64,000 nucleotides of DNA from Promethearchaeota archaeon (lineage in GTDB: Archaea; Asgardarchaeota; Lokiarchaeia; Sigyniarchaeales; SOKP01): assembly GCA_019058295.1 (NCBI GenBank), contig JAHPZI010000028.1, positions 1 through 64,000 of the forward strand. The letters run 5' to 3'. The position numbers were made by a program, and so were the translations under genes. Below are positions 1 through 64,000 of this stretch, one piece after another. The notes under the pieces are model-generated. The model was not told the origin of the DNA and did no database searches. It saw only the letters and a program-made list of their open reading frames with translations. How positions within the stretch are numbered: position 1 is the stretch's first letter; the number at the start of each line of letters is the position of its first letter.

Positions 1-92
1 GTTGGGTAAAATTTTAACACTTGCTTTATGGAAAAATGAATGAGAGGAAAAAAATCTTTATCTCCAATTGTTATGAAATTTATTTCTCTCAT
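1..92 (-). CDS. 5' part of a glycosyltransferase-like gene, tandem paralog of 162-1205 (truncated by window edge)
   Basis: Reverse complement from 92 reads MREINFITIGDKDFFPLIHFSIKQVLKFYP, nearly identical to the N-terminus of the 162-1205 protein; not in ORF track. Confidence 0.85.
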   Translation of the reverse strand, partial: MREINFITIGDKDFFPLIHFSIKQVLKFYP

Positions 93-141
93 TTAAGAAA
101 ATTTAAGGAATTATATTTTTAAAATTTGTTTTTGCAATATT
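1..141. repeat. direct repeat copy (with ~1114-1254) covering gene start and upstream region
   Basis: 1-~141 aligns to 1114-~1254 at offset 1113 with few mismatches, including ~45 bp of non-coding upstream sequence. Confidence 0.85.
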
Positions 142-161
142 TTTAAACATAATTAATTCTC

Positions 162-1205
162 TTACAAAATCTGTTTTTTCATTTTTTTTCTAATATTTAA
201 AATAACAGATAAAAGAAAATATGCGAATATAGTAAAATTAAGAGGTCTTACAAATAATTTAAATAAAAAAAAATTGTTAAAGATCTCTCTAATATTTTTT
301 TTAATTTTTGATGATAGAATTGGTGAAACTAATTTTAAAATGTGATAAAAAACATAACGTATTTTCATTTCTCGAATATAATCTCTAATTATGAGAGAGT
401 TCCTTAGATTTTCTGGATAATGATGTTTCATTGAGATAAGATGCAAAAATTTAACTTTTTTATCATTATACCTATTACCAGCACACCCAAAATTGTATAT
501 ACTGGTAGGATAAATCTTAATCCTATATTCTAAATTTGCTAATTTTATTATTCCAATATTATACTCCTTATATAATATTTCTATATTTCTATTTCTTATC
601 AAATTAAATAAAGAGGTCTGCCCTCTGAATGATTTACCTTTGCCTTTTCCAATTCCATTTATCCATTCTTGAATAAATATTTGCATTGGTTTTGAATTTA
701 ATTTAAAAAAAATAATCCCTGAATTAACTCCCCTCATCCGAACAAACCTCCCTTTCGGAAGATATTTATTCAGAATTAAAAATTTTACATTAACAGTTAA
801 ACCTATGTCGTAATTATCTTCAAATATTTCATCAATAGGATTTATTAATATAGCATCTCCATCAAAAAAAATTAAATTTTCCTTAACTCTTTTCGCACAA
901 TCCAACATACAGAAAGGTTTTTGATTAAGAAAATCAAATCTCTTTTTCAGATGCTTTAGGCGGTTTTTCATATGGCGTGTAATTCTTATAGATTTATACC
1001 CATTTTCTCTATCTAGTTTGTCAGTCCAGTCAATTAAGATCGTATTTGGATAGGTGTTAATTTTTTTTTTTTGATAGGGTGTAAAGCCCCAATCATAGAT
1101 AAATAATTTTGAGGTTGGATAAAATTTTAACACTTGCTTTATGGAAAAATAAATGAGAGGAAAATAATTTTTATCTCCAATTGTTATGAAATTAATTTCT
1201 CTCAT
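162..1205 (-). CDS. nucleotide-diphospho-sugar transferase (GT-A fold)-like protein
   Basis: DxD motif (FFDGDAIL), NSG motif (GVNSGIIF), QKP..ML, late His; hydrophobic C-terminal segment. Confidence 0.6.
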   Translation of the reverse strand: MREINFITIGDKNYFPLIYFSIKQVLKFYPTSKLFIYDWGFTPYQKKKINTYPNTILIDWTDKLDRENGYKSIRITRHMKNRLKHLKKRFDFLNQKPFCMLDCAKRVKENLIFFDGDAILINPIDEIFEDNYDIGLTVNVKFLILNKYLPKGRFVRMRGVNSGIIFFKLNSKPMQIFIQEWINGIGKGKGKSFRGQTSLFNLIRNRNIEILYKEYNIGIIKLANLEYRIKIYPTSIYNFGCAGNRYNDKKVKFLHLISMKHHYPENLRNSLIIRDYIREMKIRYVFYHILKLVSPILSSKIKKNIREIFNNFFLFKLFVRPLNFTIFAYFLLSVILNIRKKMKKQIL

Positions 1206-1420
1206 TTAAGAAAAATTAAGGAATTATATTTTTAAAATTTGTTTTTAGAATATTAATCATGAAGAAAAAATTTTTTTTTTTATCCGTTTAGGTACGAATA
1301 ATGAAAAATAGATATTATATTCAGTTTATTAAATTTATAAACATACTAAATAATTTACATAAATCTATTATAATCAAAATCCGATGATTTTTTTTAAAAA
1401 AAATTAAAATAAAATCCCAA

Positions 1421-2359
1421 GTGCGATTTATGAAAATGGATTATGATGAGGCTATAAAAAAGGAAGCAGCCTATTTTAATAAACTATTTGTTAAAAATTA
1501 TGAAGTAATGGATCTTCACTTATCAAAAAGAAGTAAAGATCCATTTTTTTATTGGGAAGATCCAAAATTGGAAAAAATTTTCGTGGGTAAATATCTAAAT
1601 CGTATTATTTATCCTTTTTCAAAAAAATCTTTGAAGATTTTGGAATGCGGTTGTGGATTAGGAAAAATATCCTTAGAATTATGTAGACAAAATCATATTA
1701 TCGATGCATATGATATTAGTGATAATGCTATTAAGTATGCTAACGAATATTATCAATCTTTAAAAAAAAAATCTCATAATTTTGGTACAATAAATTATGA
1801 AGTTAGAGATTTAAATAAAATAATTCTTCCAGAAGAAATTTATGATTTAATTGTATGTCACGGTTCAATGCATCATATCTTAAAATCAAAAAGGTTAATT
1901 AAAGAGGCTCATAAATCATTAAAAAGAGGCGCAAAATTTCTTCTTCTTGAAAATGTTGATCAAAAATCAAGGTTAGTCAAGATATTTAACGCAGGAATTG
2001 GTATACTGCTTAGTTTTTTAAAACCACTTAAATTTTATTATAAACTGTTAGAAAAAATAAAGTTGATTAAATCAAATAAGCTTGTTAAAAAATCTTATAT
2101 AAAATCCTTTCCTTTATCCCCTTTTGAAGGGGTTACAGGGAGAGAGATGTGTACCTATTTTATAGAAATCTTTGGAAAAGAAAACGTAAAGATTGAAACA
2201 GCAAATGCTTTTGCTAGAAATTGGGTTGTTAAAATTCCTGGACCAAATTTTATTAGATATCCTATAGCTCGTTTAATCAAACGGATTGATGATATTTTAA
2301 TAAAGATTGGATTTGTAGAAGGATCCAGTATTTTTATTGAAGCAAATAAAAGGAATTAG
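1421..2359 (+). CDS. class I SAM-dependent methyltransferase
   Basis: Motif I ILECGCGLG, AYDIS, YDLIVCHGSMHH, LKRGAKF. Confidence 0.85.
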   Translation: MRFMKMDYDEAIKKEAAYFNKLFVKNYEVMDLHLSKRSKDPFFYWEDPKLEKIFVGKYLNRIIYPFSKKSLKILECGCGLGKISLELCRQNHIIDAYDISDNAIKYANEYYQSLKKKSHNFGTINYEVRDLNKIILPEEIYDLIVCHGSMHHILKSKRLIKEAHKSLKRGAKFLLLENVDQKSRLVKIFNAGIGILLSFLKPLKFYYKLLEKIKLIKSNKLVKKSYIKSFPLSPFEGVTGREMCTYFIEIFGKENVKIETANAFARNWVVKIPGPNFIRYPIARLIKRIDDILIKIGFVEGSSIFIEANKRN

Positions 2360-2529
2360 AATTTCTGTTTTTCTTTTGATATCATCTATTTAATTACCAC
2401 ATCCTTTTATAAAACTGAAAAATATCTTTTTTATATTTCATATAATTAATTATTATTGAGAATTTTTGATTAATTAAAATAGATTTACTTAAATATTAAA
2501 ATATAAGGTGGAAGAACATTTCATTTTTT

Positions 2530-3441
2530 ATGTTAATTCACAAGCTTACAACATATCATGGAAAACCACAGAAATACTTATATTTTCTCTTAACTATACC
2601 AAGAATTAAAAAAATGATTAGATTAATTATTTTAAACTTTAGATACTTGACAAATTGGATAAGAATTTATCCTGATTTTATCATCATAGGAGCTGCGAAA
2701 TGTGGGACCACTTCTCTCTTTTATTATTTAAAACAGCATCCAGATATAAAAACTTCATATGTTAAAGAGGTTAAATTTTTCAATAAAAACAACTATTATT
2801 TAGGTTTTAAGCGGTATAGATCTTTCTTTCCAAGTTTGTTTTTTAAATATTTTTACAAATATATCTTAAAAAGAAAATTTATTACTGGTGAGGGATCATC
2901 CGATTATCTACGTCATCCAATCGTAGCTAAAAGAATTTATTCATTACTTCCTAAAGTAAAATTAATCATATTATTAAGAAATCCTGTGGATAGAGCATAT
3001 TCACATTATAATATGAATGTTAGATTTAATCTTGATAAATTATCTTTTGAAGAGGCTATAGAAAAAGAGCATGAACTATTGAAAGGTGGGATCGATAGAA
3101 TCCTTATAGATAAGCACTATAAAAAATTTAAATTCAACCGGTTTTTCTATTTATTAAGGGGTATTTATTTAAATCAAATAAAATTCTGGTTTCGGTATTT
3201 TCCAAAAGAGCAAATTTTAATATTAAAAAGCGAGGATTTCTTTGATCATCCTCCCGATATTCTAAAAAAAATTTTTAAATTTTTAGAAATACCAAACTGG
3301 AGGCTTTTTAAATATAATAAATGGAAAAAAGCTAATTATCAAAAGATGGATGATAAGACTAGAAATTGGTTGATTAATTATTATAAACCGTATAATAAAC
3401 GGTTATATGAATTTTTAGGTATAAATTTTAATTGGGATTAA
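2530..3441 (+). CDS. PAPS-dependent sulfotransferase (heparan-sulfate 3-O-ST/NDST-like domain)
   Basis: 5'-PSB loop PDFIIIGAAKCGTTSL, KEVKFF, 3'-PB motif LRNPVDRAYS; true start may be a later Met. Confidence 0.9.
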   Translation: MLIHKLTTYHGKPQKYLYFLLTIPRIKKMIRLIILNFRYLTNWIRIYPDFIIIGAAKCGTTSLFYYLKQHPDIKTSYVKEVKFFNKNNYYLGFKRYRSFFPSLFFKYFYKYILKRKFITGEGSSDYLRHPIVAKRIYSLLPKVKLIILLRNPVDRAYSHYNMNVRFNLDKLSFEEAIEKEHELLKGGIDRILIDKHYKKFKFNRFFYLLRGIYLNQIKFWFRYFPKEQILILKSEDFFDHPPDILKKIFKFLEIPNWRLFKYNKWKKANYQKMDDKTRNWLINYYKPYNKRLYEFLGINFNWD

Positions 3442-3524
3442 TTTCAAAAGTTATAAAATTTCTAGACCGCGGATATTTTTGATATTCACTTTTAAATTTT
3501 ATTTAAATTAGCTCCTTCTTTTAA

Positions 3525-4241
3525 TTATAGACCTAAGCATTTAATCAATTTATCAATATTTTGTCCAGTCTTAGCACTTGTTGTTAGAATAGTAATATTC
3601 GGATTAATTTTTTTCGCATCTTTTATCATTTTTTCAACATTGGTACCTAATCGTTCACGAAGGTCAATTTTATTTATGACTGCGATATCAGACATTTTAA
3701 ATAACATAGGATGTTTTTCAACAACCCATTCGCCTTCTGTTGTCGACACTATTACAACTCTATTGTCTGTTCCCAAGGAGAAATCCGAAGGGCATATTAA
3801 ATTTCCTACATTTTCAATGAAAATAACATCATAGTTTGTTAAATCTTTATTATTAATTATCTGATATATATGATACGCATTTAATGCACATTCACGTCCA
3901 GTATTAATTTGTATTGTTTCAGCGTTATGTCTCTCTATTCGGTCGGCATCAACTCTAGTTGTAATATCTCCACATATTACTAATACTCTATATTTTGATG
4001 AGATCGATTCGCTAATCTTTTCTAAAAGTGCGGTCTTGCCGGCTCCAATCGCTCCTACGATGTCATAAGATAATATGTTATGTTGTTTAAATATAATATT
4101 AATCTGCTCAGCTAAAGCATCGTTTTCTTGCCCAACTTCTTTTTTTGTCTCGATAACTAAATCCCTTATTTCATCTCTAGCTAAGTTAGTACTCTCGATT
4201 TCTCTAATCCTATGAATCTCCTTCTCTTCTTTATCTGACAT
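3525..4241 (-). CDS. hypB: hydrogenase nickel incorporation GTPase HypB
   Basis: GAIGAGKT P-loop, QINTGREC, IENVGNLICP, NKID, SAK. Confidence 0.9.
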   Translation of the reverse strand: MSDKEEKEIHRIREIESTNLARDEIRDLVIETKKEVGQENDALAEQINIIFKQHNILSYDIVGAIGAGKTALLEKISESISSKYRVLVICGDITTRVDADRIERHNAETIQINTGRECALNAYHIYQIINNKDLTNYDVIFIENVGNLICPSDFSLGTDNRVVIVSTTEGEWVVEKHPMLFKMSDIAVINKIDLRERLGTNVEKMIKDAKKINPNITILTTSAKTGQNIDKLIKCLGL

Positions 4242-4460
4242 TTTAAAACACTAATCCAAAATTATTATATAAGTAAATTGCAATTACAAAAAAAAGATAT
4301 TTAAAATGAAGGTTCTGTTAATTTTTTTCTTTATTCATGTAATCAAAAACATTTTAAAGTTAAATAAATCAAATGGTTTTGTATTCTCCTTAATCTTTTA
4401 AAGCAATAGATTTTTTCTATTAATTATAAAAATCGATGTTTTTAAAGGTAATTATGAGAA

Positions 4461-5960
4461 ATGCTGAATAATCTTCATAATTTGGGCTCTCCTTTAGAAT
4501 TCTGGGAATATTTTGAAAATATTTCTAAAATTCCGCATTGCTCTGGTGATGAGGGTAAGATTAGAGAATATATAAAAGACGAGGCAGAAAAATTCAATTA
4601 TGAAACAAAAATTGATAAAGCCGGGAATATCTTAGTAATAATACCACCGAAAAAAGAAATAAGATCTATTATAACTATCCAAAGCCATATGGATATGGTC
4701 TGCGAGAAGAATAAAGATGTTGAACACGACTTCTCTAAAGATCCTCTAAAACTAAAAATTATTACTTCCGATGGTAAAAAATGGCTTACTGCTGAAGGTA
4801 CTACTTTAGGTGCTGACAATGCGACTGGTATGGCTTATTCTTTAGCGATAATGAAAAAAATTCACAAGGGTGAATTAATTTTCGAAGATTTAGAAATAGA
4901 CTTATTATTTACGGTAAGTGAAGAATCTGGTATGTTTGGGGCAATGCAAATTGAAAAAGATCTTTTAAGAAGTAAGTCTTTAATAAATCTAGATTCGGGA
5001 GGAGAAAACGTAATTACGATAGGATGTGTCGGAGCTTTAATTACATATGTAGAAATTAGATCAGATTTAATAGATGTCAATCAAATAGAAGATAAATTAA
5101 AGCCTTTAGAAATAAAAATAACTGGATTGCTTGGGGGGCATTCTGGGGATGATATAGATAAAGGTCGTGCAAATTCTATAAAATTAATTACTAAAGTATT
5201 ATGGAAACTTAATCAAAACTTTTCAATTTTTATTAAATCAATAGACGGTGGTGGCGAACATCTAAATGCCCTGCCAAGAGAGGCCAAGTCAATTTTTTAT
5301 GCTAAAAACGAAGATTTACAGCAAGTTCAAGAATTATTTAAAATTATAATCTCAGAAATAAAGAAAGAGTATTCAAAAATCGAGAGGCATATTGAGATCT
5401 CCCTCTCGAAAATGGAGAATTATCCAAAAGAAACTGTTTTTTCTAAAGAGTTCCAAGATAAATTTTTAGATCTCTTAATTTCATTCCCGCATGGTCCTAT
5501 TTCAATGCATCCACAATTTGAAAATTTAGTACATACATCAACTAATTTAGCTTTCATTATTACGAAAAGGAACCGTATTAAAATCGAGTCAATGCAAAGA
5601 AGTTTTGAGAACACATCTTATAAAGAAATATCAGATAAGATAATTAAATTATTCAAAGATGCTGGCTTAAAAATTAAATTCAAGCAATTGGGGGGCTTTG
5701 GTGAATGGAATCCGAATTTTGATTCACCATTACTAAAACTTACTAAGGAAACATACGAAAACTCATCTGTTGAAAATATAATCATAACAGCACTTCACGT
5801 CGGCTTAGAACCAGGAGTTTTCCTAATGAACTACCCAGATCTTGATATGGTAGCAATAGGTCCTACTATGTATGCTCCACATTCTCCCGATGAGAGGTTA
5901 TCTATTCAGAGCGTTGAGAATTTTTGGAAAATTTTAGTCCGTTTACTAAAGAACATTTAG
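4461..5960 (+). CDS. pepD: aminoacyl-histidine dipeptidase (peptidase M20C)
   Basis: QSHMDMVCEK, TTLGADN, EE, GGHSG, HVGLE, HSPDERL motifs. Confidence 0.9.
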   Translation: MLNNLHNLGSPLEFWEYFENISKIPHCSGDEGKIREYIKDEAEKFNYETKIDKAGNILVIIPPKKEIRSIITIQSHMDMVCEKNKDVEHDFSKDPLKLKIITSDGKKWLTAEGTTLGADNATGMAYSLAIMKKIHKGELIFEDLEIDLLFTVSEESGMFGAMQIEKDLLRSKSLINLDSGGENVITIGCVGALITYVEIRSDLIDVNQIEDKLKPLEIKITGLLGGHSGDDIDKGRANSIKLITKVLWKLNQNFSIFIKSIDGGGEHLNALPREAKSIFYAKNEDLQQVQELFKIIISEIKKEYSKIERHIEISLSKMENYPKETVFSKEFQDKFLDLLISFPHGPISMHPQFENLVHTSTNLAFIITKRNRIKIESMQRSFENTSYKEISDKIIKLFKDAGLKIKFKQLGGFGEWNPNFDSPLLKLTKETYENSSVENIIITALHVGLEPGVFLMNYPDLDMVAIGPTMYAPHSPDERLSIQSVENFWKILVRLLKNI

Positions 5961-6038
5961 AAAGGATTTTCAAGAATAGAAACAATAACTTTTATTGAAA
6001 TAGACCAATTATTAAAAGATCAAAAATTACTACTTAAT

Positions 6039-6746
6039 GTGTCGTTTATAAAACCAGCAGAAATCTACATATATCTCTCTGAAAAATATAGAGGTTGGAG
6101 CGGGATAGGAGATTATATGGTTCCAATATTCGGAGACATATATTTTGGGCGAATTAAAAGTATTATAAAAAAAATCTATCAAATTAATAAAAGAAAATTA
6201 TATTCACCTGTTCTTGATGTAGGTGGAGGATTTGGGTTATTTTGTGCAAATATTAAACGTAATTTTCCAGAAAGTGATGTTTATTTATCAGAGATTTTAT
6301 CTAATGAAATTATGGCAATTATAAAAAATATAATGAAAAATAAATTACATATTGATTTAAATTATAAATTTAAATGTGATATTCAAAAAAAGACATCATT
6401 TGAAAGCAATAAGTTTGAAATGATTTTCATTCTTGATGTTTTTGAGCATCTTGAATACCCTAATCTAGCATTAGATGAAATAATTCGTATTTTGAAAAAA
6501 AAGGGGATTTTAATTATCTCCGTTCCTACAGAAAGTAAATTGATAAAATTATTTAGATCCATTTATTCTAATTTTGGAATAGTTGATCTTAATCCACATT
6601 GGAATGGTCCAATAAAATCCGAGAAAGATTTTTTCAAGTTTTTAAAAAAGAAAGAAATAACTATTATAATGAAAAAAAAATACCCATTTAACTTCCTTCC
6701 TAAATTTTTTTCTTATGATATGTTTTATTTTGTTCAGAAGATTTAA
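6039..6746 (+). CDS. class I SAM-dependent methyltransferase (Methyltransf_11-like)
   Basis: VLDVGGGFG, DVFEHL, LKKKGILIISVP. Confidence 0.8.
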   Translation: MSFIKPAEIYIYLSEKYRGWSGIGDYMVPIFGDIYFGRIKSIIKKIYQINKRKLYSPVLDVGGGFGLFCANIKRNFPESDVYLSEILSNEIMAIIKNIMKNKLHIDLNYKFKCDIQKKTSFESNKFEMIFILDVFEHLEYPNLALDEIIRILKKKGILIISVPTESKLIKLFRSIYSNFGIVDLNPHWNGPIKSEKDFFKFLKKKEITIIMKKKYPFNFLPKFFSYDMFYFVQKI

Positions 6747-7810
6747 AATTTTCTTTCAGCAACAAAATTTAATAAACTTTCGAAAAAATCTAATTCAGAT
6801 TGATTAATTAAGGGTTTTAATTTATCCAAGGATGCCTTAGCACCTTGCAAAAAAGAATTTGCCAAAGTCTTACATGAATTTTCTACATCTGCTTCAACGA
6901 ATAAATCTTTAACTTCTTGAACATTATTATTCGTCATGTCTTGTTTTCCAATTAATTCGTTGAGTCGATTTCTTTTCTTGTTTTCCAATTTATTATATGC
7001 CTCTATTAATAGGCAAGTTTTTTTCCCTTCTCTTATATCTCCATCAGTAGGTTTACCAGTTATCTTTTCATCTCCAAAGGTTCCTAAGATGTCGTCAATT
7101 ATTTGAAATATTATTCCAAGATTAGTACCATAAGTAGATAAATACTTCTTATATTTTTTATCCACTAGCGCGTAGTTAGCTCCAATTAGAATAGATTTTT
7201 CTATTAAAGCACCAGTTTTAAGAGAAATCATTTCTATATAATCTTGAATTTTCAATTCCTTTTTATTGACCATATCTATTTCGATAAGAACACCATCGCT
7301 AATTTCTTTAAAAACTTGTTGATAATATTCAATAGCTTTCAGATTCAACTCTGTTTCAAATTCATTAAATAAATAAGCTTCTAATCCCATAAAGAAAGCT
7401 GTATCTCCCCCAATAATTCCAATGTTAGTACCAAAATCCTGAGCAACCATCTTTTTCAAATCATATTGCTCATGATATTGACGAAATCGATAATGAAATG
7501 ATGGTTTTCCTCGCCTAAACTCATCTTTATCAATTATATCATCGTGAATTAAACTTGCGTTATGCAAGAATTCAGTTCCAACACTTGGTATTATAATTCT
7601 ATTATCAGGTTTATCTTTAAATGCATTACAGGTGGCAATACAAAGCAATGGGCGGATTCTTTTACCCCCCGAAAGAAAGTAATTTCTAAGTATTGAATAG
7701 TAATCTTTTAAAAAAGGATTCTTAACAATCTTTAGTTTTCTATCGTAAATTAGTTTTATGGCATCGTTTATTTTTGGTTTGTAAAGACTTATATATTCGG
7801 TGAATTTCAT
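6743..7810 (-). CDS. idsA: polyprenyl diphosphate synthase (probable geranylgeranyl diphosphate synthase)
   Basis: GGKRIRP, first Asp-rich LIHDDIID..RRG, KT, second FQIIDD, DIREGKKT. Confidence 0.88.
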   Translation of the reverse strand: MKFTEYISLYKPKINDAIKLIYDRKLKIVKNPFLKDYYSILRNYFLSGGKRIRPLLCIATCNAFKDKPDNRIIIPSVGTEFLHNASLIHDDIIDKDEFRRGKPSFHYRFRQYHEQYDLKKMVAQDFGTNIGIIGGDTAFFMGLEAYLFNEFETELNLKAIEYYQQVFKEISDGVLIEIDMVNKKELKIQDYIEMISLKTGALIEKSILIGANYALVDKKYKKYLSTYGTNLGIIFQIIDDILGTFGDEKITGKPTDGDIREGKKTCLLIEAYNKLENKKRNRLNELIGKQDMTNNNVQEVKDLFVEADVENSCKTLANSFLQGAKASLDKLKPLINQSELDFFESLLNFVAERKF

Positions 7811-7820
7811 ATATTAACAC

Positions 7821-8942
7821 TTAATCCATTAATTTTCTCATTATGATTTCAGAACTTCGATATTTCTCCCATAATCCTAAGAATTTTTTTAAGTTTTCAT
7901 CATTTTGAAATATTTTATCTCGGGCTGTCCTTTTAGCTTTCAATATTCTAAGAAACTTTCTATCCAATAATTTTTCGTATTGAATTCCTAATTTATCCAA
8001 TTTATCTTTCTTTTCGCAAAATTTAATTGCTTCAACCGCAAACATTCCAGACATCATGGCATAAGGGATACCTTTGCCCGAAATGGGATCAACAATACCA
8101 CCAGCATCGCCAACAGCAAATACATTATCATCGTAGAGTTTTGGTCTCAAACCGACGGGAATTAAATGAGGCTTGAAAATTTCCATTTTTGAATCTGCTA
8201 ATGCTTCCTTTACAAATGGGAGCGAAGTAAATTTTTTAAATTCTTCTCTGGAATTTTTAATTAAATTGATTTGATTGCCCCAGCCTACTGTAATAGTTTC
8301 TGCTTTTGGAAACAACCAAGCATATCCTACAGAAATTAGATTTTTAATGCCAAAAAATAAATGAACCGTATCAGGCCCTAAGATCTTGTCAATAAATGAT
8401 TTTTGAGTTTTCATTTCTTTAGTAATTGTTAGAATTAGATTTTCCTTTTCAAAATAAGGCCAATTTAGCATTTTTAAAGTAGGAGATGTAACCCCATCCG
8501 CCGCAATGACATAATTCGCTAAATATACATCATTCTTACTTGTAATTTGATAAGAGTCAGCAAGTTTTTCTATCCTAATTATCCCTTCTCTTTCTTTTAA
8601 TATAGCTCCACTATTAACAGCCTTATCTGTTAAAAATTTATCAAAAGTACTTCGCCAAATAACAGCGCCCTTACCCTTCTTAGAAAAATGATCTCCATCA
8701 ACATGATGCAGTTCCAAAGATTCTATTACTCTAGATATTTTATCTTCAGGATAATCAATCTCTTCTACTAACTCCCAGGCCGTTGCCCCACCACAAGCTT
8801 TATATCTACCATTTTCTCCTATCTGTTCTTTTTCAAGTAGTAAAGTTTTATAGCCATTTTCAGCAGCAACATTTGCGGCTATAGAACCACCGGGACCAGC
8901 ACCTATAACAATTATATCAAATATATTATTAGACTTTTCCAA
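7821..8942 (-). CDS. geranylgeranyl reductase family FAD oxidoreductase
   Basis: GAGPGG, KACGG, AADG, GYAWLFP, VGDAGGIVDPISGKGI; adjacent to the prenyl synthase. Confidence 0.88.
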   Translation of the reverse strand: MEKSNNIFDIIVIGAGPGGSIAANVAAENGYKTLLLEKEQIGENGRYKACGGATAWELVEEIDYPEDKISRVIESLELHHVDGDHFSKKGKGAVIWRSTFDKFLTDKAVNSGAILKEREGIIRIEKLADSYQITSKNDVYLANYVIAADGVTSPTLKMLNWPYFEKENLILTITKEMKTQKSFIDKILGPDTVHLFFGIKNLISVGYAWLFPKAETITVGWGNQINLIKNSREEFKKFTSLPFVKEALADSKMEIFKPHLIPVGLRPKLYDDNVFAVGDAGGIVDPISGKGIPYAMMSGMFAVEAIKFCEKKDKLDKLGIQYEKLLDRKFLRILKAKRTARDKIFQNDENLKKFLGLWEKYRSSEIIMRKLMD

Positions 8943-9058
8943 AAATAATCAACTTTAGAAATCTTATGCTGTAAAAACCATTATATAATTTAAGCTATTT
9001 CAAATTTTCAAAATGCTTATTGATTGAAAAAAAGCTATAAATAGAAATAAAAAAAAAT

Positions 9059-10582
9059 TCATTTTTTATCTAAAATAGAATTTCCTACAACACTCGAATG
9101 TGGTTTAATCCCTAGCAGATCTAATAAAGTAGGAACAACATCCGTAGTTTTGCTATAACTAAGTTCAAAATTGGGAATAGCGCCTGAACCTCCAATAATA
9201 AATGGAACAGTCATAGAACTTTTTAAAGCAATATCATGTGAATAAGGTGAAGATTCTTTTGTTTTGCCATGCTCGAATCCAAAAGCATATTCACCGCAAG
9301 TTGATGTCATTATATCACAAGTTCTTGGATTCTTGAAATATCGAGGTAATTGATCAATAAACATTGGAAAGTCAATTTGATAAGTTGCAGCTAACCATTC
9401 ATCTATAGTGTGAGCTTTATCATCGAGAAGTTTTTCTGCCTTTTCATGTTTCTCGTATCCGAATAAATCTATATCGTTAAATTTATATTTTGTTTTTTGA
9501 TTAATACCATGTCCTTCAAATTCAATTTGACCTTTTGCAATTTTCCCTGTCTTTGGGTCTTTATATTCTAAATTTATTATACCTTTATCTGGTGTATTTT
9601 CGTTTTCCCTATAATACATATATTTTGTTCCAGGAATTTCCCAAATCATTTCAAATAAATTAATTTTTTTGCCATTACTTCCGCTTGGGACAAAATTGTT
9701 TAAGTCCTCAATAGTTGGATGATTATGCCATGTATTTCCTGGAAAATTAAAGAATCCCACAGAACCAAATGTGGCATCAAAATCCCCAGTGCCCTTTTCA
9801 GGTTCATATTGCCTTAAACCTTTTGCTTGAAAAAATGGTTCTAAATCATACATATTTGGAGCAGCATAGTTTCCATGATCTGAGATAATTCCAATTGCAG
9901 TATCGTCATAATATCCCATAGTTTTGAGAGTTTCAATTAATGAACCTAAATATTTATCACAACTCAAAATTTCATTTATATATTTTCTAGATTTAAATCC
10001 TCTTGTATGCATTAATTCATCTGTTTGGGGGATATATATTATAGTAATTTTCGGAATCTCATTATTGGGAAAAATATCTCCCGGATTTTTATAAGCATCA
10101 ATAGCAATTTTAAAAATTAATTCTGATGTGAATTTAAACGGAACCTTAACTTCTGAACCTCGAAACAAAACATTGAGAGCGCTAAGAAAATTTCCCTCAC
10201 CTGCTTGTTCAAAAATAGTTTGAACGCGTTTTCCTACGTCTCTCCCTAATCTCCAAAGCTGACGACCTGCACCATAATTACGAATTATTGGAAATCTCTT
10301 CCCTTCTGAGGGGGAATCTGTTCTACCAACCCAATGATAATTTACTACTCCAGATCCATCTTTTGGGTAATATCCCGAATAAGCTCCTACTATAATGTTT
10401 GAATAACAAGGATAAGTGATGCTTGGAAATGAAGTGATACAGTTCCTACAAGAAATTCCTTTTTCAGCTAAAGAGGCCATATTTGGAGCCTTTCCTTCAT
10501 TCATAAGATCAAAAAGATGTTCAGCTCTCACATCATCCAATATTAATAAGATAACCTGGTTTACTTTAGATTTACGACTCAT
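9059..10582 (-). CDS. alkaline phosphatase superfamily protein (nucleotide pyrophosphatase/phosphodiesterase type)
   Basis: LILDDVR, FPSITYP (Thr nucleophile), DELMH, SDHG, DVVPTLLDLLG. Confidence 0.85.
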   Translation of the reverse strand: MSRKSKVNQVILLILDDVRAEHLFDLMNEGKAPNMASLAEKGISCRNCITSFPSITYPCYSNIIVGAYSGYYPKDGSGVVNYHWVGRTDSPSEGKRFPIIRNYGAGRQLWRLGRDVGKRVQTIFEQAGEGNFLSALNVLFRGSEVKVPFKFTSELIFKIAIDAYKNPGDIFPNNEIPKITIIYIPQTDELMHTRGFKSRKYINEILSCDKYLGSLIETLKTMGYYDDTAIGIISDHGNYAAPNMYDLEPFFQAKGLRQYEPEKGTGDFDATFGSVGFFNFPGNTWHNHPTIEDLNNFVPSGSNGKKINLFEMIWEIPGTKYMYYRENENTPDKGIINLEYKDPKTGKIAKGQIEFEGHGINQKTKYKFNDIDLFGYEKHEKAEKLLDDKAHTIDEWLAATYQIDFPMFIDQLPRYFKNPRTCDIMTSTCGEYAFGFEHGKTKESSPYSHDIALKSSMTVPFIIGGSGAIPNFELSYSKTTDVVPTLLDLLGIKPHSSVVGNSILDKK

Positions 10583-10682
10583 GAAAAACCTCAGCTTTTT
10601 TGTTTTTATTTTAATATGAAAGTTTTAATACATTATAAATCTTAAAGAATTTGAAAATTACATCAGTAGCTGACCAAAACTA

Positions 10683-11741
10683 ATGGAAACAACCCATCAA
10701 ATATTTTTTAAAAACTCCAACGATATGAGCGAAATTAAATCAAATATAATCGATTTAATAATAACTTCCCCTCCTTATCCGATGATTGAGATGTGGGATT
10801 CCTTATTTTCATCTAATAAAGATATTAAAGATGCACTTCAAGAACAAGATGGAAGGACAGCCTTTAGACTGATGCACGAAGAACTGGATAAAGTTTGGAG
10901 AGAATCTGCAAGGGTATTAAAAGAAGGAGGATTTGTGTGTATTAACGTCGGAGATGCGACAAGAACTATTAATAAAAACTTCCAATTATTTCCAAATCAC
11001 ATTAGAATATCTCAATTTTTCCAGAATAATGGTTTTTTATCATTACCTTGCATATTATGGAGAAAACCAACGAACAGCCCAACTAAATTTATGGGATCAG
11101 GGATGTTGCCTCCAAATGCTTATATAACTCTCGAGCATGAATATATTCTAATACTAAGGAAAGGTGAAAATAAGAGAAAATATCCCCCTAAATCTGAACG
11201 TAGATATAAGAGCGCATATTTTTGGGAAGAACGGAATAAATGGTTTTCAGATATTTGGACTGATCTAAGAGGGACATCTCAGAGCTTAAATAACAATAAA
11301 AAATTGAGAGAAAAATCAGCAGCATTTCCTTTAAAGCTCCCATACAGACTGATTAATATGTTTTCTATTTATGGAGATACTATTTTAGATCCTTTTTGGG
11401 GTACTGGAACGACCTCACTGGCAGCAATGGCTTCAGCTAGGAATTCTATTGGGTATGAGCTTAATCTTGAATTTATGGAAATATTCAAAAAAAATGTGGA
11501 AGAAATCAAGAAATTAACTAATTCTATTAATAATAGTAGAATGATTCAACACATCGAATTCATAAAAGAATTCAAAAAAAAAAATAAGAAGATAAATCAT
11601 AATTCAATAAATTATAAATTCCCCGTTATTACACAACAAGAAAAGAATTTATTACTATATTCCATTAAGAATTGGAATATAGATGGTAATAGTTATCGAA
11701 TAAATCATAAAAAATTTGATTATGACAACATGATTAACTAA
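10683..11741 (+). CDS. site-specific DNA methyltransferase (N4C/N6A, beta class)
   Basis: TSPPY catalytic motif precedes DPFWGTGTT SAM-binding motif. Confidence 0.9.
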   Translation: METTHQIFFKNSNDMSEIKSNIIDLIITSPPYPMIEMWDSLFSSNKDIKDALQEQDGRTAFRLMHEELDKVWRESARVLKEGGFVCINVGDATRTINKNFQLFPNHIRISQFFQNNGFLSLPCILWRKPTNSPTKFMGSGMLPPNAYITLEHEYILILRKGENKRKYPPKSERRYKSAYFWEERNKWFSDIWTDLRGTSQSLNNNKKLREKSAAFPLKLPYRLINMFSIYGDTILDPFWGTGTTSLAAMASARNSIGYELNLEFMEIFKKNVEEIKKLTNSINNSRMIQHIEFIKEFKKKNKKINHNSINYKFPVITQQEKNLLLYSIKNWNIDGNSYRINHKKFDYDNMIN

Positions 11742-11782
11742 TTTAATCTCTTAAAATATTTTAAAAAAAGTAAGTTTTGAAT

Positions 11783-11864
11783 CAAATCCATCCTGCGCAA
11801 CAGTCAATTCATCAAATAACTTTCCATTAATGGGTTTTTTATTTGAATCATTATTTTGGATTTA
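11783..11864 (-). promoter_or_regulatory. candidate eukaryote-type SECIS element in the 3' UTR of 11862-12791
   Basis: Minus strand reads AUGA-U-UCAAAUAA-AAAA-C-CCAU-UA-AUGG-AAAG-UUAUUUGA-U-GA: AUGA/GA core, perfect 8-bp stem, unpaired A-run, apical mini-stem; AAAUCCA/UGGAUUU can form a lower helix. Confidence 0.7.
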
Positions 11865-12791
11865 TTCCTCGCAATCTTGAGCTAGTTGCTGGTTAATCTT
11901 TATAAATCCTGCTTCTTGAATATTTCTCTGATCTGATTTTACTGACCTGTTAACCTGACTTAATTGCTTCATTGCGAATTTTTTGCCTTTTGTAATATTG
12001 TCAATTAATTCCTTTTTACTTAATCCACCACTTATAGTCAATGCTGTTTGAAATGAATGGTCTGGTTCTAAAGTTTTAAATTCAATTTGTAATGCCGAAA
12101 GAATTTCTCCTCCTTCTTGATAGAGGTTATTTGATAAAGTTAATCTTTCTTGATTAATAGCAAAATCTTTAGTTAAAATTGCCTCGTAAGATGTTGGCTT
12201 TGAAATTGTCGAAAAACCCCCATATACACCCGTTTTATCGTATTGATAAATGATATCATTCTCATTATCATACCCAGAAAGATCATCATCAAAGCCCTCT
12301 AGTCCATTAATATCGAAATCGAAGACGAAATACATCGAAAAATCAATTAAATCGAAAATAGAATTATTTTTTAGCGTGAAATATGTATTCATATAAGGGG
12401 CTTGCCCTCGACGGAGAAAAATGTCAAGATATAAACGAATTCGATGTTCTTCTTCTTTTAGTGAAAGATGCTTTAATTTTTTCTTATCAATCATCATATT
12501 TAAATACTCTTTAATATCGAAGTCAAGCGTTATCCTATCAATCGCAGTACCAGTTCGACTATTCACAAGTTGATATATCGGAGTTGGTTCAATATTTTTT
12601 AATATTACTGGTAAAATTCCGATAGATTCTCCTTTTAATTTAAAGCTAAACCACGGTCCAGACAGTGTTGGTTCTGTTAGGTATAATAAGTATTTTTGTT
12701 TGTATTCAATTTCTTTTATTGAAAATCCCATGAGATATCCAGCGGTATTTCAAGTTGCAAAGATTTCATTAAAAGCAACCTTTAAAACTAT
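11862..12791 (-). CDS. hypothetical protein, candidate selenoprotein (309 aa, UGA at codon 14, ATA start)
   Basis: The ORF 11862-12731 continues in frame upstream through TGA (12750-12752) to ATA (12789-12791), 7 nt after GAGGTGA (12799-12805). SECIS-like hairpin follows the stop. The core ORF is confident; the extension is inferred. Confidence 0.7.
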
Positions 12792-12918
12792 CTATTTTTC
12801 ACCTCTTTTAATATTTTAATTTTTGAAAATTTAATCCTAAGTTAATAAAAGATAAAGAATTATTAAATAACTCTAATCATAATTACAATATGAAGTCTGC
12901 GTTTGCTCCTGAAAAAAA

Positions 12919-13899
12919 TTAAAAAACATTTTCTAAATACTTGAAAGCAATATAAAGAAAAGCATCATTCACATTAGCTCCTGTTTTTGCGCTAGTTAAT
13001 ATATAATGGAAGCCATATTCGTCCGCTATATTTTTTATATCTTCCTCGTTTACAGATAAATCCTCTAGATCAGATTTATTACCAACGATTACAACCGGAA
13101 TTCGCTGTTGTACTGTATTCCTAATATCATCAAACCAGACTCTTACACTTTCAAGTGTACTTGGGCGTGTGCGATCCAGTGTTATGAAAGCTGCGTTTGC
13201 TCCCGAGAAAAATCTTTGTCTAAACGGTTGCATTTCTTTTTTTTGACCACCGATATCCCATATAATAAAATTTACTTGAGTATCTTCTGTAATATCCAGT
13301 ACTTTTTTATGAATCTCTACTCCAAGTGTGGATATATATTCATCTGAAAAACTATTTTCGACAAATCTTTTTATCAGTGAGGTTTTTCCAACTTGATAAT
13401 CACCCGTTATAATTAGCTTTGTAGAAAAATCACCTTTAGGGAGTCTTCCGCCCCTAGTCTTTGCAATACTTTTAATACTCGAGGGGATTTCAAGACTAAC
13501 CTCGTTTCCCTCAATTATTTGCTCAATCTTTCCAGCAATATGTTCAGAATAGACTTTTAGCTCAACATCTGTAGTCGATGGATTTGCGACTGTGGTTAAA
13601 ATTGAGTTAGGACCCATGCTAGCAAAGGCAAATTTTTTTTCTCCTATTGAAGTAATGTTTAAAAAATTACTTATTCCAAATTCCTTTTTAAATCTATCAA
13701 TAGAACTATCAATTGCAGCTGAAATAACACCAATAAAAGAATCGCTTTCAGATTCTTCAGATTCTTCCCTGCTTTCGAAAGCAATTATAAATCCGTCCCT
13801 ATCACATATCGCAACTGCTTCAACCCCATCAACATTAATAATGAAATTTCTTAGTAATTCACGAAATAACTTTTCCAATTCTTGATAAAACCCTTTCAA
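12919..13899 (-). CDS. Roadblock/LC7-domain - Rab-like small GTPase fusion
   Basis: N-terminal roadblock pattern (VDGVEAVAICDRDGFII); C-terminal GDYQVGKT, STLGVE, WDIGGQ, NKSD, SAK. Confidence 0.9.
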   Translation of the reverse strand: MKGFYQELEKLFRELLRNFIINVDGVEAVAICDRDGFIIAFESREESEESESDSFIGVISAAIDSSIDRFKKEFGISNFLNITSIGEKKFAFASMGPNSILTTVANPSTTDVELKVYSEHIAGKIEQIIEGNEVSLEIPSSIKSIAKTRGGRLPKGDFSTKLIITGDYQVGKTSLIKRFVENSFSDEYISTLGVEIHKKVLDITEDTQVNFIIWDIGGQKKEMQPFRQRFFSGANAAFITLDRTRPSTLESVRVWFDDIRNTVQQRIPVVIVGNKSDLEDLSVNEEDIKNIADEYGFHYILTSAKTGANVNDAFLYIAFKYLENVF

Positions 13900-14035
13900 T
13901 GTAATTATATTGTTAAAAATAATATTATCTTTAACTTTTTTAAATATATTTATTAAAAATATTTTAATTTGGATAAATTTATGCTGTAATATTGATATGG
14001 ATATTGTTATTAAATAATATATTTAACATATCACC

Positions 14036-14227
14036 ATGCTATATCATTTTATATCTTTTTCTTATTGCTTACCATTTATGATAGAAAATAATTTACGAAA
14101 TGAACCTAACTTAGCAAAATTAATAGATCGTGCTATGAGTCTATTTAGGGAGATAGATCTTACAGAACTTGCAGAAAAATGGGAAAAAATTCTTAAAAAT
14201 TATAATAGACAAAACATGGTAAGATAG
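14036..14227 (+). CDS. small hypothetical protein or gene remnant
   Basis: Only ORF in a ~430-bp gap; amphipathic helical C-terminal half; no recognisable motif. Confidence 0.35.
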   Translation: MLYHFISFSYCLPFMIENNLRNEPNLAKLIDRAMSLFREIDLTELAEKWEKILKNYNRQNMVR

Positions 14228-14334
14228 ATTGTTTCCAAATTTAGTTAGTATTTTATATTTTACTAATTATAATTTTTACATCGAGGAGAATGAAAAAAAA
14301 AAATATAATTTAAATAATTTTTAAATGAAATATT

Positions 14335-15540
14335 TTATTTAGTTTTGCTTTTTTCTTTGGCTGCTTTCTTTTCTGCTTCTCTTTCTTCTTTTTCTCTAGC
14401 TTTTCTTACTTTTTCAACCTGCTTTTTGCTTGTTTTTACATGTTTCTTCTTTAATTTAACTCTTTTTCTCTGTTTCTTCATCGCGCCGTATTTAGCGATT
14501 CCAACAATAGCCATTACAATCATTAAAGGTATTACGAGATAGAATATCGCGACACCTTTCATTGCTGTTAATTGACCACCAGGTAGTAAATAATCAGAAT
14601 ATTCATATGCAGCCTTAGCAAATATCAACCAGATTAAAATAGCATCTGAATTAATTACTTTTAATTTTTCACCAATAAGTTCAGCTTTTTTTCCCACAAG
14701 TCCTCCAATTGAAACTAGCAAAATGAACATATCAAAAGCAAACATGACAATCCTAGTAATTAATATTGGTAGTGTGCCACCTCCCTGTACTGTGAATAAT
14801 GCAGTTATCATTAAAAAAGAAACATATCCGCCAATAAAAATGAAGTAAATACCAAGCCACGCATTAAATTTTCCTGTAATAAGTGTAATTATAATTGTGG
14901 TACCTACAAGAACAAAGATCATCAAAATAGTAATTATTGGCATCCAATACAACATAAATCTTAATGATGGGTGTACATCCTCCTTTGGTTGTAATGGAGC
15001 TTGTCCTGCTATTATATTAGGGGCAAATAATATTAAAAAAATACTTATAAGAGCGCCTAATAAGAATAATCCCCACCGCACAAAAAAAGCAACTCCTTTA
15101 GGAGCTTTGTAAACTTTATCGTCGAATTGAACTCCTTTTTCAAAACAAAAATACATCGCAAATAAAGCAGTGATGAAAATATAAGAAAATATTGAAACAA
15201 CGAACATCAAGGACGTAAATAGATCAATCATAGTAAAAAAAACGTAATATCCAAAGAACCAATAAATAAAAATAGCAATTATAAAAAAACCGAGAGCTTT
15301 ACCTATGTTTTTCCATGAAATTTTTCTGACCTCTCCGCGAAATAATGCTGTGTAGAGAAATAATACTAAGCAAAGGAATAGCAGCGGTAAAAACATTAAT
15401 TGTGCAAACAAGACCATCCTAGGAACACCCGTTAAGTTCGCAAAGTATAGTGTACTGAATCCCGTGATTAACCAAATAACTAAAACCAAGAAAATAATAT
15501 TTCTTTTTTTAAAAAGCTGTCCCAAGTCCCCAAGTCCCAT
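14335..15540 (-). CDS. polytopic membrane protein with Lys/Glu-rich cytoplasmic tail
   Basis: About 10 hydrophobic segments; charged coiled-coil C-terminus. Confidence 0.8.
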   Translation of the reverse strand: MGLGDLGQLFKKRNIIFLVLVIWLITGFSTLYFANLTGVPRMVLFAQLMFLPLLFLCLVLFLYTALFRGEVRKISWKNIGKALGFFIIAIFIYWFFGYYVFFTMIDLFTSLMFVVSIFSYIFITALFAMYFCFEKGVQFDDKVYKAPKGVAFFVRWGLFLLGALISIFLILFAPNIIAGQAPLQPKEDVHPSLRFMLYWMPIITILMIFVLVGTTIIITLITGKFNAWLGIYFIFIGGYVSFLMITALFTVQGGGTLPILITRIVMFAFDMFILLVSIGGLVGKKAELIGEKLKVINSDAILIWLIFAKAAYEYSDYLLPGGQLTAMKGVAIFYLVIPLMIVMAIVGIAKYGAMKKQRKRVKLKKKHVKTSKKQVEKVRKAREKEEREAEKKAAKEKSKTK

Positions 15541-15681
15541 TATAGATCATCTTATATCGTAAAAGGTTTTAAATCTTTAAAAACTATAAAGAAATTTAAT
15601 TGTATAATTGTATATAATTTTAAAAGTTTACATTTCAAAAAATAAATTATAATTAGTAATTTAATTTTTTATCAATACTTC

Positions 15682-16257
15682 TTAAAGTACGCCTTTAGTA
15701 GAGGGTATCTCGTCTGAAACGACCGTTTTTGCGATTTTTATCGCTCTGGCAAGAGCTTTGAAGGCAGCTTCAACGATATGATGTTGATCTTCACCATAAA
15801 GAACTTTGATATGTAGGTTCATTTTAGCATTTTCTGCGAAGGAATTAAAAAAATGGCGAATGTCTTCTATGGCAACATCTTCTATATCACATTCCTCATT
15901 CAATTTTAAATCCAAGACCAAAGCCTTACGACCACTAAAATCAAGTGCACACCTGGCTAACGATTCATCCATTGGAATAAGTGCTGACCCATATCTATTT
16001 ATTCCTCTCTTATCTCCTAACGCTTTCAAAAAACATTCTCCTAAAGTTATCCCTATGTCTTCAATCGTGTGATGGGTTAAGTCTCCTGTTGCCCTTACTT
16101 TGAGATCGATACCGGAGTGTCGAGTCAATAAAACTAGCATGTGATCCATGAATTTATAGCTTGTGCTAATATCATTTTTGCCAGATCCATCTAAATCTAA
16201 TTCGATAGTTATTTCAGTTTCAGTGGTATTTCTTGTTAGATGTGCGGTTCTTCCCAT
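15682..16257 (-). CDS. hisB: imidazoleglycerol-phosphate dehydratase
   Basis: R.TTET, FMDHML, HHTIED, PMDESLA, HHIVEAAFKA, PSTKGVL; an alternative ATG lies at 16272. Confidence 0.95.
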   Translation of the reverse strand: MGRTAHLTRNTTETEITIELDLDGSGKNDISTSYKFMDHMLVLLTRHSGIDLKVRATGDLTHHTIEDIGITLGECFLKALGDKRGINRYGSALIPMDESLARCALDFSGRKALVLDLKLNEECDIEDVAIEDIRHFFNSFAENAKMNLHIKVLYGEDQHHIVEAAFKALARAIKIAKTVVSDEIPSTKGVL

Positions 16258-16304
16258 TTTTATCAATCTCATTCTTTTTTTATTATATTAATATAGTTAA
16301 ATCA

Positions 16305-18245
16305 TCAAATTAAATTTTTCATAAAATTCGAGATGTATTTTTTATTTAATTCAGAAATTTGATAAATTTTATAAACAAGAACATCAATTTTGCTTTCTAA
16401 TGTATCTCGATTCACATCATTTTCGGAAATTAATTTGACATTTTTAGCGATGTCTGACGCAATTTTTCTTTCTTCTATGGATTCTGGAATTTTTATTGGT
16501 AGATTTTTTATCTTTTCAATTAAAATTCTTGGAAATAATTTTTTATATGAGCCAAATGATTTTATAAAAAAATATGATAATAACTGAGAGTTGATTAATC
16601 CTAAAAGATAATAATTGTCGAATTCAGGATTAGGTGATTGAATTATTTTCAAATTATAAAATGATTGAGAAGTTAAGGATAATTCATCATCATAAGCTGC
16701 ACAGATGAGATTATTTTGGCTTAATTGTCTAATAATGATACGATCTTCATATAAGCTTAAATCTTTATAATTGATTCCTTTCTTTTTTATATTAATGTTT
16801 TTATATTCTTTTGTCCGATATCGATTAATCGAATATAAAAATGGTTTAAAATCTTCTTTTAAATTTTCAGGAATATTATGATGAATTATATTCTCGATAG
16901 CATTTTGGTTTAACAAGCTTTCACATTCTCTACATTTTAATTTATTTTTAGGAAGGGGGTAATACTTCTTACAAGTATCACAATAAATAATCTTACCGGA
17001 TTTACTTAATTCTACTCCTCTGCTTAGAGATATTTTGAATCCATCGCTTCTCATTAAATCCTCCAATTTAGGAAAATTATGATTAAGGATATTGAGAACT
17101 GCTCTATCTGTATCATTTAAATTAATTAAAAATTTATAATCCCATTTTTCTAAATAATTTTGCTGAATCATTCTTGGGGTGCTATATTTAGACATGGGTA
17201 TGCTGATTTTAATTACGTTTTCATGTCTCTCTTTTTTAGCTCTTTCCTTTTGTAATATTAATATTATATTAGAAACGATAGGGTCGTCAAATTTTGGACC
17301 TGTATGATATATTTCTTTAATTTTTGTAATGTTTTTAATATAGTTTCTAATAACTGCTCGATTTGATAATACTAAAAGCGAATCTGGGACTATATATCCT
17401 AAATAACCGCTATTGTTTAATAGCCGAATTCCAAGCTCTATAAATAACTGATAATAATCATATTGTCCTATATTTGTCTCAAAGTCTCCACTTTCAATAA
17501 GTGCCCTTATTTCTGAAGGTATATCTCTAATAAAAATATAGGGGGGATTTCCAACAACATAATCAAATTTCTGCCTGTGAAAATCTATTGGAAATTTTGA
17601 TTGAGTTAAAGTCAATGCGTTTAAATTATAGACTTTAAAGAATGGTAACTGATACTCTTTTTCCTGTTCTTTTATTACTTTATAAATCTTAAATAAACAA
17701 TTATGTATATTAATCTGACATAAAATACAAGCAATTGGGTTTATATCTACACCATAAATATTTTCTTTAACCTTTAAAATTAGATCTTTTCCTTCATTAA
17801 GCGAAAAATCATTCAGATTTGGTTTATCAAGGTTTTTTTTAAACTGATTAATTAAAATATTAATAGATTGAATAATAAAACTTCCAGAACCACAGCTAAT
17901 ATCAATAAGTTTTTTGTCATCTATATGACTTTCCGAATAATATCCAACAGCATTTAATATATAATCAACTATGAATAAAGGAGTAAAAAATTCTCCTAAA
18001 CTTTTTCTAACTTCATATTTTAGACTTTTTTCGTAAATTTTTCCTATTATATCTAAATTTGAATCAGAATTATTAATCTCTTTTGATTCAGGAATATTTT
18101 CTTTTAAATCATCGGAATTAAATAAATGTTCAACAACTTCTTTAACGGAATCTCTATCTTTTTCACTTTTTAGATTTCTTCTATAATATTCAATTAGTTT
18201 TACGATTAAATTTTCCTTTTTCAAATAATCTATAAAATCTTTCAT
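16305..18245 (-). CDS. N6-adenine DNA methyltransferase (gamma class, Eco57I/TaqI-like) with C-terminal target recognition domain
   Basis: GEFFTP, DISCGSGSF, GNPPY, LLGLINS (TaqI_C-like); CxxC...CxxC insert. Confidence 0.88.
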   Translation of the reverse strand: MKDFIDYLKKENLIVKLIEYYRRNLKSEKDRDSVKEVVEHLFNSDDLKENIPESKEINNSDSNLDIIGKIYEKSLKYEVRKSLGEFFTPLFIVDYILNAVGYYSESHIDDKKLIDISCGSGSFIIQSINILINQFKKNLDKPNLNDFSLNEGKDLILKVKENIYGVDINPIACILCQINIHNCLFKIYKVIKEQEKEYQLPFFKVYNLNALTLTQSKFPIDFHRQKFDYVVGNPPYIFIRDIPSEIRALIESGDFETNIGQYDYYQLFIELGIRLLNNSGYLGYIVPDSLLVLSNRAVIRNYIKNITKIKEIYHTGPKFDDPIVSNIILILQKERAKKERHENVIKISIPMSKYSTPRMIQQNYLEKWDYKFLINLNDTDRAVLNILNHNFPKLEDLMRSDGFKISLSRGVELSKSGKIIYCDTCKKYYPLPKNKLKCRECESLLNQNAIENIIHHNIPENLKEDFKPFLYSINRYRTKEYKNINIKKKGINYKDLSLYEDRIIIRQLSQNNLICAAYDDELSLTSQSFYNLKIIQSPNPEFDNYYLLGLINSQLLSYFFIKSFGSYKKLFPRILIEKIKNLPIKIPESIEERKIASDIAKNVKLISENDVNRDTLESKIDVLVYKIYQISELNKKYISNFMKNLI

Positions 18246-18364
18246 AAAAGAACAAAATTTAATGATTCTATCTCAAAAATAAGTTTTAAGATTATTTCTT
18301 TTTTATTATTTGCTTTTTAATAACCTCAATAAATCTTTTTAGAAATATTGGGTTCTTAAAAATT

Positions 18365-18871
18365 ATGGAAATTACAAAGAGAGAGTTATACAATTTTAAA
18401 GATCGTAAACTTCCAGAAAAAATATGTTTTAAACCTATTGGGATAATTCATACCGAATTTAAAACCTTAAAGGGAATTCCTATTCAATTCTCTCAATCTG
18501 ATTCAATAGGAACAATCGAAATATTTCATGATTATGAGCCGGCATTAAAAGATCTAGATGGATTTTCTCATATTTATTGCCTTTATTTTTTTGATATGGT
18601 TAAACCACCCGTTCCTCTTCAATCTAAGCCCTTTTTAATTGATGAAATAAAAGGAGTGTTCGCAATTCGAACTCCTTTTCGTCCTAATCCAATTGGTCTC
18701 TCAATTCTTGAAATTTTAGAAATTAAAGGCAATCTGATACAAGTTAAAAATATAGATATTTTAGATAGAACTCCAATATTAGACATTAAACCATATATCC
18801 CTCAGTTTGATTCCAGAGAGACTAATAAAATTGGATGGCTTCACGGAAAAATTAAGAAAAAAACAAGTTAA
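18365..18871 (+). CDS. tsaA: tRNA (N6-threonylcarbamoyladenosine(37)-N6)-methyltransferase TrmO/TsaA family
   Basis: PIGIIH, L.DLDGFSH, GVFAIRTPFRPNPIGLS, TPILDIKPY. Confidence 0.88.
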   Translation: MEITKRELYNFKDRKLPEKICFKPIGIIHTEFKTLKGIPIQFSQSDSIGTIEIFHDYEPALKDLDGFSHIYCLYFFDMVKPPVPLQSKPFLIDEIKGVFAIRTPFRPNPIGLSILEILEIKGNLIQVKNIDILDRTPILDIKPYIPQFDSRETNKIGWLHGKIKKKTS

Positions 18872-18972
18872 TCTTTCTTTTCAAAAAGAACAATATTTAT
18901 ATATTAAAATAAGATATATGAATCTTGTTTAAGAATTGGGAATTCAACCTTATTTAAAATTTAGTATTTAAT

Positions 18973-20088
18973 ATGATTATTACTATAATTCTTATTTTCA
19001 TCTCAACAACGATTTCTATTATTGGAATTATTTATGGTCTAACCCATCGTGAAATTTATGGAAGTAAAATTAGTGTATATTTGAACAATTCATTATTTCT
19101 TTTCTTTGGAATCTCATTTTTTACTTTTTTTACTTTATCTTCTAATATATATTTAAGTAAAGAGATTGCATTAATAATATGGAATATATCATTAATAATT
19201 TGGTTAATTTCAGTAGCATTGCTAAATGCAGCTCATTCATTTGCAATAGAACATAAAAAGATAATAACTTTTTCTACTTTTGTTTATTCATTTTTAGGAG
19301 GGATAAGTGTTGTTTTATTACTTTCTCCAGACTCAATTAAGATAATTCAAGAAGAAAATAATTACGTTTTTATTTTTCAAAATTTTCATCTATTAATGTT
19401 TATTATAATATACAATAGTAGTGCAATAATCTTCATGGCTCATCGTTATATTCGAAATTTATCTAATTTTCGCGATAAAAAATCAAGTATTTCATTAATG
19501 ATACTAACCATTCCATTTTCTTATTTAATTATTATTTACTCAATATTTCTTATAACTCAAAATATTTTTGTTAAAAATCTTTATTTGCTTTCTTATTTAA
19601 TATGTTTGATTTTGGCATTCTATATGATTGCAAAAAGACCTTCTCTATTTTTTGAACTTACTAATAGAATCTATAATTTCATAATTTTCCATAAAAGTGG
19701 GCTACTTTTATATTCATATAATTTTGAAACAGGTAAAGAGGGTGTAGATTCCTTCTTAAAGGGACCTATATTAATAGGAATTTCGCATATTCTCTCAAAC
19801 TTCGCAGATAAAAAAGAACAATTAAATCTTCTTAAAATGGAGGATTTAGATATAGTTTTTGAATATGATAATAAATTTGGTTATGCTGTATTGTTAATAA
19901 CAAATCGTAAAAGTTCTATTATTGAAAAAGGAGTACAGAAATTTATGGTAAAATTTTCTGAGCTAAATAAAGAGAATTTAATCGAGATTACTAATTCCAG
20001 CAAATTAATTGATATCTCAAAATTTAAAAATGCAAAGGAAATTATTAATGAATATTTTAATCCTTATCTTATAAGACAAATTGAGTGA
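18973..20088 (+). CDS. 7-TM membrane protein with C-terminal longin-like domain
   Basis: Seven hydrophobic segments, then IIFHKSGLLLYSYNF...ILIGISHIL...FGYAVLLI pattern. Confidence 0.7.
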   Translation: MIITIILIFISTTISIIGIIYGLTHREIYGSKISVYLNNSLFLFFGISFFTFFTLSSNIYLSKEIALIIWNISLIIWLISVALLNAAHSFAIEHKKIITFSTFVYSFLGGISVVLLLSPDSIKIIQEENNYVFIFQNFHLLMFIIIYNSSAIIFMAHRYIRNLSNFRDKKSSISLMILTIPFSYLIIIYSIFLITQNIFVKNLYLLSYLICLILAFYMIAKRPSLFFELTNRIYNFIIFHKSGLLLYSYNFETGKEGVDSFLKGPILIGISHILSNFADKKEQLNLLKMEDLDIVFEYDNKFGYAVLLITNRKSSIIEKGVQKFMVKFSELNKENLIEITNSSKLIDISKFKNAKEIINEYFNPYLIRQIE

Positions 20089-20201
20089 AATTCTCAATTA
20101 AAAAAACTGTCCATCTTTATTTTTTAATATAATTATTTGTAGAAAAGTCTTCATTTAGATAAAAATTTAAATAAGGATTTGCATAATAGTTATGTTAAAC
20201 A

Positions 20202-21347
20202 ATGTATAATCCTTTAACGATTTCTGTAATTATAGTTTATTTTATATGTTTATTTATATGCATAATTACGATAGTTCATATTTTTCATCATCATAAAATT
20301 TTTGGCACAGTTCTTAACTCCATTTTAAACATTTTAGCTGTCTTTATTATTGGAATAATTTATTCAACTCTTTTTATTATTTCTATAATAATTTATCACT
20401 CAGAAATTGTAAATGTTCTACTATGGAAGTTATCCCTTATTATGGGTTTTATAGCTTTAGAATTAGTAGTAATTGTCAGCTATTTTATGTTAGAGTATAA
20501 AAAGATACCATTTTTTCCACTTTTATCTTATACAATTCTTCTTGGATTTCTAATAGGATCTCTGTTTTTTCTTGATTCAATCCAAATTATTAATAAATCT
20601 TCCAATTCATCACCTTATTTAATTACAGATCTATCAGATATTAATTTCATTTTTCATCCCTTACCAGGTTTAATAACTATTTTATTTATAACTTTATTTT
20701 TGATTAATTTATTATATCTAGGGATTAAATTATATTTCCAATCAAGAGAACCAAAAGTGATTATAGGATTTTCGATAAATGCTATTATTTTATGGATTCC
20801 ACTAATATTTTATATACTTTATATAATTTTCCCATTACCTGTTTATAGAGAATTACATATTATATTTCTCATGATAAATGCAATTGTTTTATGTATAACA
20901 TTAATTAAGAGACCTGAAATGTTTCAAGTATTAACTAATAAAGTTTTTTTTCTTAATATTTACCATAAATCTGGAATTTTATTATATTCTTATAAATTCG
21001 AAAAAGAAGGGATTTTGACTGATTCTGTCATATGGGGTAATATATTAATAGGTATTAATCATATTCTTTCTGAGTTCATTGATTCACGAGATAAAATAGA
21101 CATGCTTCAAACCAAAAAAGCAAAAATTATCGTCAACTACAATAATGAATATGGATTTGCTGTCTTAGTCATTTCTAACCAAAAGAATGAAATTTTGGTT
21201 AATTTAATGGAAAATTTTACTAATGAATTTAAAGATAGATATAAAAATGAACTAATGGAAATTCAAGATTTAAATAAAATAATAGATGTATCAGATTTTA
21301 AAGATGCAAAAGAGATTGTAGAGGAAAATTTTAAAATTTATTTATAG
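20202..21347 (+). CDS. 7-TM membrane protein with C-terminal longin-like domain (paralog of 18973-20088)
   Basis: Same architecture; IYHKSGILLYSYKF, ILIGINHIL, YGFAVLVI, IDVSDFKDAKEIV. Confidence 0.7.
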   Translation: MYNPLTISVIIVYFICLFICIITIVHIFHHHKIFGTVLNSILNILAVFIIGIIYSTLFIISIIIYHSEIVNVLLWKLSLIMGFIALELVVIVSYFMLEYKKIPFFPLLSYTILLGFLIGSLFFLDSIQIINKSSNSSPYLITDLSDINFIFHPLPGLITILFITLFLINLLYLGIKLYFQSREPKVIIGFSINAIILWIPLIFYILYIIFPLPVYRELHIIFLMINAIVLCITLIKRPEMFQVLTNKVFFLNIYHKSGILLYSYKFEKEGILTDSVIWGNILIGINHILSEFIDSRDKIDMLQTKKAKIIVNYNNEYGFAVLVISNQKNEILVNLMENFTNEFKDRYKNELMEIQDLNKIIDVSDFKDAKEIVEENFKIYL

Positions 21348-21378
21348 GGAATATTTTTAAGAAATCTAAGATATTATT

Positions 21379-22992
21379 TTACCAATTTGATTTATCTTTA
21401 AGTAATTTAAAGATATAACTATCGACTAATGCATCCCAGGAAGCTACTATAATATTTTCATGCGCGCCAATTGTCCCCCAAGAACTGTCTTTGTCGTATG
21501 TTTCTGCTAGAACCCTCACTTTTGACGCAGTTCCTTCTTGATTTATAATTCTAACTTTAAAATCTGATAAATCAATTTCCTTAATACTTGGATAAAAGTA
21601 GACCAAAGCTTTTTTGAGTGCATTATCAAGGGCATTAACTGGTCCATTGCCTTCCGCTGCTGTGTGGAATAATTCATTACCAACTTTTACTTTAATAGTT
21701 GCTTCAGAGATTAAATTACCTTTATACACTTCCGTAAGTACTCTAAATCCCTCCAATTCGAAAAACTTGTTTCTATAATAGTTTGGATCTTGTATGTTCA
21801 TATCCATACTTCTCATTATGATTTCGAGGGAACCTTCAGCACCTTCAAATGAAAAACCCATATTTTCTTTTTCTTTTATTACCCCAAGGATTGCGTCAAC
21901 TTTAGGATTCTTTTCCGTAAGGGGTATACTAAATTTTTTAGCCATATGCAAAATCGAACTTTTACCGGCTAATTCTGAGATTTTTATATTTCGTGAATTG
22001 CCTACTAATTCAGGATCTATATGTTCATAAGTTCTAACGTCTTTTAACATAGCTGAAATATGGACACCCCCCTTATGTGAAAAAGCATTTTTCCCTACGA
22101 ATGGTTGATCTAAGTCGCCTTGCAAATTCGCCATTTCATATACAAAGTGAGAAACTTCGGTTAAATTTGTCAAATTTTCATCACTTATACAATTTATTCC
22201 CATTTTTAATTTTAAAATAGGTATAATGGATGTTAAATCTGGATTTCCGCATCTTTCACCAAATCCGTTAATAGTTCCTTGAATTAAATTAGCCCCATTT
22301 AAGTAACTCTCTAAAGTGATTGCATTTGCTAATCCCGAATCGTTATGAGCGTGGATTCCTAATGGAAAATCCCCCAATTTATTTTTTACATCTGTGAATA
22401 TTGGCCCCAATTCATGAGGAAGTACACCTCCATTAGTATCGCATAACACAATCCAAGACGCTCCAGCATCTCTAGCGGTTTTTAATGTCTCTAATGCATA
22501 TTCTTTATTGCTCTTATATCCATCAAAAAAATGTTCTGCATCATAAATTACATCCATTCCATGTTCTTTCAAGAAATTAACTGTATCTTTTATCATTTCT
22601 AAATTTTCTTTTAGAGTTGTTTCTAAAGCTTTCTTGACATGTAATTCCCAACTTTTCCCAAAAACAGTCACATTTTCAATACCAGTCTTGAGAAAGGCTT
22701 GAATATTTTTATCGTCATCAATTTTAGTATTTTTTCTTCTTGTACTGCCGAATTGATATATTTTTGTATTATCTACTCCCATTTCACTTATTCTTTTAAG
22801 GAATTCGATGTCTTTAGGATTAGACCCCGGCCAACCAGCCTCAATCATGGGAATATGTAAATCCTGAATCAACCTTTCCAAGATTCTTAATTTATCTTCT
22901 ATTGAAAAAGCGATCCCGGTTTTTTGACACCCCTCCCGGAGTGTTGCATCATATATATATACATTTTTATCTTCCAATGCTATTTTCACCAT
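21379..22992 (-). CDS. cimA: citramalate synthase (DRE-TIM metallolyase with C-terminal regulatory domain)
   Basis: DATLREG, EAGWPGSNPKD, FGKSW, YDAEHFFDGY, HAHND, GERCGN, HKGGVH, GNGPVNALD, SWGTIG are typical of the CimA clade. Confidence 0.9.
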   Translation of the reverse strand: MVKIALEDKNVYIYDATLREGCQKTGIAFSIEDKLRILERLIQDLHIPMIEAGWPGSNPKDIEFLKRISEMGVDNTKIYQFGSTRRKNTKIDDDKNIQAFLKTGIENVTVFGKSWELHVKKALETTLKENLEMIKDTVNFLKEHGMDVIYDAEHFFDGYKSNKEYALETLKTARDAGASWIVLCDTNGGVLPHELGPIFTDVKNKLGDFPLGIHAHNDSGLANAITLESYLNGANLIQGTINGFGERCGNPDLTSIIPILKLKMGINCISDENLTNLTEVSHFVYEMANLQGDLDQPFVGKNAFSHKGGVHISAMLKDVRTYEHIDPELVGNSRNIKISELAGKSSILHMAKKFSIPLTEKNPKVDAILGVIKEKENMGFSFEGAEGSLEIIMRSMDMNIQDPNYYRNKFFELEGFRVLTEVYKGNLISEATIKVKVGNELFHTAAEGNGPVNALDNALKKALVYFYPSIKEIDLSDFKVRIINQEGTASKVRVLAETYDKDSSWGTIGAHENIIVASWDALVDSYIFKLLKDKSNW

Positions 22993-23021
22993 CTTAATGA
23001 ATTTTTTTTTAATAATCGAAA

Positions 23022-23088
23022 AAGAAATTTTAAACCAGAAAGCGTAATAAAAGAAAAGTCAAATCGCAAAAGGAGTTTAAAATTTCTT
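23022..23088 (-). terminator. 14-bp perfect inverted repeat with U-rich loop and tail in the cimA leader (candidate attenuator)
   Basis: AAGAAATTTTAAAC (23022-23035) and GTTTAAAATTTCTT (23075-23088) enclose a 39-nt pyrimidine-rich loop on the minus strand. Confidence 0.55.
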
Positions 23089-23095
23089 GATGAAA

Positions 23096-23152
23096 TTAAA
23101 TAATTCCAATAATAATAATACCTATGACTCTAATAGGAATTATTTTATTCAT
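23096..23152 (-). CDS. Ile-rich leader peptide upstream of cimA (MNKIIPIRVIGIIIIGII)
   Basis: ATG at 23152, TAA at 23096-23098; 10 of 18 codons are Ile; ends 103 nt before the cimA ATG. Confidence 0.7.
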   Translation of the reverse strand: MNKIIPIRVIGIIIIGII

Positions 23153-23280
23153 TAGTTTCAATAAATAATTGATTATTTATATTTTTTTTTAAAAATTGGA
23201 CTCATCTACTTTTAAGTATATTAATAATTTTAGATAGTATAATAGTAATGTTATAAATATTCTTTTAATGGGATAAGAAA

Positions 23281-23859
23281 ATGTCATTGAAATTTTGTCC
23301 TTTTTGCGGTGGAGAATTAGATAGAGATGAAGATTTTTGCCCATCCTGCGGTTCAGATTTAAGAGAGAGAAAATTAACGGAAAAAGAAGCCATCTCTGAG
23401 CCAGCAATTCCTTCACCTCCAGAAAAAAAAGTAGAAAAAGCAGAAATATCTGGAAAACAATTTGCTGATGCATTACCAAGATTAGGTGCGTTGGTTATAG
23501 ATTGTGTTATAATCTCTGGACTAATTAGTTTAGATTTTATTATATTATTAATGATTAGATTACATTTTATCGTTCCTCTAATTATTAGTCCTTTTATAAT
23601 ATTTTTCTATTTTTGGATAATGGAAATAATAACGGATGGTCGAACATTAGGAAAAATGGCTTTTAGTTTAAGGACTGTGAATGCCAAGACGCTTGAGCCC
23701 GCCAAACCAGGAAGTTATTTAGTTAATAATTTATTAAAAAGTACTCCCATAACATTCATTATTGATATAATAATTGGTTTTTTTGTAAATATAGGTTCTT
23801 CGAAGAAGAGATTACGAATCATGCAAAATCTCTCTAATACTTGCGTGATTCGGACTTAG
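23281..23859 (+). CDS. zinc-ribbon + RDD family membrane protein
   Basis: CPFCG...CPSCG; RLGALVID, GRTLGKMAFSLRTV. Confidence 0.85.
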   Translation: MSLKFCPFCGGELDRDEDFCPSCGSDLRERKLTEKEAISEPAIPSPPEKKVEKAEISGKQFADALPRLGALVIDCVIISGLISLDFIILLMIRLHFIVPLIISPFIIFFYFWIMEIITDGRTLGKMAFSLRTVNAKTLEPAKPGSYLVNNLLKSTPITFIIDIIIGFFVNIGSSKKRLRIMQNLSNTCVIRT

Positions 23860-24566
23860 TGAAATTAAAAAATATAATTTTTATTAAATAATTTTTTTTA
23901 AAAAAAGTTCCTTTTTAATAGTAAATCTAAAGTTCATATTTTCTTTCTTATTTATATATGTCAAAAACAAAACCTATGATAAGGAAAAATAAACCATCAG
24001 ATGTAGAATTCGCAAGAATTGGTTTGAGGATTCTCGCTTGGATAATTGATATTATAATTATTTACATAATTGCTTGGGTCCTTCTATTTTTATTCTTTTG
24101 GAGTATAGAGATTCCTTTTTTTATCATTTTAAATACTCTTGCTTATTTAATAGGTTTATTTTATTTTTGTTTGTTAGAATCAATTAATGGTCAAACATTA
24201 GGTAAATTAATTGTAGGATTAAGAACTGTGGATGAGGATACATTTGAAGTATCTTCTTTTACTGAAAATCTAAAAAATTGTATTCTCAAATGCCATTGGT
24301 TTCCTTGCATAATAGACTTAATTATTGGTATATTCAAAAATTCTGAGAATATGGAGAAAAAATTGCGAATCATGCAAAATTTCTCTAATACTTGCGTGAT
24401 TCGAATTTAGTAAAATTAAAAAAATCTAATTTTTATTAAATAATTTTTTATTAAAAAGATCCTTTTTAATAATAATATCTAAAGTTCATAATCTCTTTCT
24501 TGGTGATATATGTCAAACACAAAACCTGAGATGAAGGAAAATAAACCATCAGATGTAGAATTCGCA
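23812..24566. repeat. ~200-bp direct repeat (~23812-24014 and ~24363-24566) spanning RDD gene junctions
   Basis: Gene end, intergenic DNA and next gene start are near-identical in both copies. Confidence 0.8.
23958..24410 (+). CDS. RDD family membrane protein
   Basis: RILAWIID, GQTLGKLIVGLRTV. Confidence 0.88.
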   Translation: MSKTKPMIRKNKPSDVEFARIGLRILAWIIDIIIIYIIAWVLLFLFFWSIEIPFFIILNTLAYLIGLFYFCLLESINGQTLGKLIVGLRTVDEDTFEVSSFTENLKNCILKCHWFPCIIDLIIGIFKNSENMEKKLRIMQNFSNTCVIRI

Positions 24567-24977
24567 GAGCTTGGTTGGAGGTTTCTAGCTTGGATAATTG
24601 ATTTTGTGGTTATTTCTGCGATATATCTTTATTTACTTGTACCTTATTACTTATGGAGAATAATTCTTCGTTATTGGTTCTTCATTGGCGTCAGTCATTA
24701 CCTTCTTTGGTATTCAATATGTTTATTATATTTTTGGATTTTAGAATCAATTCTTGGTCAAACATTAGGTAAATTACTTTTAGGATTAAGAACAGTGGAT
24801 GAAGAAACATTTGAAAAACCTTCTTTTATTCAAAATCTAAAAAATTGTATTCTTAAATGCTGGTTCTTTTGTTTGATTGATTTTATCATTGGAGTAAAAA
24901 AAAATTCTGATGATCCCCAAAAAAGGAAAAGAATTATGCAAAATGTCTCCCATACAGTAGTTATTAAAATAACATAG
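24510..24977 (+). CDS. RDD family membrane protein
   Basis: RFLAWIID, GQTLGKLLLGLRTV. Confidence 0.88.
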   Translation: MSNTKPEMKENKPSDVEFAELGWRFLAWIIDFVVISAIYLYLLVPYYLWRIILRYWFFIGVSHYLLWYSICLLYFWILESILGQTLGKLLLGLRTVDEETFEKPSFIQNLKNCILKCWFFCLIDFIIGVKKNSDDPQKRKRIMQNVSHTVVIKIT

Positions 24978-25099
24978 AAAATAAATCCATGTATCTATTT
25001 AATATAAATTACTTTTTTTTTAGTATCTAAACATTTTTTAATTAGTATTTATATACAATTGCTTAGAGAATATTAATATTATATATTAACTGAAATGAG

Positions 25100-25321
25100 G
25101 TGTTAAACATAGAAAATTTGGAATATCAAGATTTAGAATGGGCAAATGATTGGAAAACTATTGTACGAATCTTTGACACTATCGATCGACTTAAAAGTCT
25201 ATTTAAACAATTAGATGTTTCTTATCTGCGTGAAGTTGAGCAAAAAATTTTAATATTGAATCTCGAAAAGTATGTATGTTCATTACAAAATTATATTATA
25301 GCGAAATATTCTAAAGAATAA
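25100..25321 (+). CDS. small hypothetical protein
   Basis: 73-aa helical, protein-like ORF filling an intergenic gap; exact start uncertain. Confidence 0.65.
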   Translation: MLNIENLEYQDLEWANDWKTIVRIFDTIDRLKSLFKQLDVSYLREVEQKILILNLEKYVCSLQNYIIAKYSKE

Positions 25322-25393
25322 GTCAATTTCTTTTCAAATCCTGAAATATTCACAGCTCTTAATTCTAGTATTGAAGTATGCTCATATTCAAGA

Positions 25394-26098
25394 TTAATTA
25401 TTCTTATTAATCTCTTTTTCCTTAACTTTAAGAAGATTAATGCGAAACATACTATAAATTAAAATTACAATTACGTATAAAGTTATAATGCTCAAAATCC
25501 AACTTTCTCCACCGATTAAATTGCAGATATTAATTAAATTATAAGCAAAAACCAACATTAAACCAAACTTCCCGAGCCAACACCAAAAAATCGTCTTTTT
25601 AGGACTATATTTGATTATTCCCAAAGGGATAGTAATAAGATCATCTGAAATTGGAGTAAGAGCTGCGAGAAATATGAGCAAAGGAGCGAATTTTGGATGG
25701 TCTATTAGATATTGCTGAAATTTCTTTAATTTATCCTTTCTCGTATCGGAAATTATTTCCGCAGATCCTCTTCCAAGGATATATCCTCCCATTTCACCTA
25801 TTAAGCATCCTAAACTTGCTATGAAGCCAATTAATAATGGGATAAACAAATTAACCATAAATGGCTGAGAACTATAACATACAACCCATGTATATGGCGT
25901 AGGAATAGGCAGAAGATTTCCTATTAAACAGACCCAGAAGGTTATTAAGAGCCCTGTACCTAAGTTTTGAAACGGCTCGTATTTAGAAATGTTTTCTATG
26001 GCTTCTTGATGAGCTTTGTTAAAAAGAAGATCAACTGAAATAACCGTCAGAATTGCGATTATAACAATAAATGTGGCATCTATTTTTTTTATTTTCAA
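25394..26098 (-). CDS. DedA/VTT (SNARE-associated) domain membrane protein
   Basis: LPIPTP, G...GEMGGYILGR, LAALTPISDDL..IPLG, GKF. Confidence 0.85.
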   Translation of the reverse strand: MKIKKIDATFIVIIAILTVISVDLLFNKAHQEAIENISKYEPFQNLGTGLLITFWVCLIGNLLPIPTPYTWVVCYSSQPFMVNLFIPLLIGFIASLGCLIGEMGGYILGRGSAEIISDTRKDKLKKFQQYLIDHPKFAPLLIFLAALTPISDDLITIPLGIIKYSPKKTIFWCWLGKFGLMLVFAYNLINICNLIGGESWILSIITLYVIVILIYSMFRINLLKVKEKEINKNN

Positions 26099-26317
26099 GA
26101 TAATTAAACATTATTATTATAATAATTTAAATTAATTACAATTTTAATTGAGATGCAACTTTAATTAAGGCTATGAAAAAGCAAAATAACCTACTAAAAG
26201 ACTTACTATTATAAGAATTAATAGGAAGATACTCCAACATTGTCTGGATTTATCTCTTTTTTTTTTAACGGCCCTAGTAGATTGATCTGGGCGTTTTCGT
26301 TTCACATGGCTCATGTT

Positions 26318-27082
26318 TTACTCTTCTGAATTTTTTTCATCATTTTTTTTTGACTTTTCTTTTACAGAAATATTCTGTTTGTCTGTCTTTTCAAGCAGTT
26401 CAGTCAAAACAACATTATTGTAAGAAAATAGCATTCTGGCCACATAATTTTCTGCCAAATAAGGTCCATCAGGGACTTGTTCTTGTAATGGAAAAATCTT
26501 TTTTTCTTTTATTATGGATCCCAAATAATTTCTTTCATATTCACGGTATCCGAATAATTGATTTTTAACTATGACCATTTTCCTTTCGTAACCTTCTGGA
26601 ATTCCTGTTTTTTCAAGAAGTAAAATAATTTTTTCTCGGGATAATTCCTTAAGTAATTCTAAATCTTCTACTGTTCCAGCATAAGCGGGGCCCACTTGTT
26701 TATCTTTTTCCAAATCTCTTTCTTTGATCATTCCAACTCTTACTTTAAACCCCGTCATTTCATTACCTTCATCAACAGCTGTTATTTTATATCCAATTCC
26801 ATATTTATCTCTAATTTTAGGTGAGATTTTGGCTGCGATGAATTTCATCCGTGTAGTGGTGTTGCTTCCATGCCATAACCATACTCTAAAATATTTATGG
26901 TCCACAAACAATAATACAAAATCGGGATCTAGCAATTCATGTAAGGCTACACCTTCTTCGACTTCCAACTCTTCAAATTCTCCTAATTGGTCGTTGAATT
27001 GAAAAGCTATAAGTTTCTCTTGCTCTTTATCAGGAATTTCACTTTTTTTTAAAGTTTCAAATAGATCTTTATCGTCTGTCAT
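26318..27082 (-). CDS. gelsolin-domain protein with C-terminal extension
   Basis: LLDPDFVLLFVD...VWLWHGSNTTTRMKFIAA...VDEGNE...F gelsolin-like core plus ~130 extra aa. Confidence 0.8.
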   Translation of the reverse strand: MTDDKDLFETLKKSEIPDKEQEKLIAFQFNDQLGEFEELEVEEGVALHELLDPDFVLLFVDHKYFRVWLWHGSNTTTRMKFIAAKISPKIRDKYGIGYKITAVDEGNEMTGFKVRVGMIKERDLEKDKQVGPAYAGTVEDLELLKELSREKIILLLEKTGIPEGYERKMVIVKNQLFGYREYERNYLGSIIKEKKIFPLQEQVPDGPYLAENYVARMLFSYNNVVLTELLEKTDKQNISVKEKSKKNDEKNSEE

Positions 27083-27127
27083 AATCTTATTTTATCATAA
27101 TTTTCAATTTAATTTGGAATTTTATTA

Positions 27128-27463
27128 TTATGCCAATCCAGCGCATTTTTTGAAATCTAAAGGTTCTTCTCCGTCGTCAACTGAAATGATTGTATAATCA
27201 ATTCCGTATCTATCTCTTATTGTAGGTGCTAATTGGGCAGCAAGAAATTTCATTCTTGTTGTTGCTCCTCTTCCCTTCCATATCCAAACTGCTTTTTTCT
27301 CTGGATCGACAAAAAAAAGTACTAAATCATGATATAGTAATTCGGAAAAGAGAGTTGATTTAGCCATATCAATTTCATCAAATTTTTCTAATATCGCATT
27401 TAATTGAAATACTAAAATGTTTTCTTTTTTTTCATTTTCAATGATTTGATGTTCGTTTGTCAT
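27128..27463 (-). CDS. single-domain gelsolin-like protein
   Basis: VLFFVD..KKAVWIWKGRGATTRMKFLAA...VDDGEEPLDF. Confidence 0.82.
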   Translation of the reverse strand: MTNEHQIIENEKKENILVFQLNAILEKFDEIDMAKSTLFSELLYHDLVLFFVDPEKKAVWIWKGRGATTRMKFLAAQLAPTIRDRYGIDYTIISVDDGEEPLDFKKCAGLA

Positions 27464-27547
27464 AGTATTGGTTAAAAATTGATATTAATAATATAATATT
27501 AGTTAGTTTTAATTATATATTTTTTTTACTCTTTAAAAGAAAATATG

Positions 27548-27631
27548 TGCGGGAAGGGAGATTTGAACTCCCGAACTCCTACGAGACTGGATTCTGAGTC
27601 CAGCGCCTTTACCAAACTTGGCAATTCCCGC
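27548..27631 (-). tRNA. tRNA-Leu (anticodon CAG)
   Basis: GCGGGAA/TTCCCGC acceptor stem, CTGGA-CTCAGAA-TCCAG anticodon arm, long variable arm, GGGAG-TTCAAAT-CTCCC T arm, discriminator A; no intron. Confidence 0.96.
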
Positions 27632-27774
27632 TTATATACTCTCTCACTTAGTAATTTTAATTAATTTTCAAATAAAGATGGACTATATTAAAATGATTTA
27701 TTGTCAATTTTAAAGTTTAATAATTTCCAACTTCTTAAAATAAGGTATTTCTAATTTACAGAAATTAAGATTTC

Positions 27775-29919
27775 TCATTTTAATTTCAATCCATTTTTAC
27801 AATGAGGACAAAACAGAGGCAATTCTTCTTGGCAGACTTCTAAATCGTCGTCATTAAATAATTTTCTCCAGCACACTAATCTTTCGCCTTCCTGTATCAT
27901 GTCCCTTCCATGATGTTGTGGAATGATTTTCTTTGTTTTACATGTTTCACATATGAGCAATTGTGCTTCACTTTCCAAATTTTCAATTGGCTTTTCTTTA
28001 AATTTTTGTTTATATCTGAATAAAGTCATGCTATTAAGCAATACGAGGAGAGAAACGCCCATGTCACCAATTCCAACGGCAAGCCATAACGTCATTAATC
28101 CAATAACCGTTAGAACCGCAAACGATACCTTAACGATAATGGATGTCCATATATTTTGTTTTATCTTTTTGTTGGTTTTCTTAGAGATATCAATAAATGT
28201 TAAAACTTTTTTCAAATCTTCTCCCATAATAATGACATCCGCAGTTTCTAGAGTTATATCTGTGGCTGATGCTCCTATTGCAATACCCAAATCAGAGATC
28301 GCTAAAGCAGGAGCATCATTAATTCCATCGCCTACCATCGCAACACCCTTGTATTGAGTCTTTAAATCTTCAATCTCTTGTAATTTTTGGTTTGGCAAGA
28401 GCTCACCATAAGCCTCAGTTATATCTAAACACTCGCCTATTGTATTACAAACAGATTGATTGTCACCCGAGATTAATACAGAATCAAGTCTTCGTTGTTT
28501 TAAGCCATCAACAAGAAAGGGGGCGGAAATTCTCAGCACATCTCTAATTGTAATGGTCCCTAATAATTTATCATTATTTCCTAGTAGTATTGGAATAGTT
28601 CCTGTGCCTTCGATATTATCCAATTCTCCTATGGGCAAATCATATTTTAACTCTTCAAAAAATCTCCGACTTCCAACTGTGAATAATTCTCCGTTAATTT
28701 CACCTTTAATCCCTTTACCTTTCAAAACTTCAAAATTGTCAACTGAAAGTAGAGGGACCTCAAGATCCTTTGCTTTTTTAATTATTGCTTTCGCAATTGG
28801 ATGTTCTGAAAGTAATTCTAAGCTTGCGGCCAGACTTATTACATCTTCTTTACTGCCTATATAAGCAAATATATCAAAAACTCTTAACTTTCCTTCTGTT
28901 AATGTCCCTGTTTTATCAAAGGCAAAGACTTCAATCTCATCCACCTTTTCTATAAATTTATTCCCTTTTACTAAGATACCTTCTCGTGCTAATTTTGTCA
29001 GCGCTGAGACGTTAGCTAATGGTGTTGATAAAGTCAGTGCACATGGACATGATACAACCAATAGAATTAATCCACGATAAAACCAAGTATTAAAATCTAA
29101 GCCAAAAAATAAAGGAGGTAATATCATAACTGCTAACGCAGCAAATATTATTATAGGAGTGTAATATTTTGCGAATTTCTCGATAAATTTTTCGCTCCCG
29201 CTTTTATTTTGTTGGGCAATTTTTATACTTTCTGCGATTTGAGCCACTATTGTATTTGAACTTTCTCTTAATACTTCAATTTCGATGAAACTATCAGAAT
29301 TCATACTAGCAGCAAAGATTTCATCACCCTCTTGTTTAAACACGGGAATTGATTCTCCAGTTATTGCACTTTCGTCAAAATAAGATTTGCCCTTAACAAT
29401 TACACCATCTAAGGGGGCTTTCATTCCCGGTCTAATCCCTATTATTTCTCCGGTTTTAACTTCTTCGGTAGATACAGGAGTATATCCATCATCAGTCTTC
29501 AATAATGCTTCATCAGGAGCTAATTCAAGCAACTCTTTTATAGCATTTCTCGATTTCTCGGTTGTTAATTCTTCCAAATGCTCAGCAATAGCAAAAAGTA
29601 AAATAGCAGTTGCCCCTTCCTGTCCATGTAAAATAAAAAAAGCTGCCACGGCAGCGAATAACATTAAAATATTGGCTGTGATTTTTTTATTCACGATGTC
29701 ATGAAGAGCTTCTTTAATAATACCATAGCTAGAAAATCCAATAGAAATAATTGCTAATAATTGACTTAATAATACCAATTCTGTTGTGAATTCAAGATAA
29801 ATAGAGATAGCTAAAATAATAGCAGAAGGAATAATGAAAAACCAAAAAAATCGCTCGAAGAAGCTTTTTTCTTCATCTTCTTCAAATTTCACATCACATA
29901 TATCAGAAGGGCAACTAAT
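27775..29919 (-). CDS. heavy-metal translocating P1B-type ATPase (Zn/Cd/Pb type)
   Basis: ITGES, SCPC, DKTGTLT, SEHP, GDGINDAP; probable ATT start at 29919 after GGTGA adding MSCPSDICD (ORF track start 29892). Confidence 0.92.
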   Translation of the reverse strand: MSCPSDICDVKFEEDEEKSFFERFFWFFIIPSAIILAISIYLEFTTELVLLSQLLAIISIGFSSYGIIKEALHDIVNKKITANILMLFAAVAAFFILHGQEGATAILLFAIAEHLEELTTEKSRNAIKELLELAPDEALLKTDDGYTPVSTEEVKTGEIIGIRPGMKAPLDGVIVKGKSYFDESAITGESIPVFKQEGDEIFAASMNSDSFIEIEVLRESSNTIVAQIAESIKIAQQNKSGSEKFIEKFAKYYTPIIIFAALAVMILPPLFFGLDFNTWFYRGLILLVVSCPCALTLSTPLANVSALTKLAREGILVKGNKFIEKVDEIEVFAFDKTGTLTEGKLRVFDIFAYIGSKEDVISLAASLELLSEHPIAKAIIKKAKDLEVPLLSVDNFEVLKGKGIKGEINGELFTVGSRRFFEELKYDLPIGELDNIEGTGTIPILLGNNDKLLGTITIRDVLRISAPFLVDGLKQRRLDSVLISGDNQSVCNTIGECLDITEAYGELLPNQKLQEIEDLKTQYKGVAMVGDGINDAPALAISDLGIAIGASATDITLETADVIIMGEDLKKVLTFIDISKKTNKKIKQNIWTSIIVKVSFAVLTVIGLMTLWLAVGIGDMGVSLLVLLNSMTLFRYKQKFKEKPIENLESEAQLLICETCKTKKIIPQHHGRDMIQEGERLVCWRKLFNDDDLEVCQEELPLFCPHCKNGLKLK

Positions 29920-30062
29920 TCAATATCACCAATTAATAAATACGAAAGAAATCATAAATAATTGATTTTTATATTGTATAAAAAAACAATAAAACAAAAT
30001 TTCCTTTTAATCGGTTACTATAATATTCTTTTATGTGTTATAAAAAGTGTGTTAAAATTAAT

Positions 30063-30962
30063 TTATTTGATAACATATGCTAGTTTTTGGCCTTCTTCTT
30101 CTTCAAGATTCAATTCTCTTCGGATAGCATTTCTAATCATATACCCGCCTATATGGAGTATTGTGTCTTTAAGCACATTATCTTGGTCCATTGAAGCATT
30201 ACAAGGATAAGCATGGTGTGCCTTACTGATTTTTTCGTTAAGAGACAATTCACTATGATTAATATATTTTCCTTTTAACTGCTGGACAACATAATATGTA
30301 CTTCCACATGGTGCACTTTGGATTACGCATCTGTCTTCAATAGATTTGCCATCCTTACTCAATAAAAATGATACTATGGGTACTCCAATTTGAAAATGTT
30401 CTATAAAATCATGAATATAATCATGTTTTTTAGTGAGATGGAATCCAATTTTATTATATTCGTTATAATCCTTACTCAATGAACAAAATGGTTTTGGAAA
30501 TGCCGCTTGAATACCATATTTTTCAAAATCTTCAAGCACTTGTACTTGCAACCCCGCAGGAACCCATTTCGGATCTTCTATAGGAATTATAACTGCTTTT
30601 ACTTCTTTATCTTTTAAATAATAGGGCAATTCTGCTAATAAATCTTGATGAATTCCGATAACTATTAAAAAATCAACAGGTGGCAAATTTTTAGGTAAAT
30701 ATTTCTCTGAATCTTCTACAAAATCAGGAAGGCCTTCACCAATTTTCTCATAAAAATAAATTGAGCTTGCATAACTCTTTAAATTTTCACGACATTTATC
30801 GCATTTGAGATTCATTTCCAAATCTTCACATGCTTTACAAAAATCCTCAGAATTTATCAAATTTCCTACAAATTTTGCGGCTAGCATCTCTGTATCTGGA
30901 TCTACACCATACAAAAACCCTAAACTGTATTTTTTATTATTGTCACTCATCACGGGATACAT
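30063..30962 (-). CDS. DUF166 family protein
   Basis: Cys cluster C..C......C..CR, H.DL, PKPFCSL, SAPCGSTYYV, YPCNASM. Confidence 0.75.
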   Translation of the reverse strand: MYPVMSDNNKKYSLGFLYGVDPDTEMLAAKFVGNLINSEDFCKACEDLEMNLKCDKCRENLKSYASSIYFYEKIGEGLPDFVEDSEKYLPKNLPPVDFLIVIGIHQDLLAELPYYLKDKEVKAVIIPIEDPKWVPAGLQVQVLEDFEKYGIQAAFPKPFCSLSKDYNEYNKIGFHLTKKHDYIHDFIEHFQIGVPIVSFLLSKDGKSIEDRCVIQSAPCGSTYYVVQQLKGKYINHSELSLNEKISKAHHAYPCNASMDQDNVLKDTILHIGGYMIRNAIRRELNLEEEEGQKLAYVIK

Positions 30963-31134
30963 AAATTATATGTTTTTATTTGTTTTTTTAATAATTAATA
31001 AACCATATAATTTTTTAGTAGAACATGTTCAAAGAAATATATTATATTTCAAAAATTAGATGCTTATGAAATAAGACATTGTTTTTATGAATTACAATTA
31101 AAAATTTAAAATAAAATTACGAGATACGATTGTT

Positions 31135-32826
31135 TTGAGTGAAAAGCGTGTTGGCTTTAATCCTGACGAGAAGGTTGAAAAAATAAGTAGATATTATAGA
31201 CATAAACTCCCTTTTTCTTTTAAATCTTTTATGAAAGATATAGAAATTTCAAAAAAGGAGTTCTTTCTACTGTTTTTAATTTTTAATTCATTAATATTTC
31301 TATTACTTTATCAATTTGGAATAATAATTGGAATGCCTATTGACCATGATAAATCTCATTTAAGAGAATTGAATTTATTTAAAGCAGTATCTATATTCAG
31401 TGGTTTTATAATAGGATTTTTTCTTTCGATATATTTTGTTGATAAAATAAAAAAGCCTATAAGATTCATAAAAAGTGTTATAGTGACCTCATTAATAATA
31501 ATTTTTATACAAATTCCTTTAGTTTTACTTGAAATGGAACCTCTCTTGTTTATTTTTTACTTTACGAATATTCTAATTCTAATTATTGCTATTATGATGA
31601 CTTGGAAAATATTTCTAATTGAAACAAGTATCTTGGAAAGAGGCAGGATAATGTCTTATTTATTAGTCTTTACAATTCTATGTATCGCTATTGTTTTGGG
31701 TTCAGCACTTATTTATGTCTTGATTATTATACCAATTGTTTTCGTAATCCTTACAATTATTTTACTTAGGGAAAATAAATATAAATATTATATTAAGTTC
31801 CAACCATCTATAATTGAAGGGGAAAAGAAAAGTTTACAGAAAAGTTTTCAGCTCGATTTAATAAAATATTATCTCTTTTTTTTCTGTTTTAGTGTTACGG
31901 GTGGTCTTGCGTTCCCACTTCAAGATTCATTTCAATTCGGTATTAATGCGCTGGCAGGGAATACAATCTTGATATTTTCTCTTGTTATAATTTATGCAAT
32001 TTTTATTGTGATTTTAATTGGTCTTTTATTTGATTATGCTGGTAGAATTTTTCCACTAAATTATATTATTTTAGCAATAGCATTGGCCACGTATATACAG
32101 ATCTTCATATTTAGGTTTTTTGATTTCCCTCTTGCGATTATATTTAGTGCTTTTATCGCTGCTCTTATGTGCGTTCCTCTCCTAATAGGAGATACAATTA
32201 CGCGGGAAAACTTTGGAAGTACATTATCCATTTCTTATTTTATCATTATCATAGGGATGATTGTTGGTTTAAGCTTTAATATGTTTATAACAGAGTCATT
32301 ACAATCCAGTTCTTTTAGAGAAATTTTTCTAATGGGGACAATATTTATGTTTTGTATCATCTGTTTATTATTTTTAGTATATATGCGTGAGACCTTACCT
32401 CGGAAAGAGCAGGCGTGGAAAAATTTTTTATATCATCTCTACATTATTCATGATTCTGGAATATTACTTTACGAATATGCTTTTATAAAAGAAAAAAAGA
32501 CAGATGGTAGTAGCGTTGATTCTGATTTGAGGGCAGGAGGGATAATTGGCGTAAGATCTATTTTGAAAGAAATAGTACAAGGAGAAGAAGAAGTTAAAAC
32601 GATTGATAGTGGGGATAGGGTTCTTATAATTACCCATTCTAACAAAGTTATTTTTGCTCTTATAGTAAAAGAGGAATTAATTGTATTAAGAAAAAAAATG
32701 GAAGCCTTAATCGAAGATTTTAATAAGGAATTTGGAGAACTAATTAATGAGATTAGTTCAATTGGCGCCGCTATACACAAATTTAAACCAACTGAACATA
32801 TTGTTTTGAAATATTTTGGAAATTAA
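31135..32826 (+). CDS. MFS-like ~12-TM protein fused to C-terminal longin-like domain
   Basis: About 12 TM, ERGR and GLLFDYAGR loop motifs; C-terminal YIIHDSGILLYEYAF...DSDLRAGGIIGV. Confidence 0.75.
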   Translation: MSEKRVGFNPDEKVEKISRYYRHKLPFSFKSFMKDIEISKKEFFLLFLIFNSLIFLLLYQFGIIIGMPIDHDKSHLRELNLFKAVSIFSGFIIGFFLSIYFVDKIKKPIRFIKSVIVTSLIIIFIQIPLVLLEMEPLLFIFYFTNILILIIAIMMTWKIFLIETSILERGRIMSYLLVFTILCIAIVLGSALIYVLIIIPIVFVILTIILLRENKYKYYIKFQPSIIEGEKKSLQKSFQLDLIKYYLFFFCFSVTGGLAFPLQDSFQFGINALAGNTILIFSLVIIYAIFIVILIGLLFDYAGRIFPLNYIILAIALATYIQIFIFRFFDFPLAIIFSAFIAALMCVPLLIGDTITRENFGSTLSISYFIIIIGMIVGLSFNMFITESLQSSSFREIFLMGTIFMFCIICLLFLVYMRETLPRKEQAWKNFLYHLYIIHDSGILLYEYAFIKEKKTDGSSVDSDLRAGGIIGVRSILKEIVQGEEEVKTIDSGDRVLIITHSNKVIFALIVKEELIVLRKKMEALIEDFNKEFGELINEISSIGAAIHKFKPTEHIVLKYFGN

Positions 32827-32871
32827 ATACTGTTATATCGAAATTAAAATTATTCTTTTTATTTTTTAAGA

Positions 32872-33714
32872 ATGGATGTCCATAAGATAAAAAAAAAAGT
32901 ATTAAGAGATTTAAGACAAGAAATCCCAAATTTAATTGAAGAAATAGATGATTTTTCTCTTACTCGTCTTAGTAGCAAAAAGAATATAGTTTATGAATTG
33001 ATATTTGATAAAAAATCAGATAAATTACCTAAAGAAGTAATCCTCAAACTTTTCCGAACTGACTATGCTGAAAAAGAATATAACGCTTTAATCAAACTAG
33101 AAAAACAGGGGCTACCAATCCCTAAAGTATTATACTTTAAAAAACCTTATTTAATCCTTAAAAAACTCGAAGGTGTTAATCTTTGCGATTTTATAAATGA
33201 TAACTTAATAAATATAAGCACTATAGATGAATTAGATTTAGAGATCCGTGATAAAATTATAGTTAGCGTAAAGAAATTGGCCGAATGGATAGCTAATTTG
33301 CATAGTCAAAACATAATTACTAAGAAAAAGTCACTTGAGATTATTGTATTTAACAAAGGAGATACTCGATTAAGAGATTTTATATACAACATAACAAAAA
33401 ATGTTATTTATGGTATTGATTTTGAAGAATCATATGACGGAAATTTCTTAGACGATTTAGCTTGGATTTGCTGCTCATTATTAGATACTAATCCCGGAAT
33501 TTTCGAAATACCTGAACCAAAACATAAAATGGAGCTAATTAACTACTTTTTAAAGGAGTATTTCCGTATCAATAAGAAATTTTTGTTCTCATTTAATTAT
33601 TTCGCCGAAAAATTAATTGATTATCTAAACATCGTAATTGAAAGGAGAGCTATAGAATTAAGTCCTGTTAGAAAAAATGTTATTCTGAGAAATATATCTA
33701 AAAAATATACCTAA
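32872..33714 (+). CDS. protein kinase-like phosphotransferase (APH/Kdo/Bud32-like)
   Basis: VILKLF, E..AL, KGDTRLRDF catalytic loop, IDFE. Confidence 0.7.
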   Translation: MDVHKIKKKVLRDLRQEIPNLIEEIDDFSLTRLSSKKNIVYELIFDKKSDKLPKEVILKLFRTDYAEKEYNALIKLEKQGLPIPKVLYFKKPYLILKKLEGVNLCDFINDNLINISTIDELDLEIRDKIIVSVKKLAEWIANLHSQNIITKKKSLEIIVFNKGDTRLRDFIYNITKNVIYGIDFEESYDGNFLDDLAWICCSLLDTNPGIFEIPEPKHKMELINYFLKEYFRINKKFLFSFNYFAEKLIDYLNIVIERRAIELSPVRKNVILRNISKKYT

Positions 33715-33757
33715 TAAATTATAAAAAAGCCTAATACATAATATTTTTAAGTAGCAC

Positions 33758-33785
33758 ACCGTTAGGTATTATAAAACATATCGAA
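33758..33785 (+). promoter_or_regulatory. ModE-box-like imperfect palindrome upstream of the ECF operon
   Basis: ACCGTTAGGTA-N6-AACATATCGAA versus the ModE consensus ATCGNTATATA-N6-TATATANCGAT; directly after TATA-like TTTAAGTA (33746-33753). Confidence 0.4.
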
Positions 33786-33829
33786 TAAAAACATAAATCG
33801 TAATATAAAATAAAAAAATTGATTAAAAA

Positions 33830-35074
33830 ATGAGCGATATAGATAAAAAAGATGCTGCTATAGGATTATTAGTTATTGGATTAGTTGCTTTAGCAGGATG
33901 GGTTGGATTTCTTTATGCAAGTCCCGTTACTAAGACGAAAACAGAAGAAGAAGAGGAAACTATATATATTACAACTACAACAAAAACTATAGAGGAAACA
34001 GGTTTACCAGATGATTGGGGTTTAGCAGAATTGGATGCTTCCTTTTCAGTATTTAATGAAACGGGTGGAGAGATATCAGTAAAAATGTCTGATATTTTAA
34101 ATGGTATTTCCCTCTATTATAATCAAGAAGCTGACCCATTGGGTCGTAATACACAAGAGTATAAATACGAGTATATGGAATTACGAACGGTTGACGATCC
34201 ATTATCAGGTCGAACTTTTACTGGTGTAAACATTTTAGATGTATTGGAATCTGCTGGTGTATTTTTTGCTTGGAATATCTCTTGTAAAACAAATAATGAG
34301 GATTTATATCCCAATACTTATTTTAATGTGTCAACTGGAGATATAATTAATTTGGATAGTAAACCATTATATATTCCAACAATTGTTGCTATTGCTGCTG
34401 ATGGATTATGGTTACCTGACCTTGGTTATGGAAATTTTTCAATTATCCAAGGACTATCATCACAATCTATTTATGATCTTAAGGAAATAAGGACTATGTC
34501 AGAATGGGAAGTAGACATAATTGTTGATGGGATTGTAGAATATCAAGTTAATAGGACAAATATTATTGATCCTCATTATCCAGATGGATGGCATTGGGAA
34601 TATCATAAGAATTTTACAGGTTCTGATAATGCATATATGGGTGGTAGAATGACATATAATCGTACATTTTGGGGAGTAAATATGTCATATATAATAAACC
34701 AAACTAGTGCTAAAAATCTTAATTATACTATGAGGGCTATATCTGTAGATGGTTGGTTATCTGATACATATAATAATACTGATATTAACTCTGGTTTAGT
34801 TTATCCAGAACACTATGGATATGTTAATTACACTGATAATCCTCCTACAGGGGTTCCTTTACCAAAAACAGATCTGTTAATAACATTGGTTTATATGGAA
34901 CAAAAATTCTTCGAATACGGTTTATTCGCATCTGATCCAATATGGGATAAGGGATATTACGATGGATATGATGGAGGAGCATTTCATATTGTAATCCCTG
35001 GAATGACAAAAAGTAAACATCCAGGATATGTAAAAAGTATCGAAATAACTACTTATGCTGGTCCAATTCCTTAA
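33830..35074 (+). CDS. membrane-anchored extracellular protein with probably two degenerate sulfite-oxidase/molybdopterin-binding-like domains
   Basis: N-terminal TM and Thr/Glu linker; FTGVNILDVLE and FWGVNMSYII, AISVDGW, GAFHIVIPG...VKSIEI resemble the Oxidored_molyb fold. Confidence 0.55.
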   Translation: MSDIDKKDAAIGLLVIGLVALAGWVGFLYASPVTKTKTEEEEETIYITTTTKTIEETGLPDDWGLAELDASFSVFNETGGEISVKMSDILNGISLYYNQEADPLGRNTQEYKYEYMELRTVDDPLSGRTFTGVNILDVLESAGVFFAWNISCKTNNEDLYPNTYFNVSTGDIINLDSKPLYIPTIVAIAADGLWLPDLGYGNFSIIQGLSSQSIYDLKEIRTMSEWEVDIIVDGIVEYQVNRTNIIDPHYPDGWHWEYHKNFTGSDNAYMGGRMTYNRTFWGVNMSYIINQTSAKNLNYTMRAISVDGWLSDTYNNTDINSGLVYPEHYGYVNYTDNPPTGVPLPKTDLLITLVYMEQKFFEYGLFASDPIWDKGYYDGYDGGAFHIVIPGMTKSKHPGYVKSIEITTYAGPIP

Positions 35075-35136
35075 AAAAATTTTTTTTTTTTATTCAACAA
35101 AATAATATTTATATATAGAAAATAATAATAAAAAAA

Positions 35137-36087
35137 ATGAAAAAAGTTAGATATAACCTTGTTTTTTCATTAATTTTGCTTATTTTTATAGTTAGTTGGA
35201 AAATTCCATTTTCATTTTCATATCCTGGAGATGGGGATTGTAAAAAATATCATGGAATTACGAACATTAATGCTAATTTTATTGAGAATTCTCAAATTGT
35301 TTTGGATGGTGTTTCAAACGAATCTTTTTGGAATGATATTAAAATTAATAATGGATTTATCACAATTCCCACAGCTAATATTCTTGGCAATCCTGGAGAT
35401 GAAATAATTGAAGTTAAATTAATTTTTGTTTTAAATAATCAATATATTTATATTTATTGTGAGTGGAATGATACTACTACCAAGCCAAGTGGTATAAACA
35501 TTTTTGATGGTATTTATTTCTGTTGGAATATAAATACTCCTAATTTTACTTCATATTATCCAAATGATATGAATACAGAGCATATGGGAGGAGGAATGAT
35601 AGACTCCTGGGGAACTGAATTTTTTCTTGGAGATTCTCATGAAAATCATTCAAGTTTTATCGGTAGTGACGGATGTATTCAAGATGATGGTTGGCATTTC
35701 GGAGAAAGTGGTGATATTGAAATTGGTTTTTCATATATTGTTGATCAATCCTATTCTATTGAGATTAAAAGAAAATTAATAACAGACGACGAATATGATA
35801 TTCAATTTTATAAAGGAAAATCATATCTCTTTAATATTGGATTATATAATGATGGATATGGTATAGATCATACGATTTCCTGGATTTATAGGTTAAATAT
35901 ATTAAGTGAGGATAATCCTATTGAGAATGATGATGATGATGATAAATCGAGTAAAAATGAAACACAACTCAATATCGGATTAATTATAATAATAGGTACT
36001 ATATCAATAATTTTAATTATAGCGATAATTACATATTACAAATCTAAAATTACTCAAAATAAAACTAGTATAAAAAATGCAGACTAG
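35137..36087 (+). CDS. secreted, C-terminally anchored DOMON/ethylbenzene-dehydrogenase-gamma-like (putative heme b) protein
   Basis: Signal peptide, IVLDG...E.FW, IYIYCEWND, conserved Met then IDSW, YSIEIKRKL.T.D..DIQF, late His; C-terminal TM. Confidence 0.6.
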   Translation: MKKVRYNLVFSLILLIFIVSWKIPFSFSYPGDGDCKKYHGITNINANFIENSQIVLDGVSNESFWNDIKINNGFITIPTANILGNPGDEIIEVKLIFVLNNQYIYIYCEWNDTTTKPSGINIFDGIYFCWNINTPNFTSYYPNDMNTEHMGGGMIDSWGTEFFLGDSHENHSSFIGSDGCIQDDGWHFGESGDIEIGFSYIVDQSYSIEIKRKLITDDEYDIQFYKGKSYLFNIGLYNDGYGIDHTISWIYRLNILSEDNPIENDDDDDKSSKNETQLNIGLIIIIGTISIILIIAIITYYKSKITQNKTSIKNAD

Positions 36088-36679
36088 AAATTTTAATATT
36101 TTAATCGCAGCAATATGTGTTGGTTTAACAACATTTTGGCTTACTGCATATAATATTGTAAGATTAGGAATAGATCCTATTAAATATATTCAACATAATA
36201 CTTCAGAGGCTTTTTCAGATGAAGAGTCAGAAGATTCAAAAACATTAATTACTATTAAAGGAAAAGTTAAAGAAGATTTACGTCTTTCATTGTCTGATCT
36301 CAAATCAGATAAGTATAGACAGGTAACAGATGATTTTGACTTTAAAAATTCATATGGCACAGAATGGACTACGGAATATACAGGAACGACTCTTTGGAGC
36401 ATATTAGAAGCTGAGGGGATATTAGAATCTGATGATTTAACATTTATATTTATTGGACAAGATGGATATGAATCTCCAGTAGCTCTATCAATTGAAGATA
36501 TTGCCAAGAAATATGAAAATAAAGTAATATTAGCTTATGAGGTAGAAGGTCAACCTTTAACTGATGATAATGGTCCTGTAAGATCTATAATAGACAGAGA
36601 AGTTATACAATACCTTGAACCAAATCACTATAATTCTCAGTTTGCAGTAAAAGATTTGAAATATGTTGAGATCAAATAG
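36077..36679 (+). CDS. membrane-anchored sulfite-oxidase-fold (Oxidored_molyb-like) protein lacking the Mo-ligating Cys
   Basis: ITIKGKV...LSLSDL, YTGTTLWSILE, GQDGY, ILAYE..GQPL, GPVRSII, VKDLKYVEI; no Cys in the soluble domain. Confidence 0.78.
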   Translation: MQTRNFNILIAAICVGLTTFWLTAYNIVRLGIDPIKYIQHNTSEAFSDEESEDSKTLITIKGKVKEDLRLSLSDLKSDKYRQVTDDFDFKNSYGTEWTTEYTGTTLWSILEAEGILESDDLTFIFIGQDGYESPVALSIEDIAKKYENKVILAYEVEGQPLTDDNGPVRSIIDREVIQYLEPNHYNSQFAVKDLKYVEIK

Positions 36680-36694
36680 GAGTGATATATTAAA

Positions 36695-37333
36695 ATGGAT
36701 GATTATAAACAAAATAGTGTCCAAAAAGAAGAGAATTCAAATCAATTAGAAGAATTTCGAGAAACGGGAATGAGTTTAGAGAAATCTAATAGACTTTCTA
36801 CTTTAGATTTAATCTACTCCGCAATATTAGGAGTTATGGGAGGATTTATCTCCAGTCTCATACCATTTAGTATTTTAATCAAAGTATGGTATCCTCTAAC
36901 GGGAGGTACTCAATTAATATCCGGACATCATGTTATGTGGGCCACTATAGTATATGGTTTGACACGTAAAAAACAAAATATCATGGTAACTATGTCGATA
37001 AAGGGATTGCTAGAATTTTTATTAGGAGATCCATGGGGGATACTCATTATTTTTGTTAATCTAATGGAAGGTGTATGTTTGGTATTAGGGTTCTTTTTTA
37101 TGGAAAAAATTGGAGAAGGTGAGACTAAACTGGGATGGGGCATTGCGGGTGGTTTCGGTAATTTTTTCCAAGCACCATTTTTTTGGATACTTAATCAGAG
37201 ATTTCATTTACATTGGACATTATGGCTCTTGGCTTTTATATTCGCATTTGTTTCTGGCATATTAATAACGGGAGTATTAGGGAAAGTGATTAAAGAATAT
37301 TTGATTAAAGCCGGGGTTCCGACAACATTTTGA
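36695..37333 (+). CDS. ECF transporter substrate-specific (S) component
   Basis: ~210 aa, about 6 TM, STLDLIYSAILG start, SG....GVLG..I...L.KAGV end resembling YkoE-type S units; directly upstream of A and T genes. Confidence 0.8.
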   Translation: MDDYKQNSVQKEENSNQLEEFRETGMSLEKSNRLSTLDLIYSAILGVMGGFISSLIPFSILIKVWYPLTGGTQLISGHHVMWATIVYGLTRKKQNIMVTMSIKGLLEFLLGDPWGILIIFVNLMEGVCLVLGFFFMEKIGEGETKLGWGIAGGFGNFFQAPFFWILNQRFHLHWTLWLLAFIFAFVSGILITGVLGKVIKEYLIKAGVPTTF

Positions 37334-37340
37334 ATAGGAG

Positions 37341-39161
37341 TTGAACCTTAATATTTCCCGTGATAAAACAGCTCTCTCTTTTAAGAACTTCTCTTTTATT
37401 TATGGTACAGACAAATTAAAAATCCCATCAGTTTCAAATATAACTTTTGATTTGAAAGAAGGAGATGTTTTAATATTAGCTGGTGCAAGTGGAAGTGGTA
37501 AATCTACCCTATCTTATGCTATGAACGGGATTATACCTTGGAGACTAAAGGGTCTAATGAAAGGAGACGTTGAAGTCTTTGGAAAAAGTATTTGGGACTA
37601 TAATTTCATGGAATTAAGTAAAATAGTTAGTTTAGTTAAGCAAAATCCATTAGAACAATTAGTTACATTTACTGTGAAGGATGAGATCGCATTTGGACTT
37701 GAAAACCTAAAATATCCAATTGAAGAAATTGAAAAAAAAATCGAAGAAATTACTAAATTTTTAGAAATTGATCATTTATTAGAAAGGGATATCGATCAAT
37801 TAAGTGGAGGACAAAAGCAGCTTATAATCTTAGCATCATTTTTAGTAATGGAGCCTAAAATATTAATTTTGGATGAGCCGATTGCCTTCTTAGATCAACA
37901 TTCAGAGAGTTTATTATTAAACCGATTAAAGAAACTGATTCAATCACCCAATTATAACCTAACTCTCATAATTATTGAACATAGATTATCAAGGGTTGTA
38001 AATTTAGCGAATAAAATTATAGTATTGTCCGATGATGGAGAAGTTATTCTAAAAGGTTCAGTTTCTGAAATTTTAAAAGATAGATTTGATGAATTAAAGC
38101 TATGTAATGTGAGGGTTCCTTGGATAACAAATATCTATAGTGAATATAGAAAGATTACTACTAGAAATGCAGATGATTTTGGCGTGCCAACTAATTTCCA
38201 ACAACTCTTGAAAATTCCTGAAAATTTAGAAACAGAACAATTAAAACAAATATATCAGCTTCTAATCGATATAGAAATAAGACCAAAACATTTAGAGAAA
38301 TTAGAATTATATGAGGAAAAAATAGAGTTCGATGAAATCTATATTGAGACCTTAAAAAGGCTCTCTGAAAATAATAGAAATCAATCCATTTTCAATCAAG
38401 CTGAAGAAAATATTATTTTAGAAACGAGAGACTTATCATTCGAATATCCAAATACGGGAATTAATGCTATTAATAATTTATCTATTAAAATACATCAAGG
38501 AGATTTCATAGGTTTAGTTGGACCAAATGGTTCAGGAAAGACAACCTTATTATATTTATTAGCAAATCTTTATAAACCTACATCAGGAGAGATATTCTTT
38601 AACAATCAGAACCTCACAGAATTCAATCCTTATGAGTATGCTCTTCATATTGGATTTATATTTCAAAATCCTGAAAATATGATTTTTAAGCATACCCTTA
38701 GAGATGAGATTTTATATGGTCCTAAAAATTTTGGCATTCTGAAGGAAATTAATGAAGAATATCTTTCTAAATTAATTTGTTTAATTGGAGAAAATGATCC
38801 CTCAAAAAATCCTTTTAATCTAAGTTGGGGTCAAAAAAGAAGATTAAACCTTAGCTCCATATTTGTATACAATCCTGAAATAATTCTATTAGATGAACCT
38901 TTCATTGGGCAAGATCAGCGGACAATTGATTCAATTATAGAAACCCTATTTATTGAAAATAAAAGAGGAAAGACAATTATTATCTCTTCTCATGATTATC
39001 ATTTACTTTTAAAATATACTAAAAGAATAATCGAGCTGAACAAAGATGGAACTCTGAAAGACTATGATACAAAAGATACTTATTTTTTAAAGCATCAAAA
39101 TCTAGGGCCAGTCATTTTTTTGAATAAAATTAAAGAATTAATAGGAGAGCGTAATATTTAA
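37341..39161 (+). CDS. ECF transporter fused double ATPase (A-A')
   Basis: Two ABC domains: GASGSGKS/LSGGQ/LDEP and GPNGSGKT/LSWGQ/LDEP; QNP Q-loops. Confidence 0.92.
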   Translation: MNLNISRDKTALSFKNFSFIYGTDKLKIPSVSNITFDLKEGDVLILAGASGSGKSTLSYAMNGIIPWRLKGLMKGDVEVFGKSIWDYNFMELSKIVSLVKQNPLEQLVTFTVKDEIAFGLENLKYPIEEIEKKIEEITKFLEIDHLLERDIDQLSGGQKQLIILASFLVMEPKILILDEPIAFLDQHSESLLLNRLKKLIQSPNYNLTLIIIEHRLSRVVNLANKIIVLSDDGEVILKGSVSEILKDRFDELKLCNVRVPWITNIYSEYRKITTRNADDFGVPTNFQQLLKIPENLETEQLKQIYQLLIDIEIRPKHLEKLELYEEKIEFDEIYIETLKRLSENNRNQSIFNQAEENIILETRDLSFEYPNTGINAINNLSIKIHQGDFIGLVGPNGSGKTTLLYLLANLYKPTSGEIFFNNQNLTEFNPYEYALHIGFIFQNPENMIFKHTLRDEILYGPKNFGILKEINEEYLSKLICLIGENDPSKNPFNLSWGQKRRLNLSSIFVYNPEIILLDEPFIGQDQRTIDSIIETLFIENKRGKTIIISSHDYHLLLKYTKRIIELNKDGTLKDYDTKDTYFLKHQNLGPVIFLNKIKELIGERNI

Positions 39162-40046
39162 ATGTCAAGAAAGAATAAAAGTTTGGATCATAAGAGGCTG
39201 ATGTTTGCCTATTTCCCAGGAAATTCAATCTTTCATAAATTAAATCCTCTTTCAAAATTAATATTTCTCTTACTCCTTACTATAATTATATTACTAGTTA
39301 GGAGCTTAATATTCATGGCAATGGTTTCGTTATTTGTTATTTTTTTAGCTTTAATAAGCGGAATTTCCTTAAAGAATCTTTATTTGAAACTAAGATTTAT
39401 AGTCTCAATCCTAATAGTTAGTGTAGTTTTGAATATATTTTTTAATGCTATTCCCAGTGAAGAAGAAGTTATCTTGTTTTACTTATTCGGTATTGAATTT
39501 CTACCTATTAGAAAATTAGCCATATATTATGCCTTTAGAGCTTTTTTTCTCGTCTTAACATTGTTTACTTCTTCAATTATCTACTCCAATACAACTAATA
39601 TGCGAGATTTTGTATATGCATTGATGAGATTAAAAATCCCTTATCGATTTTGTTATGCGTTTATGGTTGGGATAAGATATATTCCTTTAATAGAACAAGA
39701 GGCAAAAACGATATCATTAGCCCAAAGAGCAAGGGGTTTTGGTTATGAGAAAGTAAATAGTATAAAGAAAGCTTATAATTGGATCTCTGAACGTTTACTT
39801 ATTACCTTAGTTTCAATACTTAGAAAAGCTCATACTACATCTATTTCAATGGAAAATAGATGTTTTGGCATTTATAAAGATCGGACTAATTTAATTAAAA
39901 TTAGATTTAAAGCAATAGATATTGCTTTTATTATAATTTTTGGATTTCTTTTCACTTTAATTTTATTTTATTTATTTCAATTGCTCCCGTTACCACAATT
40001 CCCTTCTCTTTATCACATGTATCTAAAGTATTTTAATATTTTTTAG
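39162..40046 (+). CDS. ecfT: ECF transporter transmembrane (T) component
   Basis: H.LNPLSKL, RYIP, AQRARG and SMENRCF motifs. Confidence 0.9.
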   Translation: MSRKNKSLDHKRLMFAYFPGNSIFHKLNPLSKLIFLLLLTIIILLVRSLIFMAMVSLFVIFLALISGISLKNLYLKLRFIVSILIVSVVLNIFFNAIPSEEEVILFYLFGIEFLPIRKLAIYYAFRAFFLVLTLFTSSIIYSNTTNMRDFVYALMRLKIPYRFCYAFMVGIRYIPLIEQEAKTISLAQRARGFGYEKVNSIKKAYNWISERLLITLVSILRKAHTTSISMENRCFGIYKDRTNLIKIRFKAIDIAFIIIFGFLFTLILFYLFQLLPLPQFPSLYHMYLKYFNIF

Positions 40047-40862
40047 AAGTTCTAAATAACCACCATACTTTTCTCGCGTAATTGAATATTTTTTAGTAGT
40101 AGAACCCCATCTTATATTATTTCGAATATTATGTAAAAAGCCCTTTGCATTAATAATCCTAGTACCCCCAACTACATTAATTCCCCTTTTAAAGAGAGGA
40201 TCGGGTAAAAATCCAGCAGTGGGCCCTATAATCGAAGTTTTTTCTGCATTTGAGCAAAATTTTAGAATATCATCGATTGTATCGTTCAATATTGTGGTAC
40301 TAGTTAATAATACTTTATTGCAGTCTTCTAAATTAGTGGGATCTAAAGTAACTACCCAGTTCTTTTCTTTTTTCACTAAATCCTCTTTTAATTCAATAAT
40401 AACTAATTTATTCCCTCTTTCCTCAATCTTTTTAACAAGCGGTGGAAAAAAACCGACCATTCCCACTATATCTTTTTCATTTATGTTTAATAAACCTAAA
40501 GAATCTGAAGTATGATCAAAGGAAAAATTAGTTTCTTTAAAAATAAATTGACTAATTGCATTAATAGCTCCCATACTTAAGGATTTTTTATACAAATTAT
40601 TGGATGTAAAATCCTTTACTAAATCCATTGGAGAGGTATCTTTATATTCTTTTGAATCGATTTTAAGAATTTGTTTTTTAACTTCTTGAGTTAATGCTAT
40701 AAAAAAAATACCGATTGAGTTATCTTCTAATATTACTGCTGCAAAATTTGATTTTTTTGCTTTCTCATCAACAGTTGGAACAACAATTTCTTTAATTAAT
40801 GGAATTTGAACTCTATTAGCAATATCATTTAAGATTACTTGATATTCGGAAGATATTGTCAT
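40023..40862 (-). CDS. DUF364 family (Rossmann-like) protein
   Basis: SLSMGAINAISQ, VGMVGFFPPL, TSTTILNDTID, IIGPTAG, LF.RG..VVGG. Confidence 0.8.
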   Translation of the reverse strand: MTISSEYQVILNDIANRVQIPLIKEIVVPTVDEKAKKSNFAAVILEDNSIGIFFIALTQEVKKQILKIDSKEYKDTSPMDLVKDFTSNNLYKKSLSMGAINAISQFIFKETNFSFDHTSDSLGLLNINEKDIVGMVGFFPPLVKKIEERGNKLVIIELKEDLVKKEKNWVVTLDPTNLEDCNKVLLTSTTILNDTIDDILKFCSNAEKTSIIGPTAGFLPDPLFKRGINVVGGTRIINAKGFLHNIRNNIRWGSTTKKYSITREKYGGYLELLKNIKIL

Positions 40863-40907
40863 GTGTAAATTAATTAATTGTAAAATTTAAAAGAGGTTCT
40901 AATAACT

Positions 40908-43097
40908 TTATTGATATGGTTTAATAACGTGAATAACATCATCAAAATCGATTCCAAGCTCTTTGACTAACTCAATTGTTGGGCAACCAAACGCATTCCA
41001 ACCACGTTTTTGATACACAGCCTCTTGAAGTTTAAAATACTGAATCTCTCTATATTTTCGCAAAATTTTCATTTTTTCTTCGGTAGATTTACCTTCGATA
41101 TCTATATCGAGCTCCTTTAATTGTTCATCATATCTTTTTTGGCGACTTTCATATTCCATTTTTGTTACTGGTCCCATTGCTCTATAAGGTATATTGGAAT
41201 CATGTTCGCTCAAACCTTTACCTTGACGAATGTTAAAAATCCTTTGTAAATTATAGACACGTTCAGACATTCGGATAAGATCATCAGGATCTGCATTGAT
41301 ACCTGTTACTGCCGTATAATAATCTGCATACCATTGAACATGTTGTGGAATTTTCGCTTGTAATAATTCCCCTGCCATTTTAATCGGCAAATCAAAATTC
41401 GATGGAGGAGGCACATCATTCCAAGGAAGTTTACAGAGCCCACATAACCCAAACCAGGTTCTCCATAAAGGAAACCAATATAATGCTTTAGCTTTATCTT
41501 CAAATGTTGGAATTGAGTGGCGTACAACATCTTCAAAAATCAACCATGCTTCATCATGTTGAGGCCCTTTGTTTGTGAAACCATAGCCTCCTTGTTGGGT
41601 GAGTGATTCCTTGGTAACATATTCAGAAAACTCAAGTCCTTTATGCTCCATTCCAATATCTTGTAAAAAATTAGGATCTCCACTATATTTCTCAGCGAAT
41701 AGTTTTTTTAATCGTTTTATTCCTTGACCAACGACCAGACCAAAACCTTCTCCTCGTGCCATTTGATGGATTAATTCAATTGCAGCTTCAGCATTTCCAA
41801 AATGCAACTCAAGTCCGCCTGTAATTTCTTTATTTATAATTCCCTCCTCATAACACTCCATAACAAAGGCAATTCCTGTTCCTACACTTATAGTATCTAA
41901 ACCATAGGTATCACAATAAAAATTAGCTTCCATTACCCATTGAGGATCCCATACACCCCAATTTGATCCACATCCAGCAATAGTTTCATATTCGGGTCCA
42001 TCAACAATTACTTTTTCTCCTTTAAACTGTCCGGTCATAACTTTATATTTTTCAACCCAATGACTACAGCTAACGCTACACCCAAAAAAGCATCCATCTG
42101 ATCCTTTTCCCGTACGTTCCCCGAAAAGATCAGCCCATACTTGGCGTTTATAAGGGATTTCTTTATCTTTAATTTCACGATGTTGACCAAATCGAAAATT
42201 TTCAGTTGGGAGTAAATCTGTAATATTCATAATATCTGGAAGGTATCCCGTTCCTACAATTCTCATTTGATTCATAGAAGGATCGTATGTTATTATTTCT
42301 TTTTTGTGTTTCCTCCCGATCTCAATTAATTTTTCTGGATCAGCAGGATTATTTTTTTTAACATCATATGGAGGAGATCGACATATTAATGCTTTAATTC
42401 TTTTGTTAGCAAATACACTCCCAATTCCTCCCCTTCCTGCTTGTTTACAAGAAGCCCATTTCCTTTTTCGTGCATACCACGAAGAATTTAGCATCCCCCA
42501 TCTTGTGTGCCTTGCGGCAGGTCCTGAACTAACAACAGAAACCATCTGCTTTTCTTTTTCCGTAGATTCTTTCGCAAATTTTTCTGTTAATTGTTGAGTA
42601 AGAAGATGTGAATAGTCTGAAAGATTGTCTGATTCTTCAACCCTTATAATTTGAACCATGTGATCTTGACCATTAATAAATATCAACACATCATTTTCGG
42701 TTTTTCCTTGAATTTCAAGGACATCAAAACCAGAACATTTTAGATAGGGTCCAAAATGCCCTCCTACATTGCTGTCTATCACAATTCCGGTCAGAGGGGA
42801 GATTGTTGTAACTATAGATTTGCCTCCTCCAGGATAATATGTACTTGCCCCTAAAGGACCTGTTGCCCAACAGATTTCATTTTCAGGGTCATCCCATTTA
42901 ACAATTCTGTCTTTCGGTAAGCTATTCCACATAAGCCAGAGATCAAAACCCCTCCCACCGATGAATTTTTCTTTCATTTCATCGGTTATAGGTTTAATTT
43001 TAATTTCGTTTGTTGTTAAATTTATGTATAAAGTTCGATTTGTATATCCCCGAACCATGTCTTGATGTTCATACTTGAGTTCTGCTAAAATCAACAC
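40908..43097 (-). CDS. aldehyde:ferredoxin oxidoreductase family (tungsto/molybdopterin) enzyme
   Basis: FIGGRG, SPLTG..DSNVGG, AGRGGIG, C..C...C, GPEYET, CDTYGLDTIS, GLC. Confidence 0.93.
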   Translation of the reverse strand: MLILAELKYEHQDMVRGYTNRTLYINLTTNEIKIKPITDEMKEKFIGGRGFDLWLMWNSLPKDRIVKWDDPENEICWATGPLGASTYYPGGGKSIVTTISPLTGIVIDSNVGGHFGPYLKCSGFDVLEIQGKTENDVLIFINGQDHMVQIIRVEESDNLSDYSHLLTQQLTEKFAKESTEKEKQMVSVVSSGPAARHTRWGMLNSSWYARKRKWASCKQAGRGGIGSVFANKRIKALICRSPPYDVKKNNPADPEKLIEIGRKHKKEIITYDPSMNQMRIVGTGYLPDIMNITDLLPTENFRFGQHREIKDKEIPYKRQVWADLFGERTGKGSDGCFFGCSVSCSHWVEKYKVMTGQFKGEKVIVDGPEYETIAGCGSNWGVWDPQWVMEANFYCDTYGLDTISVGTGIAFVMECYEEGIINKEITGGLELHFGNAEAAIELIHQMARGEGFGLVVGQGIKRLKKLFAEKYSGDPNFLQDIGMEHKGLEFSEYVTKESLTQQGGYGFTNKGPQHDEAWLIFEDVVRHSIPTFEDKAKALYWFPLWRTWFGLCGLCKLPWNDVPPPSNFDLPIKMAGELLQAKIPQHVQWYADYYTAVTGINADPDDLIRMSERVYNLQRIFNIRQGKGLSEHDSNIPYRAMGPVTKMEYESRQKRYDEQLKELDIDIEGKSTEEKMKILRKYREIQYFKLQEAVYQKRGWNAFGCPTIELVKELGIDFDDVIHVIKPYQ

Positions 43098-43246
43098 ATA
43101 TCACATCGATTTTAAACTTGAATATTATATTTAGGATATTACATTGAAATTCTTTAATTAAATTAAGTTTAAGGTTTCATTATCTTTTTTTGAATCTCTT
43201 GAAAATTTACAAAAAAAATTTTTAGAGATGATTCATTTTACGTTAT

Positions 43247-44116
43247 ATGGTTGATACAGCCACTAAAGTTCGAGAAATACAGAAAAAATTTAATATCATT
43301 GGAAGATCAGAGGAACTAAAAAAAATAATATTGGCACGTGTAGTTGGAAAGAACATATTAATTGAAGGTGAAGTTGGAGTTGGTAAAACAACCTTAGCAC
43401 AGGCAGTTTCCAACTACTTTGATTCAAATTTTTATCGAATAGACTGTTCAGAAGAAATTTTGACCCATAGTTTAGTAGGTCATTGGGATCCTCCACTTGT
43501 TATTGCAAAAGGATATGAAGAGGATTCTTACGTTTATGGACCGCTTGCCTTAGCCATGTCGAAAGGGGGCTGTTTATTTATTAATGAAATTAATAGAATG
43601 CCCGAAAGCACTCAAAATGCGTTACTAACTTCATTAGACGAGAAAATTCTTGATATCCCCAAATTAAAAACCATTAAAGCAAACAATGAATTTTTTGTTG
43701 TTGCAACCTTAAATCCTTCGGCACATGTTGGAGTAACGGCATTAGGAGAAGCTTTAAAAGATAGATTCATCTGGATTAAATTAGATTATCAAAAACCAGA
43801 AGAAGAAATCGAAATTATTAAAAAGGAAGTTGATATTGATGATGATATTGATAATAAAATCATACAGATATCACAAGAAATAGTACAAGCAACGAGAGAT
43901 AACACATCTATACGTAGAGGAAGTTCAATTAGAGGTGCCATTGATTTAACAGCATTAATAACTCAATATGATAACAATACCAGCACTAAAAACTGGATTG
44001 AAGCTGCAATAATGGCGCTTTATAATAAAATTGAAATGGAAGATGGTGTAGCAAAATCGAAAAAAGAAATTATCACTGAAATCGTTTTATCTATATTAAA
44101 TGACTCGGATTTTTAG
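43247..44116 (+). CDS. MoxR-type AAA+ ATPase
   Basis: GEVGVGKT, FINEINR (Walker B variant), QNALL, TLNP, EALKDRF, SIRG. Confidence 0.9.
   Translation: MVDTATKVREIQKKFNIIGRSEELKKIILARVVGKNILIEGEVGVGKTTLAQAVSNYFDSNFYRIDCSEEILTHSLVGHWDPPLVIAKGYEEDSYVYGPLALAMSKGGCLFINEINRMPESTQNALLTSLDEKILDIPKLKTIKANNEFFVVATLNPSAHVGVTALGEALKDRFIWIKLDYQKPEEEIEIIKKEVDIDDDIDNKIIQISQEIVQATRDNTSIRRGSSIRGAIDLTALITQYDNNTSTKNWIEAAIMALYNKIEMEDGVAKSKKEIITEIVLSILNDSDF
44107..44116 (+). promoter_or_regulatory. candidate -1 ribosomal frameshift site G_GAU_UUU_UAG
   Basis: Slippery heptamer fills the last two MoxR codons, inside the 13-nt window (44104-44116) where the -1 (vWA) frame is already open. Confidence 0.55.
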
Positions 44117-45231
44117 TAATCGATGATTTCTCAGAGGAAGAATCCAATGAGATTGAGAGAAAGCGGCTTAATGTTAGGCTTACGGAGAGCCCTCCTGATA
44201 AAGAAATCCTAAGATTAGAAATAATTCGGAGCAAAAAGAAAAAACCTGATTACTATCGCCACTTAGCAAATACATTGGATTATAAGCAAATAAAAGAAAT
44301 GACTTATTTAGCAATCCAATATAAAAATCTTGAAGCTATTATGGGTATGCTTAAGTCAAACGTTTACGCAGCGACGGATGCTTTAGACTGCGAAGATGGG
44401 GTAAAATTTTTTACCGAAAAATCTAAAGAATCAAATATGGTTATGCCGGAAATATATTTCTTTATCAGACGACCGATTTCGCCAAAATATAAAAATATTT
44501 TTAGAAGGCTTGCCCGTCAGAGTATTTTGAAAACTTCCTTGAAAATCACTAGCAGAGGTATTAAAGGAACATTGAAAAAGATTTTCCCTTATTATGAAAT
44601 TGGAATGCCTGAGTTTGATCTGGATGAGACCATTCAACATAATCCGCTAAAAATTTATGAAAAAAGCCTTTCTCATAAAGATATTTATGGAATTAAAAGG
44701 CAACAGCAAAAAAGGAATGTGGTTTTAATTCTTGATACGAGTGGCAGTATGTATGGAAAAACATTATTAAATGCCGCTCTTACAACATCTGTTCTAGCCT
44801 ATAATATGGAAAAGGAAAATTATGGTATAGTCCTTTTCAATTCAACAGCTATGACATTAAAAAGAATTAATGATAAAAAATCAATTATCTCTATTATCGA
44901 TGAAATTCTAGATTCTGAGGCTGTAGGATTTACTAACATCCAAATTGGTTTAGAGAAAGGTTTAAAACAATTAAATCAAGTTAAAGAAAATAGAAAACAT
45001 AAATTTGGTATTTTAATTACTGATGGAAATTATAATCGTGGAGAAAATCCTCTTACTATCTCAAAAAAATATCCTAAATTACATGTAATAGGTATGCCTG
45101 CAGAGAATGACGCTGATAGAGGTCTTGATACTTGTCGAGAACTTGCCAAAGCTGGAAAAGGAAAATTTTTTGCCGTAACCGATTATAAAGAAATTCCGAG
45201 AGCGCTCATAAATTTATTGTCTCAAACTTAA
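44113..45231 (+). CDS. von Willebrand factor A domain protein; frame open from 44104, first near-canonical start only at TTG 44275
   Basis: MIDAS DTSGSM, TNI..GL, LITDG; upstream in-frame LVIDDFSEEESNEIERKRLNV... is stop-free and protein-like. Confidence 0.85.
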   Translation, partial: LVIDDFSEEESNEIERKRLNVRLTESPPDKEILRLEIIRSKKKKPDYYRHLANTLDYKQIKEMTYLAIQYKNLEAIMGMLKSNVYAATDALDCEDGVKFFTEKSKESNMVMPEIYFFIRRPISPKYKNIFRRLARQSILKTSLKITSRGIKGTLKKIFPYYEIGMPEFDLDETIQHNPLKIYEKSLSHKDIYGIKRQQQKRNVVLILDTSGSMYGKTLLNAALTTSVLAYNMEKENYGIVLFNSTAMTLKRINDKKSIISIIDEILDSEAVGFTNIQIGLEKGLKQLNQVKENRKHKFGILITDGNYNRGENPLTISKKYPKLHVIGMPAENDADRGLDTCRELAKAGKGKFFAVTDYKEIPRALINLLSQT

Positions 45232-45542
45232 TTTAATTTTAAATAAAGAAATGTCATTGAATTTGAAAAATCAAAATGATTTTAATCCTATTTTTGTTGA
45301 TATTTTATAATTACAAATAATCTATTAAAAGTAATTAGGCTATCAGAACCTAATAATTTGTAATAACTTAGATGAGTAAATTGGTAGGATAAAACAAAAA
45401 ATAAACAAATTTAATTGAAAGTTTTTAACAAATTTTTGCAATTAGAACAATATTTGAAATAATATAAATAGAATATCTAACATTTTTATTATAATTTAAA
45501 TCTTTTTTAGAAATTTAACAAAAAATTAGGTATATTGAAATT

Positions 45543-48500
45543 ATGATGAAAAAAAGTAATAAAATAAAAATTTTAGCGGTTTTACTTTTTTCTATGATTG
45601 TTTTTACATTATTTATTCAAGTGAGTTTTCTTTCGCTCTTGAATAAAGACGAAACTCAGGAACAACCAATTCAAAAGGCTAAAGAAATAAAATCTAGTGC
45701 TGTTATAACAGAATTCTTATATATAAACCAAGAGGATTACAATAATAATTGGACCGTCGTAAAAGATAAGTATTCATTTATTACAGGTTCCGGAACACTA
45801 GGAGATCCTTATCTGATAAGTAATACTGAATTTGATGGTCAAAATATCCATGGAGCTATTACAATAAATAACTCAAAAAATGTGAACTTTAAAATTAAAA
45901 ATTGCCGATTTTATAACATTGGGTCATCAGATTCCCCAAGTGCAGCAATACAAATAATAGATTCCCGGAATGGAACAATTACAGGATGTGATTTTTCTAG
46001 TTCCGATGACGGCAATATTGGAATAAAAATGTTTAATGGAACTTGGAAAATGACAATTGCTAATAATAATTTTACTAATTTCAAATACGCAATTTATGCC
46101 GAATCAAGTTATCAAAATATTATTTCAGGAAATAATATCGATGAAAATAATGTTGGAATTTACTTAAAATTATGGTGTAATATGAATGAGATTTATAATA
46201 ATTATCTTAGTGAGAATTCTATTGCGGGTATATTTTTAACTGATAGTTGCTGGAATAATAAAATTTCAGGAAATATCATTAATGATAATGTTGTTTTCGG
46301 GGTACTCATAGCATTCTCTGGTAATACCAAAATTTACGGAAACAATTCAATTAATAATAATGGTTATGGAATATATATGACAGGATCCGATTGGAATAAT
46401 ATCGAAAATAATACAATTATATCAAATAATAACGATGGCGTTTATATATCTGGTTCTTGGTGGAACAATTTTACAAGAAATCTAATAAAGGATAATGTAG
46501 AAGTTGGTGTACATATCGATGAATCTAAGGGTGATAGTCAAAATAATTACATATACGAGAATGATTTTATTAATAATGGAGAACACGCGATTGATTACGA
46601 TTATTCAAATAATTGGAATAAAAATAATGTAGGCAATAAGTGGGATAATTATACCCAATTAACTGGTGGGAAGGATGCCGATGATGATGGTATCGGAGAT
46701 GCTCCATATAATTTCACTGGTGGTCGTGATTATTATCCAATCTATAACGATGGACTTGACGCTGGACCTTATCCTGGTGTGATTTGGATAGATGAAAATA
46801 GTCCACAATGGAATTGGACATGGGCAAAAGATAGATATTGGTTCACTGGAGGGGATGGGGGGGTTTTAAATCCTTATACAATTTCTCCTAACATATTCTG
46901 GGAGGGTAAAATTGATGGACTTGGACAATATTCATGTATTACTCTCGTTAATACTCATGGACCATATTTTATTCTCGAGGATTTAACTCTCTACAATTCG
47001 GGATCAGCTGGAATAAATATAACTGATTCTGGAGTTGGAAAAATCATTAATTGTAATAGTTCTAACAATGGAGATGGAATATTCCTCGATGAAGCGCAGT
47101 TTATCAATATTTCACAATGTATTCTCAATGATAATTCCCGTGCCGGCATATTTGTAACCAATGATTCTATGAACAATCTTGCTTGGGATAATTCTCTTTC
47201 GAATAATGATTATGGTATATATATAGAAGATGATAGTGATAATAATAATTTCACGTCTAATATTATCTTAAATAGCGATCTTTATGGAGCCTATGTTTCT
47301 GGTGCTAAAGTAGATGTTAATGATACTGTGTTTTATGAAAATACATTTCAAAATAAACTAACAGGCGATAATGCATATGATGATGGACCTGATACAATAT
47401 GGTATCTTAATGAAAGGGGCAATAGTTGGGATGATTATCCTGATGCCCCTATATATGGAAAAGATGCCGATGATGATGGTATTGGAGATAAATCTTATGA
47501 TAAAATTTATGGCAGTGCTAATTCGATTGATAAATACCCTATTTATTTCGATGATTTAGATGAGTATGCTCTATATATTGATGATAATGCAACTGGTCCA
47601 GGCGCACATAATTGGACTTGGGCAAGTAAAAGATTATTTATTACAGGTAATGGCTCAGCAATCGATCCATATCTCATCAAAGATGTGAGTTTTAATGGAA
47701 GTAAGTTATGGGATAACAGTTGGCCAAAATGCGGTATAACAATTAAAAATTCTGCTGAGTATAATATATATTTTAAAATCGAGAATTGCACTATTTATGA
47801 CGCCATAGATGCAGGGATCTATTTAAATAACGCATCAAGAGGAACAATAATCAATAATTCTATCGATATTTCTAATAATCCGAATTTAAAAATTGGGATT
47901 CATTTAACAAATTCAGCTAATTTAAACAATATATCTTACAACACTCTGAATTCTTTTGAGAAAGGACTGTTTATGAATTATTCCTGTTACAGTAATTATA
48001 TTAAGGGAAATTTTATGGAATGGAACGACTGGGGAATTATTTTAGAACGTTGGTGTTCAAGTAACGTACTTATTAACAATACATTATCTAATAACAATTT
48101 TGCTGGATTATTTTTCAATAATTCATGTTACGTGAATAATGTAACTCAGTGTACAATTAGTAATAATTTAGATGGAATACGATTTAGGAAAAGTTGTAAG
48201 AGTAATGAGATCTTTGAGAATGATATTAAACGTAATAATCAATTTGATAGTAAAGGTGTACTTATATTAGATAATGATTCTGCATATAATATCTTTTACG
48301 AAAATAATTTTACTGGAAACACTATACATGTTCTTGATGATGGGACTTACAATAGATGGAATACAACAGTCTATGGAAATCAAATTGGAAATATTTGGGG
48401 AAATTATACCGAAATCCCTGGCCATGCAGATGATGATGACGATGGGATCGGAGACGTACCATACCCAATACGTAATTCGACAGGAGCTTGGATAAACAAC

Positions 48501-50492
48501 GATTTTTGTCCAATATATGATGATGGTCATAATGGAGATAAAGTTTTTATTGATGGTTTGGGCGTGAGCCCCGGTTATATGAGTTGGAACACGGTAGAAA
48601 AGAAAAGTTGGTGTTCGGGATCGGGATCGCTTTCTGATCCATATATCATTAGTGGCTTAAGAATTGATGCGGGAGGTTTAAATAGTTGTATTATCTTAAG
48701 AGATTCATCTAAAAATGTCATGTTTTATGATTGTAAAGGCATTAATGCTGAAGATGGCGGAGGTAAATATTTTGCAGGATTAAGATTAATCAATGTATCG
48801 AATGTAACAATAACTAATTGTAATTTTTCTTTAAATGGAGATTTTGGAATATATATAACTGGGTTCTATTGGAATCCCTGTGAGAAAATTAAAATTAAGG
48901 AAAACACCTTAGAAGATAATGGAATGAGCGGAATATATGGATTTGATTCTATTATTGAATCTGAAATTCATAAAAACAATATCACTGATAATGAACTCCA
49001 TGGAATTCATCTTTATAAACACTGCGATAATAATTCAATTAAATGGAATACTATTAATGATCATAGTAATGGAGCTGGAATTCGCATAGAAAATATTTCC
49101 GAAAACAACCTAATTTATAATAATTGGCTAACATTAAATAAATACGGGATTAATTTAGATGATGTCAATTATAATGATATAATAAAAAACGATATAGCTG
49201 ATTCAACTACAGATGGAATTTATCTAGAGGAACGTTCCGGTAATTTCTTTATTGAGGATAACAGAATTTACTCCAGTACTGAAAGTGGAATAAATTTTGT
49301 AACTGTTTCTGAATTTTGGTATTTTCGAAATAATGTTACAATTATTGATAATGAAATCTACGATAATCATGAATATGGTATAGAGTTAAGAGATGCTGAA
49401 TTCTGCTTTATTATTAACAATACTTTGAGGATTAACGATAGAGGGATTGGAGTTGTTAAACGATGCTCACAAAATAAGATTATAGGTAATGATATCTTTG
49501 ATAATTTTATAGTAGGACTATATTTTGATATTGATTGTGGAGGCAACTATATATATAAAAATAATTTCACTGGAAATTTTGAACACGCCGATGATTCTGC
49601 CTTATTTCCCATAGAAAATCAATGGTATTTTAATCTTAAGGGGAATTATTGGGATGATTACGGCGACCAAGGTGGTAAAGATAGCAATGATGATGGTGTT
49701 GGAGATGATGGTATCCCTTATAATGTACCAAGCCTCATGAATTTAAAAGATCTTTATCCTATTTGGTGGGACGCCCCGAATTTTACAATTCTTAAACCAC
49801 AACAAAACGCGCAACTCTCAGCAGAACAAAATCCAGAATTCGTAATTAAATTTGATGAGGGAGAATCATATCACTTATGGTATGAAATTGTAGGAGTTGG
49901 AACAAGTCCTATAACTGTTAAATTCACTCCCCCCAAAATAGAAGGAGAGGATGATTACATTGAAAAGATTGATAATAATTTATGGAAGAATACTCCCCAA
50001 GGACAAAGAACAATTAGATTTTATACTAACGATAGTAGAGGCTATGTTCGCTATAATGATGTTTTGATTACAAAATTAAATGCAACAATCAAAGAAGCTC
50101 CTCCCCCAACTGCCGTTGATGATGATGATGATGATGGTGCTGGTAAAGATGAAGAAGAAGAAGGATTACCTTGGTGGCTTCAAGCGATATTTACAGGTAT
50201 TATAAGTGCGACCGCGGGTTTGGTAATTAAGATGTCTTATAGCGCACATAAACGGAAAAAAGAACTATACAGAAAAGTATCTGATAGTTTTGATAGAATT
50301 GATAATCTGGAGATATTTTTACAAGATAAATTAGGTACGGAAGAATGGGCTAAACTTAAAGGACCAATTCAACAATATCAGAATCATGAGATCTCTTCAA
50401 AAAAATTGATAAAAGAGAGTAAGAAGTCTGTTGGGAAAAGATTTATAGAATTATTTATTAGACCCAAACCTAAGAAAAGAATGAAATCCTAA
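45543..50492 (+). CDS. large cell-surface protein with four NosD/PbH1 beta-helix modules, TM anchor and cytoplasmic tail
   Basis: N-terminal signal/TM; four modules G.G...PY.I ... GN.W..Y ... D.DDDG.GD ... D.YP; poly-Asp linker, TM near aa 1545, ~80-aa tail. Confidence 0.88.
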   Translation: MMKKSNKIKILAVLLFSMIVFTLFIQVSFLSLLNKDETQEQPIQKAKEIKSSAVITEFLYINQEDYNNNWTVVKDKYSFITGSGTLGDPYLISNTEFDGQNIHGAITINNSKNVNFKIKNCRFYNIGSSDSPSAAIQIIDSRNGTITGCDFSSSDDGNIGIKMFNGTWKMTIANNNFTNFKYAIYAESSYQNIISGNNIDENNVGIYLKLWCNMNEIYNNYLSENSIAGIFLTDSCWNNKISGNIINDNVVFGVLIAFSGNTKIYGNNSINNNGYGIYMTGSDWNNIENNTIISNNNDGVYISGSWWNNFTRNLIKDNVEVGVHIDESKGDSQNNYIYENDFINNGEHAIDYDYSNNWNKNNVGNKWDNYTQLTGGKDADDDGIGDAPYNFTGGRDYYPIYNDGLDAGPYPGVIWIDENSPQWNWTWAKDRYWFTGGDGGVLNPYTISPNIFWEGKIDGLGQYSCITLVNTHGPYFILEDLTLYNSGSAGINITDSGVGKIINCNSSNNGDGIFLDEAQFINISQCILNDNSRAGIFVTNDSMNNLAWDNSLSNNDYGIYIEDDSDNNNFTSNIILNSDLYGAYVSGAKVDVNDTVFYENTFQNKLTGDNAYDDGPDTIWYLNERGNSWDDYPDAPIYGKDADDDGIGDKSYDKIYGSANSIDKYPIYFDDLDEYALYIDDNATGPGAHNWTWASKRLFITGNGSAIDPYLIKDVSFNGSKLWDNSWPKCGITIKNSAEYNIYFKIENCTIYDAIDAGIYLNNASRGTIINNSIDISNNPNLKIGIHLTNSANLNNISYNTLNSFEKGLFMNYSCYSNYIKGNFMEWNDWGIILERWCSSNVLINNTLSNNNFAGLFFNNSCYVNNVTQCTISNNLDGIRFRKSCKSNEIFENDIKRNNQFDSKGVLILDNDSAYNIFYENNFTGNTIHVLDDGTYNRWNTTVYGNQIGNIWGNYTEIPGHADDDDDGIGDVPYPIRNSTGAWINNDFCPIYDDGHNGDKVFIDGLGVSPGYMSWNTVEKKSWCSGSGSLSDPYIISGLRIDAGGLNSCIILRDSSKNVMFYDCKGINAEDGGGKYFAGLRLINVSNVTITNCNFSLNGDFGIYITGFYWNPCEKIKIKENTLEDNGMSGIYGFDSIIESEIHKNNITDNELHGIHLYKHCDNNSIKWNTINDHSNGAGIRIENISENNLIYNNWLTLNKYGINLDDVNYNDIIKNDIADSTTDGIYLEERSGNFFIEDNRIYSSTESGINFVTVSEFWYFRNNVTIIDNEIYDNHEYGIELRDAEFCFIINNTLRINDRGIGVVKRCSQNKIIGNDIFDNFIVGLYFDIDCGGNYIYKNNFTGNFEHADDSALFPIENQWYFNLKGNYWDDYGDQGGKDSNDDGVGDDGIPYNVPSLMNLKDLYPIWWDAPNFTILKPQQNAQLSAEQNPEFVIKFDEGESYHLWYEIVGVGTSPITVKFTPPKIEGEDDYIEKIDNNLWKNTPQGQRTIRFYTNDSRGYVRYNDVLITKLNATIKEAPPPTAVDDDDDDGAGKDEEEEGLPWWLQAIFTGIISATAGLVIKMSYSAHKRKKELYRKVSDSFDRIDNLEIFLQDKLGTEEWAKLKGPIQQYQNHEISSKKLIKESKKSVGKRFIELFIRPKPKKRMKS

Positions 50493-50627
50493 TTCTTTAA
50501 TTTTTTTTATATTTTTTAATTTTATTTTTTATAATTATTAAAAATTTAAGCTCTTATACTTTATTTATAATAAAAAAGAATTTATTTGTTATAAGGTAAA
50601 TTCATTTTAGAGAGAGAAAAGAGAAAA

Positions 50628-51959
50628 TTGGTAAGACCACCGACAGAAAAAAATATTTGCTTGCTTTGTAAAGGCGCTCGGTTGTATTGTGGGAAAAAAA
50701 CATGTCCAATCTTATTAAAGCAATCTATATTAAAATCTATCATTCCTTTTGAATTGGGAAAATCTAAACGGAATGTTGAGATTTTCGGCGCAAGTCCACC
50801 TGGATTTTTTGTTGGAAGATATAATTATCCAAATGTAGCAGTTGGACCCCTTGTCCCCTTTAAAGAATTTGAATCCGAACTTAATATTGAAGATCATCAT
50901 ATTCTTGATGCTCCTGAACTTTGGTTTGGTAAACAAATGGCTGAAGTTATTCAATATCGAAGTAGTTTAGTTCGGAGTAATTTTAAAATAAATGTAAAAA
51001 TTGACGAGCAAAAATTGAAAAATACTCCTCCGATAAGTGCACAAAAATTATTAGAAACCTCACAAGAACTTTCAATGGCCGCTCGTCCGGTAGATACAGA
51101 AACGAAATTGCAAAAATTAAATCTACGAATGATAATGGATAATCATGCTTTACCCGTAGGTCCTTCGGGTATTACTGAAAAAATAAAAATTACCGAAAAT
51201 GTAAAGGTCCATCCAAAGGTGGATTATTGTGTATCTGATACTGATTTAAAGGCCCAAGAGGCTATATCTGAACATCTTTATCTTAAAGGAAGCGTTCCAT
51301 TATCGTCAATTCAAAGAGTTTTTTCAGCAGGATTGCTTGGAGAAAAAAATAAACGAAAATTGGTCCCTACGCGATGGGCCATAACTGCCATAGATGATAT
51401 GATTTCAAAAAGATTAATTAAGGAAGTTAAAAAATTTCCAGAAATAAACGATTATAGAATTTTTGAAGCTAAATATCTTGATAATCATTTTAAAATTCTC
51501 TTATTTCCTGGAAAATTCACTTATGAAATGAATGAAGTCTGGGCGCCAAACTCATTATGGAATATCTCTCTTTCTGGAAATAATCGCAATTTAAAACCCC
51601 AAATAATGACAGATTTTGAATTTTATAGAGGCCGGAAATCATACGCAAGTAATATAACGGGTGCTTATTATGCTGCCCGAAAAGCAGTTTGCGATTATTT
51701 ATTTAAATTAAGAAGACAAGCGCGGATTTTAATCTTTCGAGAGGTTTCTTCTGGTTATGTGGTTCCGTTAGGTGTATGGGTTATAAGGGAAACTGTAAAA
51801 AACGCTGTGGAATCGAATGAACCTATAATTTTAGATAATTTCGATGCAGCACTTAATAAAATGACTGAAGGGCTAATTGTTGATATAAAACACTGGAAAA
51901 AAAGTAGTAAATTAATTGATTTTATTAAAACTCAGAAAACTATTGATAGCTTTTTGTAA
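50628..51959 (+). CDS. nreA: Nre family archaeal DNA repair protein
   Basis: C..CKG...CG...CP, SPP.FFVG..NYP.V..GP, LVPTRWAITA.D, GAYYAAR, PLGVWVIRE; C-terminal PIP box QKTIDSFL. Confidence 0.9.
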   Translation: MVRPPTEKNICLLCKGARLYCGKKTCPILLKQSILKSIIPFELGKSKRNVEIFGASPPGFFVGRYNYPNVAVGPLVPFKEFESELNIEDHHILDAPELWFGKQMAEVIQYRSSLVRSNFKINVKIDEQKLKNTPPISAQKLLETSQELSMAARPVDTETKLQKLNLRMIMDNHALPVGPSGITEKIKITENVKVHPKVDYCVSDTDLKAQEAISEHLYLKGSVPLSSIQRVFSAGLLGEKNKRKLVPTRWAITAIDDMISKRLIKEVKKFPEINDYRIFEAKYLDNHFKILLFPGKFTYEMNEVWAPNSLWNISLSGNNRNLKPQIMTDFEFYRGRKSYASNITGAYYAARKAVCDYLFKLRRQARILIFREVSSGYVVPLGVWVIRETVKNAVESNEPIILDNFDAALNKMTEGLIVDIKHWKKSSKLIDFIKTQKTIDSFL

Positions 51960-52161
51960 AAAATTATTCATAAACTCCTAAATTTCATTTAGGAATAATT
52001 GCTTTATATATAATTTCCCAATCTATTTCAACTTGAATGAATAAGTAATCTTTTGATATTAATTTTCTTGTTTTGTGATCAAAGAACAAAATTCCTGTAA
52101 ATTAATCACTTTTTTATGCGATTTCTTAATTATTCAATTATAATTCTTTAAGGGAAGTGGT

Positions 52162-52839
52162 ATTAGAATTAAATTTGTAATTTTAATTAAGAATATTTCA
52201 ATTTACATTGGTTTAATCTTTGTTTTTGTATGCTTACATGAAATAGCCCACGGAATAACTGCTATTATATTTGGTGGAGAATTTAAAGGAATTTGGATAA
52301 CTTCTTATTTTGGATTCGGACAAAAAGGAAAAAACGTAGAAATATTTCAAGTTTATTCTTACACAAGTTATAATGATAGTATTTTATGTTATCGATGTGT
52401 AAAAATAGCTGGCAGTTTAATTTCTCTTATTTGTGCTTCTTTAGTAAATTATTTTTCTCAAAAAAAGACAAATTTACCTGTATTCTCAGCAACTTGTTCA
52501 GTAATGTTATATGAAATTTATTATTGGATTATTTCACCAATAATAAAATTTGGAGATGGTTATCAATTACTTCAATCAATAGAAGGAAAGAATTTAACCG
52601 TAACTTTGTTTTTCTCTTTAACCTTCTCTATACTATTAATTTGTGTTATTATAATATCTTATAAGAAATTATTAAGAATGCTCGAAAATATGTATTTAGT
52701 AGAAGTAGAAAAAGAAATCTCTTTAATAGACGAAAAAGAACTCGAGATTAAAAATCTAAGTAAACTAGATAATTTCGATATGGTTTTAAATATAATAGCT
52801 GAAGATCTAACTATTGAACAAAAGCACAAAGAAAATTAA
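52162..52839 (+). CDS. M50/M50B-like membrane zinc metalloprotease (longer than the ORF-track call 52504-52839)
   Basis: Frame open from 52144; HEIAH in a hydrophobic helix, GG, IAGS, GDG; no ATG/GTG/TTG before 52504, so an ATT start (52162 or 52168) is inferred. Confidence 0.65.
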   Translation: MRIKFVILIKNISIYIGLIFVFVCLHEIAHGITAIIFGGEFKGIWITSYFGFGQKGKNVEIFQVYSYTSYNDSILCYRCVKIAGSLISLICASLVNYFSQKKTNLPVFSATCSVMLYEIYYWIISPIIKFGDGYQLLQSIEGKNLTVTLFFSLTFSILLICVIIISYKKLLRMLENMYLVEVEKEISLIDEKELEIKNLSKLDNFDMVLNIIAEDLTIEQKHKEN

Positions 52840-52965
52840 CTATTTATTTATAAAGATATTATTCGTTAAAGAAAGCTATAGATAAAGATTTTAAATAACT
52901 CCTCTCTATATTTTATTTAAATATTTTATTTCAAATTTATTAATTTCAAATGTAGGTAAAATGAA

Positions 52966-53823
52966 TTGATTATTGATATGCATGTTCATCCTTTCTGTAA
53001 GGAGGCTAGTTGGGGGGATGATTTAGAATATACTGCAAATGCATTGTTAGGTACTGAAAAGAGAGGGCTAAGGGCGATGGAGTCATTTTTTAAGATAATG
53101 GCAACAAAAATCTCAATAGGCGATTATATTAAACTAATGGATAATTATAGCATCGATAAAGCTGTTATCGTTTCATATAATCTTACTACAGCTTATGGTG
53201 TTTGTATAGTCACTAATGATGATGTGGCTGATTTTGTTGCGAAGTATCCAGATAAGTTAATTGGATTTGCCTGTATCGATTTTCCTGCGCCAGATGCAAT
53301 GGAACAGCTTGATTATGCGATAAACTCCTTAGAATTAAAAGGAGTCAAGCTTGTTCCTCCTGCTCAAAAATTCGATATTTCTGATAAGAAGTACAATTCG
53401 CTCTATCGTAAAATGGTGGATTTGAATGTTCCGCTTTGGACCCACACTGCACATTTAATGTCTATCACTGGTGCAGTAACGAAATTTGGCCATCCTAAGC
53501 TTGTCGACAGATTAGCTACAGAACACCAAGATTTAACTATAATAATGGGCCATATGGGCACTCCATGGTTCTGGGACGCTTGGTCAGTGGTAGCTCGGCA
53601 TCCAAATGTTTATATAGATATATCAGCTTACCCAGATCTTTACTCTTGGTTCCCCTTTGATGCATATACTAAATATAACATAGAAGATAAGGTTTTATTT
53701 GCCTCTGATCACCCATTATGCCACTGGAATAAGATTATACCTGCAGTAGATGCTCTTCCGATTTCCAAGAGCTTTAAAAAGAGAATATTGGGAGAAAATG
53801 CTGTTAAACTCTTAAAGATATAA
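52966..53823 (+). CDS. amidohydrolase family 2 protein
   Basis: IIDMHVH, LKGVKL, HT, MGHMG.PW, NVYIDIS, VLFASDHP, ILGENA. Confidence 0.9.
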   Translation: MIIDMHVHPFCKEASWGDDLEYTANALLGTEKRGLRAMESFFKIMATKISIGDYIKLMDNYSIDKAVIVSYNLTTAYGVCIVTNDDVADFVAKYPDKLIGFACIDFPAPDAMEQLDYAINSLELKGVKLVPPAQKFDISDKKYNSLYRKMVDLNVPLWTHTAHLMSITGAVTKFGHPKLVDRLATEHQDLTIIMGHMGTPWFWDAWSVVARHPNVYIDISAYPDLYSWFPFDAYTKYNIEDKVLFASDHPLCHWNKIIPAVDALPISKSFKKRILGENAVKLLKI

Positions 53824-53901
53824 TATAACCTTTTAATGAGAAAAAATTAACTTATAGATTTTTAAACAAAAAAATAAAAATCTAAAAGGTTTTTAAAAAA
53901 T

Positions 53902-55110
53902 ATGTCAGAAAAATCAATTGTATATTGGGCATCGCCATGGGAATTAATGGCTTTTCCAAATTCTGCGAAGAATATAATAACAAATAATTTAGTAAAAACT
54001 AAATTTTTGTTAGATAAAATCTTAGATGGTTTCATAAATACGGGGGATAAAGTTGGAGTAAAAGTTCATGTTGGAGAAAGATATAATACCCGATATTTAC
54101 GTCACGATTATGTTCGTGAAGTCGTTGATGCGATTAAAGCAAAAGACGGTATACCTACTCTTATAGAAACCCAAAATTTAGGAATGGATATTCAACATAT
54201 AAATCTCTCTGAAAATTATTCTATTAACATTATGAGACGAAAAACGGCAGCAGAGCACGAAAAAACAGCACAACTCCATGGGTATTCTGAGTCAATAGTT
54301 GGCGCACCAATAAAATTTATTGATGGAGATAAGGGACTAGATGGAAAAATTATTGAGATAGATGGGATTCACTTGAAAGAAGTATCTGTTGGTATTGGAC
54401 TTTATGAATTTGATAAGATTGTAGCGATATCACATTTTAAAGGACATCAAGCAGCAGGTTTTGGAGGTGCTATGAAACAACTTGGAATTGGGTTCCTTTC
54501 TAAAACAGGTAAGTATCGTTCTCATTTTAATAGCGATATGAGTATTAATAAAAAGAGATGTAATATTTCTAAGTGCTCACAAGAATGTATTGAAGCTTGT
54601 CCAGTAAATGCAATTAAAATAGAAAGTGAATCTGCTGTTATCGACCCTTCTATTTGTGTTTGTTGTACTGCGTGTCTTGAAAAATGTCCTGTTAAAAAAG
54701 CGATAAATAGAGATTTTAATATGGATTTTAAGAATTTCATAGAGCGTGTGTGTGATAACTGTGCTGCAGTAATAAATTCTTATGGCCCAGAAAAATTTCG
54801 TTATATTAACTTTGCCTTTGATGTAGTTGCTCAATGCGACTGTGTTGCTACTCCTAGTATGCCTATTATTCCTGATCTTGGTATATTTGGTTCATCTGAT
54901 CCCGTTGCGATAGATAAAGCTTGTATAGATGCAGAAACTAATGCTCCCGGACTACCTATTATGGATCAAAATGGACAATGGAAAGAACCAACTCCTATTG
55001 GAATTGAGAAATTTAATGCAATTAATAAGATGGTTGATTGTTCTTGGGTTTTCGATGCTGCTGTTAAAAATAGACTGGGAAATTTAGATTATGAATTGAT
55101 AAAAATATAA
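53902..55110 (+). CDS. DUF362 domain Fe-S protein with inserted 2x[4Fe-4S] ferredoxin
   Basis: VKVHVGE, SHFKGH...GFGGAMKQLG, two CxxCxxxC/CP sets, CDC, SSDPVAIDKAC. Confidence 0.88.
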   Translation: MSEKSIVYWASPWELMAFPNSAKNIITNNLVKTKFLLDKILDGFINTGDKVGVKVHVGERYNTRYLRHDYVREVVDAIKAKDGIPTLIETQNLGMDIQHINLSENYSINIMRRKTAAEHEKTAQLHGYSESIVGAPIKFIDGDKGLDGKIIEIDGIHLKEVSVGIGLYEFDKIVAISHFKGHQAAGFGGAMKQLGIGFLSKTGKYRSHFNSDMSINKKRCNISKCSQECIEACPVNAIKIESESAVIDPSICVCCTACLEKCPVKKAINRDFNMDFKNFIERVCDNCAAVINSYGPEKFRYINFAFDVVAQCDCVATPSMPIIPDLGIFGSSDPVAIDKACIDAETNAPGLPIMDQNGQWKEPTPIGIEKFNAINKMVDCSWVFDAAVKNRLGNLDYELIKI

Positions 55111-55199
55111 TTCATACATTATTTTTTTTTTAAGATTGTTTTTAAAAATTATTTAATTATCGTAATTAATCTCTTTTTCATATTTATGAGTATATTGAA

Positions 55200-56420
55200 G
55201 TGAATTATATGTGGGTGAATGCTTGGATGTCCATGAGAATGGACGCCAACCAACGGTGGTGGAGTTTTGGGTGGAATTTTGACGAATCAATACGCAGTCA
55301 AATGGATTTACCAGATAAAGTGATTATTAAAGACGATACTTTAAGGGAAGGTGAAGAAACACCTGGAACTTACTTTACAATAGATCAAAAGGTCGAAATT
55401 GCTAAAGCATTGGAAGAAATGGGAATCCCTGAAATTGAAGTTGGATATGCTGCAGGAATCAAGGAGCATGCAGAAACTTTTAAGGCTCTTAAACGAGAAG
55501 GTATAAAAATGAAATTATCATCTCACGCAAGATTATATGCTGAAGATATAAAGAAGGAAGTTGACGATATTTTAGCTGCTGAAACAGATCACATAAATTT
55601 TTTACTTGTCCCTGGTCCCGCTTTAAAAACTAAGAAAGCAGTTTTTGAAAGAATAACTGAAGGTATAGAATATGCGAAAGCTCAAGATGCTTATGTAGCA
55701 TTTGGCTCTGGACGAGTTATTCCGAAATTTTGGGAAAAATTCTTACATCTAGCTATGGATGCGGGAGTCGATAGGATTGTTGTATACGATGGAAATGGGT
55801 GCGCTCTGCCAGTTGCATTTAAAGATAATGTTGCTTTTACAAAAAAAATTGTTAAAGATATACCCATAGAAGTCCATACACATAACGACCTAGGTTTAGC
55901 AGTAGCTACAACACTTGCTGGAGTTGAAGGTGGTGCTCAAATTGTTGATGTAGTATTTAATGGACTAGGCGATAGAGCTGGAAATGCTTCTACTGAAGAA
56001 GTTATAATGGCGCTTGAAATTTTATATGGAATTGATTTAAATTTAAAATTGGATAAAATAATGGAAGTTTCTCAACTTATTGAGAAATATAGTAAAACAC
56101 CATTGCAATCCCATAAAGCTATTGTAGGTAAAAATTGTTTTATTCACGAATCAGATTTACATGTAGAGCAAATTTTGATAGGGAATTGGACAACTTGGGA
56201 ATTATATCAACCTCATGTGGTTGGACAAACTCGAAAACTAATCTTTGGCGCAACAACACTTCAGGATAGAGCGCTTAAGGCGAAATTAAATAAGATCGGT
56301 TTGGAACCAACTACAGAACAGCTAGATATTCTACGCAAACAAATTAAAGAGAAAATAAAGACTCAAGATTTCATTTCTGAACAAGAACTTGAAGAATTAG
56401 CCAAAAAAACACTCAAATAG
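55200..56420 (+). CDS. homocitrate/isopropylmalate synthase family (DRE-TIM) enzyme without regulatory domain
   Basis: DDTLREGEE, HTHNDLGLA, NGLGDRAGNA, KAIVG.NCF.HES..H; start uncertain. Confidence 0.82.
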   Translation: MNYMWVNAWMSMRMDANQRWWSFGWNFDESIRSQMDLPDKVIIKDDTLREGEETPGTYFTIDQKVEIAKALEEMGIPEIEVGYAAGIKEHAETFKALKREGIKMKLSSHARLYAEDIKKEVDDILAAETDHINFLLVPGPALKTKKAVFERITEGIEYAKAQDAYVAFGSGRVIPKFWEKFLHLAMDAGVDRIVVYDGNGCALPVAFKDNVAFTKKIVKDIPIEVHTHNDLGLAVATTLAGVEGGAQIVDVVFNGLGDRAGNASTEEVIMALEILYGIDLNLKLDKIMEVSQLIEKYSKTPLQSHKAIVGKNCFIHESDLHVEQILIGNWTTWELYQPHVVGQTRKLIFGATTLQDRALKAKLNKIGLEPTTEQLDILRKQIKEKIKTQDFISEQELEELAKKTLK

Positions 56421-56428
56421 CATTATAA

Positions 56429-57019
56429 TTATGATTGATTTACTAACTCATTAAGAATCTTTATAGTTCTTGAAATGTTAAAAATTCCACAAACACAGGG
56501 TTTAGCTAATTTTTCTGCTGCTTTTTCAACAGAAATTTTTCCATTTTTAATCAATTTCACATAATATTCTACAGATTGCGAGGATGTGCAATGATGTCCA
56601 CACATGGTAGTAATTTCTAATGTTTTCTTAGAAGGTAATAACTCCTTCTTTCCAAATGTACCCAATGAAAGATGGACAGTATGCATATTCAAACCGACTT
56701 CTTTAACCGCTTCCTTAATTTCAGAAATTAGACCACTTATCACTATGGAAACTCCTAAATCTTCTTCTTTTAAAGTTTGAGTAATTTCTTTAACTGTTTC
56801 GATATCTGTAAAAGCAGCTGTGATAACAGGAGAAATCTTCCAAGCCGCCTCCCTCATAATATTTGTAGGATTATGCTTTTTCATGATTTCAGCAATCCTT
56901 ATTAATCTTTTACGTGGATCTGGATATTTATCATTTATTCCAGCCGCCAGCATTGCTAATATCACGTAATCTTCCTTTAAATCATTAACAGTTCCAACTC
57001 TATGTAATGAATGTGTTAT
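56429..57019 (-). CDS. conserved hypothetical Cys-containing protein (partner of the adjacent 4Fe-4S protein)
   Basis: TMCGH and C.CGIFN motifs; extends in frame to ATA 57019 (MTHSLHRVG...) 6 nt after GAGGTGA. Confidence 0.75.
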   Translation of the reverse strand: MTHSLHRVGTVNDLKEDYVILAMLAAGINDKYPDPRKRLIRIAEIMKKHNPTNIMREAAWKISPVITAAFTDIETVKEITQTLKEEDLGVSIVISGLISEIKEAVKEVGLNMHTVHLSLGTFGKKELLPSKKTLEITTMCGHHCTSSQSVEYYVKLIKNGKISVEKAAEKLAKPCVCGIFNISRTIKILNELVNQS

Positions 57020-57035
57020 CGCTTTTCACCTCTAT

Positions 57036-57737
57036 TTAGGCTCTACCTAAGCCTATGTTAATTTTAGCATTTGGCTCGACTTTAAATCCTTGCTGATCTA
57101 ATATATCTATAATAGGAATTGAGCCATCCTCCATTACTCTTGAAACGATCCCAACAGTAAAAACTGTATCAATTTCTTTTTCCACTTCTTTGATTATTTG
57201 TAAAACCTGATCAATCTTATTTTTAGGAATTTTGAATTCAATAATAGCAGATAGAACACGCTCATCTTTTACATCGTCTTTAATATTAACTTTATCTTCA
57301 GTCAGAATTGCTGTAACTGGACTCATCTCTTCATATTCCACACCTATCTGTGAAAATTTTGTTGTAAATAATTCGATATTTTTTAACAGCGTTCCAACTC
57401 CAGGGCGTCCTAATTCAATAGAGATCCCATACTCATCTGTTCCAAAACGATTAGTTACATCGTTAGTTTTCATTTCTTCTGTCCCTCTTCCTGGTATCCC
57501 TGTTAACTTATGTGTACCAATCACATCGCTAAATGGATTACGAATAATTCGCGGCCATTTTAATCGTCTGGATTTAATCGCATTGACAGGACATTCTGCG
57601 TTTCGATAACATATAGAACATTCTACGCAATGATTTTTATCTATAACTGCTTTGTTATCAATTATTTTAATAGCTTGAACGGGACAAACTATTACGCATC
57701 TACCGCATCCAGTACAAAGATCTTCTCTTATTTCCAT
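57036..57737 (-). CDS. 4Fe-4S dicluster domain protein
   Basis: [19 protein letters not shown]....CP; [19 protein letters not shown]. Confidence 0.85.
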
Positions 57738-57773
57738 TACAATAACCTAGATTTTTAATTGTTTATTGTGTTT

Positions 57774-59039
57774 TTAATCAGATTCAGTGGCATCTAAATC
57801 CTTAGGTAAGGTATTTAATAAGATAAATACAAATAGAGAACTAATAAGCGCCATTATTGATAAGATTACATAACCCGGTCTATAAAGATTGCCATAACCT
57901 AAGAAAAGAAATGCTAAAAGTAAGATGCTCAAACTTCGACCAAAAGTATAAGCTAAAAAATTGAGAGAATAAATCGTCGATCGTATTTGTGGAGGGCCTA
58001 TATCTCCTAGAGTTGCTTGCGTAAGTGGATCAATACCTCCAAAAAAGAAGGCACCTATTAAGATAAATATAAAGAAAATAATCAGCATAATTAAATTATT
58101 AGATGAGAATATTAAGCAAAATCCAATAATATACGATATTGATCCTATTACTAAACAGATAAGTACATATTTTAATCTTCCATTCTTATCAGTTTTAATT
58201 TTTTTATCAGCTAAATCCCCTATTATAGGCCCGCTTATCATTTGACTACCGAAAACAACAATTAGAAAGAAGGTTGCTATGCTTGAACTAAAATGATAAT
58301 CATTTTTTAACATTGAAATAAAATTCGATGATATTGCCCCAATAGCTAGAAACATAACGAAATTAAAAATTAATATCCAAAAAATTGTCTTTATCTGCCA
58401 AATTTTCTTGAAATCTTTTATTTTTATTTTAAAACTTAGTCCCAGAACACTCTCATCGTCCATCTCTGATGATATCTCCATTTCACCTCTGGTAGGCTCC
58501 TTCATGAAAAATAAAAATATCGTACAAAAAATCCCACATATAGAAATTATGATAAATGGCAATATCCAAGAAAAATAATCAATTAAAAATCCTGAAAGCA
58601 TATGACCTAAACCATTACCTAAAACATAAGCGGCACTTAAAGTACCAAAAGATTTTCCTCTTTTTTCTGCCTCGATTGAATCTACCAGTAAAGAAAATAT
58701 TAACGGTAATGCTGAACCAAAACCAATTGCAGCAAATATTTGAAAGAACAATAACGAATAAAAATCTGTTGCAAAAATAGTAAGAAATGAAAAAAATGAC
58801 CATATGAATGTTCCAATGATTAGCATTATTTTGCGTGAAAATTTATCACCTAAGATTGCCCATACTATTGAACTACATGCCCCAACAAACAAAAACATTG
58901 AATTTATTATCTGGACTTGAGCTTCACTCTCTAAATTTAAGGCTATAGCAACTTCCTTAGCCATCGGCATTATAATGCTAATTAATGCTGAAGAAAAAAG
59001 TGTTAGTAATATAAGTATGATAAAAGATTGATGTTTCAT
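57774..59039 (-). CDS. MFS transporter
   Basis: 12 TM; motif A LGDKFSRK; EKRG; EP.RG; GDLADK. Confidence 0.9.
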   Translation of the reverse strand: MKHQSFIILILLTLFSSALISIIMPMAKEVAIALNLESEAQVQIINSMFLFVGACSSIVWAILGDKFSRKIMLIIGTFIWSFFSFLTIFATDFYSLLFFQIFAAIGFGSALPLIFSLLVDSIEAEKRGKSFGTLSAAYVLGNGLGHMLSGFLIDYFSWILPFIIISICGIFCTIFLFFMKEPTRGEMEISSEMDDESVLGLSFKIKIKDFKKIWQIKTIFWILIFNFVMFLAIGAISSNFISMLKNDYHFSSSIATFFLIVVFGSQMISGPIIGDLADKKIKTDKNGRLKYVLICLVIGSISYIIGFCLIFSSNNLIMLIIFFIFILIGAFFFGGIDPLTQATLGDIGPPQIRSTIYSLNFLAYTFGRSLSILLLAFLFLGYGNLYRPGYVILSIMALISSLFVFILLNTLPKDLDATESD

Positions 59040-59328
59040 GAGAAAAGCGTATATTTTATTCAGTTTACTTTAATGGTTTGGATATTAAGATGGTAAAATA
59101 AATAAAAATCTTTCTAATAAGATTTAATTATTCTTTTTCAAAGTATCCTAAAAACTACATAAAGAAATAAAAAAAGTTGGAATTATAGGATTTAATTTCT
59201 TATTATGAAATTAATTAATAATTTCTATTCCATTAGAAGAATTAGTTTTAAAAACGATTATATTTTAATTAATGATAAAAAGTTATTTTCAGTTTTATTT
59301 ACAAATAAAATTTGATGAGATTTACTAT

Positions 59329-62300
59329 ATGAAATTCTTAAAAAATAAAAGATTTTTAGCACTATTTATTATCTCTTCCATGATATTATCTTTTATGTGT
59401 GCTTTCATTGGAGATATTAATCATACTAATCTTTCTGGGAAAGAAACTCAGAATGATCCATTGAGAGATAATGAATATGGCGAAACATTGAAATTATCTG
59501 CTAATGTTGTGTCTCAATTTGATAGTCGAGGAAAAGTTTTTAGTTCAGGAACTTTTTCAAGTCAGAATTGCTATATCAATAACGAGCAACCAGCTTTGAA
59601 TATTCGACCAAGTATTTACGAACCTAATTTCTATATGTCGTATGCCTTAATGAACATTAATAATTTAGAGGCTGTAAATTATACCAAAGAAATTGAATCT
59701 TCTTTTACTGAATTTATTGAGAATGATAAAAATGAGGAAATGTACGTATTTCAAAAATTTGCAATCCAAATAAGTCAATATATCAATAATGTTAGTATAT
59801 TAATCCGTGATGAATATCAAGGGCATCTTGATACCCCTCCCGAAGCGATATATACATATACAAATCAATGGGAGGTAGCTATAGTAAACTGTTCGGATGA
59901 TGGATATAAAACACCAAATCACGATACCACGTTAGGTTCTTTGAGAATAAAACATGAGGATACTGTTGAACTTCATTGGGAAGTTTTTAACTTCAAAAAT
60001 GAAGGCGATGGTCCCATATTTCTTAATATAAATAAGACAGCTTCAACTAAGGTAAATGAAATAGAAAAGTATTGGTTTGCCTTAAGAATAAGAATTCCTC
60101 CCAATGATGAAAGTCAAGGGGGTGGTATTAAGAAACTTTCTTTTAATCCAGATGGAGGGGATTCTAATTTTAGAGGGGAAGGTGATATCTTTCAATATGG
60201 TGGATATACTATTATCAATAAGACTATGAATGATGTTGTCGAAAATAAAACAATTGTAGGGCAAAATATTGATGGCAATATAACTTCCTTTAGAAATATA
60301 GACAATGATCGATATATCGCTCAAAATGATACTTCAAATAATTTAACAATACAAATAACTTATGACCTAGCAAATTTATCACTCTTATTTGGAAATGAAG
60401 ATTTGAAAAGGCCACTAACTTATGGGGAAATATTATGGGCATATACCTTTAATTTTTTTGGTTTTCAAGATCTTTGGTACTATTCACATTTCATTTTTCT
60501 CTATAGTATTAATTTTACGATTGCAACAAATATAAGTGATACTGATATTATAAGAAATGCAGATCTTTATGCTTATAGTAGAACAGAATCTAAATGGGTG
60601 AATATATCAAAATTTGTTAATCTAAATACTGATAATGAGACTTTACAATCTTACTTAATAAGAGATCCCGATGAAAAAATCGAATTTTTAAGATTATTAA
60701 ATCATCCTTGGTTTCCTCAGGGTAATCCAAATAATACTCTCGTTTTCAGGCTCGTATACAATGGTACAGGTACAAGTAATTATAATGTTTCAATTAATAA
60801 ATTTACTGTGGAAATTGGCGAGTATGATATAAAAGAAGGAGTTCACGCAAGTGAACCGATAATAGTTGATGACTATTATGCAAATAAGGTAAACGTTGAT
60901 AATGGTACGGTAATTACTCCTCAAGATGAGGTAATTAGTACCTTAAAATACAATGATAATGAATTTTTTAAAGCTCAAGCTGATACAGATAATCTTACTA
61001 TAATTTTCGAACTTGAAGTATTAAAGGATTTAGATAGTTCACTATGGGATATCGATCTTTATGATTGGATATTAGTTTCTCCAAACCCTATCGTACCTAA
61101 GATGGAGTTCATTGTAAGTTCTAATACTAGTATTAAGGATACAAAATATATTAGTTTAGCAACGCTAGAAATTTATAAGGGGAATAAAACTTCAGAATAT
61201 CTATCACCTGAACAAAATAAGCAAGAATGGGTTATGATTAGTGAAACTAATAGAACTTTTGCTAATTCGGTTAAAAGTAGAAATGTGACAACTCAAGATG
61301 AAGGTTTTACATGGTTATTTTTAAATTTTTTAAATGATAGTGATAGAAGGGTATTTTTGCGTTTAAGATTTGAAACAAATACTACACTCTTCTCTGGTTT
61401 TAACGTATCTATTGATCAATTCAAAGTTAATATTGATGTTAAATATTTTTCTGATATTTCTTCTTCAATAGGTTTTGGTATTAATAGTGCTACTTTAAAA
61501 CCTGAGGATATCCAAATGCAGATCTTTGAAAAAAATGTTATTAATAGAGGTAATCAAAAGGGTTCTTGGTCTGCATATTTAGAAAATTTCGAACCTATAA
61601 AAGGGACTTTCATTTTTGATATAACTTCCAATTGGTATGCGATTAAGTTCGATGTGTCAGGTAGTTATACTATTTATAAATATGCAGTTGATCTTGACTT
61701 TATTGACGATTTAGATACACAATATATGATAGGAACAGAACATTTTACAGTAGAAGCTACAGATGGTCTCGGAAATCCGATATCTGGTCTTGATATAATT
61801 TTTGAGCTTTTAGATGCAGATGAAAAAGTAGTAGATAAAGATATATCTACTACTGATTCAGATGGAGAAGCTACTGGTTCCTTAGAATTCGATGAGGTTG
61901 GAGATAGTTTTAAAATAAGGGTAACTTATGAAGAAGCAGGGATTTATGCGAGTGAAGATATTGAATCAGATGAATTCCGGATTGTAGATGAATTTACAAT
62001 ATTTATGGATAATTTTCTCTTTTTACTCCCGTATATTTTGATTGGTTTAGCTGCCCTATTCACTTTTATTGCTCTCCGGCATCGGAAGTTAAGCAAATTA
62101 CGCGAATATTGGGCGGGAGAAGCCATAGTTTTGGACGATTTGTCAAAAATCTCTTACATCATGGTCATTCATAAAGATGCAGGACTAACTCTTTATTCTA
62201 AGAAAATTTCTATGGAACTCGATTCGGACTTAATAGGTGGATTTATAACTGCAATTTCACAATTTAAGAGCGAAATTAAAAAACCTGTCGATGAATTTGA

Positions 62301-62769
62301 TATAAGTAAAGGATTTGAGATGGATTATCACGACTTTAAAATTGATATGGTGGATGGCAAATATATTCGAACTGCGTTAATTTTAGAAGGAATTCCATCC
62401 AAACAATTAAAAAAAAATCAGGAAATGTTTACAAATAGTTTTGAAACAAAATTTAGCTCATTATTAGTGGATTTTACCGGAGATGTCAAGCCATTAAAAG
62501 AAACTGACGATTTAATTGAGGAATTTTTCAATATTTCTTTAATGTATCCGTTTCAATTAAGTTCGAATTGGAAAGCTGCTAAATTGAAGAAATTAGAGAA
62601 TGCGTTATTAGAAGTTGCCGAACAGATGCAAAAAGAGAGAAAATACTTCTTTATTTCCAGTTTATTGAATTATGGACTAGCTGGACGAAAAGAATCAAAA
62701 AATCAAATAATAAGTACTTTAATTGATCTCAAGCGGAAAAATTTGCTTGTTCCAGTTAAAATTGATTAA
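59329..62769 (+). CDS. large single-pass surface protein with cytoplasmic longin-like domain
   Basis: Signal-like MKFLKNKRFLALF (ORF track starts 59272); ~880-aa Asn-rich ectodomain with Ig-like end; TM; IMVIHKDAGLTLYS...DSDLIGGFITAISQF. Confidence 0.8.
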   Translation: MKFLKNKRFLALFIISSMILSFMCAFIGDINHTNLSGKETQNDPLRDNEYGETLKLSANVVSQFDSRGKVFSSGTFSSQNCYINNEQPALNIRPSIYEPNFYMSYALMNINNLEAVNYTKEIESSFTEFIENDKNEEMYVFQKFAIQISQYINNVSILIRDEYQGHLDTPPEAIYTYTNQWEVAIVNCSDDGYKTPNHDTTLGSLRIKHEDTVELHWEVFNFKNEGDGPIFLNINKTASTKVNEIEKYWFALRIRIPPNDESQGGGIKKLSFNPDGGDSNFRGEGDIFQYGGYTIINKTMNDVVENKTIVGQNIDGNITSFRNIDNDRYIAQNDTSNNLTIQITYDLANLSLLFGNEDLKRPLTYGEILWAYTFNFFGFQDLWYYSHFIFLYSINFTIATNISDTDIIRNADLYAYSRTESKWVNISKFVNLNTDNETLQSYLIRDPDEKIEFLRLLNHPWFPQGNPNNTLVFRLVYNGTGTSNYNVSINKFTVEIGEYDIKEGVHASEPIIVDDYYANKVNVDNGTVITPQDEVISTLKYNDNEFFKAQADTDNLTIIFELEVLKDLDSSLWDIDLYDWILVSPNPIVPKMEFIVSSNTSIKDTKYISLATLEIYKGNKTSEYLSPEQNKQEWVMISETNRTFANSVKSRNVTTQDEGFTWLFLNFLNDSDRRVFLRLRFETNTTLFSGFNVSIDQFKVNIDVKYFSDISSSIGFGINSATLKPEDIQMQIFEKNVINRGNQKGSWSAYLENFEPIKGTFIFDITSNWYAIKFDVSGSYTIYKYAVDLDFIDDLDTQYMIGTEHFTVEATDGLGNPISGLDIIFELLDADEKVVDKDISTTDSDGEATGSLEFDEVGDSFKIRVTYEEAGIYASEDIESDEFRIVDEFTIFMDNFLFLLPYILIGLAALFTFIALRHRKLSKLREYWAGEAIVLDDLSKISYIMVIHKDAGLTLYSKKISMELDSDLIGGFITAISQFKSEIKKPVDEFDISKGFEMDYHDFKIDMVDGKYIRTALILEGIPSKQLKKNQEMFTNSFETKFSSLLVDFTGDVKPLKETDDLIEEFFNISLMYPFQLSSNWKAAKLKKLENALLEVAEQMQKERKYFFISSLLNYGLAGRKESKNQIISTLIDLKRKNLLVPVKID

Positions 62770-63080
62770 TATTTTCTTTATTTTCTTCTTTATATTAATT
62801 ATGGCTGATAAAAAAAGGAAATTTTGGACAGTTGGACAAATAGATGCTACTGGGGTAAGAGGCCCTCATGAAAAAGAACTTGAAGATATTAGCAATGCTA
62901 AGAGTTCTCTCTTCATCGACATAGATATGAATATAATCATTAAAATATATCAAATAAATAATTATATTAGAATATAATACTAGTTTATTAAAGTAAAAAA
63001 TATTGGACTATAGAAAAAATATATTCAAATATTTATTTTAGTATCGCAAATATATTTAATAAAAATTAGGAGAACGGAAA

Positions 63081-64000
63081 ATGATAACTTTAAAAAAAAA
63101 AACATTTTTCTTGCTTTTTTTTATAATATGCATGAATATTTCTATTTTCGTTGTTTCTTCCAACGAAAATCCTTTAGCTAATCAAGAAGATAATGACTTA
63201 AAATCTTTAAAAACTTCTGGTATAGAAAGTGGAGGAAAGCTATACACTCAAGAAAAGGTTCAAATCCAAAATTGTTATATTAATAATAAAGAACCCGGAC
63301 TAAATCGATTACCAAATATTTTCATTAAGAATAGCTTTCTTTCAAATGCTCATATATCTTTTGATAATATAATAGCCCATAACTTTACATACGATCTTGA
63401 ACCTGAATATACAGCAACATTTAAAACCAGATCGTATTCAGAACCTACATATATCTATCAAAAATTTTGGGTAGAAAGGAGCCAATATATTAACAACATT
63501 AGTATTTATATCCTTGATGAAATCAATGAAAATGATTATAATGAGCAAAATTCATGGGAAGTTGCTATAGTGAATTGTTCAAATGATTTATATGGAACAC
63601 CCAATGACACAATTCAAGCACCTTTAGTAAACCCTCATCCCCGGAATGCTATTCCCCATTGGGAACATTTTGATTTTTTAAACTCTGAAGTTGGACCAAT
63701 ATATCTAGATATAAATAATACATACTTCACAATAGAAAATGGATTTATTAAATATTGGTTTGCAATCAGAATAAAAATGCCTCCGAATGATTTTTGGTTA
63801 GGAGGAGGTGATAAATATCTTTTTTTTAAACCAGATGGTGATGATCCTAATGATATTGGAGCGGGGGAAACATTTGCTCAGGGTCAATTTGGTTATGGTT
63901 CTCATCGCAAGCAATTTTCTCAAACCAATGTAAGTAGCATTAATATTATAAATGGCACAAAAAAACTTGGGGGAATCCCTTCATTCGCATTTTTTGACAA
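63081..64000 (+). CDS. 5' part of a paralog of the 59329-62769 surface protein (truncated by window edge)
   Basis: ATG at 63081 after AGGAG; shares CYINN.EP, YQKF...SQYINN.SI, WEVAIVNCS, HWE.F.F, KYWFA.RI..PPND with the upstream protein; not in ORF track. Confidence 0.88.
   Translation, partial: MITLKKKTFFLLFFIICMNISIFVVSSNENPLANQEDNDLKSLKTSGIESGGKLYTQEKVQIQNCYINNKEPGLNRLPNIFIKNSFLSNAHISFDNIIAHNFTYDLEPEYTATFKTRSYSEPTYIYQKFWVERSQYINNISIYILDEINENDYNEQNSWEVAIVNCSNDLYGTPNDTIQAPLVNPHPRNAIPHWEHFDFLNSEVGPIYLDINNTYFTIENGFIKYWFAIRIKMPPNDFWLGGGDKYLFFKPDGDDPNDIGAGETFAQGQFGYGSHRKQFSQTNVSSINIINGTKKLGGIPSFAFFD

Follow-up and report, generated by a model that had tools for sequence, protein, structure and literature searches.

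The window analysed here, a 64,000-nucleotide stretch of a Promethearchaeota archaeon contig, raises the question of where one of its minus-strand genes begins. Public annotations start the gene at an ATG and give a 289-residue protein, while the reading frame itself continues upstream through an in-frame TGA. A first-pass annotation had proposed that this continuation is translated, making the gene a selenoprotein of an unrecognised family that begins at an ATA codon, carries selenocysteine (Sec) at codon 14 and depends on a eukaryote-type SECIS element in its 3' UTR. Our comparative analysis indicates that the product of the locus is very likely a selenoprotein of 309 residues, from a Lokiarchaeial (Promethearchaeota) family outside the published catalogues. 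The features on which this reading draws are collected in Table 1.

Table 1. Positions of the selenoprotein candidate, its predicted recoding signals and its upstream neighbour in the window.
Feature	Position	Strand	Basis or detail
Selenoprotein candidate CDS	11862..12791	minus	309 codons plus TAA stop (11864-11862)
Shine-Dalgarno-like GAGGTGA	12799..12805	minus	7 nt (AAAATAG) separate GAGGTGA from ATA
Inferred non-canonical start ATA (AUA)	12789..12791	minus	comparative alignment and codon periodicity
In-frame TAG	12794-12792	minus	abuts ATA on its 5' side
In-frame TGA, predicted selenocysteine codon 14	12750..12752	minus	homolog alignment
ATG, start in public annotations; Met21 of extended frame	12729..12731	minus	
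TGC, Cys307, within DCEE	11871..11873	minus	sole Cys codon of the protein
Predicted SECIS, lokiSECIS / Asgard eSECIS-like type II	11783..11864	minus	MFE fold, conservation, compensatory changes
SECIS lower helix	UAAAUCCA (11864-11857) paired with UGGAUUUG (11790-11783)	minus	
SECIS AUGA	11851-11848	minus	10 nt past stop; followed by U
SECIS helix II	UCAAAUAA (11846-11839) paired with UUAUUUGA (11819-11812)	minus	8 bp
SECIS A-run AAAA	11838-11835	minus	
SECIS mini-stem	CCA (11833-11831) paired with UGG (11826-11824)	minus	
SECIS AAAG	11823-11820	minus	
SECIS GA	11810-11809	minus	after U
SECIS side hairpin	about 11803-11793	minus	
Roadblock/LC7-Ras-family small GTPase, 326 aa	12919..13899	minus	127 nt ahead of ATA

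Read on the minus strand, the extended frame runs I-VLKVAFNEIFAT-TGA-NTAGYL-ATG-GFSIKE and continues to the TAA stop, and the ATA stands behind its GAGGTGA site just as the first-pass annotation had described. The stretch from the TAG to the TGA contains no ATG, GTG or TTG, and the annotated ATG, 18 nt 3' of the TGA, is preceded by no Shine-Dalgarno-like sequence, again in agreement with that description. To place the start we relied on a set of 34 close homologs (43-96% identity), three homologs of a more distant family (f4) and nine of another (f2), the last carrying Cys instead of Sec. Nearly all of the close homologs have GGAGGT or GAGGTG 6-9 nt ahead of the aligned start, a spacing that suits the ATA. 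Codon -13, counted from the TGA, is ATA in 24 of the 34 Sec forms, and the codon aligned with it is ATG in L040 and in 8 of the 9 Cys forms. The signal of coding sequence begins at the same place. Mean column entropy at the three codon positions is 1.35/1.25/1.53 for codons -20 to -14, where periodicity is absent, and 0.83/0.50/1.59 for codons -12 to -1; the periodicity sets in at the ATA (-13/-12) and is carried on across the TGA, with 0.88/0.43/1.31 for codons +1 to +6. The gene thus very probably starts 20 codons upstream of the annotated ATG, and the alignment supports the ATA as the inferred start codon.

The alternative that survives best accepts the selenoprotein and moves only its start, to a nearby near-cognate codon (AAG at -10 or AUC at -4) or to a different initiation context. 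In its favour, column -13 is not universally ATA: TTG stands in L042 where L043 has ATA, L045-47 have a GTG start one codon later, and the likely start is shifted by one to three codons in L021, L036, L042/L043 and L045-47. A genome-wide scan for ATA starts behind a Shine-Dalgarno site likewise revealed no excess, with two strict cases, equal to control codons. Because such starts are unenriched genome-wide, AUA initiation is no general habit of this genome, and we know of no precedent for it in archaea. Set against this are the TAG that abuts the ATA, the lack of any canonical start ahead of the UGA in the window, the spacing of the Shine-Dalgarno site, the ATG found at exactly the ATA codon in homologs and the onset of periodicity at -13/-12, which together leave a start elsewhere with a small chance. 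Initiation could also take place at Met21, yielding a Sec-less protein.

Is the TGA itself kept by selection for a residue? It is present at codon 14 in all 34 close homologs and in the three f4 homologs, an in-frame TGA shared by 37 genomes, and no sense codon occupies the position in any of them. In the nine distant f2 homologs TGT or TGC is aligned with it, inside the motif C-x-x-C-K-E-K-G-Y, and the TGA/Cys column is invariant in alignment A3. Such Sec/Cys alternation is a classic selenoprotein signature. The TGA is accordingly neither unique to this assembly nor replaced by Trp in homologs. Nor do homologs begin at the Met of MGFSIKE: the 13 codons upstream of the TGA are conserved, and where this gene has Met21, L045-47 and the Cys forms have Phe and family f4 has Arg. 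From the UGA to the AUG, the six intervening codons always stay in frame, their G and Y invariant and their third positions free. An ortholog with 96% identity retains all features of the gene. Among the matches listed, all 120 closest database homologs are 'hypothetical proteins' of 285-292 aa; the Sec-containing members of the family are uniformly mis-annotated in truncated form.

The hairpin that the first-pass annotation placed about 10 nt past the stop is present and conserved, with a mini-stem that we give as CCA/UGG. Homolog 3' regions carry the element in every Sec form and in no Cys form. The ATGA is invariant in SECIS alignments A1 and A2 and lies 2-32 nt past the stop across homologs. 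In per-sequence folds combined with anchored parsing, the apical region of most of the 32 elements opens with AAAA(A) and closes with AAAG, AAG or AG; N-GA follows the stem in 29 of them and AA in two, the remaining one having been mis-parsed. Helix II is paired in 98.7% of alignment cells and includes two compensated pairs, with one change from C-G to U-A and three from A-U to U-A. A U-A to A-U change is seen in helix II of L042, and L032 and L034 have a wholly different helix II within what is, by eye, the same architecture. Double changes occur at all three pairs of the mini-stem. The observed covariation score was not attained in any of 500 shuffles and stood far above that of the slid controls. 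Alignment of the homolog elements with MAFFT and RNAalifold recovered helix II only, since mini-stem, side hairpin and lower stem are thrown out of register by indels.

General RNA models did not detect the element. A search of positions 11700-11900 with the Rfam SECIS families at E up to 10 gave no match, only weak snoRNA-like noise, and at gathering thresholds Rfam reported one tRNA in the window and nothing else. All Loki SECIS elements are reported to escape such models (PMC4989117). A strict structural descriptor matched 25 times in the 3.2-Mb genome, and full-architecture matches were located just 3' of SelD, of HdrA-VhuD, of the VhuA (VhuU) region and of one further UGA-containing gene. 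Since TGA, coding-like flanks and hairpin are all kept in the 34 close homologs, their co-occurrence goes beyond chance. The element is the known Lokiarchaeal type II SECIS form and not a new kind.

These observations also bear on a second alternative, in which the UGA is the ordinary stop of a 13-codon leader ORF, the 289-aa protein is made separately from the annotated AUG, perhaps by termination-reinitiation, and the hairpin is a terminator or stability element. The short distance from UGA to AUG and the public annotations agree with such an arrangement, as do the location of the hairpin between convergent genes and a whole-region folding z-score of only -1.28. We nevertheless regard it as very unlikely, given that the codons between UGA and AUG evolve as in-frame coding sequence, that distant homologs have Phe or Arg where the supposed AUG stands and that the Cys forms are read straight through the aligned codon. 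The hairpin, moreover, shows every hallmark of a lokiSECIS, has covarying pairs and occurs only together with the TGA, and the N-terminal 20 residues form integral strands of a confident structural model (see below).

Decoding of the UGA as Sec calls on machinery that the genome possesses. A tRNA-Sec-like gene with a UCA anticodon in a CUUCAAA anticodon loop scores 44.2 bits, 2.8 under the Rfam cut-off of 47, and is left uncalled by ARAGORN. In profile searches SepSecS (480 bits) adjoins this gene, and a SelB-like gene (240 bits) lies about 3 kb away. The SelD gene of this genome itself contains an in-frame TGA, and its 3' UTR has a SECIS of the same architecture. PSTK (TIGR03574) was not found above threshold in the genome, which is 79% complete and gave a 23-bit partial match only. 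Although the undetected PSTK would fit near-cognate suppression of the UGA, with Trp, Cys or Arg inserted, or decay of the gene in this genome, either is scarcely credible for a TGA that is strictly kept beside a SECIS in 37 genomes, alternates with Cys among homologs, keeps all its accompanying features in the 96%-identical ortholog and lies in a genome that has Sec machinery and further selenoprotein genes with a SECIS.

In the selenoprotein reading that we favour, translation would start at the AUA, 7 nt past the GAGGUGA Shine-Dalgarno site, and the codon-14 UGA would be decoded as selenocysteine by the tRNA-Sec and SelB-like machinery of the genome. Decoding would be directed by the lokiSECIS-type (eukaryote-like, type II) element, which starts at the stop codon about 900 nt past the UGA. 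The product would be a cytoplasmic beta-supersandwich protein, similar in fold to the domain found at the N-terminus of GH94 and GH15 enzymes.

This view of the protein comes from an AlphaFold2 model of the 309-aa form with Cys in place of Sec (pLDDT 92, pTM 0.90), in which residues 1-22 contribute strands to the sandwich (pLDDT 91 over residues 1-10, 84 over residues 11-20). VIA-align superposed model residues 1-280 on the N-domains of GH94, GH15 and GH116 enzymes with Z-scores of 20.0-17.7 and rmsd values of 2.5-3.4 Å, covering 213-236 residues; the top match was 8rf9_A (Z 20.0, rmsd 2.7 Å over 230 residues), and 1ulv_A and 1lf6_A scored Z 19.2 and Z 18.9. Foldseek gave E-values down to 3e-8 against supersandwich domains, and an ESM Atlas feature search with the 289-aa form returned its own clusters and weak GH94 supersandwich/SOGP_N leads (0.81-0.82). 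The protein is therefore modelled as a beta-supersandwich of the GH94/GH15 type, a galactose-mutarotase-like fold, with a C-terminal helical tail, not as a thioredoxin fold, in keeping with the beta-rich, non-thioredoxin protein that had been expected from the sequence. Searches of the 309-aa protein against Pfam (E up to 1) and NCBIfam assigned it to no family. In the distant profile matches, which are multidomain extracellular proteins (PKD, CARDB, dockerin), the shared part is confined to profile positions 128-270, and no Pfam family was found for it.

Where might the selenol find a partner? Redox-active sites are usually marked by alternation of CxxU with CxxC, and alignment of the homologs points to CxxU/CxxC as the ancestral motif, its first Cys having been lost in the clade of the window (F/L-A-T-U). 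With the first Cys gone in this clade, the C-terminal Cys would therefore be the only possible thiol partner. It is the protein's only Cys, as had been noticed, and a C-terminal Cys is found in at least 90% of 41 aligned homologs and in 30 of the 30 close homologs listed. Sec14 and Cys307 thus appear to be conserved redox-type residues, and most likely Sec14, descended from an ancestral Cys-x-x-Sec/Cys, forms a redox-active selenol/thiol pair with Cys307. For the earlier proposal that the terminal Cys might act as resolving partner, support comes from the conservation of both residues.

Of 46 homolog loci, 40 have a small-GTPase gene as the immediate upstream neighbour in the same orientation. 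The protein encoded in the window matches Pfam Ras (7.7e-37) and Roc (2.7e-26) and, weakly, Robl_LC7. This gene order suggests that the GTPase and the supersandwich protein work together, and the latter might, for instance, be a redox-sensitive partner of the Roadblock-Ras GTPase. A complex prediction for the GTPase with the 289-aa form, which is without the first 20 residues, gave no verdict (score 0.00) and speaks neither for nor against a complex. One can speculate further that Sec14 (ancestrally Cys11-x-x-Sec14) and Cys307 form a selenenylsulfide redox switch on a stand-alone supersandwich protein, itself the dedicated partner of the Roadblock-Ras GTPase in a sensor, effector or GAP-like role, with the AUA kept by selection, for example because it throttles initiation before a UGA that is decoded slowly and follows just 13 codons later; as a whole we consider this proposal rather improbable. 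The Cys-form loci contain a third gene, weakly similar to TrmB (E 0.019), which a search of this genome did not find.

Only some ten selenoprotein families are attributed to archaea, a short list to which the present family, conserved across many Lokiarchaeial genera, would be an addition. The first-pass annotation had called the family unrecognised, and indeed it is missing from the catalogues in the available parts of the Asgard selenoproteome papers and of a 2026 review. Surveys of Asgard archaea have relied mainly on homology to known families, and families without a known relative could be missed for that reason (PMC11227280). Asgard selenoproteomes are probably still under-counted by gene callers and SECIS tools. 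The family would extend selenium use to a non-thioredoxin, sugar-enzyme-like fold, and, being regularly paired with a small GTPase fused to Roadblock, would connect selenium or redox chemistry with the eukaryote-like set of GTPases in Asgard archaea. It also offers a testable system, combining a natural Sec/Cys pair, with Cys forms maybe in cultured strains, a Sec codon near the start and probable AUA initiation.

Several known systems invite comparison. The published lokiSECIS consists of an AUGA, a stem of 8-9 bp, an A-run, a terminal AG and then a GA (PMC4989117), and the Loki genes reported there to carry it are SelD/SPS, HdrA, VhuD, VhuU and PrxL (Mariotti et al. 2016, PMC4989117). The window gene has the same 3'-UTR element right past its stop as these genes and as the Asgard eSECIS-like type II model outlined in PMC11227280. 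It shares the mini-stem with SelD-type (type II) elements and agrees with the published model in its lower stem. As in those genes, the UGA can be far from the element, about 900 nt in this case. Unlike them, the window gene has its Sec at codon 14, unusually near the start, and apparently starts at AUA. The elements of this genome also share a small 3'-side hairpin inside the lower-stem loop, which we did not find described in the accessible text of the published accounts. The catalogued Asgard families are SelD, FrhA/VhuU, HdrA, FrhD/VhuD, a Prx-like protein, an AhpF-N homolog and a DsbA-like protein (Huang et al. 2024, PMC11227280); the window protein belongs to none of these seven and is neither thioredoxin-like nor Fe-S-related.

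In its predicted fold the protein resembles the supersandwich N-domains of GH94 phosphorylases, GH15 glucoamylases and glucodextranase, and GH116 enzymes (8rf9, 1ulv, 1lf6, 2cqs). In contrast to these enzymes it stands alone at 309 aa, without a catalytic (alpha/alpha)6 domain, its sequence identity to them is about 11-14%, and it has no Pfam match (for example to PF06165). It further adds a Sec/Cys site and a C-terminal helical tail that ends in Cys; to our knowledge neither occurs in GH94, GH15 or GH116 N-domains. The closest analogy for the site itself is with the CxxU/UxxC thioredoxin-like selenoproteins of bacteria and eukaryotes (PMC13188914), in that Cys-x-x-Sec alternates with Cys-x-x-Cys among the homologs, whereas the fold predicted here is not thioredoxin-like and the first Cys has been replaced in the clade to which the window belongs.

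The in-frame TGA of the candidate gene occupies a position at which its relatives carry either TGA or a Cys codon. A six-frame search of 60 related genomes detected the gene in 46 (47 counting the window's own), and 46 loci, the window's own included, were examined. TGA stands at this codon in every one of the 34 close homologs, which belong to one family and at least 13 genera (43-96% protein identity), and also in three homologs of a second family, whose motif is C-[ST]-[VI]-U. In a third family, nine homologs (23-26% identity) carry TGT or TGC at that codon, and their motif C-[VIM]-[NE]-C-[KQ]-[EA]-[KR]-G-Y aligns with F-A-T-U-N-T-A-G-Y in the window. In a 41-sequence alignment (U written as C) this Sec/Cys column is invariant, and the C-terminal Cys (Cys307, the gene's sole Cys codon) is kept in at least 90% of sequences. 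Measured per codon position, nucleotide entropy has a coding-like pattern before the TGA (0.83/0.50/1.59, codons -12 to -1) and after it (0.88/0.43/1.31, codons +1 to +6), and is flat farther upstream (1.35/1.25/1.53). The first-pass annotation had read this UGA as Sec, and both the TGA in 34 of 34 close homologs and the TGA/Cys alternation support that reading. Three homologs from the window's genus (L018, L019 and L020) end in ...G-C-x-D-TGA-TAA, placing a TGA three codons past the conserved C-terminal Cys with TAA immediately next. This TGA may be either a plain stop, too near the SECIS for recoding, or the Sec of a C-x-x-U motif, which would be the protein's second.

The GAGGTGA site, ATA, UGA, NTAGYL, 3' hairpin and single Cys noted at first pass were all correct on re-reading. 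Between the in-frame TAG and the TGA there is no ATG, GTG or TTG. Since the Met at the annotated ATG is replaced by Phe in L045-47 and the Cys forms, and by Arg in the second family, that ATG is not a conserved start. At codon -13, ATA is found in 24 of the 34 Sec forms, preceded at 6-9 nt by GGAGGT or GAGGTG; ATG stands there in L040 and in 8 of 9 Cys forms. The ATA of L043 is matched by TTG in L042; in L045-47 a GTG comes one codon further on, and in L036 an ATG lies three codons before. A stop codon immediately precedes ATA in the window, L015, L019 and L020, so that no start farther upstream is possible in these. Initiation at AUA is probably the simplest reading because of this ATA/ATG/TTG/GTG alignment, the Shine-Dalgarno spacing and the stop directly before ATA. 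Starts of this Shine-Dalgarno-ATA kind are not enriched genome-wide in the window's genome.

Features of the candidate gene, the SECIS elements and the Sec machinery (C30, contig of the window's genome; L009, L060 and L061, loci of the same genome)
Feature	Location	Strand	Remarks
Shine-Dalgarno-like GAGGTGA	window 12805-12799	minus	then 7 nt ending in in-frame TAG
ATA, inferred start	window 12791-12789	minus	
Twelve sense codons VLKVAFNEIFAT	between ATA and TGA	minus	
In-frame TGA	window 12752-12750	minus	predicted Sec codon
Six sense codons NTAGYL	between TGA and ATG	minus	
ATG	window 12731	minus	chosen by gene callers
Stop TAA	window 11864-11862	minus	
Candidate's SECIS	window 11783-11864	minus	
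SECIS core	AUGA at window 11851-11848	minus	AUGA, U, UCAAAUAA, AAAA, CCA/UGG mini-stem, AAAG, UUAUUUGA, U, GA
Outer helix	window 11864-11783	minus	UAAAUCCA with UGGAUUUG, closing whole element
SelD SECIS	L009 about 2515-2600		SelD 3' UTR
SECIS after VhuD	L061 about 3470-3560		
SECIS after VhuA	L060 about 1540-1635	minus	
SelB-like gene	C30:98363-99403	minus	240 bits; about 3 kb from SepSecS/tRNA-Sec-like pair
tRNA-Sec-like gene	C30:102616-102699		directly upstream of SepSecS; anticodon UCA, long variable arm
SepSecS	C30:102776-104077		480 bits

The 3' UTR hairpin begins at the stop codon of the gene. An AUGA...GA element follows all Sec forms save the second-family L048, L051 and L058; downstream of the Cys forms lies unrelated sequence, often the next gene. 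Unconstrained folds gave one architecture in most anchored sequences: lower helix, AUGA-N, 8-bp helix II, A-run, 3-4 bp mini-stem, (A)AG, helix II, N-GA, a short side hairpin (UGCGC-like loop) and lower helix. With helix II fixed, the lower helix had at least 5 bp in 30/32 folds and the side hairpin appeared in 24/32. A MAFFT alignment has helix II paired in 98.7% of cells, two of its pairs being compensated, and double changes occur at each of the three mini-stem pairs. Covariation scored 0.136 vs 0.046 for shuffles (0/500 reached 0.136), and pairing fell from 89.5% to 25-53% when the partners were slid. Compensated helix II variants occur in L030, L042 and L045-47; by eye, helix II is wholly different in L032 and L034 with the architecture retained, and the loop of L041, 11 nt long with AG at its end, is like that of the canonical type I element. 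L048, L051 and L058 (C-x-x-U, ATG start) carry another conserved hairpin directly after the stop, ...CCCAAG-UWGCC-CUUGGG..., which may be another SECIS type.

The SelD gene of the window's genome also has an in-frame TGA, and its 3' UTR is built like the candidate's: CUCCAUAA ... AUGA-A-UCUUAUGU-AAAAAUGUUAG-ACAUAAGG-C-GA ... CCUUGCGAUGG ... UUAUGGAG. A strict descriptor ([AG]UGA, 8-12 bp perfect stem, leading AAA, GA) matched 25 times in the 3.2 Mb genome, including both of these elements and sites immediately 3' of HdrA-VhuD (two Sec each), 3' of VhuA at the place expected for VhuU, and after one further UGA-containing gene. The proposal of a eukaryote-type SECIS thus holds, as the element is conserved, covarying and like those of SelD, HdrA-VhuD and the VhuA region. 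Rfam SECIS models did not match it, a failure that PMC4989117 reports for all Loki elements. All SECIS elements of the genome have a three-way layout, in which a short hairpin with a UGCG/UGCA-like loop separates the core's GA from the lower helix's 3' arm; no description of this side hairpin was found in the available portions of PMC4989117 and PMC11227280.

The expected Sec machinery is present: SelD, together with a tRNA-Sec-like gene, a SelB-like gene and SepSecS clustered outside the window (C30:98363-104077). The tRNA scores 44.2 bits, below the cut-off of 47 (E 4e-8), and PSTK was not detected in this assembly, which is 79% complete. Outside the window, the genome also holds a second unlisted selenoprotein candidate of about 145 aa (contig C8:18037-18477, minus; see also L062:235-678, minus, and L071). 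It reads ...DPGC-TGA-TGA-EQV...FAHYF, terminates shortly upstream of a type I lokiSECIS, matches no Pfam family and here follows ACR3 and ArsM-like methyltransferase genes; the tandem TGA-TGA (C-U-U, D-U-U or U-G-U-U) is retained in over 40 homologs and paralogs from four families of the order.

The protein family is small and essentially confined to Promethearchaeota/Lokiarchaeia. At E up to 1e-3, 395 database proteins match, and the 120 matches listed are all 285-292 aa and unnamed or "hypothetical"; only 18 of 1.84 billion representatives reach E up to 1e-30. The profile match begins at position 21 in Sec forms because their database entries are truncated, and at 2-3 in Cys forms (316-322 aa). 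AlphaFold2 modeling from the 41-row alignment (pLDDT 92, pTM 0.90) placed strands at residues 3-7, 11-13 and 19-22, with pLDDT 91 over residues 1-10 and 84 over residues 11-20, so the 20-residue extension belongs to the predicted fold. VIA-align, with Foldseek in agreement, matched the N-terminal supersandwich domains of GH94, GH15 and GH116 enzymes (Z 20.0-17.7; rmsd 2.5-3.4 A over 213-236 residues). The candidate shares this N-domain fold but lacks the catalytic domain, and the likeness is therefore a fold relationship only. Isolated bridge residues at 17 and 305 in the DSSP string are a hint that the C-terminal tail may lie beside the Sec loop. A redox role for Sec14 and Cys307 is plausible.

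In 40/46 loci, Cys forms (23-26% identity) included, the gene immediately upstream in the same orientation encodes a Roadblock-Ras GTPase; the six exceptions include two loci without upstream sequence and three second-family Sec forms. This adjacency is strong evidence for a functional pair and silent on mechanism; partnership of the predicted selenoprotein with the GTPase is plausible. Directly after Cys-form genes comes a third gene, coding for over 314 aa (L049:3-968 and L059:3-944, both minus), whose ATG in L049 overlaps the preceding stop as TAATG. It has a weak, below-threshold TrmB-like winged-helix match (E 0.019) and was not found in the window's genome; Cys-form loci may be a GTPase/supersandwich protein/regulator module. 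An N6/N4 DNA methyltransferase gene (Pfam 1.7e-43; window 10683-11741, plus) is convergent with the selenoprotein gene, and a homolog is nearby in 12/46 loci, a loose link.

The first-pass annotation recognized no selenoprotein family here, and indeed neither Pfam nor NCBIfam has a family for the protein. Mariotti 2016 (PMC4989117) lists SPS, HdrA, VhuD, VhuU and PrxL with no further candidate in Loki contigs, and Huang 2024 (PMC11227280), working by homology to known families, gives seven. For Sifarchaeia and Jordarchaeia MAGs, Sun 2021 gives HdrA, Prx and MvhD, and a 2026 review adds no other archaeal family. The candidate family is missing from these four sources as available, and our literature search found no publication naming it. 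Cys forms occur in three of the relatives' genomes that are single contigs (G044, G050 and G055); if they include cultured strains, this would explain why the family was missed there. Judged from comparative sequence evidence, the candidate is a genuine and conserved gene for a selenoprotein whose family is unlisted, and it is predicted to use the known Lokiarchaeal recoding system. Its 3' element agrees with the lokiSECIS (PMC4989117) and with the type II form reported for SelD (PMC4989117; PMC11227280).

Follow-up and report, generated by a model that had tools for sequence, protein, structure and literature searches.

The locus lies on the minus strand of a 64,000-nt stretch of Promethearchaeota DNA (the window), where cimA is preceded by a short open reading frame (uORF) and a hairpin, P2 (Table 1). 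The CimA protein matched TIGR00977 over residues 11 to 535 with 688.2 bits (curated cutoff, 450), which places it in that family. At this locus cimA is monocistronic, and the downstream genes lie on the opposite strand. On re-reading, the minus strand agreed exactly with the 18-codon, Ile-rich uORF of the preliminary description (ATG AAT AAA ATA ATT CCT ATT AGA GTC ATA GGT ATT ATT ATT ATT GGA ATT ATT TAA): of the 18 codons for the peptide MNKIIPIRVIGIIIIGII, 10 specify Ile and 1 Val, and four ATT stand in a row. The perfect 14-bp inverted repeat described beyond the uORF was also found, both arms and the 7-nt spacer from the stop codon (TTTCATC, 23095-23089) being in place.

Table 1. Features of the cimA leader region in the window
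Feature	Position	Strand	Basis
A-run, then TATAAA (23181-23176); putative BRE/TATA element for leader transcription	23176..23190	-	29-24 nt 5' of the uORF ATG
Leader ORF (uORF), MNKIIPIRVIGIIIIGII + TAA	23096..23152	-	Sequence; frame conserved in orthologues
P0 5' strand, AUGAA and AAAUAAUUCC (start codon to Pro codon)	23136..23152	-	Folding and pairing survey
P0 3' strand, GGAAUUAUUU (last Gly-Ile-Ile codons and first stop base), then AA and UUCAU	23090..23107	-	Invariant columns
P2 5' arm, AAGAAATTTTAAAC / RNA AAGAAAUUUUAAAC	23075..23088	-	Perfect 14-bp inverted repeat
P2 loop, 39 nt, pyrimidine-rich, with U4 and U4-C-U4 tracts	23036..23074	-	Loop survey of 28 leaders
P2 3' arm, GTTTAAAATTTCTT / RNA GUUUAAAAUUUCUU	23022..23035	-	Pairing and covariation across leaders
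UUUUU overlapping the end of the 3' arm	23019..23023	-	Present here, not conserved
A-rich spacer, hairpin to cimA ribosome-binding site	22993..23018	-	Variable, A-rich across all leaders
Shine-Dalgarno-like GGTGA (22990-22986) and probable true cimA start TTG (22977-22975)	22975..22990	-	Orthologue starts
cimA, citramalate synthase, long form with C-terminal regulatory domain	21379..22992	-	TIGR00977 match

The cimA start was earlier placed at an ATG following the hairpin. The open reading frame does begin with ATG at 22992, but orthologous starts fall at the homologous +12/+15 position, several at a TTG or ATG that has GGAGG 8 nt ahead of it. The start in relatives is thus homologous to TTG 22977, which in the window follows GGTGA, and this TTG is probably the true start. 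At the distal end of the leader, a T[TA]TA[AT]A hexamer starting at -35 to -24 relative to the uORF ATG was present in 17 of 27 orthologous leaders, compared to 2 to 7 of 27 for equally wide control windows, and the TATA-like box is a putative promoter on this evidence. Transcription likely starts at the uORF ATG or slightly ahead of it rather than farther downstream, and the transcript is probably leaderless, beginning with the uORF. A separate cimA promoter could be hidden in the AT-rich spacer.

The uORF is exceptional within its genome. In a census of ATG-started ORFs of 8 to 40 codons in crudely delimited intergenic DNA across the whole 3.2-Mb genome (3,157 ORFs), it topped the Ile ranking, was the sole case with at least 10 Ile in at most 18 codons, and ranked first also among ORFs with at least 8 Ile. 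The preliminary description had called for such a count; equally rich uORFs are not common, and chance is excluded (1/3,157). The 397 kb of intergenic DNA contained nine perfect inverted repeats (14 bp or longer, arms no more than 60 nt apart), that of P2 among them. The arrangement of uORF and hairpin is thus not due to chance. Nor is it a repeat or mobile element, since the arm and stop-proximal motifs are single copy in the genome. Other Ile-rich short ORFs of the genome adjoin unrelated genes (unknown, JAB, LRR), and no amino acid-rich leaders that would point to a regulon were found upstream of its three AHAS-like, two ilvD-like, three other LeuA-family, and two LeuB-like genes. An Rfam scan of 22500-23700 with E values up to 10 returned only noise; among the covariance models of Rfam 15 (T-box, riboswitches, and others), none reached its gathering score, and the best hit in the leader scored 18 bits against a threshold of 41.

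Ile uORFs with a hairpin were detected ahead of cimA in about 30 Asgard (Promethearchaeota) genomes. Every readable cimA-bearing genome of family f1 has the pattern M-K/N-x-I-I-P...IIIGII-stop followed by a hairpin, and an Ile-rich uORF with a hairpin was present in 27 of 27 complete f1 leaders. A covariance model (R1) gave one match per genome in 28 of 135 family genomes, each abutting cimA, and never matched in genomes lacking cimA. In the sister family f2, cimA also has an Ile-rich uORF with a hairpin, of a sequence different from that in f1, so that Ile-rich uORFs in relatives, which the earlier account had proposed looking for, are present in both families. We rejected a horizontal origin of the leader together with cimA, as 76 bacterial cimA relatives have no such leader. 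In two Desulfobacterota sequences, a run of IIII(I) occurs within a longer upstream ORF.

The open frame is kept in all 27 complete leaders; one (L008) lacks the usual TAA, and its frame continues past that point. The Pro (CCT/CCA/CCG/CCC) and Gly anchors always share this frame despite at least seven different spacings of 24 to 45 nt, and Ile positions are encoded by ATC 17 times and by an internal ATG 0 times. We therefore take the uORF to be translated, because its reading frame is conserved. Only 15 of the 27 leaders have an open antisense frame, and on this count we set aside the Asn-rich ORF on the plus strand (23087-23155). Among 25 distinct orthologous uORFs, Ile makes up 52% of residues and 86% of I+L+F+V, compared to 32% of I+L+F+V in the proteome, with Ile codons gathering in the last codons of the uORF. 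A short ORF enriched in end product codons, one of the hallmarks of a classical leader-peptide attenuator, therefore lies directly upstream of cimA. The preliminary claim of an Ile-rich leader peptide at this position is upheld: it is conserved, by all indications translated, Ile specific, and one to one with cimA.

The same features could be produced by an independent gene for a hydrophobic membrane micropeptide of 18 to 23 residues, transcribed from a promoter to itself, terminated at P2 and the U-tracts, and acting with or near CimA as a peptide. With Lys/Arg at the N terminus and then hydrophobic residues that include conserved Pro and Gly, the peptide resembles a single membrane helix, the TATA-like box is suitably spaced, U-rich tracts follow the ORF, and co-occurrence with cimA is strict. 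However, the 86% Ile share is not that of ordinary hydrophobic residues in the proteome, residues other than Ile, Pro, and Gly vary freely, and CimA belongs to a soluble enzyme family. In addition, a 6.04-Mb f2 genome has a Leu-rich leader before leuA, an Ile-rich leader before cimA, and an I/L/V-rich leader before ilvB. The composition of these f2 leaders matches the product of the following gene, a switch that a membrane helix does not predict. We consider a micropeptide gene very improbable. Instead, we propose that the element is a translated, cis-acting leader that would report the supply of charged Ile-tRNA to cimA through ribosome speed, a reading to which we assign a probability of about 0.7. 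Such a leader is attenuation in the broad sense.

P2 is a conserved RNA hairpin of the sense strand. Across orthologous leaders, 90.6% of its cells are paired, compared to at most 67% in slid controls; compensatory changes occur at 6 of 16 pairs, 0 of 500 shuffles did as well, and in three leaders (L006, L007, and L017) an insertion in one arm is matched by an insertion in the other. Its folding energy ranges from -14 to -20 kcal/mol. One-sided changes in the arms are mostly U-A to U-G, which fits P2 as RNA of the sense strand. We weighed whether the palindromes are instead protein-binding sites on DNA or RNA, or promoter elements (TTTAAA, TATA-like, in each arm), with the ORF a by-product of ATT/AAT-rich sequence. 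The arms do hold TTTTAAA/TTTAAAA, the 3' arm lies 45 to 65 nt ahead of the cimA start, a plausible TATA position, and a conserved upstream word, TAGTCCAATT, hints at a protein site. Against this, the uORF frame is kept across indels, Rfam gave no match, and one-sided arm changes, mostly A to G opposite U, keep RNA pairing while spoiling both DNA symmetry and the TATA word (variants TTTAGGAT, TTTGAAT, and TTTGGAA in 6 to 8 leaders). We find this reading scarcely credible. Its special case, the 3' arm as the TATA box of cimA, was rejected, since several orthologues carry Gs that spoil the TATA word and keep G-U pairing.

The P2 loop is also conserved in character. Over 28 leaders it spans 29 to 48 nt, is 77% pyrimidine against an intergenic background of 50%, and contains a mean of 2.2 runs of at least 4 U. 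After the hairpin, a run of at least 5 U occurs in 6 of the 28 leaders and one of at least 4 U in 9. The conserved U-tracts are therefore those inside the loop, and a role for the terminal UUUUU, which the preliminary description also noted, is not supported. With a loop of this length and a following U-run in so few leaders, the conserved hairpin differs from an intrinsic terminator, in which a stable hairpin is immediately followed by a U-run, and a consensus scan of the leader for bacterial-type terminators found none.

A second helix, P0, can form within the uORF, pairing AUGAA..AAUAAUUCC with GGRAUUAUU..UUCAU. Nine consecutive positions are paired in nearly all of 27 leaders (78%, compared to 35 to 54% in slid controls), and P0 is the minimum free energy structure of the isolated uORF RNA (-10.3 kcal/mol). 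The AUGAA/UUCAU pairing (ATGAA/TTCAT in DNA) is present in 23 of 27 leaders. Support for P0 comes mainly from invariant columns (ATTAT..TAA.TTCAT is invariant across leaders) plus one compensatory AUC-CC/GGG change in L014; the uORF of the window was no more stable than recoded versions.

The adjacency of P0 and P2 is the topology of a classical four-segment attenuator of the trp/ilv/leu type, with P0 as 1:2, P2 as the 3:4 terminator, and a 2:3 antiterminator (UAAUUUC/GAAAUU) formed when the ribosome stalls on the Ile run. Segments 1 and 3 are alike, as are 2 and 4, with AAUUUC following the stop and recurring in the 3' arm, and in the window a U5 follows P2. Moreover, in L006, L007, and L017 the AUGGAAU inserted in the 5' arm complements AUUUCAU after the stop (-3.5 kcal/mol; 2.5 to 3% of shuffles as good). 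However, 2:3 pairing averaged -2.1 kcal/mol compared to -1.2 in shuffles and was zero in two leaders, far from the stability of P2; part of the 5' arm would stay free to nucleate P2, so that a 2:3 helix could not last. In 19 to 22 of 28 leaders no U-run follows P2, and the terminator scan was empty. We know of no hairpin requirement for termination by archaeal RNA polymerase. A classical attenuator is, in our judgment, improbable.

In folds with a ribosome masking the Ile run or the stop codon, P2 still formed in f1, so no antiterminator that excludes it was found. The preliminary proposal that stalling on Ile codons controls hairpin formation is not supported by these folds, given also that 2:3 pairing, at about -2 kcal/mol, is not above shuffles. 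Neither the masked folds nor 2:3 pairing thus offers a route by which a stall would be transmitted. The sole structural difference between stalled and free folds was the formation of P0, which includes the 5'-terminal AUG of the probably leaderless RNA. This difference, and the lack of a conserved terminator-like U-run past P2, would suit a post-transcriptional leader in which a ribosome stalled at the 5' end alters mRNA stability (by blocking a 5'-to-3' exonuclease or leaving no cleavable P0-P2 rod) or cimA translation, with no premature termination. Stalled ribosomes act as 5' stabilizers in bacteria, for example at ermC. On the other hand, the mean unpaired probability of the Shine-Dalgarno sequence was the same throughout (0.51 free, 0.54 stalled, and 0.53 with the ribosome at the stop), and pairing from the leader to the cimA ribosome-binding site was not conserved, duplexes of the loop with that site or of segment 1 with the loop being no better than dinucleotide shuffles. 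We regard a purely post-transcriptional leader as rather unlikely. Unmasking of the Shine-Dalgarno sequence by a stalled ribosome was rejected for want of a consistent change in the folds. The pyrimidine loop as an anti-Shine-Dalgarno and pairing of the 5' part of the uORF with the loop were also rejected, both being no better than dinucleotide shuffles; composition alone gives approximately -10 kcal/mol.

For the translated Ile-tRNA-reporting leader, we put forward a specific, nonclassical route, tentatively and from sequence. Archaea couple translation to transcription and terminate transcripts at oligo-U tracts, and RNA left untranslated is subject to polarity through FttA/aCPSF1. Transcription would start at or within a few nucleotides of the uORF AUG, yielding a leaderless message on which a pioneer ribosome could load while the RNA emerges. 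With ample Ile-tRNA, this ribosome would reach the UAA and leave, P0 would shut over the start codon, and P2 would fold. The ribosome-free, U/C-rich leader would be the OFF state, although the sign of the response is not readable from sequence; its output would likely be rapid decay or early termination at the oligo-U tracts, whether or not a factor of the FttA/aCPSF1 type takes part. When Ile-tRNA is scarce, the ribosome would remain on the 3'-terminal Ile codons of the uORF, abutting the P2 stem, and would hold P0 open, so that the transcript is completed or used and CimA is made. Simple coupling models, in which a lagging ribosome leads to more termination, predict the opposite sign.

The metabolic setting is less certain than the preliminary description assumed. 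Its identification of CimA stands, but the premise that this enzyme opens a threonine-independent Ile pathway is shaky: a search of 10 genomes of the genus, including ones that are 98 to 99% complete, found ketol-acid reductoisomerase (KARI) in none. The genus thus seems to lack KARI and the canonical Ile pathway seems incomplete, making the role of CimA and the direction of control uncertain. No KARI substitute was seen near the region of contig C30 with LeuCD-like, AHAS-like, and IlvD-like genes. The neighbors of the ilvD-like gene there include a TrmB-type regulator and an arabinofuranosidase-like gene, and it may therefore be a sugar-acid dehydratase. That cimA and its Ile leader are kept under selection where KARI is apparently absent raises the question of what citramalate or 2-oxobutyrate is used for. 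If our reading is right, Asgard archaea exploit coupled transcription-translation for metabolic control. The cis element, of some 160 nt, would also offer a compact, testable system for archaeal termination, leaderless initiation, and coupling.

Leader-peptide attenuation is a bacterial mechanism that needs ribosomes close behind RNA polymerase. We know of no experimentally shown case in archaea, and a full-text literature search found no description of one. The cimA leader resembles the enterobacterial ilvL, ivbL, leuL, and thrL leaders in having a short translated ORF of end product codons directly upstream of the first biosynthetic gene, followed by a hairpin, and in a logic that rests on coupled transcription-translation. 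Unlike these, it has a putative archaeal promoter, a probably leaderless uORF whose regulatory codons reach the stop, and an AU-rich hairpin with a U/C-rich loop of 29 to 48 nt and no conserved U-run after it; no credible antiterminator was found. In ermC/cat translational attenuation, as here, two stacked hairpins stand behind the leader ORF, to be remodeled by a stalled ribosome. In ermC, the second hairpin buries the start codon of the regulated gene along with its Shine-Dalgarno sequence, whereas the cimA Shine-Dalgarno sequence lies at least 31 nt beyond P2 and its accessibility is constant in the folds, so that sequestration relieved by stalling was not found.

Among actinobacteria, the ilvB1NC uORF of Mycobacterium tuberculosis was verified by 5'- and 3'-end sequencing and codon mutation (PMC13236596), and ilvBNC of Corynebacterium glutamicum has a three-hairpin attenuator (PMC11857589). 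These leaders have a uORF of branched-chain amino acid codons with a very short or absent 5' leader, and their fate is decided by the ribosome footprint at the regulatory or stop codons (PMC13236596, PMC11857589); the cimA leader shares the uORF and probably the other features. In the actinobacterial leaders, an antiterminator hairpin excludes, and is excluded by, a Rho-independent terminator hairpin with a U-tract, whereas neither hairpin could be demonstrated for cimA.

The Escherichia coli tnaC leader, as that of cimA would, holds a ribosome at the end of the leader ORF beside an unstructured pyrimidine-rich tract, a possible loading site for a termination factor, and needs no antiterminator. 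tnaC senses free tryptophan through its nascent peptide and uses Rho. By contrast, the cimA leader would respond to hungry Ile codons and rely on an archaeal factor, perhaps FttA/aCPSF1. It is possible, if doubtful, that the Asgard leader follows a route unlike any of the bacterial ones, in which a leaderless pioneer ribosome, its progress set by the hungry codons that close the uORF, controls oligo-U or FttA/aCPSF1-type termination, or decay, within a U/C-rich leader that is framed by a hairpin and has no antiterminator helix. Such a route would be direct genomic evidence of regulatory coupling in the closest prokaryotic relatives of eukaryotes, and in this genus it would govern a CimA whose canonical downstream step, KARI, seems to be lacking. 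If so, the sensing principle of the bacterial leaders can be wired without the classical antiterminator.

We re-read the region upstream of cimA. The short upstream ORF (uORF) agreed exactly with its first description, with 10 Ile, 1 Val, and four successive ATT codons on direct reading, and the perfect 14-bp inverted repeat was likewise found, beginning seven nucleotides 3′ of the uORF stop. In the window, the loop of the corresponding hairpin (P2) holds U4 and U4-C-U4 tracts, and its 3′ arm continues into UUUUU. The downstream gene encodes a full-length citramalate synthase (TIGR00977, 688 bits against a cutoff of 450) and is monocistronic, since the next genes lie on the opposite strand. 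The ATG of cimA is an annotation-style start (window 22975-22992, minus strand). The true start is probably not this codon but TTG 22977, the position where orthologues start; this TTG lies 8 nt after GGTGA (22990-22986), and in several relatives a TTG start comes after GGAGG. Because the upstream neighbor is on the other strand, the 288-bp intergenic region between it and cimA is a divergent promoter region; the same head-to-head gene order was observed in relatives of the genus. No Rfam match was found in the leader region. Three more paralogues of the LeuA/homocitrate synthase family all score under curated cutoffs, and none is preceded by an amino-acid-rich leader.

Coordinates of the leader, its neighbors, and related features (window positions unless a locus or contig is named; G000 is the window's genome)
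Feature	Position	Strand	Remarks
Conserved word TAGTCCAATT or GAGTCCAATT	23194-23203	-	homologous sites at L002-L007 and L017
TATA-like box TATAAA	23181-23176	-	A-run directly 5′ of box
uORF	23152-23096	-	starts ATG AAT AAA ATA ATT CCT ATT AGA; peptide MNKIIPIRVIGIIIIGII, then TAA
Asn-rich ORF antisense to uORF	23087-23155	+	
Perfect 14-bp inverted repeat	23088-23075 and 23035-23022	-	39 nt separating arms
cimA ORF, ATG	22992	-	ORF start
Zinc-ribbon/RDD-family membrane protein gene	23281-23859	+	divergent neighbor upstream of leader
LeuA/homocitrate synthase-family paralogue	55200-56420	+	
LeuA/homocitrate synthase-family paralogue	G000 C4:7390-8730		
LeuA/homocitrate synthase-family paralogue	G000 C10:114386-115717		
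IlvD-like gene	G000 C30:174023-176752		passes TIGR00110 cutoff; follows TrmB-like regulator gene, adjoins arabinofuranosidase-like gene
Leader variant L008	L008:3094-3251	-	stop lost (CAA); frame crosses hairpin and ends 5 nt before cimA
Leader variant L126	L126:310-485	+	stop three codons further downstream, 1-3 nt before 5′ arm

The nearest named relatives of this cimA are in Promethearchaeota MAGs (72 to 75% identity), followed by bacteria at about 50 to 54%; this places the host among the Asgard archaea. The gene is patchily distributed (26 of 41 close relatives; 42 of the 154 genomes of the order), and the upstream region was read for every match. Across the eight genera of the window's family (f1), the Ile-rich uORF proved to be kept: each of the 27 complete leaders has an ORF, 17 to 24 codons long, that fits M-(K/N/R)-x(0-3)-I-I-P-...-I-I-I-G-I-I-(I)-(I)-stop, for example, MKKIIPINVIGIIAIIGII, MKRIIIPIGTIIIAIIIGIIII, MKLKIIPPRIVIIGIIIGIIII, MKHKIIPKESFIIIIGII, and MRLVLIPIVGITILLIIIGII. 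Of 135 f1 genomes searched with a covariance model of the leader's 3′ half, 28 had a single hit each, every hit adjoining cimA, and the cimA-less genomes among them had none. In the sister family (f2), the cimA leader is longer and different in sequence, ending in ...LIILIIIC or ...NLINILIIC before a stem with a U-rich loop. Nothing comparable was seen ahead of cimA in two GC-richer families of the order (f3 and f4) or in bacterial relatives. At two Desulfobacterota cimA loci (L102 and L103), ORFs containing ITIIIIMEA and NIIIIINAAG, 170 to 290 nt before cimA, look like bacterial Ile leaders ahead of cimA relatives.

The conserved Pro codon (CCT, CCA, CCG, or CCC) and the last Gly codon share one frame in all leaders, despite at least seven different spacings (24 to 45 nt). 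Without constraint, each independent length change would stay in frame one time in three, which argues for coding. Third positions of the Ile codons are T (190), A (54), or C (17) and never G, which would give Met, while non-Ile positions are free to change (N2K, I5V, and R8S between L001 and L002, whose cimA genes are 97% identical). Together, these patterns indicate that the uORF is translated. The antisense Asn-rich ORF was rejected, since only 15 of 27 orthologues keep that frame open throughout the uORF. Ile makes up 52% of codons in 25 distinct uORFs and 86% of their I+L+F+V, versus 32% in the genome's proteome, a composition pointing to isoleucine rather than hydrophobicity as the signal. 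In a single-contig f2 genome (6,035,313 bp), leuA, cimA, and ilvB lie in tandem with one leader each, ending in ...LQLLVLLLLL, ...LIILIIIC, and ...VILLVLIIIC, respectively. The leader amino acid thus tracks the product of the next gene, as a codon sensor predicts; were the uORF instead a membrane micropeptide, this switching would not be predicted.

We also considered how often such elements arise by chance in this genome (3.2 Mb, 30 contigs; G+C content 30.7% overall and 22% intergenic). Crude intergenic calling gave 1,893 regions (397 kb) with 3,157 ATG-initiated ORFs of 8 to 40 codons. Only five have at least 8 Ile at a share of at least 40%, the uORF ranking first, and the concern that ORFs of up to 18 codons with 10 or more Ile might be common was not borne out, the uORF being the only one. 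Three of the other four, together with the Ile-run ORF MFIIKLGNIIII, precede genes for unknown, JAB, and LRR proteins, which have no relation to Ile. The entire intergenic DNA has nine perfect inverted repeats whose arms reach 14 bp or more and lie no more than 60 nt apart, and no further copies of the arm sequence or the stop-proximal motif were found elsewhere in the genome. The uORF and the repeat are unlikely to have come together by chance in a single intergenic region ahead of an Ile-specific gene, and conservation of the leader argues decisively against a chance origin, settling the point.

In 17 of 27 leaders, a TATA-like hexamer (T[TA]TA[AT]A) starts 35 to 24 nt before the uORF ATG, most often at -32 to -29; control windows of equal width gave 2 to 7 of 27. 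Archaeal TATA boxes are centered about 26 to 27 bp before the transcription start site (TSS). From this geometry, read in AT-rich DNA, we infer a TSS at or a few nucleotides from the uORF AUG, which would make the uORF leaderless. A TSS downstream of 23152, raised in the preliminary description as counting against a leader, is disfavored by the same geometry. The conserved word 5′ of the promoter, at a varying distance from the uORF ATG (about -24 to -58), could be a regulator site or a piece of the divergent promoter.

In an alignment of 28 leaders, the 16 pairs of P2 were formed in 90.6% of cells, with compensatory double changes at six pairs (e.g., AAAC/GUUU to AACC/GGUU and U-A to C-G). 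None of 500 shuffles reached any of five measures, and pairing was 30 to 67% when the partner was slid by 1 to 3 columns. In L006, L007, and L017, a 5-nt insertion in the 5′ arm has a matching CAU in the 3′ arm, giving a helix of ∼21 bp. One-sided changes were mostly U-A to U-G (10 cells in the upper helix), which fits an RNA of the cimA sense; non-pairs numbered five in the 10-bp core of the upper helix. Such U-G changes argue against a role of the arms as a DNA palindrome or TATA element, since the TATA-like word is disrupted in variants such as TTTAGGAT or TTTGAAT. P2 alone folds at -15.9 kcal/mol (37°C). Its loop spans 29 to 48 nt across leaders, with 77% pyrimidine versus a 50% background and a mean of 2.2 runs of at least 4 U. 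The enclosed U-tracts are conserved, whereas the terminal UUUUU, though present in the window, is not: only 6 of 28 leaders have a run of at least 5 U after P2.

A second helix, P0, absent from the preliminary description, is a self-fold of the uORF. It pairs AAUAAUUCC (Ile-Ile-Pro) with GGRAUUAUU (Gly-Ile-Ile), and AUGAA with the invariant UUCAU directly past the stop. Nine successive positions were paired in nearly all 27 leaders (78% pairing in the true register versus 35 to 54% in slid controls), L014 carries a compensatory AUC-CC/GGG change, and P0 is the minimum free energy fold of the isolated window uORF RNA (-10.3 kcal/mol). Its pairing would explain the invariant TTCAT after the stop, the near-constant AUA as first Ile of I-I-P, and the last Gly codon being always GGA or GGG when upstream Gly codons are GGU. 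Real uORFs were more stable than synonymous recodings by a mean of 4.0 kcal/mol; 10 of 26 fell in the lowest 5%, the window's own outside it. Since its support comes mostly from invariant columns, we regard P0 as plausible but short of proven.

We consider the leader to be a translated Ile-tRNA sensor acting in cis on cimA, with a probability of about 0.7. Stalling on Ile codons had been proposed to control hairpin formation; however, in f1, P2 still formed with a 28-nt ribosome mask at either the Ile run or the stop codon. The only candidate antiterminator found, a pairing of GAAAUU in the P2 5′ arm with the UAAUUUC that follows the stop, averaged -2.1 kcal/mol, was absent in several leaders and not above shuffles, and would leave P2 able to nucleate from the unpaired half of the 5′ arm. 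Shine-Dalgarno accessibility was unchanged under the masks (0.51 free, 0.54 stalled, 0.53 at the stop), a consensus scan found no bacterial-type terminator in the leader, and loop pairing with the cimA ribosome-binding site or the 5′ part of the uORF was not above shuffles. In f2 leaders, the stem starts 1 to 9 nt past the stop, and it is largely or wholly melted when a ribosome occupies the stop or the sense codon before it. Common to all four leader types are regulatory codons up to the stop, a hairpin at once, and a U-rich loop.

The sensor's route of action that we prefer is non-classical and tentative, at well under even odds; beyond uORF translation, we infer it as follows. A pioneer ribosome would load on the leaderless uORF AUG. 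If it finished and left, P0 would close over the start codon and P2 would fold, and the ribosome-free U/C-rich leader would be either degraded or terminated at oligo-U tracts, perhaps with the help of an FttA/aCPSF1-type factor. A ribosome that stalled at the terminal Ile codons, up against the P2 base, would keep the leader open, and the transcript would be completed or used. The opposite sign of control would follow from simple coupling, in which a lagging ribosome exposes more naked RNA. The L008 and L126 variants could offer natural experiments on the spacing between stop and hairpin.

CimA can probably feed 2-oxobutyrate, but the canonical steps from there to Ile seem to be missing in the window's genus. 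No ketol-acid reductoisomerase (KARI; TIGR00465, E ≤ 1e-20) was detected in any of its 10 genomes, including ones 98% and 99% complete, or in another cimA-bearing genus. KARI was found in f2 and f4, with KARI and cimA on the same contig in one f2 genome. The window's genome has LeuC/LeuD-like genes, a LeuB-like gene, a class IV aminotransferase, and three AHAS-like genes, all three under cutoff; its IlvD-like gene may encode a sugar-acid dehydratase instead of a branched-chain amino acid enzyme. Despite the apparently missing KARI, cimA and its Ile leader are maintained by selection.

A full-text literature search found no description of an archaeal leader-peptide attenuator. The closest known systems include those of enterobacteria (the leaders of ilv, leu, and thr) and of actinobacteria (the uORF attenuators of ilvB; PMC13236596, PMC11857589). 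The antiterminator/terminator pair of each is not shared with the Asgard leader, but the codon-sensing leader is common to them all.

Follow-up and report, generated by a model that had tools for sequence, protein, structure and literature searches.

A putative salvage system for the pyranopterin cofactor of tungsten and molybdenum enzymes in Asgard archaea

What is carried by an ECF transporter whose surface partners have the fold of a molybdoenzyme? This question is raised by a locus of Promethearchaeota archaeon (GCA_019058295.1, contig JAHPZI010000028.1; genome G000), of which a window of 64,000 nt was analysed. Eight ORFs were confirmed between positions 33830 and 43097. A first-pass annotation had described six co-oriented, closely spaced genes converging on a DUF364 gene and an AOR gene, and had interpreted them as a system capturing a pterin or Mo/W cofactor at the cell surface. 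The arrangement is indeed as described: three surface protein genes (P1, P2 and P3) and the S, A-A' and T components of the transporter lie on the + strand with operon-like spacing (11-nt overlap of P2 and P3; gaps of 15 nt for P3-S, 7 nt for S-A and 0 nt for A-T), and are met by the convergent genes of a DUF364/DUF4213 protein (40023..40862, −) and an AOR-family tungsto/molybdo-pterin enzyme (40908..43097, −).

P3 (36077..36679, +) carries a single SUOX-fold domain behind an N-terminal anchor. It matches Pfam Oxidored_molyb (E 2.3e-11), its family profile matches SorA (2ca3, E 1.3e-16), and it retains the fold's DGY and GPxR motifs. P3 lacks the Mo-ligating Cys that SUOX-family molybdoenzymes conserve: its only Cys is residue 14, within the membrane anchor, which bears out the earlier description of a soluble domain devoid of Cys. 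The position of the ligand was defined by three SUOX enzymes from the surveyed genomes, aligned with 81 P3 homologues. Among the homologues this column holds Y (51), W (18), F (6) or other residues (6) and never Cys, so that an aromatic residue (Y, W or F) is found in 75/81.

The closest parallel is PruR, a periplasmic protein of Agrobacterium tumefaciens and relatives (7kos, 7kom, 7kp2, 7rkb). Both are small exported or anchored SUOX folds without an enzymatic partner domain, in which an aromatic residue replaces the Mo-ligand Cys. PruR, with Trp at this position, binds pterins and acts in signalling as a sensor; it shares an operon with a DcpA-type GGDEF-EAL protein, and its truncated pocket takes small monapterin-type pterins (PMC11194511). 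In contrast to the truncated Cys-hairpin and short pocket of PruR, the hairpin region of P3 is, in the alignment, 9-12 residues longer than in these genomes' own SUOX enzymes. The partner differs as well, an ECF importer instead of a GGDEF-EAL protein, P3 being always encoded immediately 5' of S. The genomic logic for P3 points to the full Mo/W cofactor, unlike the small pterins of PruR.

P1 (33830..35074, +) is a surface protein anchored at its N-terminus, with a linker rich in Thr and Glu, 12 N-x-S/T sequons and no conserved Cys, found in all loci long enough to show it. No Pfam match was obtained. In its AlphaFold model (pLDDT 79), residues 64-226 form a Moco-binding fold, as judged by comparison with PruR (7kom, Z 13.8, rmsd 2.3 Å over 118 residues) and chicken sulfite oxidase (3hbg, Z 13.7), and residues 223-409 match the P3 profile (hhalign probability 90%, E 1.5e-6). 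The suspicion of two SUOX-like domains in P1 holds because of these two matches, and Pfam, profile and structure-model matches together place the fold in both P1 and P3.

P2 (35137..36087, +), which begins with a signal or anchor and is anchored again at its C-terminus, occurs in about two thirds of the loci. The initial DOMON/EB_dh-like assignment is upheld by its EB_dh/NxrC/DOMON-like beta-sandwich: beyond a weak Pfam match to EB_dh (E 0.004), Foldseek pairs the model with NxrC (7b04_C, E 2.4e-9) and EbdC (2ivf_C, TM 0.71), and the family profile matches NxrC (E 5.7e-5). EbdC and NxrC are haem-b proteins. Met145 and His245 are invariant in the P2 family and could be considered for the role of axial haem ligands.

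The transporter parts were correctly named from the outset. The S component (36695..37333, +) belongs to PF09819 (39.8 bits, above the Pfam cut-off; no NCBIfam match), the fused A-A' ATPase (37341..39161, +) has two ABC_tran domains, and the T component (39162..40046, +) is CbiQ (E 1e-24). S, two ABC ATPase domains and a CbiQ-type T in consecutive genes, an order repeated in more than 50 loci, make this a group-I (dedicated module) ECF transporter by gene content. Within the YkoE family S forms a narrow and distant branch: no more than 95 relatives were found in a set of 1.84 billion representatives. That its Pfam family is that of the thiamine/HMP protein YkoE sits uneasily with cofactor capture. 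Elsewhere among Asgard families, S and an Oxidored_molyb-like (SUOX-like) domain form a single fused protein, and in family f7 the gene preceding S encodes an anchored metallophosphoesterase-SUOX fusion.

The genomic position of the operon was compared with that in G144, a genome of the same genus. The order P1-P2-P3-S-AA'-T-<DUF364-<AOR-MoxR-VWA in G000 (< marks the − strand) is replaced in G144 by tupABC-moaC-moaA-moaD-moaE-<AOR-moeA-moaB-moeA-MoxR-VWA. The ECF cassette and the tup-moa-moe cassette thus share one slot with the same flanking genes, and the AOR of G000 and the one inside the G144 moa/moe cluster are syntenic and share 86% identity. The downstream flank, a MoxR AAA+ ATPase and a VWA protein (43247..45231, +), is common to ECF-type and biosynthesis-type loci, and so is the DUF166/kinase-like/coiled-coil upstream flank. 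The kinase-like 280-aa gene of the latter (32872..33714, +; weak RIO1/Bud32 matches) is not ECF-specific, because it is conserved upstream of both locus types. The proposed linkage to Mo/W genes is therefore conserved and strong as a slot shared with, or located beside, the tup-moa-moe cluster. As adjacency to DUF364 and AOR it is not conserved: DUF364 turns up sporadically, after T in only about 5 distinct loci, and AOR follows T only in this genus.

The source genome has many enzymes in need of the cofactor: 12 AOR genes, three bis-PGD-type (PF00384) genes and one true Cys-bearing SUOX enzyme. A check for missing moaA, moaC, moaE and moeA had been suggested, and none of them is detectable in this genome, whose completeness is only 79%: no match was found to MoaC, the MoaA C-terminal domain, MoeA_N or MoaE, nor any recognisable WtpA/ModA-type protein. 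Searched by tblastn with proteins of the same genus, it yielded no TupA, TupB, MoaC, MoaE, MoeA or MoaB, while the same query set retrieved the flanking AOR, MoxR and VWA at 81-86% identity. The absences recur in finished genomes. The cultured Lokiarchaeum ossiferum (CP104013, closed) has the operon and 7 AORs, and Harpocratesius repetitus (a single 4.36 Mb contig) the operon and 6 AORs; MoaC and MoeA are absent from both closed genomes, and L. ossiferum gave no match to MoaE or MoaB either. One point against salvage concerns these enzymes themselves: without MoeA or MobA, the bis-pterin W site of AORs and the dinucleotide cofactors of PF00384 enzymes need an assembly route.

At both family and phylum level, presence of the ECF operon is complementary to that of MoaC, MoeA and TupA. 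AORs occur in all 121 genomes of the family, of which 40 have the ECF only, 54 MoaC/MoeA only, 8 both and 19 neither. Among those at least 90% complete the figures are 32, 41, 6 and 4, respectively, and in 2 of these 4 the ECF locus is cut by a contig end. TupA, present in 45 family genomes, always accompanies Moco genes and occurs in 0/40 ECF-only genomes. The eight family genomes holding both systems speak against the salvage reading; the position of moa/moe in 4 of them, directly after T or after tupABC, speaks for it. Across 151 genomes of the Asgard phylum (AOR in 148), 54 have the S-type only, 74 MoaC only, none both and 23 neither. The split into exclusive states recurs inside families f2, f7, f12 and f22, and genera g1, g2, g3 and g5 each hold both states. 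Fisher values overstate the significance of these counts because the genomes are related; independent support for complementarity comes from the roughly eight genera within which both exclusive states occur. The 23 phylum genomes that have AORs yet lack both MoaC and a recognisable S, including 11/13 of family f5, mean that another supply route must exist and that the ECF cannot be the sole answer.

Taken together, we consider it quite likely that the operon serves to salvage the pyranopterin (molybdopterin) cofactor of W/Mo enzymes. The checks proposed with the first-pass annotation, on the SUOX fold, on a thiamine/HMP relation of S and on linkage to Mo/W genes, were run and none refuted the original idea of cofactor capture, which the data support. 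That free Moco is labile speaks against it. The anchored P1 (two domains) and P3 (one), with an aromatic residue for Cys, could bind the cofactor reversibly without using it, and would capture it when released by neighbouring microbes or carried on their proteins. They would hand it to the group-I ECF (S, fused A-A' and T) for import, and the imported cofactor would load AORs and other Mo/W enzymes. We infer this substrate and hand-off, as well as any role of P2, from folds and genomic context. The imported species is most likely the metal-loaded cofactor and not a precursor, because MoeA, MoaB and TupA/TupB are undetectable alongside MoaA, MoaC and MoaE.

Import of cPMP, metal-free MPT or a degradation product as a precursor, completed inside the cell by unknown enzymes such as DUF364, MoxR-VWA or the kinase-like protein, appears unlikely. 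cPMP is the chemically most stable intermediate, both the MoxR-VWA and the kinase-like genes recur at the flanks, and in genus g2 some genomes with the ECF only have retained MoaD and MoaB next to it; in these, less than the finished cofactor may be imported. However, MoaE, MoeA and MoaB are unmatched in G000 and L. ossiferum, TupA-type tungstate uptake is lost with biosynthesis, leaving no recognisable metal source, and the flanks stand equally beside biosynthesis-type loci and are thus not substitutes.

A second alternative would be import, in the manner of YkoEDC, of thiamine, HMP, another vitamin, a pterin or haem, the complementarity reflecting cassette turnover at a variable locus. YkoEDC, the thiamine/HMP importer of Bacillus subtilis, shares with the present system an S component in PF09819, a fused double ATPase (YkoD, which A-A' resembles), a dedicated CbiQ-type T and the grouping of all genes in one operon. 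Moreover, P2 has the fold of the haem-b-binding EbdC/NxrC, PruR-type SUOX folds bind small non-Moco pterins, and the gene content between T and MoxR varies. Yet S constitutes a separate, narrow Asgard subfamily that aligns only weakly with YkoE itself (5EDL, E 0.005), and the thiamine context of YkoEDC is missing: there is no TPP riboswitch within the 64-kb window, and ThiC, taken as a control, is present in G000 and 110/121 family relatives irrespective of ECF state. The thiamine/HMP relation raised at first as a possible refutation of a pterin substrate thus comes down to distant YkoE similarity. YkoEDC also works without extracytoplasmic partners, whereas here two or three are obligatory, or a SUOX-like domain is fused to S itself. 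Complementarity recurs in f7, f12 and f22, where the locus context differs, TupA loss tracks the ECF, and no other cofactor need was shown to do so. We therefore regard this possibility as quite improbable.

It is more doubtful still that the ECF imports tungstate or molybdate in the way of Co/Ni systems, with Cys-less SUOX domains as oxyanion receptors. Group-I ECF systems for metals exist, the replaced cluster starts with tupABC, and no genome with the ECF alone has TupA; but metal uptake cannot supply the pterin to organisms that have 7-14 AORs and no MoaA/C/D/E pathway, and would be expected to correlate positively with MoeA, while the observed correlation is negative. We give almost no credence to export of the cofactor to a redox module of surface SUOX-like and DOMON-like proteins, for which ECF-dependent flavin export to extracytosolic proteins, reportedly found in Listeria FmnA/EetB work, and the resemblance of P2 to haem-binding electron-transfer subunits could be cited, but ECF-only genomes are unable to make a cofactor for export and P1 and P3 are without the catalytic Cys.

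Returning to salvage, uptake of mature, probably protein-bound Moco from bacteria has been described in Caenorhabditis elegans (PMC13653925, PMC9793310). In this eukaryote the transporter has not been identified, whereas here a candidate transporter and receptors are found in a prokaryote, and many lineages appear to be obligate cofactor auxotrophs. We lean towards the view that many Asgard archaea, including L. ossiferum, are auxotrophic for the W/Mo-pterin cofactor and import it metal-loaded from partners, through an ECF transporter with receptors derived from a decommissioned enzyme fold. We found no publication of this cofactor-import reading; if true, it would provide the first identified Moco/Wco transporter in any organism, and would add a concrete metabolic dependency, not listed before, to the syntrophies on which models of eukaryogenesis draw. 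ECF systems with extracytoplasmic helpers are known for Ni/Co (NikK, NikL, CbiN) and for haem (LhaSTA with Isd receptors). Like the operon described here they join an ECF core to outward-facing proteins, but these helpers have other folds and serve another substrate class, and none is known to be a ligand-stripped cofactor-binding enzyme fold.

The ORFs named in the first-pass annotation are all present at the window locus, on contig C28 of G000, the window's genome (3.2 Mb, 30 contigs, about 29% G+C, estimated 79% complete), and their close homologues all come from Promethearchaeota (Lokiarchaeia) MAGs. The ORF listing places on the plus strand P1, a surface protein with two SUOX-like domains as judged by models and profiles (33830-35074), P2, an EB_dh/NxrC-like beta-sandwich by family assignment (35137-36087), and P3, a single Cys-less SUOX-fold domain matching Oxidored_molyb (36077-36679). 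They are followed on the same strand by the ECF components S (PF09819, 36695-37333), A-A' (fused ATPase by family assignment, 37341-39161) and T (CbiQ, 39162-40046). Two minus-strand genes, likewise named by family assignment, converge on this operon: a DUF364 gene (40023-40862) and an AOR-family enzyme of 729 aa (40908-43097). P1 and P3 each start with a single hydrophobic helix, P2 carries a hydrophobic segment at either end and P1 contains 12 N-x-S/T sequons, features which together fit surface exposure.

With P1 or P3 alone as the query, phmmer retrieved nothing useful from the PDB sequences, and family profiles and models were needed. P3 matched Oxidored_molyb (E 2.3e-11), and its family profile matched the sulfite dehydrogenase SorA (E 1.3e-16) and, weakly, the Agrobacterium pterin-binding protein PruR (7kom). 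No Pfam match was obtained with P1. In its AlphaFold model (pLDDT 79, pTM 0.77), residues 64-226 resemble both PruR, at Z 13.8, and sulfite oxidase, at Z 13.7. By hhalign, the P3 profile aligns with residues 223-409 (90%, E 1.5e-6). Since the hhalign match of the N-terminal half to P3 is weak (18% probability), the fold of this half rests on the structure match. The SUOX fold proposed for both proteins in the first-pass annotation, and its duplication in P1, are thus borne out.

The Mo-ligand column of P3 was set by alignment with three true SUOX enzymes that these genomes encode, one of them from G000, all carrying Cys at this position. Among 81 P3 homologues the column is occupied by Tyr (51), Trp (18), Phe (6) or other residues (6) and never by Cys, as had been claimed for P3 itself. 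In PruR, for which pterin binding is proven, the residue is Trp (PMC11194511). The two differ in a hairpin, which is truncated in PruR but longer in P3 than in the aligned SUOX enzymes. The P2 model (pLDDT 75) matches NxrC, EbdC and CBM9 modules. S shows a distant likeness to YkoE (5EDL, E 0.005), and out of 1.84 billion proteins its profile retrieved only 95 representatives. The predicted S + P3 complex scored 0.02, which speaks neither for nor against binding.

G000 encodes 12 AOR-family genes, 3 PF00384 genes and 1 Cys-bearing SUOX enzyme. The moaA, moaC, moaE and moeA genes, whose possible absence the first-pass annotation had raised, were not detected: MoaC, the MoaA C-terminal domain, MoeA_N and MoaE found no match in this genome. 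In G144, a genome of the same genus, the gene order is tupA-tupB-tupC-moaC-moaA-moaD-moaE-<AOR-moeA-moaB-moeA-MoxR-VWA. When the proteins of this cluster were used as tblastn queries against G000, AOR, MoxR and VWA matched the window at 86, 81 and 86% identity, respectively. TupA, TupB, MoaC, MoaE, both MoeA copies and MoaB matched nothing, and MoaA retrieved unrelated radical-SAM genes only. Thus, the orthologous place is held by the ECF operon in G000 and by tungstate uptake and cofactor synthesis in G144. Upstream, ECF loci and biosynthesis-only loci of other genera share a flank encoding DUF166, a kinase-like protein and two coiled-coil proteins.

The 79% completeness of G000 was rejected as the cause of the missing Moco genes: the window spans the syntenic slot without a break, 32 ECF-only genomes are at least 90% complete, and two closed genomes agree. 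Two candidate metal binders of G000 were rejected: the PBP_like_2 match is a LysR regulator rather than a tungstate-binding protein, and the SBP_bac_11 protein on contig C22 matched no WtpA or ModA model.

We then considered the distribution of both systems in a sample of 121 genomes of the window's family. AOR genes occur in 121/121, S in 48, MoaC in 55 and MoeA in 61. Forty genomes carry the ECF system only, 54 the Moco genes only, 8 both and 19 neither; among the 83 genomes at least 90% complete, the corresponding numbers are 32, 41, 6 and 4. In two of these last four a contig end truncates an ECF-type locus, and in a third the locus is cut before the informative genes. Both exclusive states are found within each of the genera g1, g2, g3 and g5. 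TupA is present in 45 genomes, every one with Moco genes, and in 0/40 ECF-only genomes. In 4 of the 8 genomes with both systems, moaC-moaA-moaD-moaE-moeA-moaB-moeA lies after T, directly or behind tupABC.

A similar picture emerged from a sample of 151 Asgard genomes, where AOR was found in 148, this S type in 54 and MoaC in 74; S and MoaC never occur together (0/151), and 23 genomes have neither. Of other Asgard families, f12 has S in 17 genomes and MoaC in precisely the two that lack S; S and MoaC number 15 and 9 in f7, 5 and 1 in f22, and 1 and 1 in f2. Fisher values for this complementarity (4e-10 and 6e-23) overstate its significance, because related genomes are not independent; a sounder statement, judging independence by within-genus counts, is that about 8 genera each hold both exclusive states. 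Family f5 departs from this pattern: 11 of its 13 sampled genomes (e.g. G003, G045, G068) have several AORs without MoaC or a recognisable S, and another supply route must therefore exist. Searches beyond Asgard archaea returned only Promethearchaeota, and an S-profile motif scan over 185,579 species genomes reaches close relatives only.

The operon is also present in the complete chromosome of the cultured Ca. Lokiarchaeum ossiferum (CP104013) and in the single-contig genome of Ca. Harpocratesius repetitus, which carry 7 and 6 AOR genes, respectively, and no MoaC or MoeA_N. As the pattern is found in the closed genome of a cultured strain, the idea is testable now.

In the families f7, f12 and f22, the S protein reaches about 350-460 aa and its C-terminal part is Oxidored_molyb-like (Pfam, up to 37 bits, E 2.7e-9; more cases via the P3 profile), with an additional hydrophobic helix separating the two parts. 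In f7, this fusion is preceded by a membrane-anchored calcineurin-like phosphoesterase, itself fused to a weak Oxidored_molyb-like domain (L114:9698-11356(-), L115:7139-8401(-)), which may be a surface enzyme that trims the cofactor in its dinucleotide forms. L. ossiferum, a Promethearchaeum MAG and H. repetitus encode A, A' and T as a single fusion of about 865 aa (L088:7533-10136, L090:1476-4061, L091:6708-9332). The core order P1-[P2]-P3-S is kept in all of the roughly 60 distinct loci of sufficient length, the one exception being an orphan S that is a second copy.

These observations are most simply explained if the importer functionally replaces tungstate uptake and the pterin pathway: lineages that lost tungstate uptake along with the entire pterin pathway would keep the importer, together with receptors of a cofactor-binding fold. 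We infer every step from binding to import. Since a metal insertase and a tungstate-binding protein are undetectable, the imported form would most likely be metal-loaded. Import of a precursor is possible in some lineages, as MoaD and MoaB are kept in g2. Import of thiamine/HMP by the ECF system fits the counts poorly: ThiC, our control for this explanation and for gene detectability, is present in 110/121 family genomes, G000 among them. Metal-only import and outward trafficking fit the counts poorly as well.

Every Moco-using cell is generally assumed to make its own Moco, because the cofactor is so labile. Our literature search found no Moco transporter in any organism and uptake in nematodes only, C. 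elegans being the sole established case (PMC13653925, PMC9793310); it found no report of a prokaryotic Moco importer, of Asgard Moco auxotrophy or of such an Asgard ECF system. Among partner-supplied goods, the MK-D1 paper names B12, biotin, lipoate and TPP, and not Moco. The present analysis adds a candidate importer that is named and can be cloned, along with its candidate receptors, and evidence for repeated joint loss of cofactor synthesis and TupA/TupB-type tungstate uptake in heavily AOR-reliant Asgard archaea. Import of Moco would add one cofactor to the goods these archaea may get from syntrophic partners, and work on Moco delivery would also have an interest in a defined carrier or transporter of this cofactor.

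The adjacency of DUF364 and AOR, put forward in the first-pass annotation, did not hold as a conserved signal: DUF364 follows T in just about 5 distinct loci and AOR only in the window's genus, the slot elsewhere being taken by a peptidase S9, a pyridine-nucleotide oxidoreductase or nothing. A MoxR AAA+ and VWA pair (window 43247-45231, +) is the conserved downstream flank of both ECF and moa/moe cassettes. By analogy with CoxD/CoxE, it may act as a maturation chaperone for Mo/W enzymes. A kinase-like protein of 260-285 aa, 280 aa in the window, with weak RIO1/Bud32 matches (window 32872-33714 (+); L088:6614-7426(-), L114:11340-12101(-), L115:8514-9296(-)) adjoins the Mo/W locus in ECF-type and biosynthesis-type family genomes, and the ECF operon in L. 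ossiferum and f7. Found in 100/121 genomes of both states, it was rejected as an ECF-specific part; flanking both locus types, neither it nor MoxR-VWA is importer-specific.

The S protein of G184, a genome of another genus (G184:C160, L010), is 88% identical to that of the window, compared with 80% for G138 of the same genus (G138:C78, L020), a hint that the ECF cassette may have been transferred laterally. A genuine Cys-bearing SUOX enzyme is joined to a DUF4079/cytochrome-b561-like membrane domain (L022:7431-8480(-), L028:11495-12544, L018:1015-2067(-)); in g2 this fusion comes directly after T and before MoaD and MoaB. The upstream, divergently transcribed DUF166 protein (window 30063-30962, -) keeps its position in most loci and weakly matches a DfsP selenoprotein model. 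One Lokiarchaeial genome encodes, just after T, a 148-aa calmodulin-like protein with four EF-hands (L024:11422-11868, +). Downstream in the window, 45543-50492 (+) encodes a 1649-aa, probably surface adhesin-like protein with eight NosD/right-handed beta-helix repeats.

Follow-up and report, generated by a model that had tools for sequence, protein, structure and literature searches.

In the window examined here (the whole 64,000-nt stretch of contig JAHPZI010000028.1 from a Promethearchaeota archaeon, an Asgard of the Lokiarchaeia type), the gene for an AAA+ ATPase is overlapped at its 3′ end by a second reading frame encoding a vWA domain. The locus raises the question whether these two frames are separate genes or a single gene decoded with a change of frame. 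Our answer, argued below, is that ORF1 and ORF2 probably constitute one recoded gene, whose halves would be joined by a −1 ribosomal slip. The source genome is a MAG (79% complete, 30 contigs), and a single-protein scan placed relatives of the locus in Promethearchaeota/Promethearchaeia MAGs, including Loki_b32.

The −1 frame is closed by a TGA at 44101–44103 and then stays open from 44104 to the TAA at 45229–45231, which leaves a 13-nt overlap of the ATPase and vWA frames, CTCGGATTTTTAG (Table 1). Its translation opens with LGFLVIDDFSEEESNEIER..., and 57 codons pass without ATG, GTG or TTG before a TTG is reached at codon 58 (44275). A slip on G_GAU_UUU is predicted to give a fusion of 289 + 372 = 661 aa with the junction peptide ...NDSDF-LVIDDF (...NDSDFLVIDDFSEEE). 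The overlap, the length of the start-less stretch, the 289-aa ATPase and the 661-aa fusion had all been given in a preliminary description of this DNA, with which our coordinates and junction agree.

Table 1. Positions of the features of the AAA_5-vWA locus within the window
Feature	Position	Strand	Evidence
ORF1 in the zero frame, encoding the 289-aa MoxR-class AAA+ ATPase (Pfam AAA_5), the short product; ATG 43247, TAG 44114–44116	43247..44116	+	
Proposed −1 slip site G_GAU_UUU	44107..44113	+	N_NNT_TTY conservation, F289, narrowest overlaps
Zero-frame stops, UAG (derived) then UAA (conserved in the family)	44114..44119	+	
Candidate stimulatory bulged hairpin	44120..44156	+	Folding, pairing in the family, depressed pS
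−1 part of the predicted long product: 372 codons from UUA 44113, stop TAA 45229–45231	44113..45231	+	
First canonical start in the vWA frame, TTG; not conserved, probably unused	44275..44277	+	

The Pfam AAA_5 model matched ORF1 over its full length (positions 1–139 of 139, E = 2.8e-21). The Walker A motif reads GEVGVGKT and Walker B has the form hhhhNE, with NE in place of DE (N113-E114, invariant in 31 orthologs; alignment A3); sensor 1 (N156), the Arg finger (R173) and sensor 2 (RRGxSxRG) were all conserved in the same alignment. The best single-domain PDB relatives were MoxR 2r44 (58.9 bits), CbbQ and NorQ, and the PDB neighbours comprised 2r44, 5c3c and 9qh4. With an AAA_5 module carrying Walker A, sensor 1, Arg finger and sensor 2, and a vWA/MIDAS partner adjacent to it, the ATPase is, by its sequence features, of the MoxR class (AAA_5, near CbbQ/NorQ/GvpN), as had been described before, and no chelatase subunit. 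A chelatase identity was rejected because NCBIfam scores fell far below the cut-offs (24.3 bits vs 499.6 for TIGR02031 BchD-ChlD, 28.7 vs 779.5 for TIGR02442) and CobN/ChlH (PF02514) was found neither in the same genome (79% complete) nor in 4 of 5 locus-carrying relatives (93–100% complete), with positive controls working in both searches. Pfam Mg_chelatase covered the Walker A stretch only, whereas AAA_5 matched throughout.

Two further affiliations of the ATPase were discarded. Membership in the bpMoxR (PF20030) ternary MoxR-vWA-beta-propeller system scored 20.3 bits vs a gathering cut-off of 27, and the flanking genes encode an AOR and a beta-helix surface protein, not a beta-propeller. 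The PDB match to midasin/Rea1 (E = 5e-36) adds up the scores of six AAA modules in tandem; taken singly, no midasin module exceeded 35.6 bits, vs 58.9 for the bacterial MoxR 2r44, and the Rea1 MIDAS domain ranked 26th by fold, after BatB and NorD.

The −1 part of the long product consists of an acidic linker, a helical domain (about residues 12–145 of that part) and a vWA/MIDAS domain, the last recognised by Pfam VWA in the second ORF (E = 8.5e-14, residues 205–365) with its MIDAS motif DxSGS...T...D intact. An AlphaFold model of this part had a mean pLDDT of 84, and its Foldseek matches were vWA domains, with that of NorD among the top. The start-less codons 21–55 evolved with a pN/pS of 0.25, compared with 0.18–0.20 for the remainder, and the other two frames of the start-less region held 95 and 136 stops in 19 sequences. 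Judged from these ratios, the start-less linker is under purifying selection that begins right at the U-run. No neighbour or client was conserved with the locus; the AOR and the 1649-aa beta-helix protein were shared with the nearest relative only.

The −1 relation of the two frames was kept in 57 of 62 orthologous loci from about 20 families of the phylum, among which identity drops to 45% (AAA) and 32% (vWA). In the window's own family, all 56 complete loci were of the −1 type, with the U-run and without a conserved start. The motif N_NNT_TTY was present in 56 of the 57 loci of −1 type, and the zero-frame stop followed it within 0–1 codon in 54 and within 2–5 codons in two more. Even the narrowest overlaps among orthologs (13 nt) still hold the slip site. 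N_NNT_TTY was retained in loci of 62–53% GC, where TTT accounts for only 4–26% of Phe codons; a 62% GC locus, with TTT at 4%, still reads GAT TTT TTC. F289, the Phe of the slip site, is the sole invariant residue among the C-terminal 30 residues of the ATPase. Recurring in this form over about 20 families, the combination of −1 relation, U-run and lack of a conserved start is, on the alignments, beyond chance.

At 44107–44113 the window itself carries a slippery heptamer in which the A-site UUU would re-pair to UUU, and fully canonical heptamers (A_AAU_UUU, C_CCU_UUU, U_UUU_UUC/A/U) occur in several lineages. The family consensus is GAT TTT CAR TAR (CAA/CAG TAA/TAG; 49/56 loci), the other seven loci reading GAT TTT TAR TAA; in the window, a C-to-T change brings the zero-frame stop one codon upstream. 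The UAG directly after UUU is thus, by comparison within the family, a derived variant of GAU UUU CAR UAA, and what the alignment shows to be conserved at the core is not GGAUUUUU plus UAG but U_UUY, embedded in N_NNU_UUY. The preliminary description had taken the slippery run and the UAG as a unit; G_GAU_UUU and the U-run proved to be conserved, whereas the adjacent UAG is not the conserved state. Its proposal of a −1 site otherwise fared well among orthologs, whose frames stay in −1 relation, whose slippery U-run is kept and which lack an ATG and SD of their own (57/62 overall, 56/56 in the family).

Other arrangements of the same gene were also encountered. Four lineages (families f18, f21, f24 and f32) have a +1 arrangement with UUU_UUU_CGN, and one ortholog (L064) is an in-frame fusion of 714 aa. 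A word-index search for longer proteins (E ≤ 1e-10) returned no in-frame fusions, which was weak evidence, since an exhaustive search later found 24 long forms of 563–711 aa among the best 150 representatives; AAA_5 and VWA lay in one ORF in all eight long representatives tested. The in-frame AAA_5-vWA fusion is a natural state among relatives.

Downstream of the slip site, a bulged hairpin begins 6 nt after the UUU codon. It is built of three stems (44120–23 with 44153–56, 44129–33 with 44148–52 and 44136–38 with 44143–45), with a bulge at 44124–28, and its ΔG of −9.1 kcal/mol lies in the 2.6% tail of 42-nt windows taken elsewhere in this gene (−3.4 ± 2.4). Within the family, 91.4% of cells in 62 sequences were paired vs 28–58% with the partners slid; a downstream fold, which the preliminary description had thought worth seeking as a stimulator, does occur at the expected spacing. 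Five pairs were altered on both sides in a compensatory manner; covariation support is nevertheless limited because most of the hairpin pairs are invariant in the family. Synonymous divergence was lowered at the hairpin (pS 0.46 vs 0.78), and a 26-nt block, GATTTT.A.TAATCGATGATTTCTC, was nearly invariant (alignment A1). The 42 nt after the site folded better than 95% of same-gene windows in 24 of 56 loci vs about 3 expected. Many lineages follow the pattern of slip codon, 8 nt, GA and a stem of 5–10 bp, with stem sequences that differ (arms GGGAATTCG/CGAATTCCC, GGAGAT/ATCTCC, GGAAA/TTTCC and GGGCGGG/CCCGCCC) and sit 8–10 nt downstream. At 6 nt from the UUU, the window's hairpin falls in the 5–9 nt range expected of a frameshift stimulator and has covariation in its favour, at modest stability and with many pairs invariant.

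The window's copy carries A, not the consensus G, at 44146, and against shuffles its z was only −0.3 to −1.0. Compared with dinucleotide shuffles, downstream stretches of 87 and 54 nt had z between −1.0 and +1.4, RNAalifold on the 123-nt family alignment returned weak stems only, and Rfam had no match in 43950–44350; the structure emerged only through comparison with same-gene windows and inspection of spacing. A K-turn reading of the GA-flanked hairpins was set aside: its register fits the window's family, but the C-stem has 2 bp and is unsupported in other lineages, and a ribosome on the slip site would unwind it.

If the two frames were two genes, the vWA half would be initiated independently or by termination-reinitiation, at a non-canonical codon (AUA/AUC/GUA near 44116–44121) or at the TTG at 44275, and the U-run and overlap would be by-products of a conserved Asp-Phe C-terminus; we consider this account improbable. 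MoxR ATPases and their vWA partners are normally separate proteins, as in NorQ/NorD, CbbQ/CbbO and RavA/ViaA (PMC13036017, PMC9976466), and in many lineages the stop is followed by GAGG motifs rich in purines. Furthermore, in one related lineage that lacks the U-run (L048) a TTG overlaps the ATPase stop, and family f18 has a TTG 3 codons upstream of its +1 U-run site, so some relatives may initiate the vWA half independently. However, neither a canonical nor a near-cognate start codon in the vWA frame is conserved across the families: the first ATG/GTG/TTG falls at codon 11 to 113 within the window's family, and ortholog L049 has none in 110 codons. The GAGG motifs, for their part, form the 5′ arm of the covarying hairpin, encode Glu and have no start after them. 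The downstream frame shows coding selection from the U-run on and has no conserved signal for initiation; this, together with the in-frame fusions, speaks against a second gene, as do two features that initiation would not need, namely a T as third base of the preceding codon in 56/56 loci and the retention of TTY despite codon bias.

Slippage of RNA polymerase on the T-run, which would produce mRNAs with one U more or less that encode the fusion in frame, appears less probable still. It has a precedent in Thermus dnaX gamma and has been discussed for chlD-like poly-A sites (PMC3711429, PMC5009743); both the −1 and the +1 arrangements are centred on U-runs, which reach T6–T8 in some lineages. 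Yet the run is T5 in the window and T4 in most of the family, where PMC3711429 names runs of at least 8, and both the conserved register of the run to the zero frame (N_NNT_TTY) and the fixed spacing of the hairpin (6–8 nt) are features of ribosomal shifting. An indel in the T-run introduced by sequencing or assembly, or the recent breakage of an in-frame fusion, would fit an error-prone homopolymer in a MAG that is 79% complete in 30 contigs, and in-frame relatives exist. Nevertheless, contigs from three other, independent studies cross 44104–44120 gap-free with the same run, which disposes of the indel that the preliminary description had wished to see excluded; the frame relation is the same in 57 of 62 loci, closed genomes included, and both halves are under purifying selection, so that artefact or decay is exceedingly improbable. 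Among RNA runs, none was found to contain the locus. On this comparative evidence, programmed −1 ribosomal frameshifting is well supported.

In the proposed recoding, most ribosomes would end at the UAG at 44114 and release the 289-aa ATPase, and a minority would slip back one base on G_GAU_UUU. The slip could be of the tandem kind, with UUU in the A site and tRNA-Phe re-pairing from UUU to UUU, or peptidyl-tRNA-Phe could slip on U_UUU with the stop codon waiting in the A site; the product would be identical. Slipped ribosomes would then read UUA and enter the linker-helical-vWA frame to make the 661-aa AAA+-linker-vWA protein, with the bulged hairpin as a likely stimulator, joined in this genus by the stop codon next to the slip site. 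Against the slip, P-site re-pairing on G_GAU_UUU would be poor (GAU to GGA), and among bacterial shift sites U-runs are weaker than A_AAA_AAG (PMC5009743). We infer the ribosomal nature of the shift, its efficiency and its purpose. A MoxR-type hexamer would be assembled from both forms, short and long, and carry one or a few tethered vWA/MIDAS adaptor domains, and the shift may in this way set the ATPase:adaptor stoichiometry.

The closest known case is frameshifted chlD, fs-chlD, of Mg/Co chelatases (Antonov et al. 2013, PMC3711429; Kuznetsov et al. 2022, PMC9227772; review PMC5009743), which was validated experimentally in E. coli reporters (PMC3711429). As is proposed here, a single gene there gives rise to two proteins, a short AAA+ form and a long form in which an acidic linker and a vWA/MIDAS domain follow the AAA+ module; the programmed shift falls where that module ends and is usually −1 but in some cases +1. 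Downstream structure, in-frame fusions in relatives and archaeal occurrence are shared as well, and the analogy to chlD drawn in the preliminary description was apt (PMC3711429, PMC9227772). The present locus differs in the class of its ATPase (AAA_5/MoxR vs the Mg_chelatase ChlI/ChlD family), in the lack of a CobN/ChlH partner here and in 4/5 near-complete relatives, and in its site, a U-run N_NNU_UUY next to a stop vs A_AAA_AAR or poly-A. With NorQ/NorD, CbbQ/CbbO and RavA/ViaA it shares an AAA_5 ATPase and a MIDAS-containing vWA protein encoded directly downstream (PMC13036017, PMC9976466). Unlike in those systems, which are separate polypeptides with their own starts, the vWA half is start-less and probably covalently tethered, and Walker B ends in NE, not DE; their clients are known (cNOR, Rubisco, respiratory complexes), whereas none is conserved here. 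The proposed short/long hexamer would be comparable to NorQ6-NorD, a pair of separate proteins, and to the ChlI/ChlD forms that frameshifted chlD encodes.

The heptamer G_GAU_UUU/Y is a documented −1 site, as had been pointed out for viruses, in the umbravirus PEMV2 (PMC4737148) and in insect-specific flaviviruses (PMC4342338), where an identical heptamer is likewise followed by a hairpin a few nucleotides downstream. In contrast to these, the window has a cellular archaeal gene with a short bulged hairpin rather than a pseudoknot or long-range element. The stop directly 3′ of its slippery run recalls P-site slippage at a 'shifty stop' (PMC5009743). The +1 lineages, though not this window, share a UUU-CGN core with the influenza A PA-X site UCC_UUU_CGU (PMC3498833).

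Our literature search found no paper describing this recoded AAA_5-vWA gene. Few cellular programmed frameshifts are well supported in archaea: PMC5009743 lists chlD, a Sulfolobus fucosidase and viral tail genes and not much else. The gene would add one conserved across most of the Asgard phylum. With a U-rich slip site, a hairpin that covaries and natural variants of the −1, +1 and in-frame kinds, it is a possible comparative system for frameshifting by Asgard ribosomes. In hundreds of Asgard genomes, automatic annotation gives the vWA half a wrong start or cuts it short; annotated vWA representatives start anywhere between query residue 7 and residue 100 or beyond. A bolder and improbable extension is that the shift frequency is tuned to about one tethered vWA/MIDAS arm per MoxR-type hexamer (5 short : 1 long). 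The result would be an asymmetric machine of 6 AAA_5 : 1 MIDAS that is conserved throughout the Asgard archaea and repeats the layout of eukaryotic midasin, with recoding in the place of gene fusion. Going one step further, and again with low probability, L7Ae would bind the K-turn-like tandem-GA hairpin (AUC/GAU/GA-UU-UCUC...GAGA-UU-GA/GA), and the short:long ratio would be regulated by a protein. More broadly, the locus suggests that, in addition to the chelatases, a second AAA+ family has evolved or retained a motor made from one gene both with and without a tethered vWA domain.

Re-reading of the coordinates matched the preliminary description of both open reading frames, their overlap and their junction: ORF1 (the AAA_5/MoxR-class ATPase) and ORF2 (the vWA ORF in the -1 frame downstream) share 13 nt, CTC GGA TTT TTA G, and a -1 slip on G_GAU_UUU (44107-44113) is predicted to give a product of 289 + 372 = 661 aa whose two parts meet at ...NDSDF/LVIDDFSEEE. 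Judged from comparative sequence data, programmed -1 ribosomal frameshifting probably yields both proteins.

Features of the AAA_5-vWA locus, its flanking genes and the paralogous pair L036 (L036 positions refer to that locus)
Feature	Position	Strand	Remarks
Aldehyde:ferredoxin oxidoreductase-like ORF	40908-43097	-	729 aa, flanking gene
ORF1, AAA_5 ATPase	ATG 43247 to TAG 44114-44116	+	289 aa
-1 (vWA) frame	closed by TGA 44101-44103, open 44104 to TAA 45229-45231	+	reading-frame inspection
Bulged hairpin (candidate stimulator)	44120-44156	+	begins 6 nt past UUU; window's family
First ATG/GTG/TTG of vWA frame	44275	+	TTG, codon 58
Repeat-rich (beta-helix-like) protein	45543-50492	+	1649 aa, flanking gene; hydrophobic N- and C-terminal segments
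L036 AAA_5 ORF	4138-4971	-	277 aa
L036 vWA protein	1539-4151	-	870 aa; frame opens exactly at TTG

The -1 relation proved to be kept by orthologs. The vWA frame was -1 relative to the ATPase in 35/35 genomes of the same order, and a phylum-wide sample contained an ortholog in 257 of 400 genomes, with listed open frames of about 360-395 aa. Junctions read at 62 loci comprised 57 in -1, 4 in +1 and 2 in frame, and a separate scan of species-representative genomes found that the window's family keeps the -1 arrangement at 56/56 complete loci. Relatives were labelled Promethearchaeota/Promethearchaeia (Asgard, Lokiarchaeia-type), Loki_b32 among them. MAGs from one study (L068, L072, L080, L089 and others), 74-86% identical at the locus, belong to the same family, yet their records carry the phylum names Hodarchaeota, Hermodarchaeota, Odinarchaeota and Promethearchaeota; such names are untrustworthy for placing this gene.

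Within the frame overlap, a zero-frame TTY preceded by T (N_NNT_TTY) was present at 56 of the 57 -1 loci, followed immediately or one sense codon later by a stop at all but two of these 56. The slippery run noted earlier held, and the emphasis on UAG did not: the family consensus is GAT TTT CAR TAA (49/56), and TAR replaces CAR in the window as well as here and there in a few other genera. G/A_GAU_UUU was the commonest heptamer; A_AAU_UUU, C_CCU_UUU and U_UUU_UUC/A/U also occurred, as did occasional heptamers whose P-site re-pairing is poor. The motif is maintained in spite of codon bias. L033, a locus of 62% GC, retains GAT TTT TTC despite TTT making up 4% of its own Phe codons, and GGT or CGT precedes TTT in genes using them at 18-39% of the respective codon families. 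Among 31 diverse aligned ATPases, the slip-site Phe (F289) was the sole invariant residue of the last 30.

The first canonical start of the vWA frame varied from codon 11 to 113 within the window's family, none was found in 110 codons at the ortholog L049, and no near-cognate start codon conserved between families was found, in line with the expectation that orthologs would lack a conserved start of their own. The start-less stretch is nevertheless coding, since pN/pS for codons 21-55 (0.25) resembles that of the remainder of both halves (0.18-0.30); the other two frames contained 95 and 136 stops across 19 sequences. Over the first 20 codons synonymous divergence was 0.46, compared with about 0.78 elsewhere, indicating that a constraint at the RNA level overlaps the coding one. 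Members of the window's family share, almost without change, the 26-nt block GATTTT.A.TAATCGATGATTTCTC.

The earliest structure attempts on the downstream region were negative or weak. Set against every other 42-nt window of its gene, the 42-nt stretch that begins 5 nt past the slip codon lay in the 5% tail at 24 of 56 loci; the window itself gave a dG of -9.1 vs -3.4 +/- 2.4 (2.6% tail). In many families the slip codon is followed after 8 nt by GA and a stem of 5-10 bp whose second arm, beyond the loop, runs into GAUGA, with arms varying by lineage (GGGAATTCG/CGAATTCCC, GGAGAT/ATCTCC, GGAAA/TTTCC, GAGGACATTT/AGATGTCCTT, GGGCGGG/CCCGCCC). Near the shift site, where a fold had been sought, the family's bulged hairpin was 91.4% paired in 62 distinct sequences, vs 28-58% with slid partners. 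Both-side changes occurred at five pairs, and most pairs are invariant, so that pairing and covariation lend the predicted hairpin moderate support. Paired in another register, the hairpin looks K-turn-like (AUC|GAU|GA-UU-UCUC...GAGA-UU-GA|GA), a reading for which no support was found outside the window's family. Hairpins 10 nt past the slip codon at L039-L043, L049, L051, L053, L055, L056 and L062 have 5' GA and 3' GAUGA flanks, which could pair as putative tandem G.A at the helix base; their arms covary along with the encoded amino acids (e.g. GI...IP vs EE...TS).

That the AAA+-vWA fusion is a natural product is indicated by orthologs and paralogs in a single frame, a line of reasoning applied earlier to chlD (PMC3711429). 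L064, with an ATPase 51% identical, is one 714-aa ORF reading ...NNFFREK... through TTT TTT CGT, and L066 is an in-frame paralog of 648 aa. With the vWA half as query, an exhaustive search returned 24 representatives of 563-711 aa among the best 150, matching in their C-terminal part; AAA_5 preceded VWA in a single frame in 8/8 long representatives scanned. In four lineages (L044, L125-L130 (family f18), L061, L063, L065) the vWA frame is in +1 and the junction invariably reads UUU_UUU_CGN, which shares its core with the influenza PA-X +1 site UCC_UUU_CGU (PMC3498833). The +1 arrangement occurs in 7/7 f18 genomes, and one genus holds both states (L063 in +1, L064 in frame).

An artefact or gene decay has a negligible probability, as contigs from three other studies (X4, X5, X8; 95-97% identical) cross 44104-44120 with zero gaps and show no indel in the T run, and the -1 relation recurs in 57/62 loci. 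Transcriptional slippage would call for more than the T4-T5 run present here and is very unlikely. Independent initiation or re-initiation of the vWA protein is somewhat less improbable, though still unlikely: L048 (genome G166, same class) lacks the U-run, having a 10-nt overlap, the heptamer A_AAC_CCU and a TTG overlapping the ATPase stop (CCT TGA), and in f18 a TTG a short way upstream of the +1 site makes such initiation possible. The paralogous pair L036 in the organism's own genome (contig C14: 54000-59000), with a 14-nt overlap and the vWA frame in +1, may be recoded as well, or may merely be coupled in the ordinary way.

AAA_5 covers the full length of ORF1 (E 2.8e-21), whose closest solved single-domain relatives are MoxR (2r44), CbbQ and NorQ. 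Its Walker B is hhhhNE (Asn113-Glu114; 43580-43590, LFINEINR) in 31/31 orthologs, vs the usual DE, and may alter Mg2+ or ATP handling. ORF2 carries a vWA domain (residues 205-365, E 8.5e-14) with an intact MIDAS motif; its model (mean pLDDT 84) begins with a disordered acidic segment, followed by a domain of nine helices and then the vWA fold, and NorD VWA is one of the best fold matches. Kinship to midasin was rejected, its very low E-value being a sum over six AAA modules (best single module 35.6 bits). NCBIfam chelatase models scored far under cut-offs, and CobN/ChlH was not found in the organism's own genome nor in 4/5 near-complete relatives, so that this is not a chelatase. Flanking genes were not conserved beyond the closest relative.

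In NorQD, the VWA domain of NorD inserts a single finger into the NorQ hexamer pore (PMC13036017). By analogy with NorQD and ChlI/ChlD, the likely purpose would be assembly of the short ATPase and the AAA+-vWA fusion into a mixed hexamer carrying one or few tethered vWA arms. Frameshifting to AAA+ and AAA+-vWA products is already known for chlD (PMC3711429, PMC9227772, PMC5009743), from which this gene differs in AAA+ family, U-run site and stimulator; literature searches found no description of a frameshift in an AAA_5-vWA gene. The probable AAA+/AAA+-vWA frameshift would be one conserved across Asgard archaea, in an AAA+ family other than that of chlD.
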